Of a DNA stretch of 64,000 nucleotides, positions 1 to 64,000 are shown piece after piece. A model generated the notes under the pieces. It did not search any database. It saw only the letters and a program-made list of their open reading frames with translations, and had not been told where the DNA came from. The translations under genes and the position numbers were made by a program. Source of the DNA: an uncultured Lentisphaerales bacterium (GTDB lineage: Bacteria; Verrucomicrobiota; Lentisphaeria; JABSQK01; JAJFLO01); the NCBI GenBank assembly GCA_964615975.1, contig CAZTTH010000015.1, positions 4,265 through 68,264 of the forward strand, written 5' to 3'. The first letter of the stretch is position 1, and each line of letters begins with the position of its first letter.

Positions 1-325
1 CCTCACTGACACCGACGGTGATAATACACTCTTTTTCAGGATTGTATTGGACCCCATAATCACGGGCGACATAGCGGCAGATCGCTTCGCGCAACGATAA
101 TAAACCAAGATTGGAAGTATAGCTGGTATGCCCCTGTTCCAAGCTCTGTATGGCCGATTGGCGGATGACCTGGGGGGTAATGAAATCGGGCTCGCCAACC
201 CCCAATGTCACCACATCATCCATACTCAATACCAGATCAAAAAAGTCGCGGATACCGCTCCGCGGTAAATTTTCTATATGCCTGGCAATCCATTTCCTGG
301 ATTTCATTGTGTTGTCCATGGTCAT
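1..325 (-). CDS. PLP-dependent aminotransferase, class I/II (N-terminal ~108 codons; gene runs off the left edge)
   Basis: Reverse-strand translation from the ATG at 325 gives MTMDNTMKSRKWIARHIENLPRSGIRDFFDLVLSMDDVVTLGVGEPDFITPQVIRQSAIQSLEQGHTSYTSNLGLLSLREAICRYV... The SGIRDFF, LGVGEPDF and YTSNxG blocks are typical N-terminal aminotransferase signatures. It is absent from the ORF track because the window edge truncates it. Confidence 0.75.
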   Translation of the reverse strand, partial: MTMDNTMKSRKWIARHIENLPRSGIRDFFDLVLSMDDVVTLGVGEPDFITPQVIRQSAIQSLEQGHTSYTSNLGLLSLREAICRYVARDYGVQYNPEKECIITVGVSE

Positions 326-339
326 TTTTCCTTATTTGA

Positions 340-981
340 TTATGGCAGGGGGGGGACTTTTAATTTTTGTCCGACGATGATGGTGTCTGAATCAAGTTGA
401 TTGATGGTTTTTAGTTGGCTGAGACTGAGATTGAAGGCCTTGGCAATCGCGCCCAGGGTATCTCCTTTTTCAACGGTATAAATGCGGTAGTTGTCCGTGC
501 TTCCGGATGGGGATGGCGTCGTGGTTCGTTTATCCAATTCGGAAGTTACTTCCTTGATGACCGTGCTGACCGCATTTTGACGATTCTGACTTTCGATTTG
601 AATACGATTTCTCAAGGATTCGATATTTTCCTTATTTTCTTTCTTCAACACCTGGGTGTCGCTTTCCAATTGAGTAACACGGGTTTGTAACGCGATCACC
701 TGATTCTGCAAATCCTTTATTACCAGCGAATAGGTTTGGAGATCATGGACAAAGGATTCCCGCTGATCCTGTAATTTCTTTAAATCCTCGGCATAGGATT
801 TGCGCTGTTTGTTGATCTCGAGAATTATCTCATTCTTAAACGCGGTAATCTCGGCTTGAGATGATGAATTTTGCGCCTGGCTGGTCATGGTCATGATCAA
901 ACCGCTGGCGATCATGGAATGAGTTAAATTGCGAATCAAACGAGATGATAATTGCCTGGTAAATTGGGGTAAATAAATCAT
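340..981 (-). CDS. membrane-anchored coiled-coil protein with a C-terminal LysM domain
   Basis: The 213-aa ORF has a hydrophobic N-terminus and a long heptad-like Q/E/K/L-rich middle. The C-terminus YTVEKGDTLGAIAKAFNLSLSQLKTINQLDSDTIIVGQKLKVP matches the LysM peptidoglycan-binding motif. Confidence 0.7.
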   Translation of the reverse strand: MIYLPQFTRQLSSRLIRNLTHSMIASGLIMTMTSQAQNSSSQAEITAFKNEIILEINKQRKSYAEDLKKLQDQRESFVHDLQTYSLVIKDLQNQVIALQTRVTQLESDTQVLKKENKENIESLRNRIQIESQNRQNAVSTVIKEVTSELDKRTTTPSPSGSTDNYRIYTVEKGDTLGAIAKAFNLSLSQLKTINQLDSDTIIVGQKLKVPPLP

Positions 982-1175
982 AAGTGATATCCTCCTTTAT
1001 AGTCCCGAAAAATAATATTTTTGTTTGTCATTCCCTGGATCTTCGTTGTCTTGACATGTCATGCTCCACGTCGTCAGACTCCTGAACTTTTAGCCACCTA
1101 TACATTGGCGGCAATGGCATGTCGGTGCGTCGTTCTCAGAAACAAGTTCAGTTAAATCGTATCGCTTTAGCGGCG

Positions 1176-1325
1176 GTTGGAGTCCCGTCCCGCAAGTATG
1201 TGTTTGGCGTAGAGTTTTGAGTTCATCCTTTTCGGATGCTCCTCTCACAGGCATTATTGCCATTCAAGCTAAAAGCCTGTACTCCAACCGGCGCTAAACA
1301 CATACTTGCGGGACGGGACTCCAAC
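1176..1325 (+). repeat. structured intergenic repeat, family A copy 1 (candidate ncRNA or MITE-like element)
   Basis: The 34-nt arms at 1176-1209 and 1292-1325 are inverted repeats: 33 Watson-Crick pairs plus one G-U that is valid only on the + strand. They enclose a core at 1219-1294 that is 72/76 identical to 63228-63303 by manual alignment. Confidence 0.5.
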
Positions 1326-1529
1326 TCTGATTGCCCTCAATGATTACGCTAAACCCATACGGTCTCGAGAAGCTGTGACGCCGGTCCAGAGACCCGCGCC
1401 ACAATTTCCCGCCAATAGGCATTTGGACTTCCTTAACAGAAATACAGATCATTAAAGTTTTTTTCGCGGCCATCTTAGGTTTTGAGCTCCAGACAATGGT
1501 AAAAGAAACAAAAATACCTCATCATCTCC

Positions 1530-2777
1530 TCAAAGCCCCTCTCGGATTTGTCCGGCGCGCGCCAAGGCCAGCGCTTCGACGCTTTGCACTTCCATAAAAC
1601 CCTGAGAACTGACCGGGTTCAATCCCGCGCTCGCCTCCATTGAAGCATCCTCCATATTATATAAACTATGTGGACATGCCCGCAAGGCCTGAAAATAAAT
1701 GTTGCCCTTGTACAAGCCCACGGAAACTTCGCCGGTGGCAAATCGCGCCCATTCATCGATGGCAGCCTGGGCGGCATAGGTGACCGGGTCATAGAAACGG
1801 CCGTCATAGATTTGGTCGGCGATCAACTTCGATAATTGTTTGAACAATAATGCCGAACGTCGATCCATGGTCGCCTGATAAATGATTTCCAGACAGGTTC
1901 CGAGCAATTCCATCCCGGGCGCTTCATAAACCCCGCGGCTTTTGGCGCCGATCACCCGGTTTTCCAATGCGTTCTTAATCCCGATCCCATTCCGCCCGCC
2001 GATATCATTGGCGCTTTTCATGGCGCTTAACGGGCTGACAATTTCCCCGTTGATCGCCACTGCCATGCCATGCTTGAATTCGACTCTCACCTCTTCAATC
2101 CGATCCGGCGCCTCATGGGGCCAGACTCCCATCGTGGGGCTGACAATAGTGCAAGGCGTTTCCACGCTTTCCAAATCTTCGGCTTCATGCGATAATCCCG
2201 CAAGATTCGCATCGGTTGAGTACCGCTTCTTTGATTCCGGGGCAGTGTCGAGTCCCATGCATTTCAAATATTCCGCCATTTGCCTGCGACCAGGAAATTG
2301 GGAGAGCAAGTCGGGGTCACGCCAGGGGGCATAGATTTTCATATCCGGAGCCAGGACATTGGTGTAACGATGAAAGCGCACCTGATCATTGCCCCTGCCG
2401 GTGGCGCCATGCCCGAGCACGGTGCAGCCTTGTTGGCGCATTTGGGGAAGCAGACCACGCACGGTTACCGCCCGCGCCAATCCCGTGGTATTCCAATAAC
2501 CGCCATCGTATTTCGCCTGTGCCTTGATGACGGAAAAGCAGGCCTCTGCCATGGCTTCCTTGAGATCAACCATGACTGTGTCGACGCCACAGGGCTGCAT
2601 TTTGCGTTTGATGTCGTTGATATCACTTTCATCAGGTTGCGCCAGATCGGCGGAGAAGCATAATACATCAATATTCAATTCACGTAATTTGGTCGCGATG
2701 GTGCGGCTATCCAATCCGCCGGAAACGCACAGACCAAGCTTTTCTCCAATCAGATTTTTATATTCGTTTTTAAACAT
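1530..2777 (-). CDS. argG: argininosuccinate synthase (long, E. coli-type)
   Basis: MFKNEYKNLIGEKLGLCVSGGLDSR... carries the ATP-binding SGGLDS motif. GHGATGRGNDQVRF and the length of about 415 aa fit the long ArgG type. I chose the start at ATG 2777, which has GGAG 9 nt upstream. The track ORF start at 2867 adds 30 residues that are encoded by the reverse complement of repeat B copy 1. Confidence 0.9.
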   Translation of the reverse strand: MFKNEYKNLIGEKLGLCVSGGLDSRTIATKLRELNIDVLCFSADLAQPDESDINDIKRKMQPCGVDTVMVDLKEAMAEACFSVIKAQAKYDGGYWNTTGLARAVTVRGLLPQMRQQGCTVLGHGATGRGNDQVRFHRYTNVLAPDMKIYAPWRDPDLLSQFPGRRQMAEYLKCMGLDTAPESKKRYSTDANLAGLSHEAEDLESVETPCTIVSPTMGVWPHEAPDRIEEVRVEFKHGMAVAINGEIVSPLSAMKSANDIGGRNGIGIKNALENRVIGAKSRGVYEAPGMELLGTCLEIIYQATMDRRSALLFKQLSKLIADQIYDGRFYDPVTYAAQAAIDEWARFATGEVSVGLYKGNIYFQALRACPHSLYNMEDASMEASAGLNPVSSQGFMEVQSVEALALARAGQIREGL

Positions 2778-2828
2778 CGTTTTTACTCCAGGATGGGTTC
2801 GTAATTGGCAATGGGGGTGATGGATCAA

Positions 2829-2913
2829 GACTGCAAGCAGTCGAATTTTTATACGCCGCCGTTTCACTCCGGCTGCTAATCATGTAAGCTTTATCTAAAA
2901 CTCAAATGGGTTC
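2829..2913 (+). repeat. intergenic repeat, family B copy 1 (~85 nt)
   Basis: GACTGCAAGCAGTCGAATTTT...GCTTTATCTAAAACTCAAATGGGTTC. The first 21 nt are identical to copy 2 (61411) and differ at 1 position from copy 3 (reverse strand, 25026). The 3' block TTTxTCTAAA...GxGTTC is shared by all three. Confidence 0.5.
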
Positions 2914-3063
2914 AGTACCAGATCTGCTGACAGGATCACGCGCCGCGCCACAGCGAAGACGTGACGTTAAACCAGCGCTCACTTTAATTTGAGTTAAGGT
3001 TAACCTCAACCAGTGACTTTGCGATATGATTGAATTTCCGCATCGCAATTATCCAGGGCTCGA

Positions 3064-4155
3064 TTACACATTAAAGCGGAAAAAAACCACGTCGCCATCA
3101 TGCATGACATATTCCTTGCCTTCCAACCGCCATTTGCCTTTTTCCTTCGCTCCCTGCTCTCCGTTATAAGCGATATAGGCATCGTAGGCAATGATTTCGG
3201 CACGAATAAACCCGCGCTCGAAATCGGAGTGGATGACACCCGCGGATTGGGGCGCGGTGGCGCCTTTCGGGATGGTCCAGGCCCGGCACTCCTTGGGGCC
3301 AGCGGTAAAAAATGTTTGTAATCCCAGTAATTCATACCCGGCACGGATCAGACGATTCAAGCCCGGTTCTTCCAAACCCATAGCTTCGAGAAACTCACAA
3401 CGTTCAGCGGCCTCAAGTTGGATGAGTTCGGCTTCTGCCGAGGCGCAAATGGACACCGAGGTCGCATGCTCGTTAACGGCAATGGATTTTACCTGCTCGA
3501 CATAATCGTTTCCCCCCAGGCCGTTTTCGTCAACATTGGCAACATAAAGAACAGGTTTCATGGTGAGCAAATTCAATTCCTTGATACAATTGCGCTCATC
3601 TTTATTGAGTTCGAGCGCGCGCGCCGGCTGCCCGTTATTGAGTGTCTCCGCAATCCGTTCCAGTACGCGCTTGGTTAATCCCAGCTCCTTGTCACCGGAC
3701 TTCAACTGCTTGCTGATTCGATTCAGCGCACGATTGACGGTATCCATGTCAGCGAGCGCGAGTTCAGTATTGATGATCTCGATGTCAGCCGCGGGATCAA
3801 CCTTGCCGGCGACATGTACCACATTTTCATTGTCGAAACAACGCACCACGTGAGCGATTGCCTGAGTTTCGCGAATATGCGCGAGAAATTGATTTCCCAA
3901 TCCTTCGCCCTTGGACGCTCCCGCTACCAGGCCGGCGATATCAACGAATTCCATATGGGTGGGAACAATTTTTTCTGGAGAGACAATTGCCGCGATGCGG
4001 TCCAGGCGCGGATCAGGCATGGGCACGATGCCGACATTCGGTTCGATCGTGCAAAAAGGATAATTCTCCGCGGCGATACCGGAGTTGGTCAGTGCGTTGA
4101 ATAATGAAGATTTACCGACGTTTGGTAACCCGACGATGCCACATTTAAAACCCAT
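3064..4155 (-). CDS. ychF: ribosome-binding ATPase YchF (Obg-family GTPase fold)
   Basis: [23 protein letters not shown] carries the P-loop. The length is 363 aa and the C-terminal TGS-like end is ...[13 protein letters not shown]. Confidence 0.95.
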
Positions 4156-4313
4156 GAGAAAGAAAATATTTCGTGTTGGTGGTTCATGTTTTGGGATGAG
4201 ATACCAATTTGATATTCATCCGGTTTAATTTGCCTGAAGTCCCTAACCGCTTAACCCCGAGTCGGCCTTTCAGTTCTGATCCAATGAATTTCAGGAGTTA
4301 ACCGGTATGCGGA

Positions 4314-4850
4314 TCACTTGATTTTGGTCAGTTCAATGAGATGCGCTTCTTTGGCTTTGCCATTCTCATAACAACTCCATTCCTGACTGACATGATCTTG
4401 ATCCTTGAAGGTCAGAATCAATGAATGCATGTGGGGATCATTCAGCGATTTGATATTGCCGCCATCGATAAAATTGAAGGTAAATTTATCCGCCGCGGTT
4501 CCCACACCTGTTTTTAACCGGGGTTGATTGCCCAGCAAACAATAGTGGGTCATCACGATTTCATCGCCATCACAGGTATAAATTGAAACCATTTCCATGG
4601 GAGTTCCCGCAAAAAGTGTTTCCACGAGCGCCGATCCCCCCGCGGTCAAACGATATTGTATGATTCCGGGCTCATCTGGTTTTTCGCTGGATTTTCCTGA
4701 CCAATCACCCACCAATTGCGCCAGTTGTTTGAATTTTGGATTAACTGGCGGGGGGGGCGGCATTTGCTCCTCCGCAGTGGATGTTGTTGGCATCATGATA
4801 GCAGCGAAAACAACGAGGCATAAGATCGGGATGACACTAATGGTTTTCAT
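4314..4850 (-). CDS. hypothetical secreted protein
   Basis: The 178-aa ORF has a signal peptide (MKTISVIPILCLVVFAAIMMPTTSTAEE) followed by a small domain that looks beta-rich. I could not place the family with confidence. Confidence 0.6.
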   Translation of the reverse strand: MKTISVIPILCLVVFAAIMMPTTSTAEEQMPPPPPVNPKFKQLAQLVGDWSGKSSEKPDEPGIIQYRLTAGGSALVETLFAGTPMEMVSIYTCDGDEIVMTHYCLLGNQPRLKTGVGTAADKFTFNFIDGGNIKSLNDPHMHSLILTFKDQDHVSQEWSCYENGKAKEAHLIELTKIK

Positions 4851-5047
4851 CGTTAATTCCTTGGTTTTATTTGTGGATATTGGAGATTAAATGAGTTTTT
4901 TAGCAGACAAATTCTTGATGACTGGCATCAATTTGGGCTTATTCAACGCCGAATCATTCGTTGGTTTTGATATGATATTAATTTGCAATCGAGAAATGTG
5001 ATTCACAAAGTTAAAAAATACAATCGGTTCACTTCGGCAGGGAAGCT

Positions 5048-6139
5048 TTATCTGGTATTCATGAGTGAAATTTCCTTTTCCAAGCGGTGCGCCGAGTCGA
5101 TGGCAGTGATTTCCAGGATGAAATCTTCGATTTCACCTTCCATCACCCCAGGCAAATTAAAATGGGAGACACTGAAGCGATGATCGGTAACCCGGTTTTG
5201 CGGATAATTATAGGTCCGGATGCGCTCGCTGCGTTCACCGGTGCCGACTTGATTTTTCCGGTTGGCATCAAATTTCTCGCGTTCTTCGCGCTGTTTCTCT
5301 TCCAGAAGACGGGCGCGGAGTATACGGAGAGCAATTTCCTTGTTGCGATGCTGAGATTTTTCCTGCTGGCTGGCGACACTCAAGCCGCTGGGAATATGGG
5401 TCACGCGTACCGCCGAGTCGGTAGTATTCACACTTTGACCGCCGGGACCTGAGGAACGGAAAACATCGAAATGGAGATCTTCAGGATTAATTTTTATGTC
5501 AACATCCTTGGCTTCCGGTAACACCGCCACCGTCACTGTCGAGGTATGGATGCGGCCGGATGCCTCGGTGACAGGAACCCGCTGGACGCGATGGACACCG
5601 CTTTCAAGTTTCATCATCTTGAACACTGCGTCTCCTTCCAAACTGAACACCACTCCCTTGAATCCTCCCACTTCGGTTGAAGAGAGGTCGAGCACCTCCA
5701 TGCGCCATTTCTTCCGTTCCGATAATCGTGTGTACATGCGAAATAATTCGCTCGCGAACAAAGAGGCTTCATCGCCGCCGGCGGCAGGGCGAATTTCGAC
5801 AATGGTATTGCGTGAATCATTTTCGCCGGGAGGAAGAATCAGATTATAAACCTGGGTTTCGAGATGTTTGATTTCCACTTCAAGTTGAGCGATATCATTG
5901 CCGATCATCTCTTTCATTTCGTCATCGGTTTCATTCAGGATGAGGACTTGATTATCCGCCAACTCTTGTTTTTTTTTGCGGTAAAGTTGATCCGTGGTAA
6001 TCAAGTTTGTCAGCCGGATATGTTCCCGGGCGGTCTTTTCCGCGGTTTGACGATCCGAGTAAAAGTCAGGGCTTGCCATTCTCTGCTCGATGGCGATGAG
6101 ATTCTCACGGAGTTGATCAATTAGAGAAGAAACATCCAT
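5048..6139 (-). CDS. prfA: peptide chain release factor 1
   Basis: It has the GGQ motif (SSGPGGQSVNTTDSAVRVTHIPSG) and the RF1-type tripeptide region RVQRVPVTEASGRIHTS. I chose ATG 6139 (MDVSSLIDQL...). The track ORF begins at a TTG at 6184. Confidence 0.9.
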   Translation of the reverse strand: MDVSSLIDQLRENLIAIEQRMASPDFYSDRQTAEKTAREHIRLTNLITTDQLYRKKKQELADNQVLILNETDDEMKEMIGNDIAQLEVEIKHLETQVYNLILPPGENDSRNTIVEIRPAAGGDEASLFASELFRMYTRLSERKKWRMEVLDLSSTEVGGFKGVVFSLEGDAVFKMMKLESGVHRVQRVPVTEASGRIHTSTVTVAVLPEAKDVDIKINPEDLHFDVFRSSGPGGQSVNTTDSAVRVTHIPSGLSVASQQEKSQHRNKEIALRILRARLLEEKQREEREKFDANRKNQVGTGERSERIRTYNYPQNRVTDHRFSVSHFNLPGVMEGEIEDFILEITAIDSAHRLEKEISLMNTR

Positions 6140-6453
6140 ACCATTCTCAGAACCTGTAGAATAAATGATTGATGAATTGCTCAAGCAAGGTTTCAGTAAA
6201 TTTTCAGGCGAGGAAATGTCTCCACCCCGCTGATATCACGGCATGTCGTAATTTAACCGGATGCTCCGGGTATTTTCCGGAGATTTCTGGTTTAATTCTA
6301 TGATTCTGGTTGTTATAACTGCGGGGGAAATATCGACTCGAGATCCGCTGATCCCGAACCAACCTGAACCGACACGCGGGATAAACTCAGCTCACATCGT
6401 GTCGACAGAATAGTGCCATGGAGAACTGGTTGTCACCGAAAATAGTAATGCGA

Positions 6454-6660
6454 TTATTGCGCCATGTTGTAGCGACGCTTGAAGCGATCGACTCGTCCTT
6501 CGGTATCGACATACTTTTGCTTGCCGGTAAAAAAAGGATGACAACTGGCACAAATGGCTACTTTCGATTCTTTTTTTGTCGAACCGATATGATACGTCGT
6601 TCCGCATGCACAAGTGAATGTGGCATCGTCATAATACTGAGGATGGATTTTGCTTTTCAT
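6454..6660 (-). CDS. rpmE: 50S ribosomal protein L31
   Basis: MKSKIHPQYYDDATFTCACGTTYHIGSTKKESKVAICASCHPFFTGKQKYVDTEGRVDRFKRRY is the zinc-ribbon CxC...CxxC form. The start is at ATG 6660. Confidence 0.9.
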   Translation of the reverse strand: MKSKIHPQYYDDATFTCACGTTYHIGSTKKESKVAICASCHPFFTGKQKYVDTEGRVDRFKRRYNMAQ

Positions 6661-6735
6661 TGAGAGTAAGCCTTTATTGATTAATATTGGATTAACCAAA
6701 TCTGAATTAAATGAACGAACAAAGAATGTAGAATG

Positions 6736-8841
6736 TTAATCTTGAGTGGAATCGATCTCGCTCATGGCGGCTTTGCGACTAAGGCGAACCCGACCGCGGT
6801 CATCAATGTCAATGACCTTGACCGTTATTTTGTCTCCGAGTGAGCAGATATCTTCAACGGTTTTGACGCGATAATCAGCCATTTCCGAGATATGCAATAA
6901 ACCTTCTGTCCCGGGAATCACCTCAACAAAGGCGCCAAATTCCTTGATCGATTTCACAATTCCGCGATAGATCTTGCCGATTTCCACATCCTGGATAATC
7001 AGATTAATTGCTTCCAGCGCCTGTTGGAGACGTTCGCCGTTGTTGGAAAAAATCGCGACCGTGCCATCGTCTTCAATGTCAATGGAGACTTCATGGGTTT
7101 CGGTAATGCCGCGAATAACCTTGCCTCCGGGACCGATGAGCGCGCCAATTTTATCGGGATTGATTTTCAGGACATGAATTCGCGGCGCAAACGGACTTAT
7201 ATCGGTGCGCGGCTCGGTAATGCATTTATTCATTTCCTGGAGGATGAACAGACGCGCGCTTTTGTTGCGTAACATGGCGTCATACAACAGATTGAGCGGA
7301 ATGCCGGGGATCTTGAGATCGAGCTGGAAACCGGTAATCCCATCGACTGTTCCCGCCACTTTGAAGTCCATATCGCCATAATGATCTTCACTGCCGAGAA
7401 TATCGGTCAGCAAAATCGCCTGATCATCCTCGCATACCAGACCGCAGGAAATTCCCGCCACCGGTTTTTTCAGGGGCACGCCGGCATCCATCAATGCCAG
7501 GGTAGCGCCGCACACTGACGCCATCGAGGTCGAGCCGTTGGAACTCATGATATCGGCTACACAACGGACAACATAGGGATAATTGTCCGGCATCATCGGA
7601 GCCACAGAACGTTCTGCCAGCGCCCCATGGCCGATCTCCCGACGCCCTGGCCCCATGATTCTACCAGTTTCGCCGGTGCTGAAATTAGGAAAATTATAAT
7701 GCAGATAAAACCTTTTCTCGGATTCTCCTCCAGTGATGGCATCCTGACCCTGGGTTTCGCTGCTCGGCCCCAAAGTAATGGTCACCAGTGCCTGGGTTTC
7801 TCCGCGGGCAAATATAGCAGATCCATGCGTTCGCGGCAGCACACTGACTTCACAATTCAGAGGGCGTAATTCATCGATTTTGCGACCATCGCTGCGCAGG
7901 CCATCTTCCAACAGCATGCGCCGGACGATGGAGCGGCTCTCTTCTTCGAATGCCTTGTTTATCTTTGAGGAAGTATCGTTGGGATCACCGGCGAATTGTT
8001 CCAGCAGGGACACCAGGAGCTCATCCCGGAATTTCTTGATTGCCTCCACGCGCTGGGTTTTATCCGGGATACTGAAATAATCACGAAGCTTGCTGATGCA
8101 ATTGTTTCTGACGGCCTCTGCGATATCCAGTGGGATAGGATTGGCGTCATAGCATTTTTCGCTTTTCCCGAGTTCTGCCGCCAGTTGTTTTTGTCCGTCA
8201 ATTTGCTTTTTGACGATTTCATTGGCGAAAACCGTGGCATCGCGAAGCAGTTCTTCACTGACTTCATAGGATGACCCTTCGATCATGATGACTTTGTCAG
8301 CGATGCCGGCATAGACCAGGTCCAGGTCGCTTTTTTCTAATTCTGCATGACTCGGATTGGCGATGAATTTACCATCAACATGGCCGACCCGCAGCGCCCC
8401 GATCGGTCCCATGAAAGGGATATCGGAGATGGTCAGGGCGGCTGAAGCGGCAATGATACCGAGAACATCGGCATCATATTCACCATCGGCACTTAACAGG
8501 ATACATTGGATTTGAACATCACAGACATAACCTTTGGGAAATAATGGCCGAATGGGACGGTCAATCATCCGTGAGGACAGGATTTCTTTTTCGGATGGTC
8601 GTCCTTCTCTTTTGAAGTAACCGCCGGGAATCATCCCCGCGGCGCTGAACTTCTCCCGATAATCGACCTGCAAGGGAAAAAAGTCAATGTTCTGACGGGG
8701 CGCGGAAGAACAAGCGGCGGCCAGGATGATGGTATCTCCCTGGCGGACAGTTACCGCGCCACTGGCCAGGAGCGCCAGCTTCCCGGTTTCTATAGTGATA
8801 TTTGAATTTTCGGATAAAGCGATTGTGATGTTATTCGGCAT
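6736..8841 (-). CDS. pnp: polyribonucleotide nucleotidyltransferase (PNPase)
   Basis: It has two RNase PH domains and C-terminal KH plus S1 domains (...GKIYRGIVKSIKEFGAFVEVIPGTEGLLHISE...). The start is ATG 8841 (MPNNITIAL) with GAGAGG upstream. Confidence 0.95.
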   Translation of the reverse strand: MPNNITIALSENSNITIETGKLALLASGAVTVRQGDTIILAAACSSAPRQNIDFFPLQVDYREKFSAAGMIPGGYFKREGRPSEKEILSSRMIDRPIRPLFPKGYVCDVQIQCILLSADGEYDADVLGIIAASAALTISDIPFMGPIGALRVGHVDGKFIANPSHAELEKSDLDLVYAGIADKVIMIEGSSYEVSEELLRDATVFANEIVKKQIDGQKQLAAELGKSEKCYDANPIPLDIAEAVRNNCISKLRDYFSIPDKTQRVEAIKKFRDELLVSLLEQFAGDPNDTSSKINKAFEEESRSIVRRMLLEDGLRSDGRKIDELRPLNCEVSVLPRTHGSAIFARGETQALVTITLGPSSETQGQDAITGGESEKRFYLHYNFPNFSTGETGRIMGPGRREIGHGALAERSVAPMMPDNYPYVVRCVADIMSSNGSTSMASVCGATLALMDAGVPLKKPVAGISCGLVCEDDQAILLTDILGSEDHYGDMDFKVAGTVDGITGFQLDLKIPGIPLNLLYDAMLRNKSARLFILQEMNKCITEPRTDISPFAPRIHVLKINPDKIGALIGPGGKVIRGITETHEVSIDIEDDGTVAIFSNNGERLQQALEAINLIIQDVEIGKIYRGIVKSIKEFGAFVEVIPGTEGLLHISEMADYRVKTVEDICSLGDKITVKVIDIDDRGRVRLSRKAAMSEIDSTQD

Positions 8842-9003
8842 TGTGAACCTCTCTGATGTTGTCTGCAAACCGGTTTTTGTTTTCTGTGCTTGATTATAGT
8901 CTGGTTTCACCCAAAGTCGTCACCTTCAGCGATTCCGTCCTGCGCGCCGGGGTTAGAATTAACGAAAGCACATTTATTGTTTTTTCTTGTTTCAAAGGCA
9001 GGA

Positions 9004-9032
9004 ATAATAATCGTGTTAGCTCATGCTGTCAA
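9004..9032 (-). promoter_or_regulatory. candidate sigma70-type promoter for pnp
   Basis: The minus strand reads TTGACA-gcatgagctaacacgat(17 nt)-TATTAT. This would give a leader of about 155 nt before the pnp start. No experimental support. Confidence 0.35.
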
Positions 9033-9250
9033 TCAGTATTTTTGATTAGCATGCCTTCGCCATGAGAATCTTATCCCAATGAAGATTGCGGCGTCCATTA
9101 CATTTTTTGGGCCGCGCGTAGAGGTGAGCTCTCGCCATCTAATCATTACTCTGAATGATTTTAGAGTAAATTCGTTCTTTAAACTATCGCAATCGCGGGA
9201 AGGGGAAGTCACCTTGAACCGGAAATTGAATCGCGTGAATCAGACCGGTA

Positions 9251-11158
9251 TTATGGTCTTTGCGATTCACTTGGCAATCGTTCTTCAGATAATCGATCGG
9301 ATAAACCCGAAGAGCGAATGGTGCGGTTCTCTAGGGCTTGTTTAAAGGCCATTTCGTTGGTATAAATCGTCAGGTGATTGCGGGCGCGGGTGATACCGGT
9401 GTAGAGCAATTCACGGGTAAGAATCTGATTTTGACCATCTGGAATGAGAAAATGGATGGAGGAGTATTCTGATCCTTGTGCCTTGTTGACCGTGAGTGCA
9501 TAACAGGTATCATGTTCCGGCAAGTGCGCCAATTGATAGCGTCGCCAGGACGGATCGGAGGGAGCAAAGAAGGCATATAATTGTTGGTCGCTCGCTTCTC
9601 TTAGAACGATGCCGATATCGCCATTGAAGAGATGCGCGCGATAATCATTTCTGGTTATAATAAGCGGACGGCCTGGATACCATTTCCCGCGACCGGATAT
9701 TCTTTTATTTTCCTGGAGAAATTGTTCCATGGCGGTATTCAAGGCGGCCGTTCCATAAGGACCAACGCGAAATGGACTGAGAATCTTGCTGCGATTGAAG
9801 AGGCGGAAAACATCCTCCTTGTCAACAGCATTGAGATAGGCATCGATATCCGGTAGCAGTGCCTTAAACACCGCGAAAAATTCACCGGGCAAGGGTAATC
9901 GACAATAATGAATATCACTTTCCCGATCAGGAGTTGATTCACTGAGCAGGCGCCAGGCATTGTCGGCGTCTCCCGCTAAAACCAGTTGACTGAGCCGGGC
10001 GATACCGCCTGTCACCGGGAAACGATAAGACCGGGTTAAAAGTGTAAATCCATATCCACGCGCGGGCGGCATGGACTTCACATTGTCTGCCTGGCTGTCT
10101 GCCCCGGGAATGACCGGCAGGGGAGAAGCCAATTCCATTGGGGAGTCGGCGCCCGGATCATATCCCTGACATAAATCGGAAAATACCGCTCCTGGAGCGA
10201 CGGATGCCAATTGATCTTTGTCTCCCACCAGAATCAATCGCGCGGTCAATGGCAGAGCGGCCAATAGCTTATCCATGAGCAGGAGATCGATCATGGATGC
10301 TTCATCAACAATGATCAGGTCATAGGGCAGCAGGTTATCGCGGTGATGACGAAAGCGATTGTGGCGCGGATCAAATCCCAGCAGTTTATGCACGGTTATG
10401 GCTGCGGGGATCTGTCCAGGATTTATCTGCCTGGCTTCTGGCAGACTGGCGTCATAATGAGCTATAGCTTCCTGCAGGCGATGTGCGGCTTTACCGGTTA
10501 AGGCAGTTATTCCAATCCGCAATTTCGCAGGCGTAAACAGAGAATGGAAGAAATGCAATACTTTTGCGATGGTGGTGGTTTTGCCGGTCCCCGGTCCACC
10601 CGAGATCACACTGATGGGATAGTAAATGGCATTAATCGCGGCCCGCCATGGCGCCGGATCGACATCTGGTGAATGAGGAAAGCATTCAGCGACGCATTGG
10701 GTAAGATGCGCCGCTTCCGGCTGCAAGCCGGTAAATGGCTTCAAGATAGCTAATCTTTCCACCAGATTTTGCTCCATTCGCCAGTACCGATACAGGTATA
10801 GCCGCAGGCGCTGGTCCAGAATCAATGGTTTGAGCTCTCCCGGTTTGCCAATCATTTCGGGAAAATTCTGCAACCTGTCGCGCCAGGTCTGTGGAGTGGG
10901 CCAGTCTTTAGCCGTGATCGGTGGAATGGCGGGGTTTTCACCGGTCAGGCGCGAAGGATCCGTCTGCTGTAAATCCCAACAGGCATGCCCCTCATCTCGA
11001 CAGCGACTGACGAGAGCAGCGGCGGCATAGAGCCATTGACTCTCTGGATGGGGGTTATCGTTGACGATGAAAGTGGCGAAATAACGGTCCAGCGGAGCGA
11101 AACACACCGCATTCAAATTCAAGAGCAGCTCATGAGTGATGTGAGCTGAACATTTCAT
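9251..11158 (-). CDS. recD: exodeoxyribonuclease V alpha subunit (RecD, SF1 helicase)
   Basis: Walker A is ISGGPGTGKTTT and motif II is IIVDEASMID. The RecD-type N-terminus is (...LDRYFATF...EGHACWDL) and the C-terminal block is ALTVNKAQGSEY. Length 635 aa. Confidence 0.85.
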   Translation of the reverse strand: MKCSAHITHELLLNLNAVCFAPLDRYFATFIVNDNPHPESQWLYAAAALVSRCRDEGHACWDLQQTDPSRLTGENPAIPPITAKDWPTPQTWRDRLQNFPEMIGKPGELKPLILDQRLRLYLYRYWRMEQNLVERLAILKPFTGLQPEAAHLTQCVAECFPHSPDVDPAPWRAAINAIYYPISVISGGPGTGKTTTIAKVLHFFHSLFTPAKLRIGITALTGKAAHRLQEAIAHYDASLPEARQINPGQIPAAITVHKLLGFDPRHNRFRHHRDNLLPYDLIIVDEASMIDLLLMDKLLAALPLTARLILVGDKDQLASVAPGAVFSDLCQGYDPGADSPMELASPLPVIPGADSQADNVKSMPPARGYGFTLLTRSYRFPVTGGIARLSQLVLAGDADNAWRLLSESTPDRESDIHYCRLPLPGEFFAVFKALLPDIDAYLNAVDKEDVFRLFNRSKILSPFRVGPYGTAALNTAMEQFLQENKRISGRGKWYPGRPLIITRNDYRAHLFNGDIGIVLREASDQQLYAFFAPSDPSWRRYQLAHLPEHDTCYALTVNKAQGSEYSSIHFLIPDGQNQILTRELLYTGITRARNHLTIYTNEMAFKQALENRTIRSSGLSDRLSEERLPSESQRP

Positions 11159-11853
11159 TAATTGCGGCGGCCGCCAATCAGGCCGAATCTGACCAAATAA
11201 TAGAGTAACGTCAGAATCGCGGAGATGGCGGATGCCAGATAAGTCAGAAAAGCGGCATTCAGAACTTTGCCGGCAGATTCGGTTTCCTCAGCTGAAAGCA
11301 GTCCGATACCAGCCATGGCGCGCTTTGCCCGGGCGCTGGCATCCCATTCAACTGGCAATGTAACTAGCGAAAATACCACCGCCATTCCGCACATGGCAAT
11401 GCCAAGCAGGATGAAACCCGGCCTGGCCAGCATGGCTCCAATTAATATTACCCACACATACAACGTACTGCAGATATTGGTGGCGGGAACCAGCGCGGTC
11501 CGCAAATGCAGCGCCGCATATCCTTGCGCATGCTGAATGGCATGACCGGCTTCATGACAGGCAACGCCAATGGCGGATAATGAATTCTTGCCATAAACTT
11601 CATCGGACAACCGCAGCGTCCTAGACATAGGATCATAATGATCGGTCAGGGTTCCCCGGGTATGCTCGATCTGGACATCGCTGATTCCCAGGCGTTTGAG
11701 CATCATTGCGGCAGCTTCAGCGCCGGTGTACCCGCGGGACGAGCGAATCTGGGAATAGCGGGAAAAAGTTGAACGGGTTAAAAATGAAGCCCATAAGGCA
11801 AGTGCCAGGCCAGGCAGGGCAAATAAAATATAGAGTGGGTCAATACCGAACAT
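11158..11853 (-). CDS. membrane zinc metallopeptidase, YugP-like (Zn_peptidase_2 family)
   Basis: It has the HEAGHAIQH zinc motif and hydrophobic segments at both the N- and C-terminus. Length 231 aa. Its stop overlaps the recD start by 1 nt. Confidence 0.8.
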   Translation of the reverse strand: MFGIDPLYILFALPGLALALWASFLTRSTFSRYSQIRSSRGYTGAEAAAMMLKRLGISDVQIEHTRGTLTDHYDPMSRTLRLSDEVYGKNSLSAIGVACHEAGHAIQHAQGYAALHLRTALVPATNICSTLYVWVILIGAMLARPGFILLGIAMCGMAVVFSLVTLPVEWDASARAKRAMAGIGLLSAEETESAGKVLNAAFLTYLASAISAILTLLYYLVRFGLIGGRRN

Positions 11854-12122
11854 AGTGTTATCTCCTAAGAAATATCGTTATAAAATAGTTGTTGTTGCTG
11901 ATGTAATCGCCATTAATTTCCCTTAATGATAAATCGTTAATGATGGATTTCCATAAATTAATGTTATCGATTGTTTGATTTGGATGCTTGAAAGCATGGG
12001 GCGTGCCATAGAATTCCAAGAATTTTTACCGCTATTAAATATGGACAATGCGTTTCATCAATTCTGCCAGTTTGACACGGCAGGGGAAATGCCGCTTGTG
12101 CCATTTTGATCCGGGCTTGAAA

Positions 12123-12563
12123 TTAATCGGCGACGATCACTTCAAGCCACTGTCGTCCCCATTGGATGGCATCGGCATGTCTGGGGAAAAACAAATCGAT
12201 TTTTGTCGGACCGACGATCGCGCCGCCGGTATCATGCACCACTCCCCTGCCATAACCGGGGATGAACATCTGGGTGCCAAACGGATAGTAGGATTTATCA
12301 GCGGCAATCGTGCCACGTCGGGCACGTGTGCCGTCCGCGCAGATGCCGACAAATTTTCGTTTCCCTTTCTGCGGACCGGAAGCGTATACCGGGCGCCACA
12401 GCCAATTGCGTTTCCAGCTGCAACATTTTTGACACGGGCAATACGCCGTCACTTCCATCCTTATCTTCCGGCCATTGATGGGAACAAAGCGATGATAAAG
12501 TTTGTCGCATCCGACGATGGCGATTATGATTAACAAAAATTTTATCCACAATTTTTTTTTCAC
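12123..12563 (-). CDS. 3D-domain (MltA/RlpA-like double-psi beta-barrel) lipoprotein
   Basis: The lipobox is LLIIIAIVGC. The C-terminal block GTIAADKSYYPFGTQMFIPGYGRGVVHDTGGAIVGPTKIDLFF matches the 3D domain signature. Confidence 0.75.
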   Translation of the reverse strand: MKKKLWIKFLLIIIAIVGCDKLYHRFVPINGRKIRMEVTAYCPCQKCCSWKRNWLWRPVYASGPQKGKRKFVGICADGTRARRGTIAADKSYYPFGTQMFIPGYGRGVVHDTGGAIVGPTKIDLFFPRHADAIQWGRQWLEVIVAD

Positions 12564-12580
12564 CGTTTGAATCCTGAATT

Positions 12581-12891
12581 ATGAATGCCCAATCACAGTT
12601 GACCCGGATTGCCCATGCGTTCAGTGAATGTCGCTTGGAAGCAATATTGATCAATGATGCGGCAGCTGCCTAACAGGGGGGGGCCCGGTTACGACGCTGG
12701 ATTTTGATATTATGTGTTGAAAAAGACCTTGCATGAAATAAAACGATCCGAAAAATAAAAAATTAACCGCGTTGCGCCGGGAAGTTAATCGAGTTGAAAT
12801 TGAGCAAATTCACCATCTACTGGCACTGCCGATGAATCGACGCACCTACTTTCTTCGTGTCCGGCGGCCCGGTGGCGGTTCAAGCCTGTAA
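12581..12891 (+). pseudogene. decayed small ORF (possible nucleotidyltransferase-fold remnant)
   Basis: From ATG 12581 the frame reads MNAQSQLTRIAHAFSECRLEAILINDAAAA, then a TAA stop, then a G8 run at 12676-12683 that shifts the frame. In the shifted frame it reads GGGPVTTLDFDIMC-stop...LTALRREVNRVEIEQIHHLLALPMNRRTYFLRVRRPGGGSSL-stop. The text is protein-like but is broken by 3 stops and 1 frameshift. Confidence 0.3.
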
Positions 12892-12928
12892 TTCTGATTG
12901 CTGATCATAACATCTTGGGCATCAGGAC

Positions 12929-14203
12929 TTAAAGGTTAAAAAAATTCCTGAACAGCGATACCACATCGAGATGATTGCCGGTATCCTCTGCTTTTGCTTC
13001 GTGAGTAATTCCCCGCCGCAAGGTTATGATGGGATCATGAAGGATCTTGTTATTGATTTGATTGACCGAGTGTTCGATCAGTTCTTTTTCCGCGCATGTA
13101 AGCGCCGGCAGGCGATTAAATAATTTTTCCAACTCTTTCTGTTTGATTCCCGCCACCCGTTCCTGCAGGGAAATAATCAGGGATCCAACCTGAACGCCAT
13201 TGTACCGGTAAAACTCTTCGGCCTTTTGGGCCGCGATCTGCTCGCCCTTGACCATTTCCGCGCGCCGTTCACCCATATTGTTGTCTATCAGTTTCTGTAG
13301 ATCGTCGAGATTGTAGAGATATACTTCCGACAGGCGATTGATTGCGGGATCTACATTCCTGGGAACTCCCAAATCGATAATGAAGAGTGGGCGGCCCAAT
13401 CGTTGCCGCATGGTTTGTTGGATCATCACCTCCGTCAACAATCCCTTGCGGTTGCCAATCGAACAGATAATGATATCTACATCCGGCATGATCGCCACGA
13501 ACTTATCGAAATCGATGGCGATACCAGCATATTTATCTGCCAGAGTGTTGGCGCGTTCCAGGTTTCGATTCGCTATCCAGATGGTGCGAACCCCCGCCTG
13601 TGATAAATATTCGGCAGCCAGTTCCCCCATTTCCCCCGCCCCTATTAACAGGACCTTTTTATCCCTGAGATCGGCGAAGATATTTTGGGCTAGATGCACC
13701 GCGATGCTGCCCACCGATACCGGACCGCGGCCAATATTTGTTTCGCTGCGGATCGCCTTGGCGACATTCAGGGTTTGTTGATATATCGTTTGCAGATTCT
13801 GAGAGCCATAACCATGCAGGAAGGAAAATTCAAAGGCCTCTTTGACTTGCCCGAAAATCTGGGTTTCGCCGGGAACCATTGAATCAAGTCCCCCGGCCAC
13901 TCTGAATAAATGAATCAGGGCCTCCTTCCCATGATAATGGTAAAACAAGTCCTCGTATTGAGTGGCATCAACCGTGGAAGGAAGTGTGAAGAAATGCACT
14001 ATTGGGATTGGATTTTCCTGTTGTGGTGGTGCGTAAATCACTTCACTTCGATTGCAGGTGCTGAGCAGCACAATTTCTTTGGCCAATGGCGCCAATTGCT
14101 CTAAGCGCTGCAGGCGGTCGCCATCGAGAACCGAAAACCGTTCGCGAATCTCCAGCGGCGCGCTTTTGTGATTTAGACCTAATATGGATAGATTCGGCAT
14201 CAT
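12929..14203 (-). CDS. hemA: glutamyl-tRNA reductase
   Basis: MMPNLSILGLNHKSAPLEIRERFS...LSTCNRSEVIY carries the catalytic Cys. The NADPH site is GAGEMGELAA. The start at ATG 14203 forms an ATGA overlap with the stop of the upstream gene. The track ORF start at 14434 overlaps that gene. Confidence 0.9.
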   Translation of the reverse strand: MMPNLSILGLNHKSAPLEIRERFSVLDGDRLQRLEQLAPLAKEIVLLSTCNRSEVIYAPPQQENPIPIVHFFTLPSTVDATQYEDLFYHYHGKEALIHLFRVAGGLDSMVPGETQIFGQVKEAFEFSFLHGYGSQNLQTIYQQTLNVAKAIRSETNIGRGPVSVGSIAVHLAQNIFADLRDKKVLLIGAGEMGELAAEYLSQAGVRTIWIANRNLERANTLADKYAGIAIDFDKFVAIMPDVDIIICSIGNRKGLLTEVMIQQTMRQRLGRPLFIIDLGVPRNVDPAINRLSEVYLYNLDDLQKLIDNNMGERRAEMVKGEQIAAQKAEEFYRYNGVQVGSLIISLQERVAGIKQKELEKLFNRLPALTCAEKELIEHSVNQINNKILHDPIITLRRGITHEAKAEDTGNHLDVVSLFRNFFNL

Positions 14204-15057
14204 CGTCCCTCCATTTGGGAGTGCGGGAAGTGCATGGGAGGCGGATGAACCGCGGCAGTAAAGAACGAGTGGTTGGTCGTAAATAAAAATGAAATAAGCA
14301 CAAAAGCAAAGAGCAACACAATTCCACGTGCCAGTTGCCGGGCATGCAAACGTCCTGAGTGATGGCAAAAAAACAAGCTGGAAAACACCGCCCAATTGAT
14401 GATCGCCCAGATGATTTTGACATCCTGATACCAACTGTGCGGCAAAACCAATCCCGCATAGACAATCCCGATGATCAATCCGAGGGTAAAACAGGCAAAG
14501 CCGGCAGTGAATGCCGATTCCATAATGCGCTTGGAGATCGGCAATGCGGGAATACTGTCATCCATCGCCGCCAGTTGATGATGTTTCAAGGCCCGACTTT
14601 TTAATAAAAACAACCATGCCGCCGCGAACGAAAGACAAAGCAGTCCCAATCCGAGAAAAACCAAGGTAATATGAAATCCCGTTGTCAGTCCGGAAAACTC
14701 TGTAAACCGCTCATTGATCGGCGCCAGTGATAACCCCGACAATAAAACAAAGGTGGATGCGATCGGGATTAAAATCGAACCTAAAATGCGAATCCGGTAG
14801 TGGTATTCGGCTATAAAATAGACGCACATGATGACCCAGGCAAAAACGATGTAACGGGCGTTGCCAAACATCAGTGATGCCACACCGGTTTCAATGATCG
14901 CAATCGCGATGGTCAGAGTCATCGCTAAAAATGCAATGAAAGCGGTGAGTGTTCCCACCAAAAATAATTGTTGCGATTTCTTGATGGAAAAGAGTATGAA
15001 TGCCAACAGGCTGACCGAGACCAACGGAATCGAAGTATTAAGGAAAAACGCGGACAT
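14200..15057 (-). CDS. cytochrome c assembly family membrane protein (CcsA/HemX/YpjD-like)
   Basis: This is a 285-aa polytopic membrane protein with a Trp-rich segment, IIWAIINWAVF. It is translationally coupled to hemA. The family call is tentative. Confidence 0.55.
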   Translation of the reverse strand: MSAFFLNTSIPLVSVSLLAFILFSIKKSQQLFLVGTLTAFIAFLAMTLTIAIAIIETGVASLMFGNARYIVFAWVIMCVYFIAEYHYRIRILGSILIPIASTFVLLSGLSLAPINERFTEFSGLTTGFHITLVFLGLGLLCLSFAAAWLFLLKSRALKHHQLAAMDDSIPALPISKRIMESAFTAGFACFTLGLIIGIVYAGLVLPHSWYQDVKIIWAIINWAVFSSLFFCHHSGRLHARQLARGIVLLFAFVLISFLFTTNHSFFTAAVHPPPMHFPHSQMEGR

Positions 15058-15334
15058 GACCAGAACTGAATCATTTTATTTATAATTGAGATGAATACCG
15101 GATTGCCAATAACATAACGCAAGGTTATTTTGCCGAGGAATGCCCATGCCGCCATGGCATCTCTATGCATTTCAAACCCGCGTCTGCCATTATTGAATGC
15201 AATCACGGAAATCAGCTTATACATTAGCCCAATACCATGTCTGTTTACACCGAGGTTGAAGAAAGAGGATTTCGCACGGCATTCAGACGGCAGAAAATGT
15301 GAACAACTATTGTTAAAATACAAGGAGAAACACC

Positions 15335-15832
15335 ATGCTTAGCAATGCCATCGAAAAAGCCATCAATGAACAAATTAATAATGAATTTTATGCTTCCTAT
15401 TTATATCTTTCCATGGCATCATGGTGCGACCGCCAGAATCTTACTGGATTCGCGGGCTGGCTCATGCTGCAAAGCCGTGAGGAAACCGGTCATGGGATGA
15501 AGTTTTTCGAATTTCTCAATGATTGTGAAGGCACTGTCAAGCTCCTGACAATCAAGGCGCCGCCAGTTGAGTTCAAATCCATGTTGAATTTGTTCGAACA
15601 GGCTTTGGAACATGAAATGAAAGTCACAGAACGCATCAATCATCTCTATGATCTGGCGGTTAAGGAGAAGTCTTTCGCGGTGCAGACCTTTCTGCATTGG
15701 TTTCTCATGGAGCAAATCGAGGAGGAGAAATCAGCCCGATATGTGATTGGCAAACTGCAATTAATCGCCAATAATGCCGAAGCTTTATTAATGTTGGATC
15801 GGGAATTGGGAGAACGGAAAACCGCCGACTGA
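15335..15832 (+). CDS. ftn: non-heme ferritin
   Basis: MLSNAIEKAINEQINNEFYASYLYLSMASW...REETGHGMKFFEF...ALEHEMKVT carries the ferroxidase-centre E/H residues. Length 165 aa. Confidence 0.9.
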   Translation: MLSNAIEKAINEQINNEFYASYLYLSMASWCDRQNLTGFAGWLMLQSREETGHGMKFFEFLNDCEGTVKLLTIKAPPVEFKSMLNLFEQALEHEMKVTERINHLYDLAVKEKSFAVQTFLHWFLMEQIEEEKSARYVIGKLQLIANNAEALLMLDRELGERKTAD

Positions 15833-16033
15833 GCGCCGGACTGAGCTTGAGGCATAAAATTGGGCCCGACAGGAACTTCATGGTGATCCGGAATCGAAGC
15901 GGGTCATGGCCCTGCGGAAGCGATTGCCGGGCTGGGGCATGAATACAGCGTCGACAGATACTGCCTCCCCAATCACCATCAGGGTTCATTCAAAAAATAA
16001 AACTCTCTCATCACAAAGCGGAATATCCCTCTT

Positions 16034-16525
16034 ATGAACGCCCCGTCCATGCAACTGGCCACCCTGTGTTATGTGCGGCATCTGGGTAAAACCTTGATGC
16101 TGCACCGGAATGCTAAAAAAGATGATATTCATGTGGGCAAGTGGAATGGACTGGGGGGAAAATTCAATCCCGGGGAAACTCCTGAGGAATGTGTGATCCG
16201 TGAAGTCCATGAGGAATCTGGTCTGGTAATCACCAATCCCCAATGGCGCGGATTCCTTACCTTCCCGAAATTCAATCGCGGGGTGGACTGGTACGTCCAT
16301 GTGTATGTGGCCACGGAGTTTACCGGCGCATTGATTGCTTCACCCGAAGGTGATTTGTGTTGGGTGGACAATGACAAGGTAGGTGATCTCAATCTCTGGC
16401 CCGGAGATTATTTGTTTCTCCCCTGGCTGGCGCAAAATCGCCATTTTTCAGCCAAGTTTACCTATCAGGATGGAGTGCTGCTCGACCACCATGTGGTTTT
16501 TTATTCGTGTCGTCAGGATCAATAG
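16034..16525 (+). CDS. NUDIX hydrolase (MutT-like)
   Basis: The Nudix box is GKWNGLGGKFNPGETPEECVIREVHEESGL. Confidence 0.85.
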   Translation: MNAPSMQLATLCYVRHLGKTLMLHRNAKKDDIHVGKWNGLGGKFNPGETPEECVIREVHEESGLVITNPQWRGFLTFPKFNRGVDWYVHVYVATEFTGALIASPEGDLCWVDNDKVGDLNLWPGDYLFLPWLAQNRHFSAKFTYQDGVLLDHHVVFYSCRQDQ

Positions 16526-16530
16526 ACAAA

Positions 16531-16615
<85 letters not shown>

Positions 16616-16650
16616 ACAATTAATTTTACCAAAACATCGCATCCGTGATC

Positions 16651-17583
16651 TTAACCGGGTTGGGTTTCCAACCATCGTTCAGCGTCGATTGCCGCCTGGC
16701 AGCCCATCCCTGCCGCGGTTACTGCCTGACGATAAACCCGATCAACGCAATCTCCCGCCGCGAAGACTCCGGCGATTTTGGTTCTGGTACTGCGCGCCTG
16801 GGTGATAATATAGCCGTCCGCATCCATGTCGATCAATCCTTTGAAGGGAGCGGTATTGGGGATATGGCCGATGGCGACAAAGACCGCGCCGCATTCGATG
16901 GTGCGCGTGGTTTCTGATTGGCTGTCACGGACCACCAACCCGGTTACTTTATCTTTTGCCGGATCCAAAATCTCCACCGGTATGCTGTTCCACGCGACTT
17001 CAATCTTATCATGCTCAAGCACCCGATTGGCCATGATTTTCGAAGCGCGAAACTGATCACGGCGATGAACGACGATCACTTTGGATGCGTAACGGGTTAA
17101 AAATAATGCTTCTTCCATGGCGGAATCACCGCCGCCAATCACCGCAATCGGCACGCCGCGAAAGAAAGCGCCATCACAGGTTGCGCACGACGAAACTCCG
17201 CGGTTTTTCAACTTGGTTTCCGATTCAATACCCAGCCACCGCGGATCCGCGCCGGTGGCGATGATCAACGCCTGAGTTTCAATCGTTTCACCATTATCCA
17301 ATTCAAGGACTTGAGGACCGCCATCCCGGCATTGTGCCGCTGTTACCTGAGCCGATTTGATGCGGCAGTCAAAGCGTTCAGCTTGAGCCCGCATTGCCTC
17401 CATCAAATCAAATCCCAACACCCCCTTGGCAAATCCCGGATAGTTTTCGACCTCACTGGTTTGAGTTAATTGTCCCCCCGGCAACGGGCCGGCAATGACC
17501 AAAGGGTTCAATACTGCTCGCGCGGCATAGATCGCGGCCGTATAACCCGCGGCGCCGGCGCCGATAATGGTAACTTTTTCCAT
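16651..17583 (-). CDS. trxB: thioredoxin-disulfide reductase
   Basis: MEKVTIIGAGAAGYTAAIYAAR carries the FAD site. The redox-active motif is CATCDG and the NADPH site is GGGDSAMEEA. The start is ATG 17583, preceded by GGGAGGA. Confidence 0.92.
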   Translation of the reverse strand: MEKVTIIGAGAAGYTAAIYAARAVLNPLVIAGPLPGGQLTQTSEVENYPGFAKGVLGFDLMEAMRAQAERFDCRIKSAQVTAAQCRDGGPQVLELDNGETIETQALIIATGADPRWLGIESETKLKNRGVSSCATCDGAFFRGVPIAVIGGGDSAMEEALFLTRYASKVIVVHRRDQFRASKIMANRVLEHDKIEVAWNSIPVEILDPAKDKVTGLVVRDSQSETTRTIECGAVFVAIGHIPNTAPFKGLIDMDADGYIITQARSTRTKIAGVFAAGDCVDRVYRQAVTAAGMGCQAAIDAERWLETQPG

Positions 17584-17874
17584 CTGAAATCCTCCCAAAA
17601 TAATACCCAAACTAAAATGCGATGAACCGAGGGTGAATGTCAATCTCCGATTTTTTGCCAAAGGGGTAAAAATTGCTGTCTTCTGTCTGATTTACAACCC
17701 CCAACTGAACAATAATCCCATGAAAATATGTTTAACTCTATTGACTATCTTCGGAAATCATTTCACAATAACGCCCTGAAGACTTAATATACCAACTAGG
17801 TACCGCTAGGTATCCTTAAACCACAAAATACCACAATCGAATATCAACTATGAAATTAGCAAGCAAGGTGAGCT

Positions 17875-18636
17875 ATGTCAGGTCATAATAAATGGTCAAC
17901 GATCAAACATAAAAAGGCTGCCACTGACGCCAAGAAAGGCAAGGCATTTTCCCGCATCAGCAAGGAATTAATGATCGCAGCGAAAATCGGGGGGAAAGAT
18001 CCCGACGCGAATCCGCGGCTGCGCAGTGCCTTGTCTTCCGCCCGCGCCGTCAATATGCCCAATGACAATGTGGAGCGGGCGATTAAAAAAGGATGTGGCG
18101 AACTGGCGGGACAGATTATGGAAGAACTGAATTATGAAGGCTATGCACCAGGAGGTGTGGCCGTCATGGTGGATTGTTTATCTGATAATCGCAATCGTAC
18201 CGCCGCTGACATCCGCAATATCTTCACCAAGGCCAATGCCTCCTTGGCCAACACGGGATCGGTATCCCGGTTATTCACCCGCAAAACCCGGTTTGTCGTG
18301 CAAAAAGACGATTTAACCGAAGAAAAACTGATGGAGTTATGTTTCGATGGTGGAGTGGATGTCGAAGAAATCAATGTTGTGGATGGGGAGGGTGAAATCA
18401 TCGCGACCCCGGAATCCTTTAATCAATTGTTGATGGTGTTGGAAAAGGCTGAAATCACCCCGAAGGAATCAAGTCTTGTCCGTATCGCCGCCACCGAGAT
18501 CCCGGTAACCGATCTTGTCACCGCCCGTCAGATCCTGCGGCTGATTGACCACTTGGAAGAATATGATGATGTTCAAAGCGTCTATTCCAATAGTAAAATT
18601 GATGACGCATTGCTCGAGGCTTTAAGCAACGAATGA
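17875..18636 (+). CDS. yebC: YebC/PmpR family DNA-binding transcriptional regulator
   Basis: MSGHNKWSTIKHKKAATDAKKGKAFSRISKE is the family-defining N-terminus. Confidence 0.92.
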   Translation: MSGHNKWSTIKHKKAATDAKKGKAFSRISKELMIAAKIGGKDPDANPRLRSALSSARAVNMPNDNVERAIKKGCGELAGQIMEELNYEGYAPGGVAVMVDCLSDNRNRTAADIRNIFTKANASLANTGSVSRLFTRKTRFVVQKDDLTEEKLMELCFDGGVDVEEINVVDGEGEIIATPESFNQLLMVLEKAEITPKESSLVRIAATEIPVTDLVTARQILRLIDHLEEYDDVQSVYSNSKIDDALLEALSNE

Positions 18637-19136
18637 TTGTCATTGGCATTGACCCGGCATTGCGGACTACCGGATATGGAGTTATTGAGATTTCCGGCAA
18701 ACGGTTTCATGTCCGCGATTGCGGGGTCATTGGCAATGATCGCAAAGCCCCGATCAGTGAGTGCCTGCGGCGGCTGTCAGGCGGTATCGTTGAACTGATC
18801 AAAGCCTACAATCCCGGGGTAGCGGCGATCGAAGGGGGATTTTATTTTAAGAATGCAAAAACAGCGATGGTGCTGGGGATGACCAGGGGGACGGTTGTGA
18901 GCGTATTTGCCGGCACCCATATTCCCGTCTACGAATATGCTCCACGGCGAGCCAAACAAACCGTTGTCGGTTATGGCAACGCGACCAAGGAACAGGTCGC
19001 CCTTTGTCTGGTACAGCTATTGGGTTTGAAAATTGATGATATCCCCACTGATTCCACTGACGCCATCGCGATTGCCATGTGTCACGCCTTAACCATCCAA
19101 AGCGGCAATGGCATTTATACGCCAAAACCACTGTGA
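18633..19136 (+). CDS. ruvC: crossover junction endodeoxyribonuclease RuvC
   Basis: MIVIGIDPALRTTGYGVIE... is followed by the C-terminal DSTDAIAIAMCHA. It overlaps yebC by 4 nt. Confidence 0.9.
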   Translation: MIVIGIDPALRTTGYGVIEISGKRFHVRDCGVIGNDRKAPISECLRRLSGGIVELIKAYNPGVAAIEGGFYFKNAKTAMVLGMTRGTVVSVFAGTHIPVYEYAPRRAKQTVVGYGNATKEQVALCLVQLLGLKIDDIPTDSTDAIAIAMCHALTIQSGNGIYTPKPL

Positions 19137-19192
19137 GCATCTGGATCCGGTGCTTTCGCGTGTAAGCATAAATTTGTGGTCAACAGTCATGA

Positions 19193-21169
<1,977 letters not shown>

Positions 21170-21388
21170 CGATATTTTTTATTGTCACCCATTTGGGTTG
21201 CCCATTCATGCGTCGGAAAAATGGGTAAAATTAGCGCGTTCACTTTAGGTTGAAGTTAATTGAGTATACCTTTACCCATGAATTCCCAAGAAGAACTTTG
21301 TTAGTTTTGACCACCGTTCCATTTTGGTGTTTGGGTTATAAACTTTTGACATCTTTCCCGGCATCGACTCCTTGAAGTCCATGATTTT

Positions 21389-22117
21389 ATGATCTGCGAT
21401 TATTCCATTATCATACCCGCTTATAACGAAGCGGAATTACTCCCCGCGACACTAAGCGGCCTGCGGAAAAGCATGGCGGCGGTCACTTCATTGACTGGTG
21501 AAATCATTGTCACTGACAACGCCTCGACCGATGGGACAGCCAATGCCGCAAGAGCGGCAGGCGCGATCGTCGTGGAGGAAACGCATCGGCAAATCGCCAA
21601 AGCGCGCAATACCGGCGCTCGACACAGCTCCGGACGCTATTTGATTTTTGTCGATGCGGATACCATCATTCCCGTGCCGCTATTGAACAAAACCCTGGAA
21701 TTGTTGAGCACCGGAACTTGTTGTGGCGGCGGCGCTTGCCTGCAATTTGATCGCCCGTCCACCCTGGGAGTAAGCGGCATGCTGGCATCCTGGAACACCA
21801 TTTCACGCGTGCTGAAATGGATGGCGGGATGTTATGTCTTCTGTGTGCGTGATGGATTCATTGAATGCGGCGGGTTTGATGAGCAATATTATGCCGCCGA
21901 AGAAATTTTCCTCTCCCGAAAATTGCGGCAATGGGGACGAAAAAAGGGACAAAAATTGCGCATAATCAATGAATTCAAGCCGATTACCTCAGCGCGTAAA
22001 TTTACCTGGTACCGGTTCGCCAATTTGTTACAAACGATGGTGATGATGGCGGTTTTTCCGTGGCGTCTGCGTTCCCGTGAGAGCTGCGGGTTCTGGTATG
22101 TCCGGCCGCAGGACTGA
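21389..22117 (+). CDS. family 2 glycosyltransferase
   Basis: YSIIIPAYNEAELL...IIVTDNASTDGT...YLIFVDADT contains the DxD. Confidence 0.8.
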   Translation: MICDYSIIIPAYNEAELLPATLSGLRKSMAAVTSLTGEIIVTDNASTDGTANAARAAGAIVVEETHRQIAKARNTGARHSSGRYLIFVDADTIIPVPLLNKTLELLSTGTCCGGGACLQFDRPSTLGVSGMLASWNTISRVLKWMAGCYVFCVRDGFIECGGFDEQYYAAEEIFLSRKLRQWGRKKGQKLRIINEFKPITSARKFTWYRFANLLQTMVMMAVFPWRLRSRESCGFWYVRPQD

Positions 22118-22231
22118 AGCAGTGAACAAATCTGAAAAGTCCAGGCGTATGGCGGGTTTAAAAATGACCCTTTAGAGAAGATATTCTGTCGTCCATCAAC
22201 AGTCTTTCACAATCAGACACCGCAATTAAAC

Positions 22232-23203
22232 ATGTCGTCATTCTCATCGCATTATCTCACCTGCCTCGAGCATTTCAAGCAATACCTGCAAACCGAACGC
22301 AATGCTTCTGAGCATACCATCACCAATTATCAGCGTGATATCCTGCAATTCATGAACCTGGTCATCCTCAGGGATAATAGAAAAACCGCCATCGAACAGG
22401 AGTCGTTTACCCTGGCGGCAGCCCGCCAGTTTCTTGTCGAACTGCATCAGATGAAATTAGCCCGCCCCTCAATCCTGCGGAAGATATCCAGCCTGCGATC
22501 ATTTTGTCGTTATCTGGTGCGGGAGGAAATCATCAGCGACAATCCCTTCAAGGGATTGAATACACCCAAACGCTCGCGACCATTGCCGCAGGTCTTTTCA
22601 GTCGCGGAAGTGGACCGCCTGCTGCAGGCGCCAATCACCTACTGGCGCAAAGCGGCGATTATTGCTGGAAAAACCAAAGGGGAGCCTGATTTCGCTGCCA
22701 AACGGGATAAAGCGATTCTGGAAATGATCTATAGCGGCGGCCTGCGGATCAGCGAAGTGCTGAAGCTGAAGTATGAGGATATCGATTTTTATGCCCATAG
22801 CTTGCTCGTCCGCGGCAAGGGGAAAAAAGAACGTATCGGGATTCTCGGCGGTCCGGCGACACAAGCGCTGAAAGAATATTTGGAGGAACGTGAAAGAGTG
22901 GGATTAGGCAGTAAGCGTGCCCGCGGATTGCTGTTTGTCGGACAGCGCGGCACCGCATTAACCCCGCGCTCCGTGCAACGCCACTTTAAATTTTATCTCA
23001 ATGAAGCCGGGTTGTCGTCGGAATTGAGCCCACATGCCTTGCGCCATTCGTTTGCCACGCATCTTCTGGATGCCGGTGCTGATCTCCGCAGTGTTCAGGA
23101 GATGTTGGGACATGCCAGCCTGTCGTCCACCCAAATCTATACCCACATCAGCATGGAAAGACTCCTGGCGCTTTACCAAAAAGCGCATCCCCGGGCGCGA
23201 TAA
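22232..23203 (+). CDS. tyrosine recombinase, XerC/XerD family
   Basis: The C-terminal catalytic block is HALRHSFATHLLDAGADLRSVQEMLGHASLSSTQIYTH, containing R..H..R..Y. I could not assign it to XerC versus XerD. Confidence 0.85.
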   Translation: MSSFSSHYLTCLEHFKQYLQTERNASEHTITNYQRDILQFMNLVILRDNRKTAIEQESFTLAAARQFLVELHQMKLARPSILRKISSLRSFCRYLVREEIISDNPFKGLNTPKRSRPLPQVFSVAEVDRLLQAPITYWRKAAIIAGKTKGEPDFAAKRDKAILEMIYSGGLRISEVLKLKYEDIDFYAHSLLVRGKGKKERIGILGGPATQALKEYLEERERVGLGSKRARGLLFVGQRGTALTPRSVQRHFKFYLNEAGLSSELSPHALRHSFATHLLDAGADLRSVQEMLGHASLSSTQIYTHISMERLLALYQKAHPRAR

Positions 23204-23205
23204 TC

Positions 23206-24906
23206 CTATGGCAGCAATTGTAATTGTATCTGATCGATTCCAATGGCATCGCGGCATGAGAGCATCAGGGGTTGTGGCCCCGGTGATAACGTCCACTCGA
23301 ATGGCGCATCCACCCATTGCCATTGATTGTCGGTCGCGATCTGCCAATCCCTCCATTTCCGTTCTCCCATACGGGTGGTGATTATCCCGCCCGATGATCC
23401 TTGACGACAATGGAGACGCAACCGATACCGGCCTGCTTTCGCGATGTCGTATTCACAGAGAATCGTGCCATTCACAATCCATTTTATCCTGAAGTCATTT
23501 TTATCCGTTTCTATTGTTGCCGGTTGATAGCCATAATTTTGCAGTGTCATCGCACTGAGATTGATTACCATGGCGTCTTCGGCTTCAACGATTTGGCCGG
23601 GGGCATAGCGGTTCTGGCTTAAAGTCGACAGGCGTTTAATCCCCTCTTCCCGATAGCGTATGTCCGTGTTAACTTCACGGGTAATCGCCGCAACATCCTG
23701 CAAGCCATTGAGGTTAAAATAATGGAGGAGGTACTTGGCCACAAATTCATTGGCCAACATGCTGTAAAACACATACTCTCCGCGGCGGATATTTTCATTC
23801 AGGTTTTCCGTCATTTCAGGGAAAAAATGCCGCCGTGACTCCAGCACTGGTTCCCAGAGATCGAACCCATGTTGTAAATCGATATGGCGATAATGGTTAT
23901 CCTGACAATAATCGATCAGCGGCTGATAAATCCGTGGACGATCACCCCGGGCACGATCCCAATCAATTTTTCGCGGAAAAAACATCACCACCGGCAGCGC
24001 CTGATTTTTCAAGGCTAGTCGCTGAAATTCGTCCATGATCCGAATCGTCAGGTGATAGACATCGGAATCCGTCGATAACTGACCGTGGCGATAAATCGGC
24101 GGGGCCAGATAACGCCCTGGCAGGGTCAGGGCCAGTTGCCAAATCCCTATGGGCTTATGAAATTCTTCAAATGAGCGATGATAATGATAATCGTGCGCTC
24201 CGAGTGCAACATATTCAGAGCGTGGATTCTGGAGTAAATTCAGGTAGCTCGAAGGTGATGTAAAGGGATTCGGCATCAAGGTCAACATGCTTCCCTCATC
24301 CAAAGTATAGCGCGGTTTAGTCAATGGCATTCCGGTTCGATTATCGCAAAATGGCAGGAAAACACTCACCAGCCGATCAAGGTTGGCGGGTGTGATACCC
24401 AGTATCGCCACGTGATGCCCCCAGGCGCCAGCCTCCTGACGATACCGCAAAAAAGCCTGATCAGGTCCATAACCGTCGACCCCGAAATTCAGCACTTCAA
24501 AGCGGTGGTTGAGCATGCCGGTTATTTCCTGCCAGGTGCGGTTGTTCATGACAAAGCTGCCATGGGTCAAGCCATCACCGAAGGTCAGGATCCTGATGAT
24601 TCCCGGCGCCGGTGCGACCGGGTACTCACGAGCGGCGCGAATGCCGGCGCCATTGGACTGGAAAACCCGATTGTCGCCATTGGGTCTGACAGTCCAACCT
24701 AGTTCTGAGTTGAAGATGTAATAAGGATTTTTATCCTCCGCCCAATCACCCAGCCAGTCGGTATTCTGATCAAGAGTGACCTCGATTAACTTGCTCAGTG
24801 ATCGGCTGCGAGTATCCAAGCAATCCACAATCACCCATGAGATGGTCTCAATAAGAAGCACACCCAGGGCTATCCCGATGAGATAACGATATTTACTTTT
24901 CATCAT
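23206..24906 (-). CDS. membrane-anchored protein with an SGNH/GDSL-like hydrolase region and a C-terminal carbohydrate-binding-like beta-sandwich
   Basis: It has an N-terminal TM segment. ILTFGDGLTHGS...NFGVDGYGPDQ resembles SGNH blocks I/II. The last ~130 aa (GQIVEAEDAMV...GRYRLRLHCRQG...IDQIQL) resemble CBM6/35-type modules. The assignment is tentative. Confidence 0.5.
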   Translation of the reverse strand: MMKSKYRYLIGIALGVLLIETISWVIVDCLDTRSRSLSKLIEVTLDQNTDWLGDWAEDKNPYYIFNSELGWTVRPNGDNRVFQSNGAGIRAAREYPVAPAPGIIRILTFGDGLTHGSFVMNNRTWQEITGMLNHRFEVLNFGVDGYGPDQAFLRYRQEAGAWGHHVAILGITPANLDRLVSVFLPFCDNRTGMPLTKPRYTLDEGSMLTLMPNPFTSPSSYLNLLQNPRSEYVALGAHDYHYHRSFEEFHKPIGIWQLALTLPGRYLAPPIYRHGQLSTDSDVYHLTIRIMDEFQRLALKNQALPVVMFFPRKIDWDRARGDRPRIYQPLIDYCQDNHYRHIDLQHGFDLWEPVLESRRHFFPEMTENLNENIRRGEYVFYSMLANEFVAKYLLHYFNLNGLQDVAAITREVNTDIRYREEGIKRLSTLSQNRYAPGQIVEAEDAMVINLSAMTLQNYGYQPATIETDKNDFRIKWIVNGTILCEYDIAKAGRYRLRLHCRQGSSGGIITTRMGERKWRDWQIATDNQWQWVDAPFEWTLSPGPQPLMLSCRDAIGIDQIQLQLLP

Positions 24907-24941
24907 ACAGTTTTAATCCTCCAATGGTAAAGAGTGATACC

Positions 24942-25026
24942 GAACGCAATCAGATTTTAGAAAAATATTACACGATTGCCAGCCCGATCGAAAAGGCAGT
25001 GTGCGAAAATTCAACTGCTTGCAGTC
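24942..25026 (-). repeat. intergenic repeat, family B copy 3
   Basis: The reverse complement is GACTGCAAGCAGTTGAATTTTCGCACACTGCC...ATATTTTTCTAAAATCTGATTGCGTTC. It starts at the G of the TAG stop of the 1075-aa gene on the same strand. Confidence 0.45.
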
Positions 25027-28000
25027 TAAAATGAACTGCCAATTTTAGTAAAGTATTTTTGTACCAGTTTCTTGAATTCATCCGGAGGTTCCTGACCGGT
25101 GGCGCGGGTCATTTTCAGTTGCTCGGTCACTGTACTCTGGGTTAATTTGGTTTCCAACAACCGCGCGGCCTTGGTTAATGTAGTTAGAACCTGTTCATTG
25201 ACCTCCGCCTCCCCAGCCCTCCCGCTGAGGGCGGTGACTGTCATCTCCTGGGCGAGCTGATCCATTGCCGGTTCGTTGAGCAAATCAGTGATATCCTGCA
25301 AATCTTTTTGTATCGCGCTGTAGAGTTGTTGCATGGCTTCGGGCGCTGCCTGTTGCTCCTGGGCTTGTTGTACCTTCTGAATATCACGGAGAACCTGTTG
25401 GAGCATCTGGGTCATTTGTTCCGGAGACATGGACGTCGCGGTACGCATGGCATTTTGAACATGTTGTGCCATTTGCATCAGGGATTGTTCGGCTTGCGCC
25501 TGGTAATCAGAGGCTTTATTCCAGAGACTGTAGCGCGCTGCGTTTTCAGCCCGTTTCATGGTGCTGGAAGTATTGGCGCTTTCTGCTTTTGCCAGGGCGG
25601 CGCGCAATTCATCGGCGATCTGGGGTTTGCTGGCTTCGGAAGTGTTCGCGGTTTCACCAAGATTCTTGAGGAACTGTTCAAAGTCATCACGAATCTGTTG
25701 CTGTTGATCGGCAAGTTCGTTGCCTTCATAGGGGGGATTTTTTTCCTCCACCTGCGCCGTCGTTTTTTGCCGCAGTTCGTGCTGTCGTTCACGCAATGAA
25801 TCGAGGGCTTTATCCGCTTTCCAGAGCGCTTCATTGGCGAGGCGATTTTGTTGATCTTTAACCAGTTTCATGGCGCGTTGGAGGAACTGGTGTGCCAAGT
25901 CGCCATATTTACTGGCATTCGTCATCTGGCCTTGTTCAAGATGCGAAGAGACCTGGCTCATGTTGCGGGTTGCCTCACTCATTTGGGTCGCGGCGCTTTG
26001 GGTTTCTCCTTCCTGCATCATTTTTTCGCGGAGTTTCTCGCTATCCTGCCTTAGTTGATCTTGTTTGGCGCCCAGAAATTTCTGGGTTTCGCCGCTTTTA
26101 GATTCACCGGAGTTGCGGGCGATATCGTTATTCAGACGTTCCTGGCGATCAATCAATTTATCCATCGATGCGGCGATTTCGTTCATGCGATTTTTTTTCG
26201 CGGCATTCTCCTTTTGCTGATTTTCCTCCTTGACCGGATCCTTCCTGGGTTCGCTTTCTCCTTCTCCGCCGCTGCCCTTTCCCTTGGGCGTATTTTTTTC
26301 AAGTTCGATGGCCAGGGTAACGAGATGAGAAAGGGATTGGCGTTGATATGGGGATGACTCATCAGGCAAATCTCGTTGCAGCAGGGATTCCGCCTGTTGC
26401 ATATTCTCGATAGCGGCACGGAAAAATTTTTGCACATTTTTTTCGGAACCGGATGGCAGCACCGTTTTTTTCTCAATGGTGGCATCAATGACGGAATTTT
26501 GCAGCAGGGTGCCCACCAAATCGAAGGGTTCATCTGCAATCGGGGCTGAAGTGAAATCAGCGCCAAACAGTTCCTGATAACGATTGGCAGAAGTCATGGT
26601 CAGGTCACGTGCCATTTGTTTTAAGTCGGTCAAATGCTCTTTGCGAGAATCATGTTCTGCCATGAAATGAGTTGACCAGGTTGAACGAATAAGCCTCTTT
26701 TGCGCGACAATCAAATCATTGACTTGCAATGTTTTAACCTGTGCCTGACCCATTCCCCCAATTTCCGGAGCGTCTATCTTTGCCGGTCGCATCTCGATAA
26801 AACGAACCTCGGTGACCGCCTGATTGGCTGTCGGCTGGGCGGCATCGGTGGCGCTTCCATAATAGGCGATGATGTCCCCATCCTTTACCTGGCCGATGAC
26901 ATTGAGAACATGAGCGCCAAGATGTTCCTTGTTCAATTGCTCTCCGGTCGCATGAAATAATTCCAGAGCGTGCCAGACGCCGCCATTGATTGAATAATGC
27001 AGGTGCAGGGACTGCACTCCATAATCATCATTCACCTTGAATGAGAATGTAATTTCCCGATCGATTTGCCGGCGCGCATCTTCTTCCGGCGCGACAACCT
27101 GAATGATCGGGGCAAAATCGTCGATGCTTTCGATATGATAACTTTCCGGGGTGATAATCCGATGTTCGGATTTATCCATGAGTTCAATGACATAAGAAAA
27201 GCTCTGGTCAATGGTCAGATCAAGTTGATGATGAAGCGAATCATTTTTTGATGTAAAAACCAGAGCAGGCTGATGGTCGATTAATACACTTGTAGTCACG
27301 GGTAAATTGGTAGAAAGTTCGAGGCGAACCTGTGAGTGTTGGGGCACGGTTATGCTTTTCAATTCGGTGAGATGTTGCCGGGGCAGGTTGGTATACTCAG
27401 GTGGAGTGATCGTGATAATACAGTCCGTGAGTCGTGCTTTTTCATAGGTTTTGACTTGATAGGTGGGACTGCGAAGTCTGGGGGTCTGGACATAATAACG
27501 AAAATCATCATCAACACCGGCAAAAGCAAATGAATGTTTGCCGGACTCACTGGTATACATTGCATAGGTAAATTGACCATTTTTGGCGAGCATGACGATC
27601 TGCGCGTGCTGTTCTCCCCGCTGAATGAGCGCCTCGACAATAAGATCATCGCCATGAGCGACCTCAGTATTTCCCGGGGTAACAATAATCCCTGGAGTTG
27701 CCGCCAGAAACCGAGATTGAGCATGATCGGAAGCCTTGTGAATGAATGAAAACATGCCAACCACGGCGGCCAAAAAAGTGACTGCCAAAAGGGTCGCCAT
27801 CAACCTTTTGCAGCTGATGGCATACGCGCTGATTGCCGCTCTCAGATTGCGCCGCTCAAGATCACCTTCAACGGTGGACAGCAAGGCTTGTGAAAGTTCG
27901 GTTCTCTTTGCGGGGTGGCGCTCTGCCACTTCCACCGCACATATAAGAGAATCCATCAAATCGGGGAGGGATTTTTCCAATAACATGGCAACATCCTTAT

Positions 28001-28253
28001 CTTGTGGCAGCCGCGACAAGCGGCGCACAATCACTACAAACGCGAGCGCCATGGCCAGCACAACCGCGCCAGCAGTCAGGTAGAATGCCGTTCCTTCTCG
28101 CGCCGGAAAAAAATAATCGGCCACGGAAAGAATAAACACCGGCGCGATAATGATCAGGAGCAGTTCGCTTCCCAGCCGGCACAGTTCACGGCGCCAGAGG
28201 AATCGCCTCTCTGTCGATAACCGATTAAGAAAAAGTGTCTGATTAATTTTCAT
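25026..28253 (-). CDS. large membrane-anchored protein with a long Q/E/K-rich coiled-coil C-terminal half (DUF4175-like)
   Basis: Length 1075 aa. There are three hydrophobic segments in the first ~170 aa, a beta-rich middle, then ~450 aa of low-complexity helical sequence rich in Q/E/K/A. The start overlaps the prfB stop by 11 nt. The family name is recalled, not searched. Confidence 0.7.
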   Translation of the reverse strand: MKINQTLFLNRLSTERRFLWRRELCRLGSELLLIIIAPVFILSVADYFFPAREGTAFYLTAGAVVLAMALAFVVIVRRLSRLPQDKDVAMLLEKSLPDLMDSLICAVEVAERHPAKRTELSQALLSTVEGDLERRNLRAAISAYAISCKRLMATLLAVTFLAAVVGMFSFIHKASDHAQSRFLAATPGIIVTPGNTEVAHGDDLIVEALIQRGEQHAQIVMLAKNGQFTYAMYTSESGKHSFAFAGVDDDFRYYVQTPRLRSPTYQVKTYEKARLTDCIITITPPEYTNLPRQHLTELKSITVPQHSQVRLELSTNLPVTTSVLIDHQPALVFTSKNDSLHHQLDLTIDQSFSYVIELMDKSEHRIITPESYHIESIDDFAPIIQVVAPEEDARRQIDREITFSFKVNDDYGVQSLHLHYSINGGVWHALELFHATGEQLNKEHLGAHVLNVIGQVKDGDIIAYYGSATDAAQPTANQAVTEVRFIEMRPAKIDAPEIGGMGQAQVKTLQVNDLIVAQKRLIRSTWSTHFMAEHDSRKEHLTDLKQMARDLTMTSANRYQELFGADFTSAPIADEPFDLVGTLLQNSVIDATIEKKTVLPSGSEKNVQKFFRAAIENMQQAESLLQRDLPDESSPYQRQSLSHLVTLAIELEKNTPKGKGSGGEGESEPRKDPVKEENQQKENAAKKNRMNEIAASMDKLIDRQERLNNDIARNSGESKSGETQKFLGAKQDQLRQDSEKLREKMMQEGETQSAATQMSEATRNMSQVSSHLEQGQMTNASKYGDLAHQFLQRAMKLVKDQQNRLANEALWKADKALDSLRERQHELRQKTTAQVEEKNPPYEGNELADQQQQIRDDFEQFLKNLGETANTSEASKPQIADELRAALAKAESANTSSTMKRAENAARYSLWNKASDYQAQAEQSLMQMAQHVQNAMRTATSMSPEQMTQMLQQVLRDIQKVQQAQEQQAAPEAMQQLYSAIQKDLQDITDLLNEPAMDQLAQEMTVTALSGRAGEAEVNEQVLTTLTKAARLLETKLTQSTVTEQLKMTRATGQEPPDEFKKLVQKYFTKIGSSF

Positions 28254-29359
28254 CAGAAGATTTCGTCTTTAAAAAAGATTCAATGAAATTGTCGATTTTT
28301 CCGTCAAGGACTCCGGCCGAATCACTGGTTTCTTCGCCAGTGCGCAGATCTTTGACCATCTGATAGGGATGGAGCACATACGAACGGATCTGGCTGCCCC
28401 AGGCATTTTCCTCCTTCGGACCCGTGGCATTCAATTTTTCCTCCTCCGCAGAGGCGAGTTGCCGCTCATACAGGCGTGAACGTAAGACACGCATTGCGGT
28501 CGCCCGGTTCTGATGTTGTGAGCGTTGATTCTGACAGGCGACAACAATGCCGGTCGGAATATGGGTGATCCGCACGGCGCTGTCGGTGGTATTGACATGC
28601 TGGCCGCCGGCGCCGCTGCTACGAAAGGTATCCATCTTGATGTCTTTTTCTTCAATCTCAATGTCGATGTCATCACTGATTTCAGGGGCTACCTCAAGGG
28701 CGGCAAAGGAGGTATGGCGCCTTTTGTTGCTGTCAAATGGGGAAATCCGCACCAGGCGATGGACGCCATTTTCGGAGCGTAAATATCCATAGGCAAAATC
28801 GCCGGTCACCATCAGAATGGCGTTTTTAATACCGGCCACTTCGCCCGGCTGCATGTCGATGATTTCTGTTTTGAAACCATTCCGTTCCGCCCAGCGAAAA
28901 TACATCCGAAACAACATCTGTGCCCAATCGCAGGATTCCGTGCCGCCCGAGCCGGGGTGAAAGGTGAGAATGGCATTGTTTTTATCGAATTTGCCCCCGA
29001 GAAAACTGACCAGTTCAAGCTTCGCTAGTTCCGCTTCGATTTCAGGCAGGGCTTTATCCGCATCGCCTAACAATTCTGAATCTTCGCCATCCTCCTGAAT
29101 TAATTCGACCAGCGCCAAAAAATCATTGAGATGTTGCTGCAATAAATTAAATGGATCCAGGATGGCGCGGCAGTGGCTGACCTTTCCCACTACTTCCTGC
29201 GCTTCCTCGCGATTATCCCAAAATCCCGGGGAACTCATTTTTTCCTGGAGTTCCCGCAAGCGATTTTGCACGGAGACGACATCAAAGATACACCTTTAAT
29301 TGTTCGAAGCGGTTCTTTAACTCCAGGGCATGTGTGCTTAAATCGTCCAAGGTAATCAT
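28243..29359 (-). CDS. prfB: peptide chain release factor 2 (requires programmed +1 frameshift at 29284)
   Basis: Frame 0 from ATG 29359 reads MITLDDLSTHALELKNRFEQLKVYL, then TGA. Frame +1 continues DVVSVQNRLRELQEKMSSPGFWDN...RISPFDSNKRRHTSF (SPF motif)...SGAGGQHVNTTDSAVRITH (GGQ). The total is 25+346 aa. Confidence 0.9.
29281..29297 (-). promoter_or_regulatory. prfB +1 frameshift (recoding) site
   Basis: The minus strand reads AAAGGTG TAT CTT TGA T. This is an SD-like AAGGTG placed 3 nt before the CTT-TGA slippery/stop pair, the same layout as the E. coli site AGGGGG TAT CTT TGA C. Confidence 0.85.
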
Positions 29360-29664
29360 ATTTGTTCTTATGCGATGCGGGTTATAGTTATTGCGTGCTT
29401 GGTGAGCCGTTGGATCTGATGGTTAAAAAATATCATGCCGACGGTTTATTTCTTGTAAGCGCAAGCAGAAGTGAAATATTAAGAGTGGCGCCGAAAAGTC
29501 AAATCAATTGACAAGTCTATTTTATTTTACCGCGTGAATCCGACCCCGGCCGGGTGTCACTCCCAACGCTGGGAGCGATGCTTTTTAATCGCTGATTAAG
29601 GGGTTATTTCCGACTCGATTGAACTCTTGAAAAGAAATCATACATTGATATAAACTGGTTATCC

Positions 29665-30738
29665 ATGCCCGCTCCCTCCCCCAATCAAACACTGGCAATC
29701 AGCATACAGGCAGTGAATCACGCTGTGAATGGAGTTGTCATTCAATTGTTTACCCCATTCTCTCTGGAGCGATGGTTTAAATTGGGATTTTGCAATTGGT
29801 TGGCGATCATTCATAAGATAGCACTTCACATCATGCCGGTGGTTTATTTTTTTACGATGATGCTCTTGGGCTCCGTGGTCAAGGCCAAACATCCCTATCA
29901 ATTCAATACACCATTGAATCCTAACACGGTTATCGAATCACTAAGTTCCTGGTTGATGGGTAACTTATTGCTGTTTGGGGTTATTTTTGCTGTCGGAATC
30001 ATTGCCGTGATAAGTCTTCATTGGTTGAGCGCGGTCGGGGAATTTTTATTTTTGGACTGTCTGGTTAATCCCCGCCAGCCGATATTCACTCATTGGCGCG
30101 CCTTTCAACGGCGGGGATTTTCATTGTTTTTATGGAAGATACTTTTATATCTCTGTTTGGCAGTTTTGGGGGTCTCCATGTTTATCTTCGGTTGTGGTAT
30201 AATTTTCAGTGCCGCGGCTACTGGCAATATCATGACCCTTCCATTTCTCATTGCGGCTGGAGTGATGGGGTTGGGGCTGGCATTTATCCTGTTCTGTTCC
30301 TGGAGTCACATGCTGCTCATGGACATCATGGTGCCGTTGATGTTTAAATTCAATATAACCGGAATGATCGCGTTTGATTACCTGCTTAAAATGCTCAAGG
30401 TTTACTGGGGAAAATTTCTCGCTTTTTGGGTGGTTAAAAGTCTGCTTAAGATCATGATCAAAATGATACTGATGGCGGCGCTGGCCATCACCTTGTTTTT
30501 GCCCTTGCTTCCCAATTTTATTCCGGGCCTGAATATCGGTTGGCATTATCTCCTCACCGTGATCCTGTTGCCGATTACCGTTTTATTGCGTTTGTTGGGG
30601 CCTGCCCTGCTCACCCAATTAAACCCGGCGTATGACATCTTCTCCCCTTTGACTGATTCCGAAACGCCACTCGAACCGCAGTCCCAATCGACATCAGAAG
30701 CTCCCCAGTCACAGTTTTATGTCCCCGGACACCAGTGA
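29665..30738 (+). CDS. hypothetical polytopic membrane protein
   Basis: Length 357 aa, with about 8 hydrophobic segments and a Ser/Pro/Gln-rich C-terminal tail. I did not recognise a family. Confidence 0.65.
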   Translation: MPAPSPNQTLAISIQAVNHAVNGVVIQLFTPFSLERWFKLGFCNWLAIIHKIALHIMPVVYFFTMMLLGSVVKAKHPYQFNTPLNPNTVIESLSSWLMGNLLLFGVIFAVGIIAVISLHWLSAVGEFLFLDCLVNPRQPIFTHWRAFQRRGFSLFLWKILLYLCLAVLGVSMFIFGCGIIFSAAATGNIMTLPFLIAAGVMGLGLAFILFCSWSHMLLMDIMVPLMFKFNITGMIAFDYLLKMLKVYWGKFLAFWVVKSLLKIMIKMILMAALAITLFLPLLPNFIPGLNIGWHYLLTVILLPITVLLRLLGPALLTQLNPAYDIFSPLTDSETPLEPQSQSTSEAPQSQFYVPGHQ

Positions 30739-31091
30739 GGAAGCAGTTTATTCGCTGCGGATTTAGACCGTTGTCCATCCCCTGATTACGCAACCAGATC
30801 AAGAAATTAAAAGAGAATTCTCTTGACTGGGAAGATCAAAAGATATAGTGGTACAATAGATGTAAATAACTTTTGATCATGGGGGGGATGGGCAGCCGGA
30901 TCAGCGTTTTTTTTCGCGGCGCGTTTCAGGGCTTCTTTATCCCCCCAAAACAGGGGGTCACGCCGGGCGCATGTGAGATAAATTCATGGCAGTGTTCGGG
31001 ATAAATTAATTAGCAATGAATTTAGCACCGTTTACGACTACTAACTCCATCGCAAAACCATAAAAAACATCCACCACTCAGGGAAAATAAC

Positions 31092-32312
31092 ATGGAAGCA
31101 TATTCCATCATTTGTGCTGATGACGATGAACAGGCTCGTGAGTTGTACGTGAAGTTATTCACCCTGCGTGGGTATGACGTGCGCACTTGCGTCGATGGCT
31201 CTGAAGTCATCCCTGAATTCGAACGTCAGATCGCGGATTTATTTATCCTCGATGTTGATATGCCCAAGAAAAATGGCTTGCAACTCTGTCGGGAGTTACG
31301 ACGTCATCCCCAGGCGAATCAAGTGCCAATCATTGTCTGCTCGGCTTACGAATCCGAGGAAGTCATGGTCAAAGCGCTTAATGCCGGCGCTGACGATTAT
31401 ATCATCAAACCAACAAAAGTTGCGGAACTATATGCCAAAGTCGCTAAAGTATTGAAGAACAACCCCAAGATGAACAGGGGCGAAAAGGGATTGAAAATCG
31501 GCAATACATTTGCCGGAAAATATCGCATTATGACCCGGTTGGGCACTGGCGGCTTCAGTCAGGTATATAAGGCGGAGGATGTTTCCGCCACCCCACCCAA
31601 ATTAACGGCGTTGAAGATCTTTTCCTTTCACCAACATGAATGCGGCCCGGATTATATGGCGATGTTTTTGCGGGAAGCCTATGGACTATCCAAACTGGAT
31701 CATCCCAATATTATTCGCTTTTATGGATTTGGTGAAAATAATTCCCAATATTATCTCGCCATGGAGTATGCGGAAGGACAGTCAATACGACAAATCCTTG
31801 ATGAACGCGGCCCCATCCAGGAAAAAAAGGTGGCAATGCTTGCCTTCCATGTGCTGCAAGCTTTGAAATATCTCAAAAAATTCCAGATTGTGCACCGTGA
31901 CATCACTCCACATAATATATTGATTTTAGACAGCGGCGATGTCAAACTCATCGACTTCGGATTAGCAAAACCAGTCAAGGATGGGACCTTGACTCCCGAG
32001 GGCATGTTTGCCGGCAGCCCGCTTTATGCCGCTCCTGAGATCATTATGGATTCAACCCCGGATGTCGCCGCTGATATCTTTTCCCTGGGGGCCACAATGT
32101 ACACGATGATTACCAACACTCATCCGTTTCCCGGAAACACCCCATGGGAAATTTTCCAAAACCGCTTTGAAGCCAAACCACAGCCCGTTATCCAGGCGAA
32201 TCCTAATGTGAGCGTATCCATCTCCCTGCTTATCGAACAGATGATGGCATATGAAAAGGTATTGCGCCCCTCCCTCGACGCGATCGAAAAATCATTATTA
32301 AAATTATGTTGA
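31092..32312 (+). CDS. response-regulator receiver domain fused to a Hanks-type Ser/Thr protein kinase
   Basis: The REC part carries DDDE, the phospho-acceptor context FILDVDMP, and DYIIKP. The kinase part carries G-loop LGTGGFSQVY, ALKIF (VAIK Lys), catalytic loop HRDITPHN, DFGLAK and AAPE. Confidence 0.85.
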   Translation: MEAYSIICADDDEQARELYVKLFTLRGYDVRTCVDGSEVIPEFERQIADLFILDVDMPKKNGLQLCRELRRHPQANQVPIIVCSAYESEEVMVKALNAGADDYIIKPTKVAELYAKVAKVLKNNPKMNRGEKGLKIGNTFAGKYRIMTRLGTGGFSQVYKAEDVSATPPKLTALKIFSFHQHECGPDYMAMFLREAYGLSKLDHPNIIRFYGFGENNSQYYLAMEYAEGQSIRQILDERGPIQEKKVAMLAFHVLQALKYLKKFQIVHRDITPHNILILDSGDVKLIDFGLAKPVKDGTLTPEGMFAGSPLYAAPEIIMDSTPDVAADIFSLGATMYTMITNTHPFPGNTPWEIFQNRFEAKPQPVIQANPNVSVSISLLIEQMMAYEKVLRPSLDAIEKSLLKLC

Positions 32313-32581
32313 AGCGGGAACAATGATTTCCCCACAGACGCGATTAAATACTCGATTCATCTCACATGCCGGCACCATGAGTTTGGATTTCAAGACGTTT
32401 TATTCGCAAGGATTCACCTCTTGAAACTCCCGATTCTTGCGTAGCGCTTGCAAAGATTGAGATTCGATTGAATATTTTTTCATGTCCTAAGGGTATTTCC
32501 ATGACCGTGTTTTTTTCATGTCCACAGTCATCCGAGGCAGCCCCAAGCTAAATCATATTTGTCGGTAATCCTTTAATCTCA

Positions 32582-33103
32582 ATGGAGGCGATTATGAATT
32601 TCTTTTCGCGATTGAACGCATGGGTGGCGAAACAGACCGACTGGCTCTTTGACCTGATTCGCATTTATCTCGGAATTGGATTATTCGTCAAAGCCATTTA
32701 TTTCATCAATCACAAGGAATATCTCTTTAATTTGTTGAATGGCGCCGGACATGATTGGTATGCCGAAGCCATCATTATACACTATGTGATTCTGGCTCAT
32801 CTGGCGGGTGGATTTTGCATGACATTGGGAATTTTAACCCGCTTTGCCGCACTGGTACAAATACCGGTATTGGCGGGCGCGGTTTTTCTGGTCCATTTGC
32901 CACAGATGAAAGGCATTGATCCCCGCCAAAACTTGGAATTCTCCGCATTGGTTTTGTTTCTCCTGATCCTGATCTTTATCCGTGGCGGCGGACCGCTGGC
33001 GCTGGACAATACCAAATCCGGAGAAGATCAACCAGTCCAAGACCCGGCGTCAAAAGAACCGGTAACGCCCCAGGAAGCTGAATCGATTCCACAGTCGGTT
33101 TAG
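32582..33103 (+). CDS. DoxX family membrane protein
   Basis: Length 173 aa with four hydrophobic helices. The patterns IRIYLGIGLFVKA and RFAALVQIPVLAGAVF are typical of DoxX. The start could instead be ATG 32594. Confidence 0.7.
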   Translation: MEAIMNFFSRLNAWVAKQTDWLFDLIRIYLGIGLFVKAIYFINHKEYLFNLLNGAGHDWYAEAIIIHYVILAHLAGGFCMTLGILTRFAALVQIPVLAGAVFLVHLPQMKGIDPRQNLEFSALVLFLLILIFIRGGGPLALDNTKSGEDQPVQDPASKEPVTPQEAESIPQSV

Positions 33104-33119
33104 TCGTCATCATTATAAA

Positions 33120-35246
<2,127 letters not shown>

Positions 35247-35340
35247 TTAATTTGTTTTGTTATGATTGAAATGTGCTATTAAAATTATGCATATACAAAA
35301 TAAATAATTATTATATTTTGTGATGAGAATAAACAATCAA

Positions 35341-36597
35341 ATGCCTACTCCAAAAAATGCGTTGGTAAGTTTGAAATCAATGACAACGGTTGTCGCTGAT
35401 ACTGGCGACATTGATGCCATTAAAAAATATACTCCAACCGACGCGACCACGAATCCATCTCTCCTTTACGCGGCTGCTCAAATGCCGCAATATAAACACC
35501 TTGTGGAAGATGCGATTGCATATGGACAGACAAAAGGTCGTACCGAGGCCCAAAAATTGTCTAAAACCATCGATCGATTATTTGTCAATTTCGGCCGTGA
35601 AATTCTTGCCATCGTACCCCGATTTGTTTCAACCGAAGTTGATGCCAGATTATCTTTCGATACTCGTGGATCAATAGACAAAGCGCGTGAATTCATCAAG
35701 TTATATAACGAGGTTGGGATCGGCAAAGATCGCATATTAATCAAATTGGCTTCCACCTGGGAAGGCATCCGCGCCGCCGCGACTTTGGAACAGGAAGGCA
35801 TACACTGCAATATGACTTTGTTGTTCGGCTTTGGTCAGGCTGTTGCCTGTGCCGAAGCCGGTGTTTTTTTAATTTCTCCCTTTGTGGGGCGTATTCTCGA
35901 TTGGCATAAGGAAAAAGAGAAGCGTGATTCATATACTCCAGACGAAGACCCTGGCGTCAAATCCGTGCGTAGAATTTATAATTATTATAAAAAATACGAT
36001 TATAAAACGGTGGTTATGGGCGCCAGTTTTCGCAACGTAGATGAAATCACCGCCTTAGCTGGTTGTGATTTATTGACTATCAGTCCTAAATTTCTGGAAT
36101 CTTTACAGAATAATACCATGACACTGCCACGCCTACTCTCACCCAAGCTGGCGGAAAAAAATTGCCGGGATTCAAAAATAAGCTTGGATGAAAAGGCATT
36201 CCGTTGGATGCTGAATGAAGATGCGATGGCAACTGAAAAATTGGCTGAAGGAATCCGTAAGTTTACGGAGGATGTAGTCAAACTAGAAACCCTCGTTAAG
36301 GAACGAGTAACAAAAGGGAGTACCATGAAAGCAAAAAAAACCACAACCAAAACCAACTCAGTAAAAGCGTCAGTTAAATCCAAAGCACCGGTCGCCGCTG
36401 CCAAACCTGTTGCCAAATCAACAGCCAAGCCCGCGGCAAAACCGGCGGCGAAACCCGCTGCCAAACCGGCCGCGAAACCCGCTGCCAAACCGGCCGCGAA
36501 ACCCGCTGCCAAGCCGGCCGCGAAACCCGCTGCCAAAGCAGCCGCAAAACCGGCGGCGAAACCCGCTGCCAAGCCCGCGGCAAAAGCAAAAAAGTAA
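35341..36597 (+). CDS. tal: transaldolase (TalB-type) continuing in frame into a ~90-aa KPAA-repeat basic tail
   Basis: [27 protein letters not shown]...[12 protein letters not shown] (Schiff-base Lys)...[13 protein letters not shown] identify the transaldolase. There is no stop before [14 protein letters not shown]...(KPAA)n...KAKK. Alternative starts are GTG 35320 and ATG 35323. Confidence 0.85.
36391..36588 (+). repeat. coding tandem repeat (12-nt unit, partly 24-nt period) encoding KPAA
   Basis: aaacccgctgccaaaccggccgcg is iterated. It translates to 12 KPAA units plus one KAAA. Confidence 0.85.
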
Positions 36598-37249
36598 GAA
36601 ATTACACGACGCTGATTTCGGCTTTGTCGATTTAAGTTTGTTGAGGGATAAAATTCCTTTTTAGTCCCATTGATTTGGAAGGCACTGTTGTGTTTTTTAT
36701 CCTTGGGATGGCAGTGGTGTTTTTTCTCTCAAATCAACTTGCCAATCAGACGGCTTAAGAATGGGGTTTTCAAGGTTTAATAAGTCCTTGATTACCCCTT
36801 TTTGCCTTATCTCATTCGTAGAAAACCCTTTCTCTTTTCGTTTCATGATCATGGTGTCAAGGATACCGCGGGACGGTATGCTTCAAGCTCTAGTTTGACA
36901 TGTATCCCGATGGGAGTGGATTATCGGGAAGATCATGAGAACATCATCGAATTCGACTGGAAAAAAGAATCTCGGGAAGATAATGTTCCGTCAAGTAATC
37001 CAGAGTGGAATCATTACCTTCTACTGATTCGCATTCACACTTCAAGGAATCCAAGGCCGGCAAGGTCTGCGTAACATACCTAACAGAATAAACTCAAGGA
37101 CGGTTTTCTACTCAGAGTAGCATGGAATGTATACCAGGCAAGGAATTGACTCATTGGACTGGCAGCTGATTTCAGAAATAACGACTGTTGGCATGAGATT
37201 AAACCCTGTTTTTTTCATTTATCATGAACCTTAAGAGAAAGATTTTATT

Positions 37250-40200
37250 ATGAGCGTAGGGTTGGTCACACCACATGGACGTTCTGCTGATGATTATGTG
37301 AGCCCGATATCACAAAAGACACCACCATCATTACCTGAAGACATCATCATGGATCTCTACCGCCACATGTTTACGGCCAGAGAGATTGACATGATGGAAG
37401 CTCAGTATGTAAAATCTGGTGATGCCTTTTTCCATGTATCAGGCGCTGGCCACGAATCGATAGCCGCACTTAATCCACATCTGATTCAGGACGACTGGCT
37501 GCATTGTCATTACCGGGATAAAGCGCTTATGCTAGCCCGGGGAATAACCCCTGAGCAGTTTTTTCTCAGCTTATTCGCCAAGGACGCTTCACACTCCCAA
37601 GGCCGGCAAATGAGCGCCCATATGAGTGATCGATCGCGAAATATTTTAAGTCTTGTCGGTCCGGTTGGCAACAACGCCTTGCAAGCAGTTGGGGTTGCTT
37701 GGGAAATCAGCGAACAAGCCAGTAAACCAATCGTAATCTGTTCTCTAGGTGACGGCACAACGCAACAAGGCGAGGTACTCGAAGCGATTGCCGAAGCGGT
37801 GCGCTGGGAACTCCCGGTATTATTCATTATTGAGGACAATCACTTTTCCATCTCCACCCGAACTGGCGGCAAGACCTTCTATTCTCATCCAGGTGGACAC
37901 CAGCCCGATGAGTTTTATGGACTTAAAATACACCGGATCGACGGTCGCGACCCGATACAGTGCCATCAGCATTTTGGCATTGTCGTAGACGAGGTGCGCT
38001 CAACCCGCGCTCCGGGATTAGTGATTATGGATGTTGAAAGATTGGTAGATCATACCAACGCGGATGATCAGCGTGTCTATCGCGAAACCGCGGATATTGA
38101 ACGTGCCAGAAGCGAATCCGATCCTATACCTCGACTAGCGCAGGCGCTGCTTTCCGCTGGAGTTAAGAAGAAAGCATTAAATACCCTTGAAGCTGATATT
38201 CGCAGTCAGGTAAGGGCAGCGGTGAGCCAGGCGCAAAACAGTCGGGATCCCCAACCGATGTTTGAGGCCAAGAAACCTTTGCCAAATAAATTTTATTCCG
38301 CCACATCAGAGTATACCGGCAACAGTGAAAAGCCGCGCCTCACCATGCTTGAGGCGATCAAGGAAGTATTTCGTCAGCGATTGCGTGAGGATCAGAAAAT
38401 CAACCTCTATGGGGAAGACATTGAGGACCCCAAAGGGGATGTCTTTGGACTTACTCGCAGCCTGACAGATGAGTTTCCAGGTCGCGTTCGTAATTCACCG
38501 CTTACCGAATCAACGATTGTGGGCGTCGCCATCGGACGGGCGCTGGCTGGAGGGAAATCTGTAGCTTTCCTGCAATTCGCTGATTTCCTTCCGCTCGCCT
38601 ATAATCAGATTCTTTCCGAACTGGGCTCGATGTACTGGCGCACTGGCGGCTCATGGCAATGTCCAGTGATTATCATGATTACATGTGGAGGATATCGGCC
38701 CGGGTTGGGACCATTTCATGCTCAAACCCTGGAAGCGATCGCAGCCCATACACCCGGAGTGGATGTCTTCATGCCTTCCAGCGCGGCAGACGCTGCCGGC
38801 TTACTCAACGCCGCCTTCGATTCCGGAAGACCAACTTTGTTTTTTTACCCGAAGAGCTGTCTCAACGACCATGGCGCGACAACCTCAGCTGATGTTCGGG
38901 AACAATTTGTTCCCCTAGGCAAGGCACGGATCGAAAAAAGCGGTAATGATTTAACCTTGGTCGCCTGGGGCAATACCGTCTCCCGCTGTCGACAGTCAGC
39001 CAAGATATTGGAATCAAAGGGCATACACTCAACGCTTATCGATCTACGCTGCCTCTCGCCATGGGATGAAGAAGCCGTTATTGACTCGGTGCGCAAGAGC
39101 CGGAAGTTGGTGGTGGCTCATGAGGACAATCAAACCTGTGGAATGGGTGCGGAAATTATTGCGGTGGTTGCCGAAAAAGCAGGTGTGCCAGTTGCGATCG
39201 CGCGTGTCACCAGGGCTGATACCTTTGTTCCTTTTAACTTCGCCAACCAACTTGAGATATTACCCTCATTCAAGCGCATTTTATCTGCCGCCGCCGGACT
39301 CTGCAATCTCGATATAGAATGGAAAAAACCAGCCACAGCACCTAGCAGCCAGGTAAACGTGGAAGCCATTGGCACCAGCCCTTCTGACGAAACCGCAACA
39401 ATTGTGCAATGGTGTGTGAAAATTGGCGACACAATTGAAAAAGGCACCAAATTAGCCGAAATCGAAGCCGAAAAATCGACTACCGAATTGCTGTCCTCGG
39501 TGGATGGGACTGTCACCACCATGCTCATTGAAGAGGGCACAACTGTAAAAGTGGGCACACCAATCATGAAGATTACCGTGGCCGATAGAGAACAACACCG
39601 CGTCCAACCGGTTACCAAAGAGGATCCTGGCACGCCCATTTTAAGACCACGGATACCTACAATCCTGGCAACGACAGATCCGCCGGATATCCGCGACACA
39701 CAGTCAACCACCGTCACCCTCCTGAGTGTGGAAACCGCGCTGGCTTCACGGATTGTCCCGAATCAGGAGATTTTGGTATCCTTCCCCGGCAAAAAACATG
39801 AAGACATCTTTAACAGCACGGGAATAAATCAACGCCGCTGGGTGGCTGATGGAGAAAACGCGTTGACACTCGCGGTGAAAGCGGCACGAAATGCCATTGC
39901 CCAGGCAGGCTTGTCCATATCCGACATTGACATGATTCTCTGCAGCACCACGACTCCTCTGGAAATTACCCCGGCATTGGCCTGCCGGTTACTTTATGAG
40001 CTGGCGGGAGATGATAGTGAGTGCCAGGCCCATGACATCCTCGCCGCCTGTTCAGGATATCTCTACGGCCTGCAAAACGCCTATGACTTTCTTCAATCCA
40101 GCCCCAGATCCAAGGTCTTATTAGTTACTTCCGAGGTGCTTTCACCGCTGATAGATCTCACCGATTTTAATACCGCCATTATCTTTGGAGATGCGGCCAC

Positions 40201-40672
40201 AGCCACCATCTTGGGCACAATAGACGGGAATGCTTCTGGTAAAATCCGCATTCATCGTCCGGTTCTGTCGGCACATGGAGAACCCGGGCGCCACTTGCGC
40301 GTGCCCTTGGGATCGGAAACCAACCGGGGATATATAGCGATGAATGGCTCCAAGGTTTATTCGGAGGGAATTCGGCGGATGATTGACATGCTTCAACGCG
40401 CCTGTGCCCAGCTTCATCTCGCACCCAAGAACCTTGACCTGGTCATTCCCCATCAAGCGAATGATCGTATTTTACAATCCATTCGCACTCGCCTCGATCT
40501 CCCGGAAGCCAAAGTCTTCAGTAATATTGCCAACATTGGTAATACCTCATCAAGTACGATTCCATTGTGCCTGAGTGAAATCATCCCCCAACGTCAGCCC
40601 GGGGAACATTGGGGATTAACGGCTTTTGGCGGCGGGTTTACTTTCGGCGCTTGTATTCTCGAAACGTTGTAA
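37250..40672 (+). CDS. fusion protein: 2-oxoacid dehydrogenase E1-alpha + E1-beta + lipoyl(biotinyl)-type domain + 3-oxoacyl-ACP synthase III (FabH-like)
   Basis: It is one uninterrupted 1140-aa ORF. Residues ~33-335 are E1-alpha with the ThDP motif GDG(167-169)-X27-N197. Residues ~362-690 are E1-beta (LTESTIVGVAIGRALAG, Transketolase_C-like end). Residues ~702-776 are the lipoyl-type domain with EIEAEK(742)STTEL. Residues ~821-1140 are KAS III with AAC(934)SGY, IPH(1068)QAN and IGN(1098)TSSSTIP. Confidence 0.85.
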   Translation: MSVGLVTPHGRSADDYVSPISQKTPPSLPEDIIMDLYRHMFTAREIDMMEAQYVKSGDAFFHVSGAGHESIAALNPHLIQDDWLHCHYRDKALMLARGITPEQFFLSLFAKDASHSQGRQMSAHMSDRSRNILSLVGPVGNNALQAVGVAWEISEQASKPIVICSLGDGTTQQGEVLEAIAEAVRWELPVLFIIEDNHFSISTRTGGKTFYSHPGGHQPDEFYGLKIHRIDGRDPIQCHQHFGIVVDEVRSTRAPGLVIMDVERLVDHTNADDQRVYRETADIERARSESDPIPRLAQALLSAGVKKKALNTLEADIRSQVRAAVSQAQNSRDPQPMFEAKKPLPNKFYSATSEYTGNSEKPRLTMLEAIKEVFRQRLREDQKINLYGEDIEDPKGDVFGLTRSLTDEFPGRVRNSPLTESTIVGVAIGRALAGGKSVAFLQFADFLPLAYNQILSELGSMYWRTGGSWQCPVIIMITCGGYRPGLGPFHAQTLEAIAAHTPGVDVFMPSSAADAAGLLNAAFDSGRPTLFFYPKSCLNDHGATTSADVREQFVPLGKARIEKSGNDLTLVAWGNTVSRCRQSAKILESKGIHSTLIDLRCLSPWDEEAVIDSVRKSRKLVVAHEDNQTCGMGAEIIAVVAEKAGVPVAIARVTRADTFVPFNFANQLEILPSFKRILSAAAGLCNLDIEWKKPATAPSSQVNVEAIGTSPSDETATIVQWCVKIGDTIEKGTKLAEIEAEKSTTELLSSVDGTVTTMLIEEGTTVKVGTPIMKITVADREQHRVQPVTKEDPGTPILRPRIPTILATTDPPDIRDTQSTTVTLLSVETALASRIVPNQEILVSFPGKKHEDIFNSTGINQRRWVADGENALTLAVKAARNAIAQAGLSISDIDMILCSTTTPLEITPALACRLLYELAGDDSECQAHDILAACSGYLYGLQNAYDFLQSSPRSKVLLVTSEVLSPLIDLTDFNTAIIFGDAATATILGTIDGNASGKIRIHRPVLSAHGEPGRHLRVPLGSETNRGYIAMNGSKVYSEGIRRMIDMLQRACAQLHLAPKNLDLVIPHQANDRILQSIRTRLDLPEAKVFSNIANIGNTSSSTIPLCLSEIIPQRQPGEHWGLTAFGGGFTFGACILETL

Positions 40673-40845
40673 CACACACTGTCATCTACTCGATCGATGG
40701 AAATTCGCGTTTGGTTGGCATTGCGAAAAAACCAGTCCGGCCAAATCCCGTGTTCCTTCACTACTGCATGCTTTGTCCAACCAATAACGCGGCGGTCCCA
40801 TTTGTGGGTTTCGTGGGTCTGAAATTCACTCCTGAAAGCGATGAT

Positions 40846-41742
40846 TCAGGTCGCCTCAACGAGTTGATCGGGAGGCAATTCCAAGGTAATTCTGCCTAAT
40901 TTTCCACAGCGAAAATCCTGGATCAACGCGGTGGCGGCACGGCGCAGATCCGGGCGACTGTAGGCCATTAAAAATCCCCGATGTTGGCAAATGGCGGCTA
41001 AAAACGCATCATAATCAACTGGCGGGGTGGTTAGATTGTAGACTGATCGAATGCCATCGGGAGCGGATAAGCGACAGTGATCGAAGACGATTTTACCCGC
41101 GATCTCGGCGGGCACAATTTCTTCCTTGATAACTGCCAGAACCGCCAGTTTCACCCCCGTGTTTTGCGCTTCGATTCGTGGAAACATGACCCCGGGCGTA
41201 TCCAGCAACTCCAGATGATCATTGAGTTTGATCCATTGGGTTTGGCGCGTAACTCCCGGGAAAGGCGCCACCTTGGTCTTGCGTTGTCTGGTCAGCAAAT
41301 TGATCAGAGTTGACTTGCCAATATTGGGGACACCAACAATCATGATCCGGATTGATCGACGGGAACGAGCCACATTGGTTTTTGCCCGCATCAATTGGGT
41401 GGCTATTGTGGTCAAAAACGACAACAATTTAGCGATTGATGCCGGGCGATCTTTTTGGATGAACAAACAGATATGGGATTGGGATTGATAGTATGACTGC
41501 CATGCCTGGGTAGCGGCAGGATCAGCCAGATCACATTTACTCAGAACCGTGATGTGCCGTTGATTTTTTATCATCTCCCGCAAGCGCGGGTTGGTGGTGC
41601 TTGCCGGAGCTCGGGCATCGATGAGTTCCAATACAATATCAATCAACCGCAAGTGATTTTGGATTTCCCTTTCCGCCTTGAGCATGTGACCGGGATACCA
41701 GGAAATGGCTGGAGATTCAGGAACATGGTCAGACGGACTCAA
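40846..41742 (-). CDS. rbgA: ribosome biogenesis GTPase A (YlqF/RbgA, circularly permuted GTPase)
   Basis: WYPGHMLKAEREI is at the N-terminus. The motif order is permuted: SKCDLAD (G4) precedes VGVPNIGKSTLIN (G1) and DTPGV (G3). Confidence 0.85.
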   Translation of the reverse strand: MSPSDHVPESPAISWYPGHMLKAEREIQNHLRLIDIVLELIDARAPASTTNPRLREMIKNQRHITVLSKCDLADPAATQAWQSYYQSQSHICLFIQKDRPASIAKLLSFLTTIATQLMRAKTNVARSRRSIRIMIVGVPNIGKSTLINLLTRQRKTKVAPFPGVTRQTQWIKLNDHLELLDTPGVMFPRIEAQNTGVKLAVLAVIKEEIVPAEIAGKIVFDHCRLSAPDGIRSVYNLTTPPVDYDAFLAAICQHRGFLMAYSRPDLRRAATALIQDFRCGKLGRITLELPPDQLVEAT

Positions 41743-42900
41743 TCAATTATCACTTTCATCAAATAAATCACTTGGATTCCCGACCGGCGCTGGTGGGGTA
41801 GCAGGGGGTTTTGTATCACCGGCGGATGGTGGAGTTGGGGAAGAATTGCTCGCTGCCGGTTTATCGCTGGGGATGTCCGTCTCAAGCCATAGATCTGGAT
41901 TTTCAGGTTCATCAGTTCCACTGGTCTCCTCTGCATTGGTGGTAAGCGGTTTTCCTTCAGCCTCGGTTTTTTTATTAATGAATGCTTTGAACTTGGCTAA
42001 AAATGTCGTGTCTTTAGCTTCCTCTGAAACGTTTTTCGCGGCGACCTCCATATCCAATACCTGTTGGGGTATCCAGCCGCCTCTTTCCGGTATATTGACA
42101 TAGTTATTTTGTTTATATACTTTTTCCCTGATTTCCTGCCGCACACGTCGCATCTCTTTTTCGCGTGCCTTAGAATACTGATAGTTAAAAATATCCATCA
42201 CCGGCACCCATTTGTTGGTACGCCGATTATACAGATATCCGGCTTTTGTCCATACCTTGTTGGTCAGAGCATCCTGCGCTTTCTCGATGTATTCCTTGCG
42301 TTTTTCTTCGAACTTATGCACTTCACGCTGGACATAAATTCGGACCGCATCTTCATGATCGGCAAGAAACAATCGCGCCAAGTCATCCCGGGCAATATCA
42401 CGCTTCGGAATCGGAATGCTGCTGATCTTGATGATGTCATTCGAAACCACTTCCAGCAATCCCTTTACTTCCAACAACTGGTTGGCATAGTGACGTTGGA
42501 TGGTAACGGTTTCCCCGACTTTATACATTTTGAATTTTTCATCGGCGTCGTTCTTGATTTTTTCATAGGTCGCATCGGGGAAATGTTGATTGATCAATGC
42601 CTGGATTTCCTCCGCGATTTTAAGTTTAACCTGATCCACCGTCAAAACCGGCGGATAAATCGGGGGATTGAGTTTGATGCTGATAGCATAATCGTTGGGT
42701 TTTAATAGTTGATTTACCGCCTTGATGGTTTGTACTTCGATGTCAAAATCATAACGTTTCAGCTCGTCACTGTAATCGAAGATTGTAGGCGCAGCAGAGG
42801 ATTCAGGGATATCCTGATTGGCGCTTGCCAGGGAGATTAGCGCGATAAATCCACATGAAAGGACGGCGGCGAAGATTGAGAAATTTCTTTGGATTTGCAT
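41743..42900 (-). CDS. hypothetical secreted protein with a Pro/Thr-rich C-terminus
   Basis: The 385-aa ORF has a signal peptide (…FIALISLASANQD). Its stop abuts the rbgA start. No family recognised. Confidence 0.6.
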   Translation of the reverse strand: MQIQRNFSIFAAVLSCGFIALISLASANQDIPESSAAPTIFDYSDELKRYDFDIEVQTIKAVNQLLKPNDYAISIKLNPPIYPPVLTVDQVKLKIAEEIQALINQHFPDATYEKIKNDADEKFKMYKVGETVTIQRHYANQLLEVKGLLEVVSNDIIKISSIPIPKRDIARDDLARLFLADHEDAVRIYVQREVHKFEEKRKEYIEKAQDALTNKVWTKAGYLYNRRTNKWVPVMDIFNYQYSKAREKEMRRVRQEIREKVYKQNNYVNIPERGGWIPQQVLDMEVAAKNVSEEAKDTTFLAKFKAFINKKTEAEGKPLTTNAEETSGTDEPENPDLWLETDIPSDKPAASNSSPTPPSAGDTKPPATPPAPVGNPSDLFDESDN

Positions 42901-42925
42901 TAATACACCTGTTTTGTGGATTGTT

Positions 42926-43726
42926 TTAACTGCCTAAGGGAAAGGGAAGAAAACGAATATTTCCCCCTGAAAGTTTGGCGAGAATGGCGCCAACCCGATG
43001 GATAGCCTGAAGCCGACCCTCCAGTATGGCGGATAAAAATAACTGGGATAGGATTGCCATCCACACATCATCCTTGTGACAAATATGCGGTCTGGGATCA
43101 CGAACCTTTCTCGTAACTTTCCATTCTTCCGATGGCTCGATGATATGGTCGTTGGCATCCATCAGACAATGGCGGCCGCGATAGATGACGATGTTCGAGT
43201 ACCATCCTCCGTGATTACCCAATTCATGAGCAATCACCGCCAATAAAATCGGTGCGCCGATGCGTTGAATCAAAACATCCTCGATAAGATATAATTCGGC
43301 ATCGAGCTGATCATCTCCGGTGAAGATAAAATTATGCCGGCGCATGAAATTAATCATTTTCGTCGTCGATAAACGAGCGGGAAGCTCGCGTTTCAATTCC
43401 GACATCATGTTCTCAACTTCGAAAATGTTCATCTTGACATTATATTGAAAATTGATCTTGACGACTCCATCCCAGAGGTTGAGCATTGAGCGCTTGACAT
43501 CGTCAATGAATTTCCCCCGGGAACGTCGGATCGAGAGAATATTTCCCAATTGATGAATGCGATTACGCAGAATCGGATTTTGCGATTCCTGCAGATCCGC
43601 CACAATCTCGTCCAATCCCTGATCGAGAGTTAAGAGTTGTTCCATCGCCAGCGTGGAGACTTGTTTATCGTCGTCCTCCAAAAGATTTATCAAGGCGTCG
43701 ATGTTTGATTTTTCTTGATTAGTCAT
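42926..43726 (-). CDS. SirB1/YchA-like protein (transglutaminase-core-2-type fold), tentative
   Basis: The block AELYLIEDVLIQRIGAPILLAVIAHELGNHGGW resembles the conserved core of the SirB1 family. The assignment is from memory only. Confidence 0.45.
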   Translation of the reverse strand: MTNQEKSNIDALINLLEDDDKQVSTLAMEQLLTLDQGLDEIVADLQESQNPILRNRIHQLGNILSIRRSRGKFIDDVKRSMLNLWDGVVKINFQYNVKMNIFEVENMMSELKRELPARLSTTKMINFMRRHNFIFTGDDQLDAELYLIEDVLIQRIGAPILLAVIAHELGNHGGWYSNIVIYRGRHCLMDANDHIIEPSEEWKVTRKVRDPRPHICHKDDVWMAILSQLFLSAILEGRLQAIHRVGAILAKLSGGNIRFLPFPLGS

Positions 43727-44388
43727 TGGGATTTGACTCGCTTTTTATGGTAATGATCCCGATAGTTCAGGACGTTTTTAATATAGTGACGGGTTGATTT
43801 AAATGGAATATGGTCAAGAACATTTTTACCTTTCAATTTATCGGCCCAGTCCAGCGCCCGACTTCTCCCGGCATTATATTGCGCGAGCGCCATGATTGTC
43901 GGGTTTTCATGCTCATCCCATTCTCGTAATGCCATCCCCAAAAACCAGGAACCAATCTCGATGTTAGTTTCTGGCACAAATATAGCATCTCGCGATGAAA
44001 GAACACGATGATGACTGATTTCCCAATCCTTCACCACCAGGGGAGTGATTTGCATCAATCCCATTTCCTTCTTCTGACCCCGTGCGCTTTCACGATATTT
44101 GCTTTCCTGCATGATGATTGCTCTGATCAGGTCCGGATCAACATTATTGCGAATCGCGGCTTGCTCGATATAGGGGGCAAAGCGTTTCTCCAGTTGCTGG
44201 CGCCGGTAACTAATGAAAAATATTATACTCGCGACCAGCACCAGCACCACCAGCATGGCGACACTGAACCCTACCAATACCCGGTATCGCCGGGGAAAAT
44301 CTTCCCCATGAGATTCTTCTGTATCATTTTCTGCTGGATGTTTTGCCTGATCCATAATCGACAAGCTTTCGGGGTTTAATGTGGACAT
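43723..44388 (-). CDS. lytic transglycosylase (SLT domain), membrane-anchored
   Basis: IMQESKYRESARGQKKEMGLMQI carries the catalytic Glu, followed by AQYNAGRSRA. There is a TM segment near the N-terminus. I chose ATG 44388. The 3' end overlaps the next gene by 4 nt. Confidence 0.8.
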   Translation of the reverse strand: MSTLNPESLSIMDQAKHPAENDTEESHGEDFPRRYRVLVGFSVAMLVVLVLVASIIFFISYRRQQLEKRFAPYIEQAAIRNNVDPDLIRAIIMQESKYRESARGQKKEMGLMQITPLVVKDWEISHHRVLSSRDAIFVPETNIEIGSWFLGMALREWDEHENPTIMALAQYNAGRSRALDWADKLKGKNVLDHIPFKSTRHYIKNVLNYRDHYHKKRVKSQ

Positions 44389-44960
44389 TACGATTCGGCA
44401 ATATTGGAGTTGATCCGAAGCAATCAGGATATTACTAATTCCGCGCTTAAATGAGTGTTGTTTGATGAAATATACAAATTTATTGCCCGACAACTCAATC
44501 ACTAACCTGATGAAATTCAGGTACGATATCTCCGTTGACAGAAAACTGACATTCACCAAGCAGGATTATGCAAAAATCTTGGGTCACCCCAATCAATGCG
44601 GGGTTCAGAATTCACTTGGATGGTGTTAATGGCGCATGGGTTGGGATTAATGAATTCTGAAACGAGCCCTGGATTTCAGCTTGATTTCGCCTCGAATTGT
44701 TTGCAGAATGGTTGAATAACGCTATACTCCATAAGAGACTTGACACCTGACACCATCGTTCACCCAATCATTTGATTGGTATTAAATGAATTTCGCCATG
44801 AATAAGTAAATACTTTAACCGCGCATCTGGGAAATAGATCCCGGTTTGACCTGCCCCATGATCCTGGACTTCGCGATTATCAACTTTACCAACAAGCAGT
44901 CCTTTAACGTTATATGATTAAAGCGATGGGGAATTCAACCAGACGTTTACTGCTTTATTC

Positions 44961-46838
44961 ATGGCCAACCCAAGAAAGGAAACCCCCGACATTATGCAAC
45001 CTGATCCATTCACCGCCGGCACGATAGTCAATGAACACAACACGTTCAAATTTATCGTGTGGGCGCCAGTCAAAAACAAGGTCGAGCTGCACCTCGTCAC
45101 GCCTGGGGATGAACTGATACCCATGCTCAGGGATGAGCGGGGATATTGGCATGTGACCGTTGCCGCTGATACCACTCAGGAACTTCGTTATTATTATCGG
45201 CTCGATGATGCCGTCGACCGCCCGGACCCGGCATCCCATTATCAACCAGAAGGGGTGCACGGTCCTTCTCAGACGATCAATCATTCCGGTTACCAGTGGC
45301 AGGACCAGCAATGGCGGGGAATCGAGTTAAAAAAAATGGTGCTCTATGAACTTCATGTCGGCACATTTACAGCGTCGGGAACATTTCGCGACATCATCGC
45401 GCGCCTGCCGGAACTTAAGAAACTGGGAATCAATGCCCTGGAATTAATGCCGGTTGCCCAATTTCCCGGAGCGCGCAACTGGGGATATGACGGGGTCTAT
45501 CCCTATGCGGTACAAGACAGTTATGGCGGACCAATGGAACTGAAGGAAATGATCGATGCCTGTCACCAAATAGGAATCGCGGTGATCATGGATGTCGTCT
45601 ACAATCATCTTGGACCGGAAGGAAATTATCTGGGTGAATTCGGTCCTTATTTCACCGCCAGATATCACACTCCCTGGGGACGAGCCTTGAATTTCGATGA
45701 TGCTGATTCCCAGCCAGTGCGCGATTATTTCATTGCCAACGCTCTGCACTGGTTCAGGAATTATCATATTGATGGACTGCGATTGGATGCGGTGCACGCA
45801 ATTTTCGACACCAGCGCCTATCATTTTTTACAGGAATTGGCGGATAAAGTTGCTGTGTTTGACCAAAATAGCGGGAGAAAACACTATCTGATTGCCGAGA
45901 GCGACCTCAATGATCCCCGGCTGATCCGATCGCCCAACCGCGGCGGCTATGGATTGGATGCCCAGTGGTGTGATGATTTTCATCATTCCCTGCGCACATT
46001 GTTCACCGGCGAGCAGACCGGCTATTTTGCCGATTATGGTGAACTCAGTCATTGGGTCAAGGCATTGCAGGAAGGTTATGTCTATTCCGGTCAATATTCC
46101 TGTCACCGCCGTCGCCATCATGGCCGGCCAGCCCACGATATTCCCCCGGATCGGTTGGTGGTATTTTCCCAGAACCATGATCAGATCGGCAATCAAATGA
46201 CCGGGGAAAGATTGTCTGGAAAAATTTCCTTTGCCGCTCAGAAACTAATGGCGGCGGCGGTATTGCTTTCGCCTACCATCCCAATGTTATTCATGGGTGA
46301 GGAGTATGCCGAAACCGCTCCCTTTCTCTATTTCGTCAGTCATGGCGACCCGGAATTGATCGCAGCGGTGAGAAAGGGCAGGAAAGAAGAATTCAAAACC
46401 TTTCAGTGGTCAGGAGAACCGCCGGATCCGCAGGATGAAGCCACGTACCTGAAGTCAAAACTGGACTGGAATCAGCGTCGGCATGGGAATCATCGGATCA
46501 TGTGGAATTTTTACCGAAAACTACTGGCGATAAGAAAACGCTTGCCAGCAGCAGCAAAACGTGATGATCCATCGATCAAGGTTATCAGTGTGGGAAACCG
46601 GAATCCAGTCATCATTTACCGGGGAAGTCGGAAACAACGCTGGTTAATCCTGTACAACTTTTCTCCAGAGATCGTTGATTTTACCGTGGCGGAAAAATTT
46701 TCCGCAGGCGAGAAAATTTTTGATACATCCGCACCCGCGTGGAATGGCCCCGGAACACTCCTTCCCGATACCATAAATCAAGAACAGACGTATACCCTGA
46801 ATGCTCTTGGATGCGCGGTGTATCGTTTGCGGACGTAA
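44961..46838 (+). CDS. treZ: malto-oligosyltrehalose trehalohydrolase-like GH13 enzyme
   Basis: FKFIVWAPVKNKVELHL is E-set/CBM48-like. GH13 regions are DVVYNHLGPEGN, GLRLDAVHAI, LIAESDLND and QNHDQIGN. The start could be ATG 44994. Confidence 0.75.
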   Translation: MANPRKETPDIMQPDPFTAGTIVNEHNTFKFIVWAPVKNKVELHLVTPGDELIPMLRDERGYWHVTVAADTTQELRYYYRLDDAVDRPDPASHYQPEGVHGPSQTINHSGYQWQDQQWRGIELKKMVLYELHVGTFTASGTFRDIIARLPELKKLGINALELMPVAQFPGARNWGYDGVYPYAVQDSYGGPMELKEMIDACHQIGIAVIMDVVYNHLGPEGNYLGEFGPYFTARYHTPWGRALNFDDADSQPVRDYFIANALHWFRNYHIDGLRLDAVHAIFDTSAYHFLQELADKVAVFDQNSGRKHYLIAESDLNDPRLIRSPNRGGYGLDAQWCDDFHHSLRTLFTGEQTGYFADYGELSHWVKALQEGYVYSGQYSCHRRRHHGRPAHDIPPDRLVVFSQNHDQIGNQMTGERLSGKISFAAQKLMAAAVLLSPTIPMLFMGEEYAETAPFLYFVSHGDPELIAAVRKGRKEEFKTFQWSGEPPDPQDEATYLKSKLDWNQRRHGNHRIMWNFYRKLLAIRKRLPAAAKRDDPSIKVISVGNRNPVIIYRGSRKQRWLILYNFSPEIVDFTVAEKFSAGEKIFDTSAPAWNGPGTLLPDTINQEQTYTLNALGCAVYRLRT

Positions 46839-46953
46839 TTCAACCGCAAGGAGTCGAACTATCGAACGCCGCCGTTCCAATCAGGATGGCAATGGTGCGG
46901 TCTTTTTTAACCCTGATTGGGTTCAATATACCATAAAGAAATGAGGACAACTT

Positions 46954-49134
46954 ATGGAACAAATAAATAAATCATCTGAAGCCCGTTATCATGATAAAGT
47001 CTGGCCCGGGAAGCCCTATCCTCTGGGCGCCACCTGGGATGGGGCAGGAGTTAACTTCGCGCTCTTCTCCGAGAACGCCACCGCCGTCGATCTCTGTCTT
47101 TTTAGTCGTCCCGATGGCATGCGGGAAATCAGCCGGATTCGCATGAGTGAATACACCCATCAGATTTGGCATGTTTACATGCCCGGCATCCGTCCGGGAC
47201 AACTCTATGGCTATCGTGTTCATGGCCCTTATCATCCGGAAGAAGGGCATCGCTTCAACCCCGCCAAGCTGCTTCTCGATCCTTATGCCAAGTCAATTGC
47301 CGGTACGATCAATTGGAGCGACGCGCTCTTTGGTTACACGATTGATCATCCGGATACAGATCTGTCCATGGATGAACGAGACAGCGCGGCAGGAATGCCA
47401 AAATGTGTGGTCGTTGATCCCGCCTTTACCTGGGGTGATGATACCCCGCCCAAGATCCCCTGGCATAATACCGTGATTTATGAAATGCATGTCAAAGGCT
47501 TCACCGCGCATCATCCCCAGGTGCCGCCCGAACTGCGCGGGACTTATGCCGGACTCGCGTATCCGCCGATCATTGAATACCTCAAAGCATTAGGAATAAC
47601 CGCCGTCGAATTAATGCCGATCCACCAGTTCGTCGCGGATAAACATTTGGTGGATAAAGGGTTGACCAATTACTGGGGTTACAATTCGATCGGCTTCATG
47701 GCGCCGGATGCCAGATATACGAAAAGCGGGCTTTTAGGTCAGCAGATAATCGAATTCAAAACCATGGTAAAATCCCTGCATCGGGAGGGAATCGAGATCA
47801 TTCTTGATGTGGTTTACAATCACACCGGCGAAGGCAGTCATCTTGGGCCGACGCTCTGTTTTCGCGGCATCGATAACGCCGCCTATTATCGCCTGACCCC
47901 GGATAACCCGAGGTATTATCAGGATTATACCGGCACCGGAAACACTCTCGACATGACTCATCCCCGGGTTCTGCAAATCATCATGGACAGTCTGCGTTAC
48001 TGGGTGCTGGAAATGCATGTCGATGGCTTCCGCTTCGATCTGGCGGCAACCCTGGCGCGTGAACTCCATGAAGTTGATCGTCTGGGCGCGTTCTTCGATA
48101 TCATCCATCAGGATCCGGTGCTGTCACAGGTTAAGCTGATCGCCGAACCTTGGGATTTGGGTGAAGGCGGTTATCAGGTGGGTAATTTTCCGGTGTTATG
48201 GACGGAATGGAATGGCAAATATCGCGACACGGTGCGCCGCTTCTGGCGCGGAGATCCGGACCAGGTGGGTGAGATGGCTTACCGCCTGACCGGCAGCAGT
48301 GATCTCTACCAACTTGGTGGTCGCCGCCCCTATGCCAGCATTAATTTCGTCACCGCCCATGATGGGTTCACGCTCCTTGATCTGGTCAGTTACAATGAGA
48401 AACATAATGAAGCTAACGGCGAGAATAATCAGGATGGCACGAACGATAACCTGAACTGGAATTGTGGCGTCGAAGGCCCTACGGATAACCCCGAAATTCT
48501 GGCGCTCCGCCGTCGGCAGCAGCGCAATTTCCTCGCCACTCTATTCTTTTCCCAGGGAATCCCGATGATGCTGGCAGGCGATGAATTGGGGCGCACGCAG
48601 CAGGGAAATAATAATGCCTACTGCCAGGACAATGAGATTTCCTGGTTTAACTGGAATCTGAGTTCTGAGCAAGAGGATTTGTTGACGTTCGTACGTCATC
48701 TGATTAGAATTTATCACAACCATCCTGTGTTGCGCCGCCATCATTTCTTCCGCGGCCGCCAGATCCCCGGCACCTCCATCAAGGATTTATACTGGTTGCG
48801 GGCGGAAGGACAAGAAATGACTGAAGCGGATTGGCATAATCCCAATATACGCGCCATCGGGTTGCGGCTTGATGGCCATGCCATCCGGGAAGTTGATGAG
48901 CGCGGTAACCCGATTATTGACGATACCCTGTTGATCATTTTCAATGCGTATTCCGAACCATTGCCTTTTGTCCTTCCGGATTATGTGAGCGGCGGACAAT
49001 GGGAATTGTTGATCGATACCCGCGACGTTAAAGTCAGCACCAATCCCCAAATCCACATCAAGGGCAGTGAGCCCTATATCATGGAAGGCCGATCCGTCGT
49101 CTTGTTGCGCCTTCGGCACCTCGATTATAGTTAA
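46954..49134 (+). CDS. glgX: glycogen debranching enzyme GlgX/TreX (GH13)
   Basis: [21 protein letters not shown]...[11 protein letters not shown]...[10 protein letters not shown]...[13 protein letters not shown]...IAEPWD...VTAHDGFTL. Confidence 0.9.
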
Positions 49135-49299
49135 GGAGAACCGATCGCTTTATCGTATAAGGGTATGATATAAGGAATGAGTGAGTTTATCATTGATCAT
49201 TTTACCTCATTGAAATGTGCTTAATACTGAATTAGTTTTCTGGTGTATGTTCATCTTTCTTAAACATTCAAGCTAAGAAATTTAATGGATTAAATAGAC

Positions 49300-51330
49300 A
49301 TGAAATTAGCGCTTCAGTACTCAACATGGGTATTTAGAGATTGTTTGAACAATCTGGTTTTAAGCATCAGACTTTTATTCTGTACTCCCCATAGCCTTCT
49401 CAAGTCCGGGCAACACCTGCTTATCCATCGTATCTTGATACCCGGTGTTATTTGCCTCATTACCAGCCACGAAATATATGCTACATCACCCCCCGATACC
49501 GAGTCGATCAAATCAGTCGCGGAACTGAAGAAAATGAGCTTGGAAGAATTGTTCAACATCGAGGTGATATCGGTTTCGAAAAAACCGGAACAATTATCCG
49601 CCATACCTGCAAGTGTGTTTGTTGTCACGGCGGAGGATATCCGCCGATCTGGCGCCAGGAGCATACCTGAAGCCTTGCGTAATATTCCTGGAATTGAGGT
49701 GGCCAGGGTCGATGCGCGCCAATACGCCATCACGGCACATGGGTTCAATGGCACTACCTCCAACAAATTACTCATTTTAATGGATGGTCGCAGCCTGTAT
49801 ACTCCTTTATTTTCGGGGGTGTTCTGGGACGCGCAAAACACCCCGATGGAAAATATCGAAAGAATTGAAGTAATTCGCGGCCCCGGGGCCACAGTGTGGG
49901 GGGCAAACGCGGTTAACGGTGTGATAAACATCATTACCAAGAACGCGGCCGATACCCAGGGATATCTACTCACCAGCGGTGTCGGCAACGAGGAACAAGG
50001 ATTTGGGAGTCTGCAATGGGGGGGGCAGATAAAAGAAAATATGTCTCTTCGTCTCTATGGTCAACGCTTCAATCGTGACGATTCAGTGTTTGCCAACGGC
50101 AGGCAGGGCATGGATCAATATCACATGGAACAAGGCGGATTCCGGCTGGATTGGAAGGCATCAAACGACGACGCAATTACATTTCAAGGCGATATTTATG
50201 GGAGCAGCGCAGATCAACGCGCCGCGGATGACATCACATTTAGCGGCGGCAATCTGATCACTAAATGGACCCATACCTATTCGCAAGATTCTGACTTACA
50301 AATTGTCACCTACTACGATCGCACGGAAAGAGACATTCCTTCGCTCTTTGGTGAAACCCTGAATACCTATGATGTTGATTTGCGCCATCGATTTGGATTA
50401 GGTTCACGACATGATTTCATTTGGGGACTCGGGTATCGATACCTGGACAACACCGTGGTCAACAGTCCCTCTCTGGCATTCTACCCGGCTCGTCTTTCAC
50501 AGGATGTGGTCACGGCATTTATTGAAGATCAAATCACGCTGGTGGAAAATAAGTTAAAGCTGACACTCGGATCTAAATTTGAATATAATTATTACAGCGA
50601 CTTCGAATATCAACCGAGCATTCGACTTGCCTGGACGCCAGCACCTGAACATTTCATCTGGGGAGTGGTGTCTCGGGCTGTGCGCACCCCTTCGCGGATT
50701 GACCAGGATTTCTTTATTCCAGGAAATCCTCCTTTTTCATTTATCGGAAATTCGGAGTATGACTCGGAAAAGCTTTATGCGTATGAACTGGGTTATAAAA
50801 CACGGATGCATCCCAAGGTTACAGCTTCCCTGTCAACTTTTTATAACACCTATGATGAACTGCGCAGTGCTGAAACCTGGACGCCAACATTTCTGGACAA
50901 TCGCTTGAAGGGCGAGAGTTATGGGATCGATATCCATGCCATGTACCAGGCGCTTGATTGGTGGCGCTTGATCTCCAGCTATTCCTTTTTTGCCTTGCAA
51001 CTTCACACCGAAAATGGCAGCAGAGATATCACCAGTGAAAATGTTGAAGGTGATTCGCCGCAGAATCAATACTCACTCACCTCTCGGATGGATTTGCCAT
51101 ATCACTTGGAATTTGACTCTACCATTCGCTATGTCGACAGCCTGCCCAACCAAAACGTGCCGCCCTACACGGCGTTCGATGTGCGTATCGGATATAAATA
51201 TTCCAAGAATCTGGAAATTTCTCTTGTAGGCATGAATCTGCTCGACCCCCAGCATCCTGAATTTGGCGCGCCCAACAATCGCCGTGAAGTCCAACGCAGC
51301 ATCTATGGAAAACTCACCCTGAAATTTTAA
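49300..51330 (+). CDS. TonB-dependent outer-membrane receptor
   Basis: The plug domain reads VFVVTAEDIRRSGARSIPEALRNIPGIEVAR...IERIEVIRGPGATVWGANAVNGVINIITK. The beta-barrel body ends in ...YGKLTLKF with a terminal aromatic residue. Confidence 0.85.
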   Translation: MKLALQYSTWVFRDCLNNLVLSIRLLFCTPHSLLKSGQHLLIHRILIPGVICLITSHEIYATSPPDTESIKSVAELKKMSLEELFNIEVISVSKKPEQLSAIPASVFVVTAEDIRRSGARSIPEALRNIPGIEVARVDARQYAITAHGFNGTTSNKLLILMDGRSLYTPLFSGVFWDAQNTPMENIERIEVIRGPGATVWGANAVNGVINIITKNAADTQGYLLTSGVGNEEQGFGSLQWGGQIKENMSLRLYGQRFNRDDSVFANGRQGMDQYHMEQGGFRLDWKASNDDAITFQGDIYGSSADQRAADDITFSGGNLITKWTHTYSQDSDLQIVTYYDRTERDIPSLFGETLNTYDVDLRHRFGLGSRHDFIWGLGYRYLDNTVVNSPSLAFYPARLSQDVVTAFIEDQITLVENKLKLTLGSKFEYNYYSDFEYQPSIRLAWTPAPEHFIWGVVSRAVRTPSRIDQDFFIPGNPPFSFIGNSEYDSEKLYAYELGYKTRMHPKVTASLSTFYNTYDELRSAETWTPTFLDNRLKGESYGIDIHAMYQALDWWRLISSYSFFALQLHTENGSRDITSENVEGDSPQNQYSLTSRMDLPYHLEFDSTIRYVDSLPNQNVPPYTAFDVRIGYKYSKNLEISLVGMNLLDPQHPEFGAPNNRREVQRSIYGKLTLKF

Positions 51331-51452
51331 CGAGATTAATAATTCCAATGCCCCAAAAGTATTTGTTCAAAATAATCCCCCCTGCGGTTGTGATTTTCAT
51401 GATCAATTATGACTGCAAGTAACATAACAATACAACGACTAAACGAGACGAT

Positions 51453-52007
51453 ATGAAACGATCCAGCCGATTCCTGTTGAGTGTGATTGGTGCGATTATT
51501 TGGCTTGCGAGCTCATCCGCAACGATGGCACAATCTACCGGGTTTAAAGAATATCAGGTCAAGGCTGTATTTTTATATAATTTCATTAAATTCATCACCT
51601 GGCCGGAAAGTGTTTTTCCCAATTTTGATACTCCCGTGACCATCGGGGTGTTGGGCGCCAATCCATTTGGCAGTTTTCTCGATGAACTCATCGCGGACGA
51701 ATATATTCGCAACCGCAAAATTGAAATCCATACCTCAGACAACCTCAGTGACTTGCAAGATTGCAACCTGATCTTCATCAGCAAATCAGAACATGGCAGA
51801 CTGGACGAGATCTTGTCCGGAATCGGTTCCCAGCCCATTGTTACAGTTGGCGAAATTGAGAACTTCACCCGGCATGGAGGAATCATCAATTTTTATCTCG
51901 AAGGCAACAAGGTGCGCTTCGAGATCAATAATGATTCAGCGCAACAGCGGGGCATATTCATTAGTTCGCAATTGTTGAATCTGAGCAAGATCGTCAAGAC
52001 CAAATAA
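51453..52007 (+). CDS. YfiR-like periplasmic protein (DUF4154)
   Basis: It has a signal peptide, then YQVKAVFLYNFIKFITWP...TIGVLG...NLIFIS...PIVTVGE...GGIINFYLEGNKVRFEIN, which fits the DUF4154 pattern as I recall it. Confidence 0.75.
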   Translation: MKRSSRFLLSVIGAIIWLASSSATMAQSTGFKEYQVKAVFLYNFIKFITWPESVFPNFDTPVTIGVLGANPFGSFLDELIADEYIRNRKIEIHTSDNLSDLQDCNLIFISKSEHGRLDEILSGIGSQPIVTVGEIENFTRHGGIINFYLEGNKVRFEINNDSAQQRGIFISSQLLNLSKIVKTK

Positions 52008-52022
52008 CCCAGGCATTTCTCT

Positions 52023-54917
52023 ATGTTACTTCTGAAGAATCTCCCCATCAGGAAGAAAATGACCATGATCATTCTGACCGCCTGCGCCACGGTACTCCTG
52101 ATCTCCTTCATCATCATGGCATTATATGATGGGGTCGAATTTCGTCGCAATCTGGTTCACGATATGACCGCGCTGGCTGACATTCTCGGAAAAAACAACC
52201 GTGCCGCGCTGGCTTTTAATGATACCAACACGGCAAACGAGATATTACAGGCCTTGCAGGCCAAACCCCGTGTGCTTATGGCTTGTCTCTATGATCAGGA
52301 TGGCCATGAATTCGCGGTATATGTCCATCCGAATTATTCCGGGGATCCTCCCCCCTCCGTTCAGCATGATGGCTTTCAATTCAAAAATGATTGTCTTGAA
52401 CTTTTCCGCCCCATCCTGCTTAATGACATGCAGATTGGCACCATCTTTCTGCGTACAGATTTGGGACAAATCACGGCGCGGCTGCGGGTGTATGTGAATA
52501 CATCACTGATGGTCCTGGTTGTCTCGCTCATCCTTGCCTATGTCATCTCCGCCAGGCTGCAACGCCCCATCACCCAGCCCATCCTGGCTCTGGCAAATAC
52601 GTCCAAGAAGATCACATCACAGCAGGACTATACACTGCGGGCGGAAAAGTTTAATCACGATGAAATTGGCCATTTGGCAGATGCTTTTAATGACATGATT
52701 GTCCAGGTTCAACAGCGCGAAGCGGCATTGCAATCCGAAATCAGCGAACGACAACAAGCAGAAGAGTCATTACGCGACAGTAAAGCACAAATTCAAACCA
52801 TTGTTGAGAACCTTGCCGAAGGAGTCGTCGTTTCCGATCTCAATGGTCAAATTCTGTATTTTAATCGCGCCGCGCTGAATATGCACGAACTCGATGACAC
52901 GGGGGATTACCGGCACTCCTTTTCCGCGTTCGCCACCAGGTTTGAATTGTCCACCGCAAATGGAACGCTTTTATCTCCGGATCAATGGCCGCTGGCGCGC
53001 ATCCTGCGCGGCGAAAAACTGACCGACCTGGAATTCCAGATCCGCCGCCGGAATTCAACCTGGGAACGAATCTATAGTTACAGCGGCGAAATTGCTCGCG
53101 ACCATTCCGGTGGCTCCCTGATGGCAATCATGACCATTCATGACATCTCCGAGCAGAAACAAGCCGATAAAAAGCTGCAGGCACAACTGAGCCGACTCGA
53201 CCTCCTCAGTCGGATTACCCACGCGATCGGAGAACGCCAGGACATCGCCAGCATCTATCAGATTGTGCTGCGCACTCTTGAGGAAAATCTTCTTCTTGAT
53301 TTCACCTGTGTCTGTCATTATGACCATGGTCATAATGCCCTCATATTCAACCACATAGGGGTGAATAACTCCGGGTTGATCTCCCGGATCGCCCTTGTCG
53401 ATCAGGAACAAATTTCCATCGCTGATGGCATCCTGGCACGCGCGGTTCGCGGACAATTGATTTATGAGCCGGATTTAGGTCAGATAGATTCCTCCTTCCC
53501 CCAACGCTTGTTTCGCGCCGGCTTGCGGTCTCTGGTAATTGCGCCCTTATTGGTGGAAAGTAAAATTTTCGGGGTGTTGATAGCGACACGGAAAGAAGCC
53601 AATAGTTTCAGTCCTGGTGAGTATGAATTCATTGGACAGTTATGCAAGCATGTGGCCTTGGCCGCGCATCAGGTGCAACTCTATGAATCGTTGCAACAAG
53701 CCTATAACGACCTGCATCAGTCCCAGCAAACCATCATGCAGCAAGAACGCTTGCGGGCGCTTGGCCAGATGGCCAGCGGTATTGCGCATGACATTAACAA
53801 TGCCCTCTCCCCGGTTTCACTTTATACCGAATCCCTGCTGGAAAATGAACCCAATCTCAGCGTTAAGGGACGACAATATCTGGAAACGATTCAACGTGCC
53901 ATTGATGATGTCTCCCATACCATTGGACGGATGCGTGAATTCTATCGTCAACGCGATCATCATGTCGAGCATGCCATGATTCAAATCAATGAATTAATTG
54001 AACAAGTAATTGAACTGACTCGCGCCCGCTGGTATGACATGCCTCAGCAGCGCGGGCATGTGATCAAAATTCAACCGGAACTGGAGGCCAATCTCCCTGC
54101 CATCAGAGGATCAGAAAGCGAAATCCGGGAAGCGCTCACCAATCTCATTTTTAATGCGGTGGATGCCATGCATGAGGGCGGGACATTGACATTGCGAACG
54201 AAATCGACCCCTGCTGCGGTGCATCTTGATGGGACTCCGACATTATCTTCGGTGCATCTCGAAGTGATTGATACCGGAATTGGCATGAGTGAAGAAATTC
54301 GGAATCGTTGTCTGGAACCGTTTTATACCAACAAGGGAGAACGCGGGACTGGATTGGGACTGGCCATGGTGTTTGGAATTTTGCAACGCCATAACGCCGA
54401 TATTGAAATCCACAGTCAATTAGGCCAGGGCACAACGGTTCGGCTTGTATTCCCAGTCCCCCAGACCTCAGTAGACATGCCGCTTAAATCGGCGGTTGAT
54501 CAAAAGTCACACACGCGAATTCCGCCCATGCGCATTCTGATCGTGGATGATGATCCGTTTCTGATTAAATCACTTGCAGATACTTTGGAAACCGATAACC
54601 ATATGGTAGTCAAAGCGAATGGCGGACACCATGGCATTGAATTATTTCAGCAGGCCTTTGATCAGGAGCACCCTTTTGATGTCGTGGTTACTGATCTGGG
54701 TATGCCAAACGTGGATGGACGCAAAGTCGCCAGCGCCATTAAAGCCATATCGCCGGCGACGCCGGTGATCATGCTCACGGGGTGGGGACAACGCTTGATT
54801 GCCGAAAATGATATTCCAATGAATGTCGATTGTGTTCTTAATAAACCACCCAAATTACAAGATTTGCGACAAGCCTTGGCGCGATATGGCCACCGCTCAT
54901 TGAATCACGGAGCGTAA
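52023..54917 (+). CDS. hybrid sensor histidine kinase: TM-periplasmic CHASE8-like sensor-TM-HAMP-PAS-GAF-HisKA-HATPase-REC
   Basis: The sensor region is ALAFNDTNTANEILQALQAKPRVLMACLYDQDGHEFAVY between two TM segments. It is followed by HAMP (IGHLADAFNDMI). The H-box is GIAHDINNALSP and the G-boxes are DTGIGM and GTGLGLAM. The C-terminal REC has VVVTDLGMPNVDG. Confidence 0.9.
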   Translation: MLLLKNLPIRKKMTMIILTACATVLLISFIIMALYDGVEFRRNLVHDMTALADILGKNNRAALAFNDTNTANEILQALQAKPRVLMACLYDQDGHEFAVYVHPNYSGDPPPSVQHDGFQFKNDCLELFRPILLNDMQIGTIFLRTDLGQITARLRVYVNTSLMVLVVSLILAYVISARLQRPITQPILALANTSKKITSQQDYTLRAEKFNHDEIGHLADAFNDMIVQVQQREAALQSEISERQQAEESLRDSKAQIQTIVENLAEGVVVSDLNGQILYFNRAALNMHELDDTGDYRHSFSAFATRFELSTANGTLLSPDQWPLARILRGEKLTDLEFQIRRRNSTWERIYSYSGEIARDHSGGSLMAIMTIHDISEQKQADKKLQAQLSRLDLLSRITHAIGERQDIASIYQIVLRTLEENLLLDFTCVCHYDHGHNALIFNHIGVNNSGLISRIALVDQEQISIADGILARAVRGQLIYEPDLGQIDSSFPQRLFRAGLRSLVIAPLLVESKIFGVLIATRKEANSFSPGEYEFIGQLCKHVALAAHQVQLYESLQQAYNDLHQSQQTIMQQERLRALGQMASGIAHDINNALSPVSLYTESLLENEPNLSVKGRQYLETIQRAIDDVSHTIGRMREFYRQRDHHVEHAMIQINELIEQVIELTRARWYDMPQQRGHVIKIQPELEANLPAIRGSESEIREALTNLIFNAVDAMHEGGTLTLRTKSTPAAVHLDGTPTLSSVHLEVIDTGIGMSEEIRNRCLEPFYTNKGERGTGLGLAMVFGILQRHNADIEIHSQLGQGTTVRLVFPVPQTSVDMPLKSAVDQKSHTRIPPMRILIVDDDPFLIKSLADTLETDNHMVVKANGGHHGIELFQQAFDQEHPFDVVVTDLGMPNVDGRKVASAIKAISPATPVIMLTGWGQRLIAENDIPMNVDCVLNKPPKLQDLRQALARYGHRSLNHGA

Positions 54918-55084
54918 TTCTCAAATCCCTTTATGTTAAGATGGAGAGTTTTCATTTTCTCATGTGAGCGAAAGACATTTATTCCCGGGATATTGACGTG
55001 TGAATCAATCAGGCGATATTTTCACAACCGGAACCAACACCTCAATAACAACTTATACCCTCCTGTTCTGATGGTTATTTAGAG

Positions 55085-57139
55085 ATGAAATACGATGTGG
55101 AAAAACTGGCGATTCGGCTCCTTATCGTCGATGATGAAGCGCCGCAGATGACAGCCCTCTGTGATACCCTTCGTGATTATGGCTATGAAACCTCTGGATA
55201 TACCTCCGCATTGGAAGCAATAACCGCCTTGCGCGCCACCGAATTTGATATCGTTCTCAGCGATCTGATGATGCCGGAGATGGATGGCATCGCGTTTCTG
55301 ACCGCAGCCCTGGAAATCGACCCCAATCTGGTCGGGATCATCATGACCGGTCATGGCACGATCAAAACCGCGGTTTCGGCAATGAAGGTGGGCGCCTTGG
55401 ATTATGTGCTTAAACCATTCAAGATCAGCGCGATTCTTCCCGTGCTTAATCGGGCGGCGACCATGCGTCAATTGCGTACCGAGAATATTCAATTAAGAGA
55501 AATTATTGGGATTTATGAACTCTGCATGGCACTGACATTCGCCATGGATTACGATACGATTCTGGAGAAAATCGCCGTTGCCGCCCATCACCAGTGCAAC
55601 CATGGTGATGTGATTGTGATGCTTCCCGATGAAACCGGCAGGGAATATTGGGCGGCAGTTACTCATGGAGAAAACAGTGAGAAGTTTCGCGGCATCAGAG
55701 TCAGCATTGATGCGGCGATGAAGGAATGGATCACGGGTTTCACTATTGGATCATTAAACAGCGAAGCGATACACGCGGCCCCATCTGGCAGTGAAAATCC
55801 ACTCCGCCATATCATACCCGGGATCGCCATTCCCATGATCTCCGGCGGCAAAGTCATTGGAATTTTGATCTTCAACCCGCTCAACTCCACCCGCCTGGTT
55901 ACTTCAGGGAAAATCAAGGCAATGAATATTCTCGCGGGCGCCGGCGCCTCGGCATTGGAATCCGCATTGTTATTACAACAATTGCGCGCCGCTGAAATGC
56001 GCTACCGACGGTTGGCGGAAAATGCCGAAGATATTATCTATCGTATTGAATTTGAACCCACCCATCGTTATCGCTATGTCAATCAGGCCATTAAATCTCT
56101 TACCGGCTACACTCCCGAAGAACTCTATAACGACCCGGATTTTGGCATTGCCCTAACCCATCCGGATGATCGTCATCTGATCAAACAGATTTATGACGGC
56201 GAGTTTGCCAGCGGCATGACCTTCACGATGAGATGGATATGCAAGAATACCGCGGTGGTATGGGTGGAACAGCGGGTTATTCGGATCCCCAACGAACTCG
56301 GACAATTAATCGCCATCGAGGGCATTGTGCGCGATGTCACGGAGCGCAAACGCACGGAAGAAGAAATACTCCATCTCAATCAGGAATTGGAACAACGCGT
56401 CCGTGATCGCACCGCGGACCTTGAAGCTGCCTATGCGGAATTGGAATCATTCTCCTATTCAGTATCCCATGACTTAAGAGCGCCTTTGCGCGCCATCGAA
56501 GGCTTTTCCAGTATTCTGCTTAAAGATTTTTCATCCCAGCTTCCGGACCAGACACAATACTTATTGAATCGTATCATTGTCAATACGACCCGCATGAGTC
56601 AATTAATTGATGACTTATTGCACTTTTCAAAGTTGCAAAAACAACCCTTAAAAAAGAATCCGTTGAAATTGCATGACCTTGTTAGTGAAGTCGTGGCTGA
56701 ATTGCTGGAAGCGACTGGGGATCGCACAATAAATATTGTTGTCAACCCCCTGCCTGATTGCACCGGCGACTTGTCCTTGCTCAGGCAGGTTTTCTTCAAT
56801 CTGTTAGCCAATGCCATAAAATTCACGCGGATCAGGGAACAAGCCATGATCGAAGTCGGTTGCACTCCACAAACAAAGGAGTTTATCTACTATGTCCGCG
56901 ACAATGGCGCCGGTTTCAATATGAATTATGGCGATCGACTGTTTCGCGTCTTTCAGCGCCTTCATCAGGTCAACGCGTTTGAAGGAACCGGACTGGGATT
57001 ATCCCTGGTAAAAAACATCATTAATCGTCATGGAGGACGAATTTGGGCGGAGGGGAAGGAAAATAAGGGAGCAACCTTTTATTTTTCCCTGCCCATAACC
57101 TTGGAAGAGAACCCCATATCAGCAAATGATGATCAGTAG
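55085..57139 (+). CDS. histidine kinase with N-terminal receiver: REC-GAF-PAS-HisKA-HATPase
   Basis: The REC has LLIVDDE and DIVLSDLMMPEMDG. The PAS has AEDIIYRIEF... The H-box is SVSHDLRAPLRAI and the ATP-lid motifs are RDNGAGF and GTGLGLSL. Confidence 0.9.
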   Translation: MKYDVEKLAIRLLIVDDEAPQMTALCDTLRDYGYETSGYTSALEAITALRATEFDIVLSDLMMPEMDGIAFLTAALEIDPNLVGIIMTGHGTIKTAVSAMKVGALDYVLKPFKISAILPVLNRAATMRQLRTENIQLREIIGIYELCMALTFAMDYDTILEKIAVAAHHQCNHGDVIVMLPDETGREYWAAVTHGENSEKFRGIRVSIDAAMKEWITGFTIGSLNSEAIHAAPSGSENPLRHIIPGIAIPMISGGKVIGILIFNPLNSTRLVTSGKIKAMNILAGAGASALESALLLQQLRAAEMRYRRLAENAEDIIYRIEFEPTHRYRYVNQAIKSLTGYTPEELYNDPDFGIALTHPDDRHLIKQIYDGEFASGMTFTMRWICKNTAVVWVEQRVIRIPNELGQLIAIEGIVRDVTERKRTEEEILHLNQELEQRVRDRTADLEAAYAELESFSYSVSHDLRAPLRAIEGFSSILLKDFSSQLPDQTQYLLNRIIVNTTRMSQLIDDLLHFSKLQKQPLKKNPLKLHDLVSEVVAELLEATGDRTINIVVNPLPDCTGDLSLLRQVFFNLLANAIKFTRIREQAMIEVGCTPQTKEFIYYVRDNGAGFNMNYGDRLFRVFQRLHQVNAFEGTGLGLSLVKNIINRHGGRIWAEGKENKGATFYFSLPITLEENPISANDDQ

Positions 57140-57659
57140 TTCTGTGGCGCCCTCGCCTGCCATGACCATGGCCAGAACGAACGGTCGCGTTTTTTCCTCT
57201 TGAATAGCCCACCATGGTGATTGCCTGAAGACAATCTTTTCTCTCCCAATCGACTTGAGTCCATAAGCGACGCTGCCACCACCCAATGTAGATTCTCGTT
57301 CTCGGCATCGCTCGGTCATAAGTTTGAGGTTGATAACCCATGCCTCCAGAGCTTGAAGATCCCATCGAACGCGAAATCCCAGGGTGTTGCTCCATACCGG
57401 TTTACCATGATGAAATAAAAACAACTTGCAACCATGCAATGTAATCCCTGGGAATGCCCCCATTTCATGACCGGAAACTGATACTCGCCCCAGGCTGGAA
57501 TCACTCTTTGACCGCAAGCAGTATCCCTCTGTTGATGATCGCAATGCGGGAATGGCGTCGACGATGGAATTATGAGCCCCACTTTCCGCCGTGTTGGTTT
57601 GCTCTCATCGAGACGATGATCATCTCTCAACACCTCTTCCGGGATGAAGACCATCCAGG

Positions 57660-58478
57660 TCAAAAGCCGTCGTGGTGATTCCAGTACACCGCGATCAGGA
57701 CCATGCCGAAGATGATCCGGTACCAGGCAAAAGGCACAAATGAATACCGTGAAATGAAGCGGATCAAGGTGCGAATGGCGAGCATGCCCGCAAGGAATGA
57801 CATGATGAATCCAGTGGCAAAAAGAGGAAGATCGTGCAGTGAGAGGATGTCGCGCTGAGTGAAGAGCTTCACCGCGCTTGCCCCGAGCATGGCCGGAAGC
57901 GCCATGAAAAAAGAAAACTCGGTGGCTGCAAGCCGGGTCAAACCTAATAATAATCCCCCCATGATGGTGGCGCCGGAACGAGAAAATCCCGGAAAAAGTA
58001 TCGCTAAAATCTGAAAACAACCGATTCCCAATGCCACCTGCCAGGAGATGGATTCGATGGTGTTGATGCGGGGATTATGGGGACGCCATTCCGCCCATAA
58101 AATCGCCACCCCCCCGAATACCAACGACAATGAGACGGAATAGGGATTGAAAAAATGGGTCTCGATCCACTCTTCCGTCGGCAAACCAATGATCACCGCG
58201 GGGATGGTGGCAACCATCAGGTTAATGATTAATTGGCGCGCCTGAGTGTCCTGGATACAATTGAGCCCGACCTGGGTGAGTTTTTCGCGATAGAGCCAGA
58301 CCACCGCGAGAATAGCGCCCAGTTGAATAAAGATAATGAATGCATTTTCCTTAACCCCGGTAAAATTCAGCCAATCCTGAACCAGGATGAGATGTCCGGT
58401 TGAAGAAACCGGAATGAATTCCGTGGCTCCTTCGACAATTCCCAAAATCACCGCTTTTAACAGGTTGAGTGACTCCAT
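57660..58478 (-). CDS. uppP: undecaprenyl-diphosphate phosphatase
   Basis: ILGIVEGATEFIPVSSTGHLIL and PGFSRSGATI are the BacA/UppP signature blocks. Confidence 0.92.
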   Translation of the reverse strand: MESLNLLKAVILGIVEGATEFIPVSSTGHLILVQDWLNFTGVKENAFIIFIQLGAILAVVWLYREKLTQVGLNCIQDTQARQLIINLMVATIPAVIIGLPTEEWIETHFFNPYSVSLSLVFGGVAILWAEWRPHNPRINTIESISWQVALGIGCFQILAILFPGFSRSGATIMGGLLLGLTRLAATEFSFFMALPAMLGASAVKLFTQRDILSLHDLPLFATGFIMSFLAGMLAIRTLIRFISRYSFVPFAWYRIIFGMVLIAVYWNHHDGF

Positions 58479-58685
58479 AATCTTGTTGAATACCCTTCTG
58501 CCCGGTTTGTTGTTTGTTCTCTAGCGATCAGATATTACCATACCCATGACAATAAAATGAAGATTGGAGATCGGGCAAGGCATGGTTTTAATCGGACACG
58601 AAAGCCGGGACAACTAATATCCATCCTTCCTGCCAGCGTATACTTCGCTGCCGGTGGGCCGTGATCGCGGTAAAAGTGTTCGTGT

Positions 58686-59165
58686 TTATGGGGTGACGTG
58701 CATCACTCCGCGCATGGATTGCCAATGTCCGGAGTAGGTGCAGATATAGGGGTAATCACCTGGCGCGGGCGCGGTAAAAACAATCTCGGATTTTTGGCCC
58801 GGCGGCGCCAGCGGAGTGCGCAGCAAGATCTTCGGATGGTTATCGGGGTAGAATTCCTTGGTTTGTCCCGCTTCAGCGGAGGCTTTGCCGACTTCTGCGA
58901 CCACCGCATCCAGTTCGGCGGCGGATGAACATCGGGTTAAAAGGACGAAATTATGCGACATGACCATCGGCAATCCAGTGGCGATATTGTCCATGACGAC
59001 ACGGACTTGTTTCCCGGTTTTGACTGTAAATTCAGTTTGTTTCCACTTTAATTCATTGTACTGTGGCTGCATGAAGATTTCATAATCGATTTTGCTTCCG
59101 CACCCGCCGGCGATCATCAAACCAACGCCAATTACCGCGCCAATGGCAAAGTTTCTGGTTTTCAT
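58686..59165 (-). CDS. azurin-like type-1 copper protein (cupredoxin), probable lipoprotein
   Basis: The lipobox is MIAGGC. MSHNFVLL parallels azurin MGHNWVLS, which holds a His ligand. YICTYSGHWQSMRG parallels FFCTFPGHSALMKG, which holds the Cys/His/Met ligands. Confidence 0.8.
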   Translation of the reverse strand: MKTRNFAIGAVIGVGLMIAGGCGSKIDYEIFMQPQYNELKWKQTEFTVKTGKQVRVVMDNIATGLPMVMSHNFVLLTRCSSAAELDAVVAEVGKASAEAGQTKEFYPDNHPKILLRTPLAPPGQKSEIVFTAPAPGDYPYICTYSGHWQSMRGVMHVTP

Positions 59166-59347
59166 GGATTATCCTCTTTGAAAGAATGTGGTGGCCCGTT
59201 ATCAGGTTTTAACTATGATATTAATTTGGTTTTGAATCAACAACGGATTAACATATCCTTCTTATGTGGTGCTGCAATCAAGTTCAATCTTTAGATTACG
59301 GCTCATTTCACCTCAAAAATAAAATAAAATCAGCGTGGAGATTTATC

Positions 59348-59995
59348 ATGTATCGCAATCTAATATGGCTCATTTGCTTAATTTTATTCGTTTCAACCAG
59401 GCCAATCAATGGCGGGGAAACTCTGACATTGAATCGTCAGGAGGTAACGCGATTGATCAGCGATCAAATTCACATCGACGACCCCAACAAAATCACCGCC
59501 ATCCTTGATCGTATCATTGGCAATAAAGATTGGGAACCTTATGGATTTGTCTTGCCGGATAATGGCATCAGGGTGGATGTGATGAAAAATGAAATGACCG
59601 CGGGCACCTTCTGGATTCATGATCAGTCGATTTATTGCTTCCATCAGGACCGTTATGAAATACGGCGCATCTCCGCCGTGCAGAAAAGTCAAGTGGTTGC
59701 TTTGCTCGGGGTCGCCGGGAAAGCAAAAATTGCTCCTGGTGTCAGCGATCATAATCATTCTGTCCAGCTTGAGGAGAGCAGTCCAGGAAGCATAAAAACC
59801 GAGGTCAGCAAAGATGTCACGCTCGATTTCCTCATGGATGACAATGCCGCGCCCAATACCCTCAATCTTGACAATCTCGGTGGCGGCACCATCAACAATG
59901 TCCCCAACCGCCAACTGGAAGTCAAACCGCAGTTAAACAACGACGGGAATTTTGACTTGCACTTGGACGACATTGATCACATTGAAAAAAAATAA
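59348..59995 (+). CDS. hypothetical secreted protein
   Basis: ATG 59348 is preceded by GGAG. The signal peptide is MYRNLIWLICLILFVSTRPINGGE. No family recognised. Confidence 0.55.
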   Translation: MYRNLIWLICLILFVSTRPINGGETLTLNRQEVTRLISDQIHIDDPNKITAILDRIIGNKDWEPYGFVLPDNGIRVDVMKNEMTAGTFWIHDQSIYCFHQDRYEIRRISAVQKSQVVALLGVAGKAKIAPGVSDHNHSVQLEESSPGSIKTEVSKDVTLDFLMDDNAAPNTLNLDNLGGGTINNVPNRQLEVKPQLNNDGNFDLHLDDIDHIEKK

Positions 59996-60004
59996 GCCAT
60001 CATT

Positions 60005-61411
60005 ATGGAAAACAATAACGATTTGCCGTTGATAAAACCCCGCATTCGCCCGCCGCTCGATCCTTATTTTCGTCCGGCCTGCCTTGCCAATCGGGCTTTT
60101 CGCAAACACGTCTCAAAAACCGGTGAGGGGGTGCCGGTCTCACTGGCGCTGGAACGCCATCCCGGGTCGATCTCCCGCTTTGCCACCACGATTTTTCCGA
60201 TTAATCATCCCGAATCCAAGGGGAATTTCATCTATCTTGAGCGCCTGCTCAAATGTCTCCTCTGGTCGCGGGGGGGCAGCAAGCTGTATATTGCCGGACC
60301 GATTAATTTAATCCGGCGATTGCAAGCGCATTATACCCAGACCACCGCGGGAATTTTCGATGCCGACATGATGGGCAAGAAGATCTATCATCATCCCTTT
60401 ACCATCATTCCGGCAGCCGCGGATGAGTTGCCCGCGGCCTGCGAGCCGGCGGCGGCGTTGGGGCGGCATCTGGATGGTTGCCGCATCGGCTTTGATCTGG
60501 GCGCCAGCGACCGCAAGGCTGCCGCCATCATTGACGGCGAATGCATCCATAGCGAAGAAATCCCCTGGTTCCCGGCGTTGGAGAAGGATCCCCAATGGCA
60601 CTTCGACCAGATCATGGATTCGTTAAAAAAGGCAGCCGCGCATCTCCCGCACGTCGATGCCATCGGCGGCAGCGCCGCCGGGGTGTATGTGAAGAATCAG
60701 GTGCGTGTCGCCTCGTTGTTTCGCGGTGTGCCTGACGCGGTGTTCAAGGAACAGATAGGCCCCTTATTTCACAATCTCAAAAAGGCCTGGAATGATATTC
60801 CCTTCGAAGTTGTCAACGACGGTGAAGTCACCGCGCTGGCCGGCGCCATGGCATTGAACCGCAATGGCATATTGGGGATCGCCATGGGTTCCAGTCTCGC
60901 CGGCGGCTATGTGACCCAGGAAGGGACAATCACGGACTGGTTGAATGAGTTGTGTTTTGTCCCGGTTGACTATCATCCTGCAGCGGCGATCGATGAATGG
61001 TCGGGCGACTATGGCTGTGGCGTGAGGTACTTTTCCCAACAGGCAGTCGGCAGATTGATCCCGAAATCAGGACTGGAGATAGAAACGACCCTGCCGTTGC
61101 CCGAACAACTAAACAAGGTACAGCAAGCGATGGCGGCGGGTGATGAACGCGCGGCAGCGATTTATCACACCATTGGCGTTTACCTCGGGTATACCCTGGC
61201 GCATTACGCGGAATTCTATGACTTCAATTATTTACTCGTTCTTGGCCGGGTCATGACCGGCGCGGGAGGAGATCTGATCATTGACCATGCGCGACAAATT
61301 TTAAATGATGAATTTCCCGAACTCGCGCAAAAAATACACTTTCATTTTCCTGATGAAAAAGAAAAACGCCATGGCCAGGCGATTGCCGCGGCCAGTCTGC
61401 CGGTGATTTAG
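60005..61411 (+). CDS. ROK-family/ASKHA-fold sugar-kinase-like protein with a ~150-aa N-terminal extension
   Basis: RIGFDLGASDRKAA is phosphate-1-like. EVVNDGEVTALAGAM and GIAMGSSLAGGYV resemble ROK/glucokinase blocks. The substrate is unknown. Confidence 0.6.
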   Translation: MENNNDLPLIKPRIRPPLDPYFRPACLANRAFRKHVSKTGEGVPVSLALERHPGSISRFATTIFPINHPESKGNFIYLERLLKCLLWSRGGSKLYIAGPINLIRRLQAHYTQTTAGIFDADMMGKKIYHHPFTIIPAAADELPAACEPAAALGRHLDGCRIGFDLGASDRKAAAIIDGECIHSEEIPWFPALEKDPQWHFDQIMDSLKKAAAHLPHVDAIGGSAAGVYVKNQVRVASLFRGVPDAVFKEQIGPLFHNLKKAWNDIPFEVVNDGEVTALAGAMALNRNGILGIAMGSSLAGGYVTQEGTITDWLNELCFVPVDYHPAAAIDEWSGDYGCGVRYFSQQAVGRLIPKSGLEIETTLPLPEQLNKVQQAMAAGDERAAAIYHTIGVYLGYTLAHYAEFYDFNYLLVLGRVMTGAGGDLIIDHARQILNDEFPELAQKIHFHFPDEKEKRHGQAIAAASLPVI

Positions 61412-61495
61412 ACTGCAAGCAGTCGAATTTTCGCTCGCCGCGATTCCACCCTGACTGGTAATCAAGCAAGCTTTTTCTAAACCTCGATTGGGTTC
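61411..61495 (+). repeat. intergenic repeat, family B copy 2
   Basis: GACTGCAAGCAGTCGAATTTTCGCTCGCCGCGATTCCACC...GCTTTTTCTAAACCTCGATTGGGTTC. It starts at the G of the TAG stop of the ROK-like gene on the same strand. Confidence 0.5.
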
Positions 61496-61517
61496 TATCT
61501 AATTAGGTGCGGCAATA

Positions 61518-62960
61518 TCAGGGCGGCAGTTGCAGATTGTCGCTTGCGGCATTGATCCAGTAACCGAGATTGGCATTCAGCCGCTCCGGGCTGGCGAGAT
61601 AGGATTTCCCGTTCCATGACCAGACGGGTTGCCGGATGCCGCTGATGCTGGAGAGATTGGTGATGTCGTTGCTGACCCCAGCCAAATTCCAGTTTTGTTT
61701 CAGCAATGTACTGGACTGAAATTGATTGCCGCTCAAGGTCAATGACGGAAATGAGGCGCTTAGATAAATCCAGCACCCGGTATTCGCCGGCAATGATTCC
61801 AGGGTATTCTCCACTAAACGCTGGTTCGCATTATCATAGGTCCAGATCTTGCCGATTTTGGCATTGTTTAATTGCACAGCGGCCGCGGTGGAGGTGGAGA
61901 GTTTGCCGGGAAATGAAATCAGGTTCCAGCCTTGATGCAGGGTGTAAACGTGACTCCAGGGTGCTGGTTGTGCCAGGGTTACCGTGAACTGACACGCCCG
62001 GGTATTCCCCGCGGCGTCGGTGGCGGTGTAGGTAATGGTGGTGATGCCAAGATTAAAGCTGACCCCACTGGCGCTGACCGCACCCGATCCGGTGGTTGCT
62101 CCCGATAAAATGTAGCCGACACTCACCGAACAGTTGTCAGTAACATTGACCGGTCCAATGCCGGTAACGACTGCCGAGGTTTCATTGGCGGCCGTTTCAA
62201 TTACCATATTAGCTGGACAGGTGATGGAAGGGAGAATGTTGTCCTGAATCGTGACCGTTGCATTACAGGCGGCGGTGTTGCCGCCGCTATCAGTGACAGT
62301 CAGGATGACCTGGTTCTGGCCAAGATTGGCGCAGGTAAAGGTATTGGGGGAGACTGTCAAGCTTTGGATTTGACAGTTATCGGTTGAGCCGTTATCGACA
62401 GATGTGCCAGTAATTGCAGCTTGTCCGTTGCCATCCAAGGGCACTGTTATGTTCTTACAATTGGTTAATGGTTTGGTGATGTCGGTAATCGTGACTGAGC
62501 CGTTTGTGAACGAAGTAGTATCGTTCGTTTCTGGAGTCGTTTTCGCATTTATGGTATAGGTTAAACTGCTGACGCCACAACTAAGCCCTTTCATTCTAAA
62601 CGAAAACAAGATACCGCTACCGCTATTGACACTGTTTCCATCAGGATTGAAAAAAGGAAATGTTAATATTCCGGGAGGATTCGTCGACACACCTACTTGG
62701 ACCAAAGTCCCTTGATTAGCTCGACTAACTGGAATAGTACTCCGAATTCTATTCAGGGTATCGTTATATTCCAATAATTGACTGTTGTAATGGATTTGCA
62801 GGGTGAACGAACTCAGATTCGGACTCGCGACACTCACTACGATCTCAACAGTATCGCCTTCCTTGACCGAATAAGACCCCGTTGAAACCGTGGTCAAGGA
62901 CCAGGAAAAAGGTGCGGTAAGAAAAAAAAAGATAATGATTACTGGATTCCAACGGTGCAT
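61518..62960 (-). CDS. secreted surface protein: cohesin-like domain + two HYR-like Ig modules + C-terminal GWNLISFP-type domain
   Basis: The signal peptide is MHRWNPVIIIFFFLTAPFSWS. The cohesin-like part is YSVKEGDTVEIVVSVASPNLSSFTLQIHYNSQLLEY. The HYR-like parts are (...TDNCQIQSLTVSPNTFTCANLGQNQVILTVTDSGGNTAACNATVTI; ...VTDNCSVSVGYIL...TYTATDAAGNTRACQFTVTL). I chose ATG 62960. Confidence 0.7.
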   Translation of the reverse strand: MHRWNPVIIIFFFLTAPFSWSLTTVSTGSYSVKEGDTVEIVVSVASPNLSSFTLQIHYNSQLLEYNDTLNRIRSTIPVSRANQGTLVQVGVSTNPPGILTFPFFNPDGNSVNSGSGILFSFRMKGLSCGVSSLTYTINAKTTPETNDTTSFTNGSVTITDITKPLTNCKNITVPLDGNGQAAITGTSVDNGSTDNCQIQSLTVSPNTFTCANLGQNQVILTVTDSGGNTAACNATVTIQDNILPSITCPANMVIETAANETSAVVTGIGPVNVTDNCSVSVGYILSGATTGSGAVSASGVSFNLGITTITYTATDAAGNTRACQFTVTLAQPAPWSHVYTLHQGWNLISFPGKLSTSTAAAVQLNNAKIGKIWTYDNANQRLVENTLESLPANTGCWIYLSASFPSLTLSGNQFQSSTLLKQNWNLAGVSNDITNLSSISGIRQPVWSWNGKSYLASPERLNANLGYWINAASDNLQLPP

Positions 62961-63137
62961 GGCTGATGATTCGCTGATTCTGTTTGTTTCGCCTATCAAT
63001 CATCCCATTCGGGATGTCCCGACAGGAATTATACGATAAAAATCCTCCCACATGGTAGCATCATACCGACTCTCCATCGCAGTGTTGGTTCGCGCGAGAC
63101 GAAACCAGTGGCGTAAGTCTCATGTCCTGCGCATATG

Positions 63138-63325
63138 CGGCGACGCAAGTTGGTGTTTTGCGTCGCTTGGAGTCCAGTCCCGCATGGTATGAGTTTAGCG
63201 TAGATTTTGCAGCTCTGGCGGAGTTTAGAGTTCATCCTTTTAGGATGCTCCTCTCTCAGGCATTATTGCCATTCAGGCTAAAAGCCTGGACTCCAACCGG
63301 CGCAAAACCCATACCGACGCAAACA
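63138..63325 (+). repeat. structured intergenic repeat, family A copy 2
   Basis: The core 63228-63303 is 72/76 identical to 1219-1294. The flanking arms 63152-63177 and 63286-63311 pair imperfectly (21 Watson-Crick pairs plus one G-U wobble out of 26 positions). Confidence 0.5.
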
Positions 63326-63473
63326 CAGGTCCGTCCTGCCGAATGGCAGGAAATGCTCCGGGCTTGCTTCATAAGTGGACAATTTATAAATGAATAATTT
63401 AATCTCAACTCGCTTGTAAACCATAGACAAAATCAAAGACACATGCTGCTTCCTGCGCATCTCCTGAAATTTA

Positions 63474-64000
63474 TCATCTGGAATTTTGGGGGATCGCTGT
63501 CGGACTTTCGCTGTCCGCTGACCCAGCAGGGTTCAGAGAATGCGGTGGATTATTTTTTATCTCGGTAATGGTCACCGCGCCGGTGGTGAATGAGGTTTCA
63601 TCAAAGTAATCGGGAGAGGTTTTGGCGATGATTTTATAGGTCAAACTGCTGACACCAGAACGCCGCCCTTTCATGGTGAATGAAAACAAGACCCCGTTTC
63701 CGCGATTAACTCCGTTGTCCTCCGGATTAAAAAAAGGAAAGGTTAGAATTCCGGGAGGATTGGTCGATACGCCAACCTGGATCAAAGACTCTGATTTAGC
63801 GCGACTCGAAGGAATGGTTCCGCGAATTCGGTTCAGGGTATCGTGGTATTCTAATAATTGGCTGTCGTAATAAACCTGAAGAACGAGTGAACTCAGATTC
63901 GGACTCGCGACACTCACCGCGATCTCAATCGAATCGCCTTCTTTGACCGAATATGTCCCGGTTGAAACCGTGGTCAAAGACCAAGTAGAAGTTGACAAGA
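63474..64000 (-). CDS. cohesin-like domain protein, short paralogue of 61518-62960 (N-terminus beyond the right edge)
   Basis: ...WSLTTVSTGTYSVKEGDSIEIAVSVASPNLSSLVLQVYYDSQLLEYHDTLNRIRGTIP...VGVSTNPPGILTFPFFNP... is collinear with the N-terminal ~145 aa of the neighbouring protein. Long stretches are identical at nucleotide level. Confidence 0.7.
   Translation of the reverse strand, partial: LSTSTWSLTTVSTGTYSVKEGDSIEIAVSVASPNLSSLVLQVYYDSQLLEYHDTLNRIRGTIPSSRAKSESLIQVGVSTNPPGILTFPFFNPEDNGVNRGNGVLFSFTMKGRRSGVSSLTYKIIAKTSPDYFDETSFTTGAVTITEIKNNPPHSLNPAGSADSESPTAIPQNSR

Follow-up and report, generated by a model that had tools for sequence, protein, structure and literature searches.

The 64-kb stretch of DNA analysed here (the window) encodes, on the forward strand at 37250..40672, an uninterrupted open reading frame of 1140 amino acids plus stop, in which an E1-alpha module, an E1-beta module, a lipoyl domain, a Pro/Thr-rich linker and a FabH-type KAS III domain follow one another in a single chain. 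Met34 (37349), rather than Met1, may be the true start, since conservation is lacking over residues 1-37 and the model shows disorder at residues 1-24. Pfam analysis placed E1_dh at residues 38-336 (37361..38257; 8.7e-40) and assigned Transket_pyr (365-538; 8.3e-23) and Transketolase_C (557-669; 2.1e-29) to the pyrimidine-binding and C-terminal domains of the E1-beta module (38342..39256). Biotin_lipoyl follows at residues 707-775 (39368..39574; 2.7e-15), with ACP_syn_III (929-992; 4.6e-18) and ACP_syn_III_C (1053-1138; 3.9e-24) inside the KAS III domain (residues 821-1140; 39710..40669), all on the forward strand. Neither the E2 catalytic domain (2-oxoacid_dh, PF00198) nor E3_binding was matched by Pfam anywhere in the protein. 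An earlier note on this DNA had read the same single frame and domain order, a Pro/Thr-rich linker and the absence of an E2 acyltransferase domain, all of which are borne out, and the residues that it named (G167-D168-G169...N197, K742 in EIEAEKS, C934, H1068 and N1098) lie exactly where it placed them.

The AlphaFold2 model has a mean pLDDT of 89.3 and is confident except at residues 1-24 and 804-816. The first linker, at the junction of E1-beta and the lipoyl domain (residues 686-706; 39305..39367), is short and of near-constant length (19-22 residues in all 120 homologues) and is modelled as ordered, with beta strands at 687-692 and 701-705. The second, Pro/Thr-rich linker (residues 776-820; 39575..39709) varies from 38 to 67 residues across the family and carries a clade-conserved motif, KP(V/I)TxExPGxP(V/I)L (residues 787-800; 39608-39649), that is weaker in distant members. 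A strand is modelled at 795-800 (pLDDT about 86), after which pLDDT falls below 50, and since disorder within this linker is confined to residues 804-816, these would provide a flexible tether holding the KAS III domain beside the lipoyl domain.

The fusion is real and not an assembly artefact, as 120 clusters of 1089-1214 aa are colinear with 95-100% of the query and the gene is present at 18 genome loci from several phyla. The architecture is shared by at least 120 clusters at the 90% identity level and by about 45-50 full-length ones at the 50% level, from Planctomycetota, Kiritimatiellales/Verrucomicrobiota, Lentisphaerae, Spirochaetes and a few other taxa. The residue counts given below refer to 120 homologues (90% clusters) and to 37 divergent members. 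Database names for these proteins are generic and automatic ('beta-ketoacyl-ACP synthase 3', '2-oxoisovalerate dehydrogenase E1 component'), and full-text searching of the literature found no description of the fusion or of a role for it. The earlier note knew of no characterised example, which agrees with this result, and it had held that its proposal would fall if the architecture proved common and already assigned a CoA-dependent role; the architecture is indeed widespread, but no assigned role was found in the literature. Nothing in the present data fulfils any of the refuting conditions that the note listed, and the frame is a single gene whose full length is conserved across phyla.

The E1 modules exceed their Pfam cutoffs by a wide margin (E1_dh 137, Transket_pyr 81.4 and Transketolase_C 102.4 bits against 22, 27 and 25.9, respectively). 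The ThDP motif G167-D-G...N197 (37748-37840) and His268 in HTNADD (38051-38053) of the E1-alpha module, together with Glu420 (38507-38509) and His490 (38717-38719) of the E1-beta module, are invariant in the 120 homologues and in the 37 divergent ones; the roles of the ThDP motif, the activating Glu and the two reductive-acylation His are assigned by homology to Geobacillus PDH and human BCKDH E1. Among solved structures, E1-alpha matches the Thermus branched-chain enzyme best (120 bits), with human BCKDH at 93 and human PDH at 80 bits, and the closest PDB entries for the E1-beta module are E1-beta subunits. Scores for all the NCBIfam PDH E1 equivalogs are far below cutoff (177 vs 411; 224 vs 454). 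The lipoyl domain scores 56.4 bits against a Biotin_lipoyl cutoff of 22.1, its NCBIfam matches are to the lipoyl regions of E2 proteins, and the (A/V)MKM biotinyl motif is not present in it. Most homologues have the canonical E-A-D-K-A hairpin, where the window copy has EIEAEKS around Lys742 (39473-39475). Orthologues lacking Lys742 or Cys934 would, according to the earlier note, have refuted its reading; the lysine is kept in 120/120 homologues and 36/37 divergent ones, the exception being an Asn in a single 50%-cluster representative (P0135), and the cysteine in all 120 and all 37. In one copy from a metagenome-assembled genome (L015) the lipoyl hairpin has been lost through a deletion and frameshift.

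The KAS III domain exceeds the cutoff of the NCBIfam FabH model PRK09352 (262.7 bits over residues 821-1138, cutoff 249) and falls under that of TIGR00747 (238.9, cutoff 292.1), and in Foldseek it superimposes on E. coli FabH (1hn9) with a TM score of 0.93 and an rmsd of 2.1 A. Its catalytic triad consists of Cys934 (40049-40051), His1068 (40451-40453; 120/120 homologues and 36/37 divergent members) and Asn1098 (40541-40543; 120/120 and 37/37), and the Gly-rich oxyanion loops are invariant among the homologues. The ACP-docking arginine, Arg249 in E. coli FabH and Arg1073 here (40466-40468), is kept in 119/120, and in the divergent members by 33 of 37 with Lys in three more; the Lys257 position is Arg or Lys in 116/120 fusions. 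Phe87, which forms the floor of the primer pocket, is replaced by Thr in 111/120 fusions (Thr907 here, 39968-39970).

The positions of Trp32 and Arg151 (E. coli FabH numbering), the pair between which the CoA adenine is stacked, differ sharply from this conservation. The former is Asp or Glu in 109/120 fusions and never Trp (Asp852 here, 39803-39805), and the latter is Phe, Pro or another residue and never Arg (0/120; Phe973 here, 40166-40168); among the divergent members Trp occurs at the first position in 2/37 and Arg at the second in none of the 37. Both residues are kept in the FabHs of E. coli, B. subtilis, S. aureus, Aquifex, V. cholerae and H. influenzae and in 120/120 further canonical FabHs, a control set of limited taxonomic breadth (mostly Bacillales, median pairwise identity 78%), and the comparison left out the CoA-using KAS III-like enzymes PqsD, BioZ and V. 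cholerae FabH2. Mutant structures of M. tuberculosis FabH, W42A/R161A and R46A/R161A, are available in the PDB; by our numbering, its W42, R46 and R161 correspond to E. coli W32, R36 and R151. Judged from these alignments, the fusions have specifically lost the CoA-adenine clamp while retaining the ACP-docking arginine and the catalytic triad. This loss amounts to a remodelled tunnel mouth and is no proof that the site shuts out CoA thioesters.

Relatives that share the E1-alpha-beta-lipoyl chassis at 35-57% identity carry another acyl acceptor in the KAS III slot. This is an E2 catalytic domain in nine of them (P0150, P0179, P0184, P0195, P0199, P0200, P0207, P0209, P0223), an E2 catalytic domain followed by an ACP in P0211, an E2 catalytic domain and ACP ahead of a PKS/NRPS in P0188 and a thioesterase in P0142. 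In P0133, whose gene lies complete within a contig of 63 kb, the E1-alpha-beta-lipoyl-KAS III arrangement is itself extended by a KR and a phosphopantetheine-binding (ACP) domain, which ties the KAS III product to ACP and ketoreduction. What follows the lipoyl domain is thus a swappable acyl-acceptor slot, filled among relatives by E2cat, E2cat-ACP, thioesterase or KAS III-KR-ACP.

Both in the window and in two complete genomes the gene stands alone, surrounded by housekeeping genes and without a biosynthetic cluster, and no neighbour genes were conserved across phyla among the loci compared, which fits a self-sufficient housekeeping enzyme. A Pfam scan of all ORFs of sufficient length detected no E2 catalytic domain or E3 in the window, tblastn of the window with two E2 catalytic domains gave no match, and the sole match to an Lpd probe was a weak one (E=0.001), to a 336-aa thioredoxin-reductase-like ORF (16651-17661), in line with the earlier note's statement that the 64 kb hold no E2 or E3 gene. 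Likewise, in the flanks of about 20 loci no E2 gene adjoins the fusion and no E3, lipoate ligase or lipoyl synthase lies close to it. These partner-gene searches covered the window and the locus flanks and not whole genomes.

The direct joining of an E1-lipoyl arm to FabH in one chain probably points to CoA-free priming from 2-oxoacids, and we favour, with somewhat better than even confidence and from sequence evidence, the reading that the fusion is a self-contained primer-forming enzyme of type II fatty-acid synthesis working without free acyl-CoA. The fused E1, presumably a homodimer equivalent to alpha2beta2 as alpha and beta lie in one chain, would decarboxylate a 2-oxoacid on ThDP and reductively acylate its own lipoyl domain at the lipoyl group of Lys742. 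The S-acyl-dihydrolipoyl arm would then take the place of the acyl-CoA pantetheine in the KAS III tunnel and acylate Cys934, after which malonyl-ACP, docked through Arg1073, would be decarboxylated by His1068/Asn1098 and condensed with the acyl group to give 3-oxoacyl-ACP. Re-oxidation of the dihydrolipoyl group would fall to a dihydrolipoamide dehydrogenase acting in trans, or to some other oxidant with its gene elsewhere, so that the net reaction would be 2-oxoacid + malonyl-ACP + oxidant -> 3-oxoacyl-ACP + 2 CO2, with no free acyl-CoA. Every chemical step is inferred, as are the lipoylation, the reoxidant and the substrate, which may be pyruvate, branched-chain 2-oxoacids (2-oxoisovalerate, for example) or both, and 'CoA-independent' is an inference drawn solely from the binding-site sequence. 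As there is no biochemistry and there are no genetic data for any member, direct lipoyl-to-KAS III transfer, the core of the earlier note's proposal, has only the indirect support of the clamp loss and the swappable slot; the polyketide-like product that the note also allowed is not favoured for the window copy, given its housekeeping neighbours and the lack of a biosynthetic cluster.

The E1-lipoyl part and the KAS III could instead merely be co-localised, with the acyl group passing to a separate E2 core and reaching the KAS III as acyl-CoA, as for an ordinary FabH. Bkd-to-FabH via acyl-CoA is the known priming route for branched-chain fatty acids, an E2 elsewhere in the genome is not ruled out by searches of locus flanks, and the two divergent members with Trp at the Trp32 position would suit such a route. 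We nevertheless consider it unlikely, since a lipoyl domain carried on E1 without a peripheral-subunit-binding domain is not known to have any means of docking onto an E2 core, no E2 gene adjoins the fusion in any of about 20 loci, the clamp present in every canonical FabH examined is systematically missing, and the thioesterase and E2cat relatives indicate an acceptor acting in cis on the lipoyl arm. Those same E2cat relatives, with the E2 domain at the exact position of the KAS III, lend some weight to a different possibility, namely that the KAS III stands in for E2cat and passes the acyl group from lipoyl via Cys934 to CoA or holo-ACP without condensation, so that the protein would be a minimal 2-oxoacid dehydrogenase with acyl-CoA or acyl-ACP as its product. 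An acetyl-CoA:ACP transacylase side activity can be measured in FabH enzymes, and their first half-reaction is in principle reversible. However, His1068, Asn1098 and the oxyanion loops, superfluous for a pure acyltransferase, are invariant, the domain exceeds a curated FabH cutoff, the lost adenine clamp argues against CoA as acceptor, and the KR and ACP after the KAS III of P0133 make sense only with a 3-oxoacyl product, so that we regard a mere transacylase as distinctly improbable.

The chemistry could also be as we propose and the product be destined for a specialised lipid or a polyketide-like compound instead of the bulk fatty acids of the membrane. Members of the chassis family do occur in a PKS/NRPS megasynthase (P0188), with KR-ACP (P0133) or with ACP (P0211), and M. 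tuberculosis FabH, which like most fusions has Thr at the Phe87 position, takes larger acyl groups. The housekeeping surroundings, here and in the two complete genomes, with neither a biosynthetic cluster nor conserved neighbours, and the wide spread of a single-gene family over whole phyla speak against this destination, which we think very unlikely. The preferred reading, priming of type II fatty-acid synthesis from a 2-oxoacid, extends to a broader claim that we hold to be evenly balanced between true and false: that in much of the PVC superphylum and many spirochaetes one protein starts fatty acids, taking 2-oxoacid to 3-oxoacyl-ACP via lipoyl with no acyl-CoA primer, and that the chassis is a general CoA-independent acyl-delivery module for ketosynthase, thioesterase, E2cat-ACP and possibly GNAT acceptors. 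If true, lipoyl would join CoA and phosphopantetheine as a third type of biosynthetic acyl carrier, and CoA-free priming of fatty acids from 2-oxoacids would be a route for which we found no earlier description.

The Bkd or PDH complexes that feed FabH in Bacillus, Staphylococcus and Listeria resemble the fusion in their alpha/beta ThDP E1, in reductive acylation of a lipoyl-lysine and in the last step, KAS III condensation with malonyl-ACP. The fusion differs in having everything in one chain, with no E2 core, no peripheral-subunit-binding domain and no proposed acyl-CoA intermediate, and in the loss of the clamp that Bacillales FabHs keep in 120/120. With E. coli-type FabH (1hn9/1hnj) it has in common the fold, the Cys-His-Asn triad, the oxyanion loops and the ACP-docking Arg249, whereas its KAS III shares only about 30% identity, is no free-standing dimer, has Trp32 replaced by Asp, Arg151 by Phe and Phe87 by Thr, and is inferred to use a protein-bound dihydrolipoyl thioester as acyl donor instead of acyl-CoA. 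The single-chain E1-alpha-beta-lipoyl-E2cat(-ACP) relatives have the chassis in common with it (up to 54-57% identity, post-lipoyl motif included), but the acceptor in these and in the thioesterase relative is an E2 acyltransferase (to CoA or a fused ACP) or a thioesterase and not a condensing enzyme; we know of no publication on the E2cat or E2cat-ACP single-chain proteins. In actinobacterial OdhA/Kgd an E2o-like acyltransferase domain is fused to E1o, a precedent for an E1 and an acyl-acceptor domain in a single chain, although that E1o is homodimeric, borrows its lipoyl from another protein and has a normal E2 domain yielding succinyl-CoA. The quinocarcin/naphthyridinomycin C2-unit proteins QncN/QncL/QncM (Peng et al., PNAS 2012) reportedly include a ThDP enzyme that loads a lipoyl arm from which the acyl group passes to ACP without CoA. 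They offer a precedent for a CoA-independent lipoyl arm in biosynthesis and are unlike the fusion in being a multi-protein system of a secondary-metabolite cluster, with a ketose phosphate as donor and an ACP reached via an E2-like domain, where the fusion would have a ketosynthase take the acyl group from lipoyl.

The fusion gene occupies 37250-40672 (+) of the window as a single ORF of 1140 residues with no interruption, as the earlier note had read it, and a Pfam scan recovered the domain order proposed there, with matches to E1_dh (residues 38-336), Transket_pyr (365-538), Transketolase_C (557-669), Biotin_lipoyl (707-775), ACP_syn_III (929-992) and ACP_syn_III_C (1053-1138), all six far exceeding the curated cutoffs. 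The same scan gave no 2-oxoacid_dh match, in agreement with the claim that the polypeptide lacks an E2 acyltransferase, and no match to an E3-binding domain. Residues 821-1138 scored 262.7 bits against the NCBIfam FabH subfamily model PRK09352 (cutoff 249). The AlphaFold2 model of the fusion, built with 75 homologues, is confident (mean pLDDT 89.3, pTM 0.69), and its KAS III part, when superposed on E. coli FabH, gives a TM score of 0.93 and an rmsd of 2.1 Å. The only disordered parts of the model are residues 1-24 and 804-816; since the former are disordered and residues 1-37 are unconserved, the true start may be Met34 (37349). The linker from E1-beta to the lipoyl domain is 19-22 residues long in every member and ordered in the model, and the one from the lipoyl domain to the KAS III varies from 38 to 67 residues. 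The latter carries a motif, KP(V/I)TxExPGxP(V/I)L (39608-39649, residues 787-800), that is conserved in the closer clade and forms an ordered beta strand in the model; after it comes the sole disordered stretch between domains. The motif also occurs just after the lipoyl domain in relatives that end in a thioesterase or an E2 catalytic domain, and it may be a docking element.

The catalytic residues named from the sequence alone, G167-D-G...N197, Lys742 in EIEAEKS, Cys934, His1068 and Asn1098, all lie at those positions, and their conservation was counted in 120 close homologues and, separately, in 37 divergent representatives. On the E1 side G167, N197, His268, Glu420 and His490, which by homology to Geobacillus PDH and human BCKDH E1 we take to comprise ThDP-binding residues, the cofactor-activating glutamate and the two reductive-acylation histidines, are invariant in both sets (37/37 divergent). 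Cys934 and Asn1098 are likewise present in all 120 and all 37, and Lys742 and His1068 in 120/120 and 36/37 each; the divergent member without the lipoyl lysine (P0135) has Asn in its place. Most homologues carry the canonical lipoyl motif E-A-D-K-A, of which the E-A-E-K-S of the window is a minor variant.

A search of 5.8 billion proteins returned at least 120 clusters of 1089-1214 residues with an identical domain set, at 51-61% identity to the query over 95-100% of its length, and about 45-50 clusters of full-length fusions, reaching down to 37% identity, came out of an exhaustive search through 1.84 billion representatives clustered at 50% identity. The fusion is also colinear at full length in 18 genome loci. 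An assembly artefact, or several adjacent genes read as one, is ruled out by full-length colinearity in more than 120 clusters and these 18 loci, together with the confident fold model. Species-representative genomes with the fusion belong to Kiritimatiellales, Pontiella and Pontiellaceae, to other Verrucomicrobiota, to Pirellulales, Rhodopirellula and Planctomycetaceae, to Spirochaetia, and to single Gammaproteobacteria and Burkholderiales MAGs; a Gloeobacteraceae contig carries a copy cut by the contig end, and the protein search added Gemmataceae, Lentisphaeraceae, Xenococcus and candidate division KSB3 by name. The phylogenetic reach of the fusion is broad. The best named relative of the window protein comes from a Planctomycetaceae MAG (57% identity), and an inference from this ranking by identity alone would make the source a probable planctomycete. 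Automatic names within the family are generic ('beta-ketoacyl-ACP synthase 3', '2-oxoisovalerate dehydrogenase E1 component', 'transketolase'). One copy, in the Planctomycetaceae MAG contig JBDNHX010000302.1 (L015, 8100-8700), is frameshifted and has lost about 40 residues, the lipoyl-lysine hairpin among them, to a deletion; it is either decayed or misassembled. Two candidates for separate versions of the domains, P0222 (lipoyl-KAS III behind a non-E1 N-terminus, a possible split form) and P0234 (a 340-aa KAS III with the fusion signature, a possible stand-alone form), are uninformative because both begin at contig edges.

In E. coli FabH the adenine of CoA is sandwiched between Trp32 and Arg151. 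Functional residues of this enzyme, whose reference sequence was checked to be identical to PDB 1hn9, were mapped onto the fusions. The Trp32 position holds Asp or Glu in 109 of 120 fusions and Trp in none, and the Arg151 position holds Phe (63/120), Pro (35/120) or other residues and never Arg; the window protein has Asp852 and Phe973 at these sites. Among the 37 divergent representatives two have Trp at position 32 and none has Arg at 151. Both residues are kept in the FabHs of E. coli, B. subtilis, S. aureus, Aquifex, V. cholerae and H. influenzae, and in 120/120 further canonical FabHs retrieved by profile, a control set that is mostly Bacillales and hence broad in number and narrow in taxonomy; other CoA-using KAS III-like enzymes were left out of the comparison. 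The PDB includes structures of the M. tuberculosis FabH mutants W42A/R161A and R46A/R161A, in which W42, R46 and R161 are, by our own numbering, E. coli W32, R36 and R151. Arg36 was rejected as a third marker of the CoA site, as it varies in the fusions and in canonical FabHs (Arg 76, Met 44). Of the 120 fusions, 119 keep the Arg249 at which ACP docks (Arg1073 in the window protein) and 116 have Arg or Lys at the Lys257 position. Judged by residue identity alone, the CoA clamp of the KAS III domain is lost and its ACP site retained. The changes fall at the mouth of the pantetheine tunnel, where, by inference, the lipoyl-domain hairpin would have to dock. Phe87 of FabH caps the primer pocket; this position is Thr in 111/120 fusions versus Phe in 120/120 controls, suggesting that the pocket may hold primers bigger than acetyl.

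The exhaustive 50%-identity search also revealed relatives that share the E1-alpha-beta-lipoyl chassis and the post-lipoyl motif and differ in their C-terminus. An E2 catalytic domain follows the chassis in P0150 (54% identity to the query), in which DHR was read by eye as a DHRxxDG-type catalytic motif, and in P0179, P0184, P0195, P0199, P0200, P0207, P0209 and P0223 (32-39%). In P0211 (35%) this domain is followed by a phosphopantetheine-binding (ACP) domain, and in P0188 (2895 aa, 44%) E2cat-ACP stands ahead of KS, methyltransferase, condensation and adenylation domains, and would therefore be a PKS/NRPS loading cassette. P0142 (57%) ends in a thioesterase domain. P0137 (59%) has about 230 residues after the lipoyl domain, whose resemblance to GNAT is sub-threshold (E=0.019, 16 bits, cutoff 25.4) and no more than a hint. 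In P0133 (1942 aa, 49%), a complete gene on a 63-kb contig, the KAS III is followed by KR and then ACP. The swaps themselves are observed, and they show the slot after the lipoyl domain to be that of a putative swappable acyl acceptor. Each variant, with the reservation noted for P0137, places a thioester-acting enzyme where the lipoyl arm can serve it, and P0133 supplies, alongside the KAS III, an ACP and a ketoreductase, which would deal with a 3-oxoacyl product. These swaps, and P0133 above all, are the strongest comparative argument that the KAS III is acylated in cis by the arm and condenses on ACP.

The fusion gene is flanked by unrelated housekeeping genes, namely an NAD-dependent DNA ligase (33120-35237 (-)), a transaldolase (35320-36597 (+)) and a convergent ribosome-associated-type GTPase (40846-41742 (-)). 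Other genes of the window include argG, ychF, pnp, recD, hemA, xerC/D-like and glycogen-debranching genes and those for a TonB receptor and sensor kinases. The absence of an E2 or E3 gene from the 64 kb was borne out by a scan of the ORFs and by tblastn with two E2 catalytic domains, which returned nothing. An Lpd probe gave a single weak match, a 336-aa pyridine-nucleotide-disulfide oxidoreductase of thioredoxin-reductase size (16651-17661 (-)) that is not an E3; beside it lies the sole tRNA gene of the window, tRNA-Leu(GAG) (16531-16615 (-)). In two complete genomes the orthologue is a lone gene amid unrelated neighbours, and all-vs-all ORF clustering of about 20 loci found no neighbour common to different phyla. 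At Kiritimatiellales/Verrucomicrobia loci L001, L002, L004, L005, L007 and L013 a GAF-PtsP (EI-Ntr-like) gene stands upstream of the fusion in divergent orientation, with AmtB and P-II close by in several of them. These nitrogen-regulation genes were rejected as a conserved neighbourhood, as they recur only in this related subset, and the synteny probably reflects shared ancestry rather than function. Near the fusion there is no Rfam element that could represent an upstream riboswitch or an RNA element of another kind, and sites resembling promoters or terminators occur there at chance level. A thiC gene (thiamine pyrimidine synthase, 19202-21169 (+)) is located 16 kb upstream of the ThDP-dependent fusion, and nowhere in the window did a TPP riboswitch attain the gathering score of Rfam. 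Elsewhere in the window are an unusual one-chain fusion of a response-regulator receiver and a Ser/Thr protein kinase domain (31092-32312 (+)), two class-I release-factor genes with PCRF and RF-1 domains (5048-6184 (-) and 28243-29271 (-)), presumably prfA and prfB, and four sizeable ORFs of 566, 385, 243 and 468 aa without a Pfam match at E <= 0.001 (23206-24906 (-), 41743-42900 (-) and 59264-61411 (+)).

The mechanism that we consider most likely, with rather more confidence than doubt, is a cycle in which the E1 part would decarboxylate a 2-oxoacid and reductively acylate lipoyl-Lys742, and the S-acyl-dihydrolipoyl arm would then acylate Cys934. Malonyl-ACP would dock at Arg1073, be decarboxylated by His1068/Asn1098 and condense with the acyl group to give 3-oxoacyl-ACP, and the lipoyl disulfide would be restored by a trans-acting E3 or another oxidant. 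The L-protein reoxidizes the H-protein of the glycine-cleavage system without a docking domain. E1 (alpha2beta2) and FabH are both two-fold symmetric, so a homodimer of the fusion could satisfy both. All of this chemistry, the lipoylation, the substrate and the oxidant included, is inferred, and the mechanism is plausible and testable but unproven.

Other readings of the same architecture have to be weighed against this cycle. The KAS III might merely be co-localised with the E1, a separate E2 supplying free acyl-CoA for it to use; we regard this as unlikely, as the fusion has no subunit-binding domain of any kind, the CoA clamp is gone, about 20 loci lack an adjacent E2, and variants with cis-acting acceptors exist. 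Loss of the clamp also counts against a KAS III that serves as an E2 surrogate making acyl-CoA or acyl-ACP, and with the invariant decarboxylation residues and the architecture of P0133 it leaves that reading quite improbable. The same chemistry could instead feed a specialised metabolite, a possibility for P0133, P0188 and similar relatives, but the housekeeping context of the window gene makes this the most doubtful of the alternatives for the fusion itself.

As for the substrate of the favoured lipoyl-arm cycle, the E1-alpha part compared with solved structures matched the Thermus branched-chain E1 best (120 bits), followed by human BCKDH (93 bits), human PDH (80) and Geobacillus PDH (71). 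NCBIfam, in contrast, ranks PDH models first for the fusion, yet every E1 equivalog model, those for PDH included, falls far short of its cutoff. Priming with isobutyryl derived from 2-oxoisovalerate is expected to give a pattern of even-numbered iso-fatty acids. The cultured Kiritimatiellae Kiritimatiella and Pontiella contain i-C12:0, i-C14:0, i-C16:0, i-C18:0 and C18:0 (PMC5148204; PMC7356697); Kiritimatiella is described as forming none of odd number (PMC5148204), and the major ones given for Pontiella include no such acid (PMC7356697). MAGs of Pontiella and Kiritimatiellales carry the fusion, which is unconfirmed for the cultured strains themselves, and the fit between these even iso-fatty acids and 2-oxoacid priming by the fusion is circumstantial. 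Planctomycetes make mostly straight-chain acids, and substrate specificity may therefore differ between lineages.

A full-text literature search found no description of the fusion or of a wider E1-alpha-beta-lipoyl-X class. One lead, the tiny verrucomicrobial genome of Ca. Organicella ('PDH solely for fatty acids', 'FabH missing'), is unrelated, since its supplement has ordinary split PdhA, PdhB, PdhC and LpdA (PMC8204192). The relatives with a thioesterase, with E2cat-ACP or with a PKS-loading cassette suggest that there is a broader enzyme class, unstudied and apparently undescribed, in which the C-terminal acyl acceptor varies. In textbook accounts, bacterial fatty-acid synthesis is initiated with an acyl-CoA primer (FabH, FabY) or by malonyl-ACP decarboxylation. 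A hand-off from lipoyl arm to ketosynthase, if true, would add another way of initiation to these and give the lipoyl swinging arm a partner of a new kind. It could explain primers drawn straight from amino-acid-derived 2-oxoacids in the lineages that bear the fusion, including the fermentative Kiritimatiellae, would correct the automatic 'FabH' and '2-oxoisovalerate dehydrogenase E1' annotations of hundreds of genes, and would bear on how the metabolism of these organisms is reconstructed. The engineering of branched or unusual fatty acids would also gain a compact single-gene part that starts from 2-oxoacids and does not compete for the CoA pool.

The fusion is a 2-oxoacid dehydrogenase with a ketosynthase where the E2 catalytic domain would stand. 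Its end chemistry would be that of the Bkd/PDH-to-FabH route, which, unlike the fusion, requires an E2 and acyl-CoA. The ThDP-lipoyl-ACP system of quinocarcin/naphthyridinomycin reportedly carries out CoA-independent transfer from lipoyl arm to carrier and is a precedent for that transfer. Actinobacterial OdhA, in which an E1 is fused to an acyl-acceptor domain, provides the precedent for joining E1 and acceptor in one chain.
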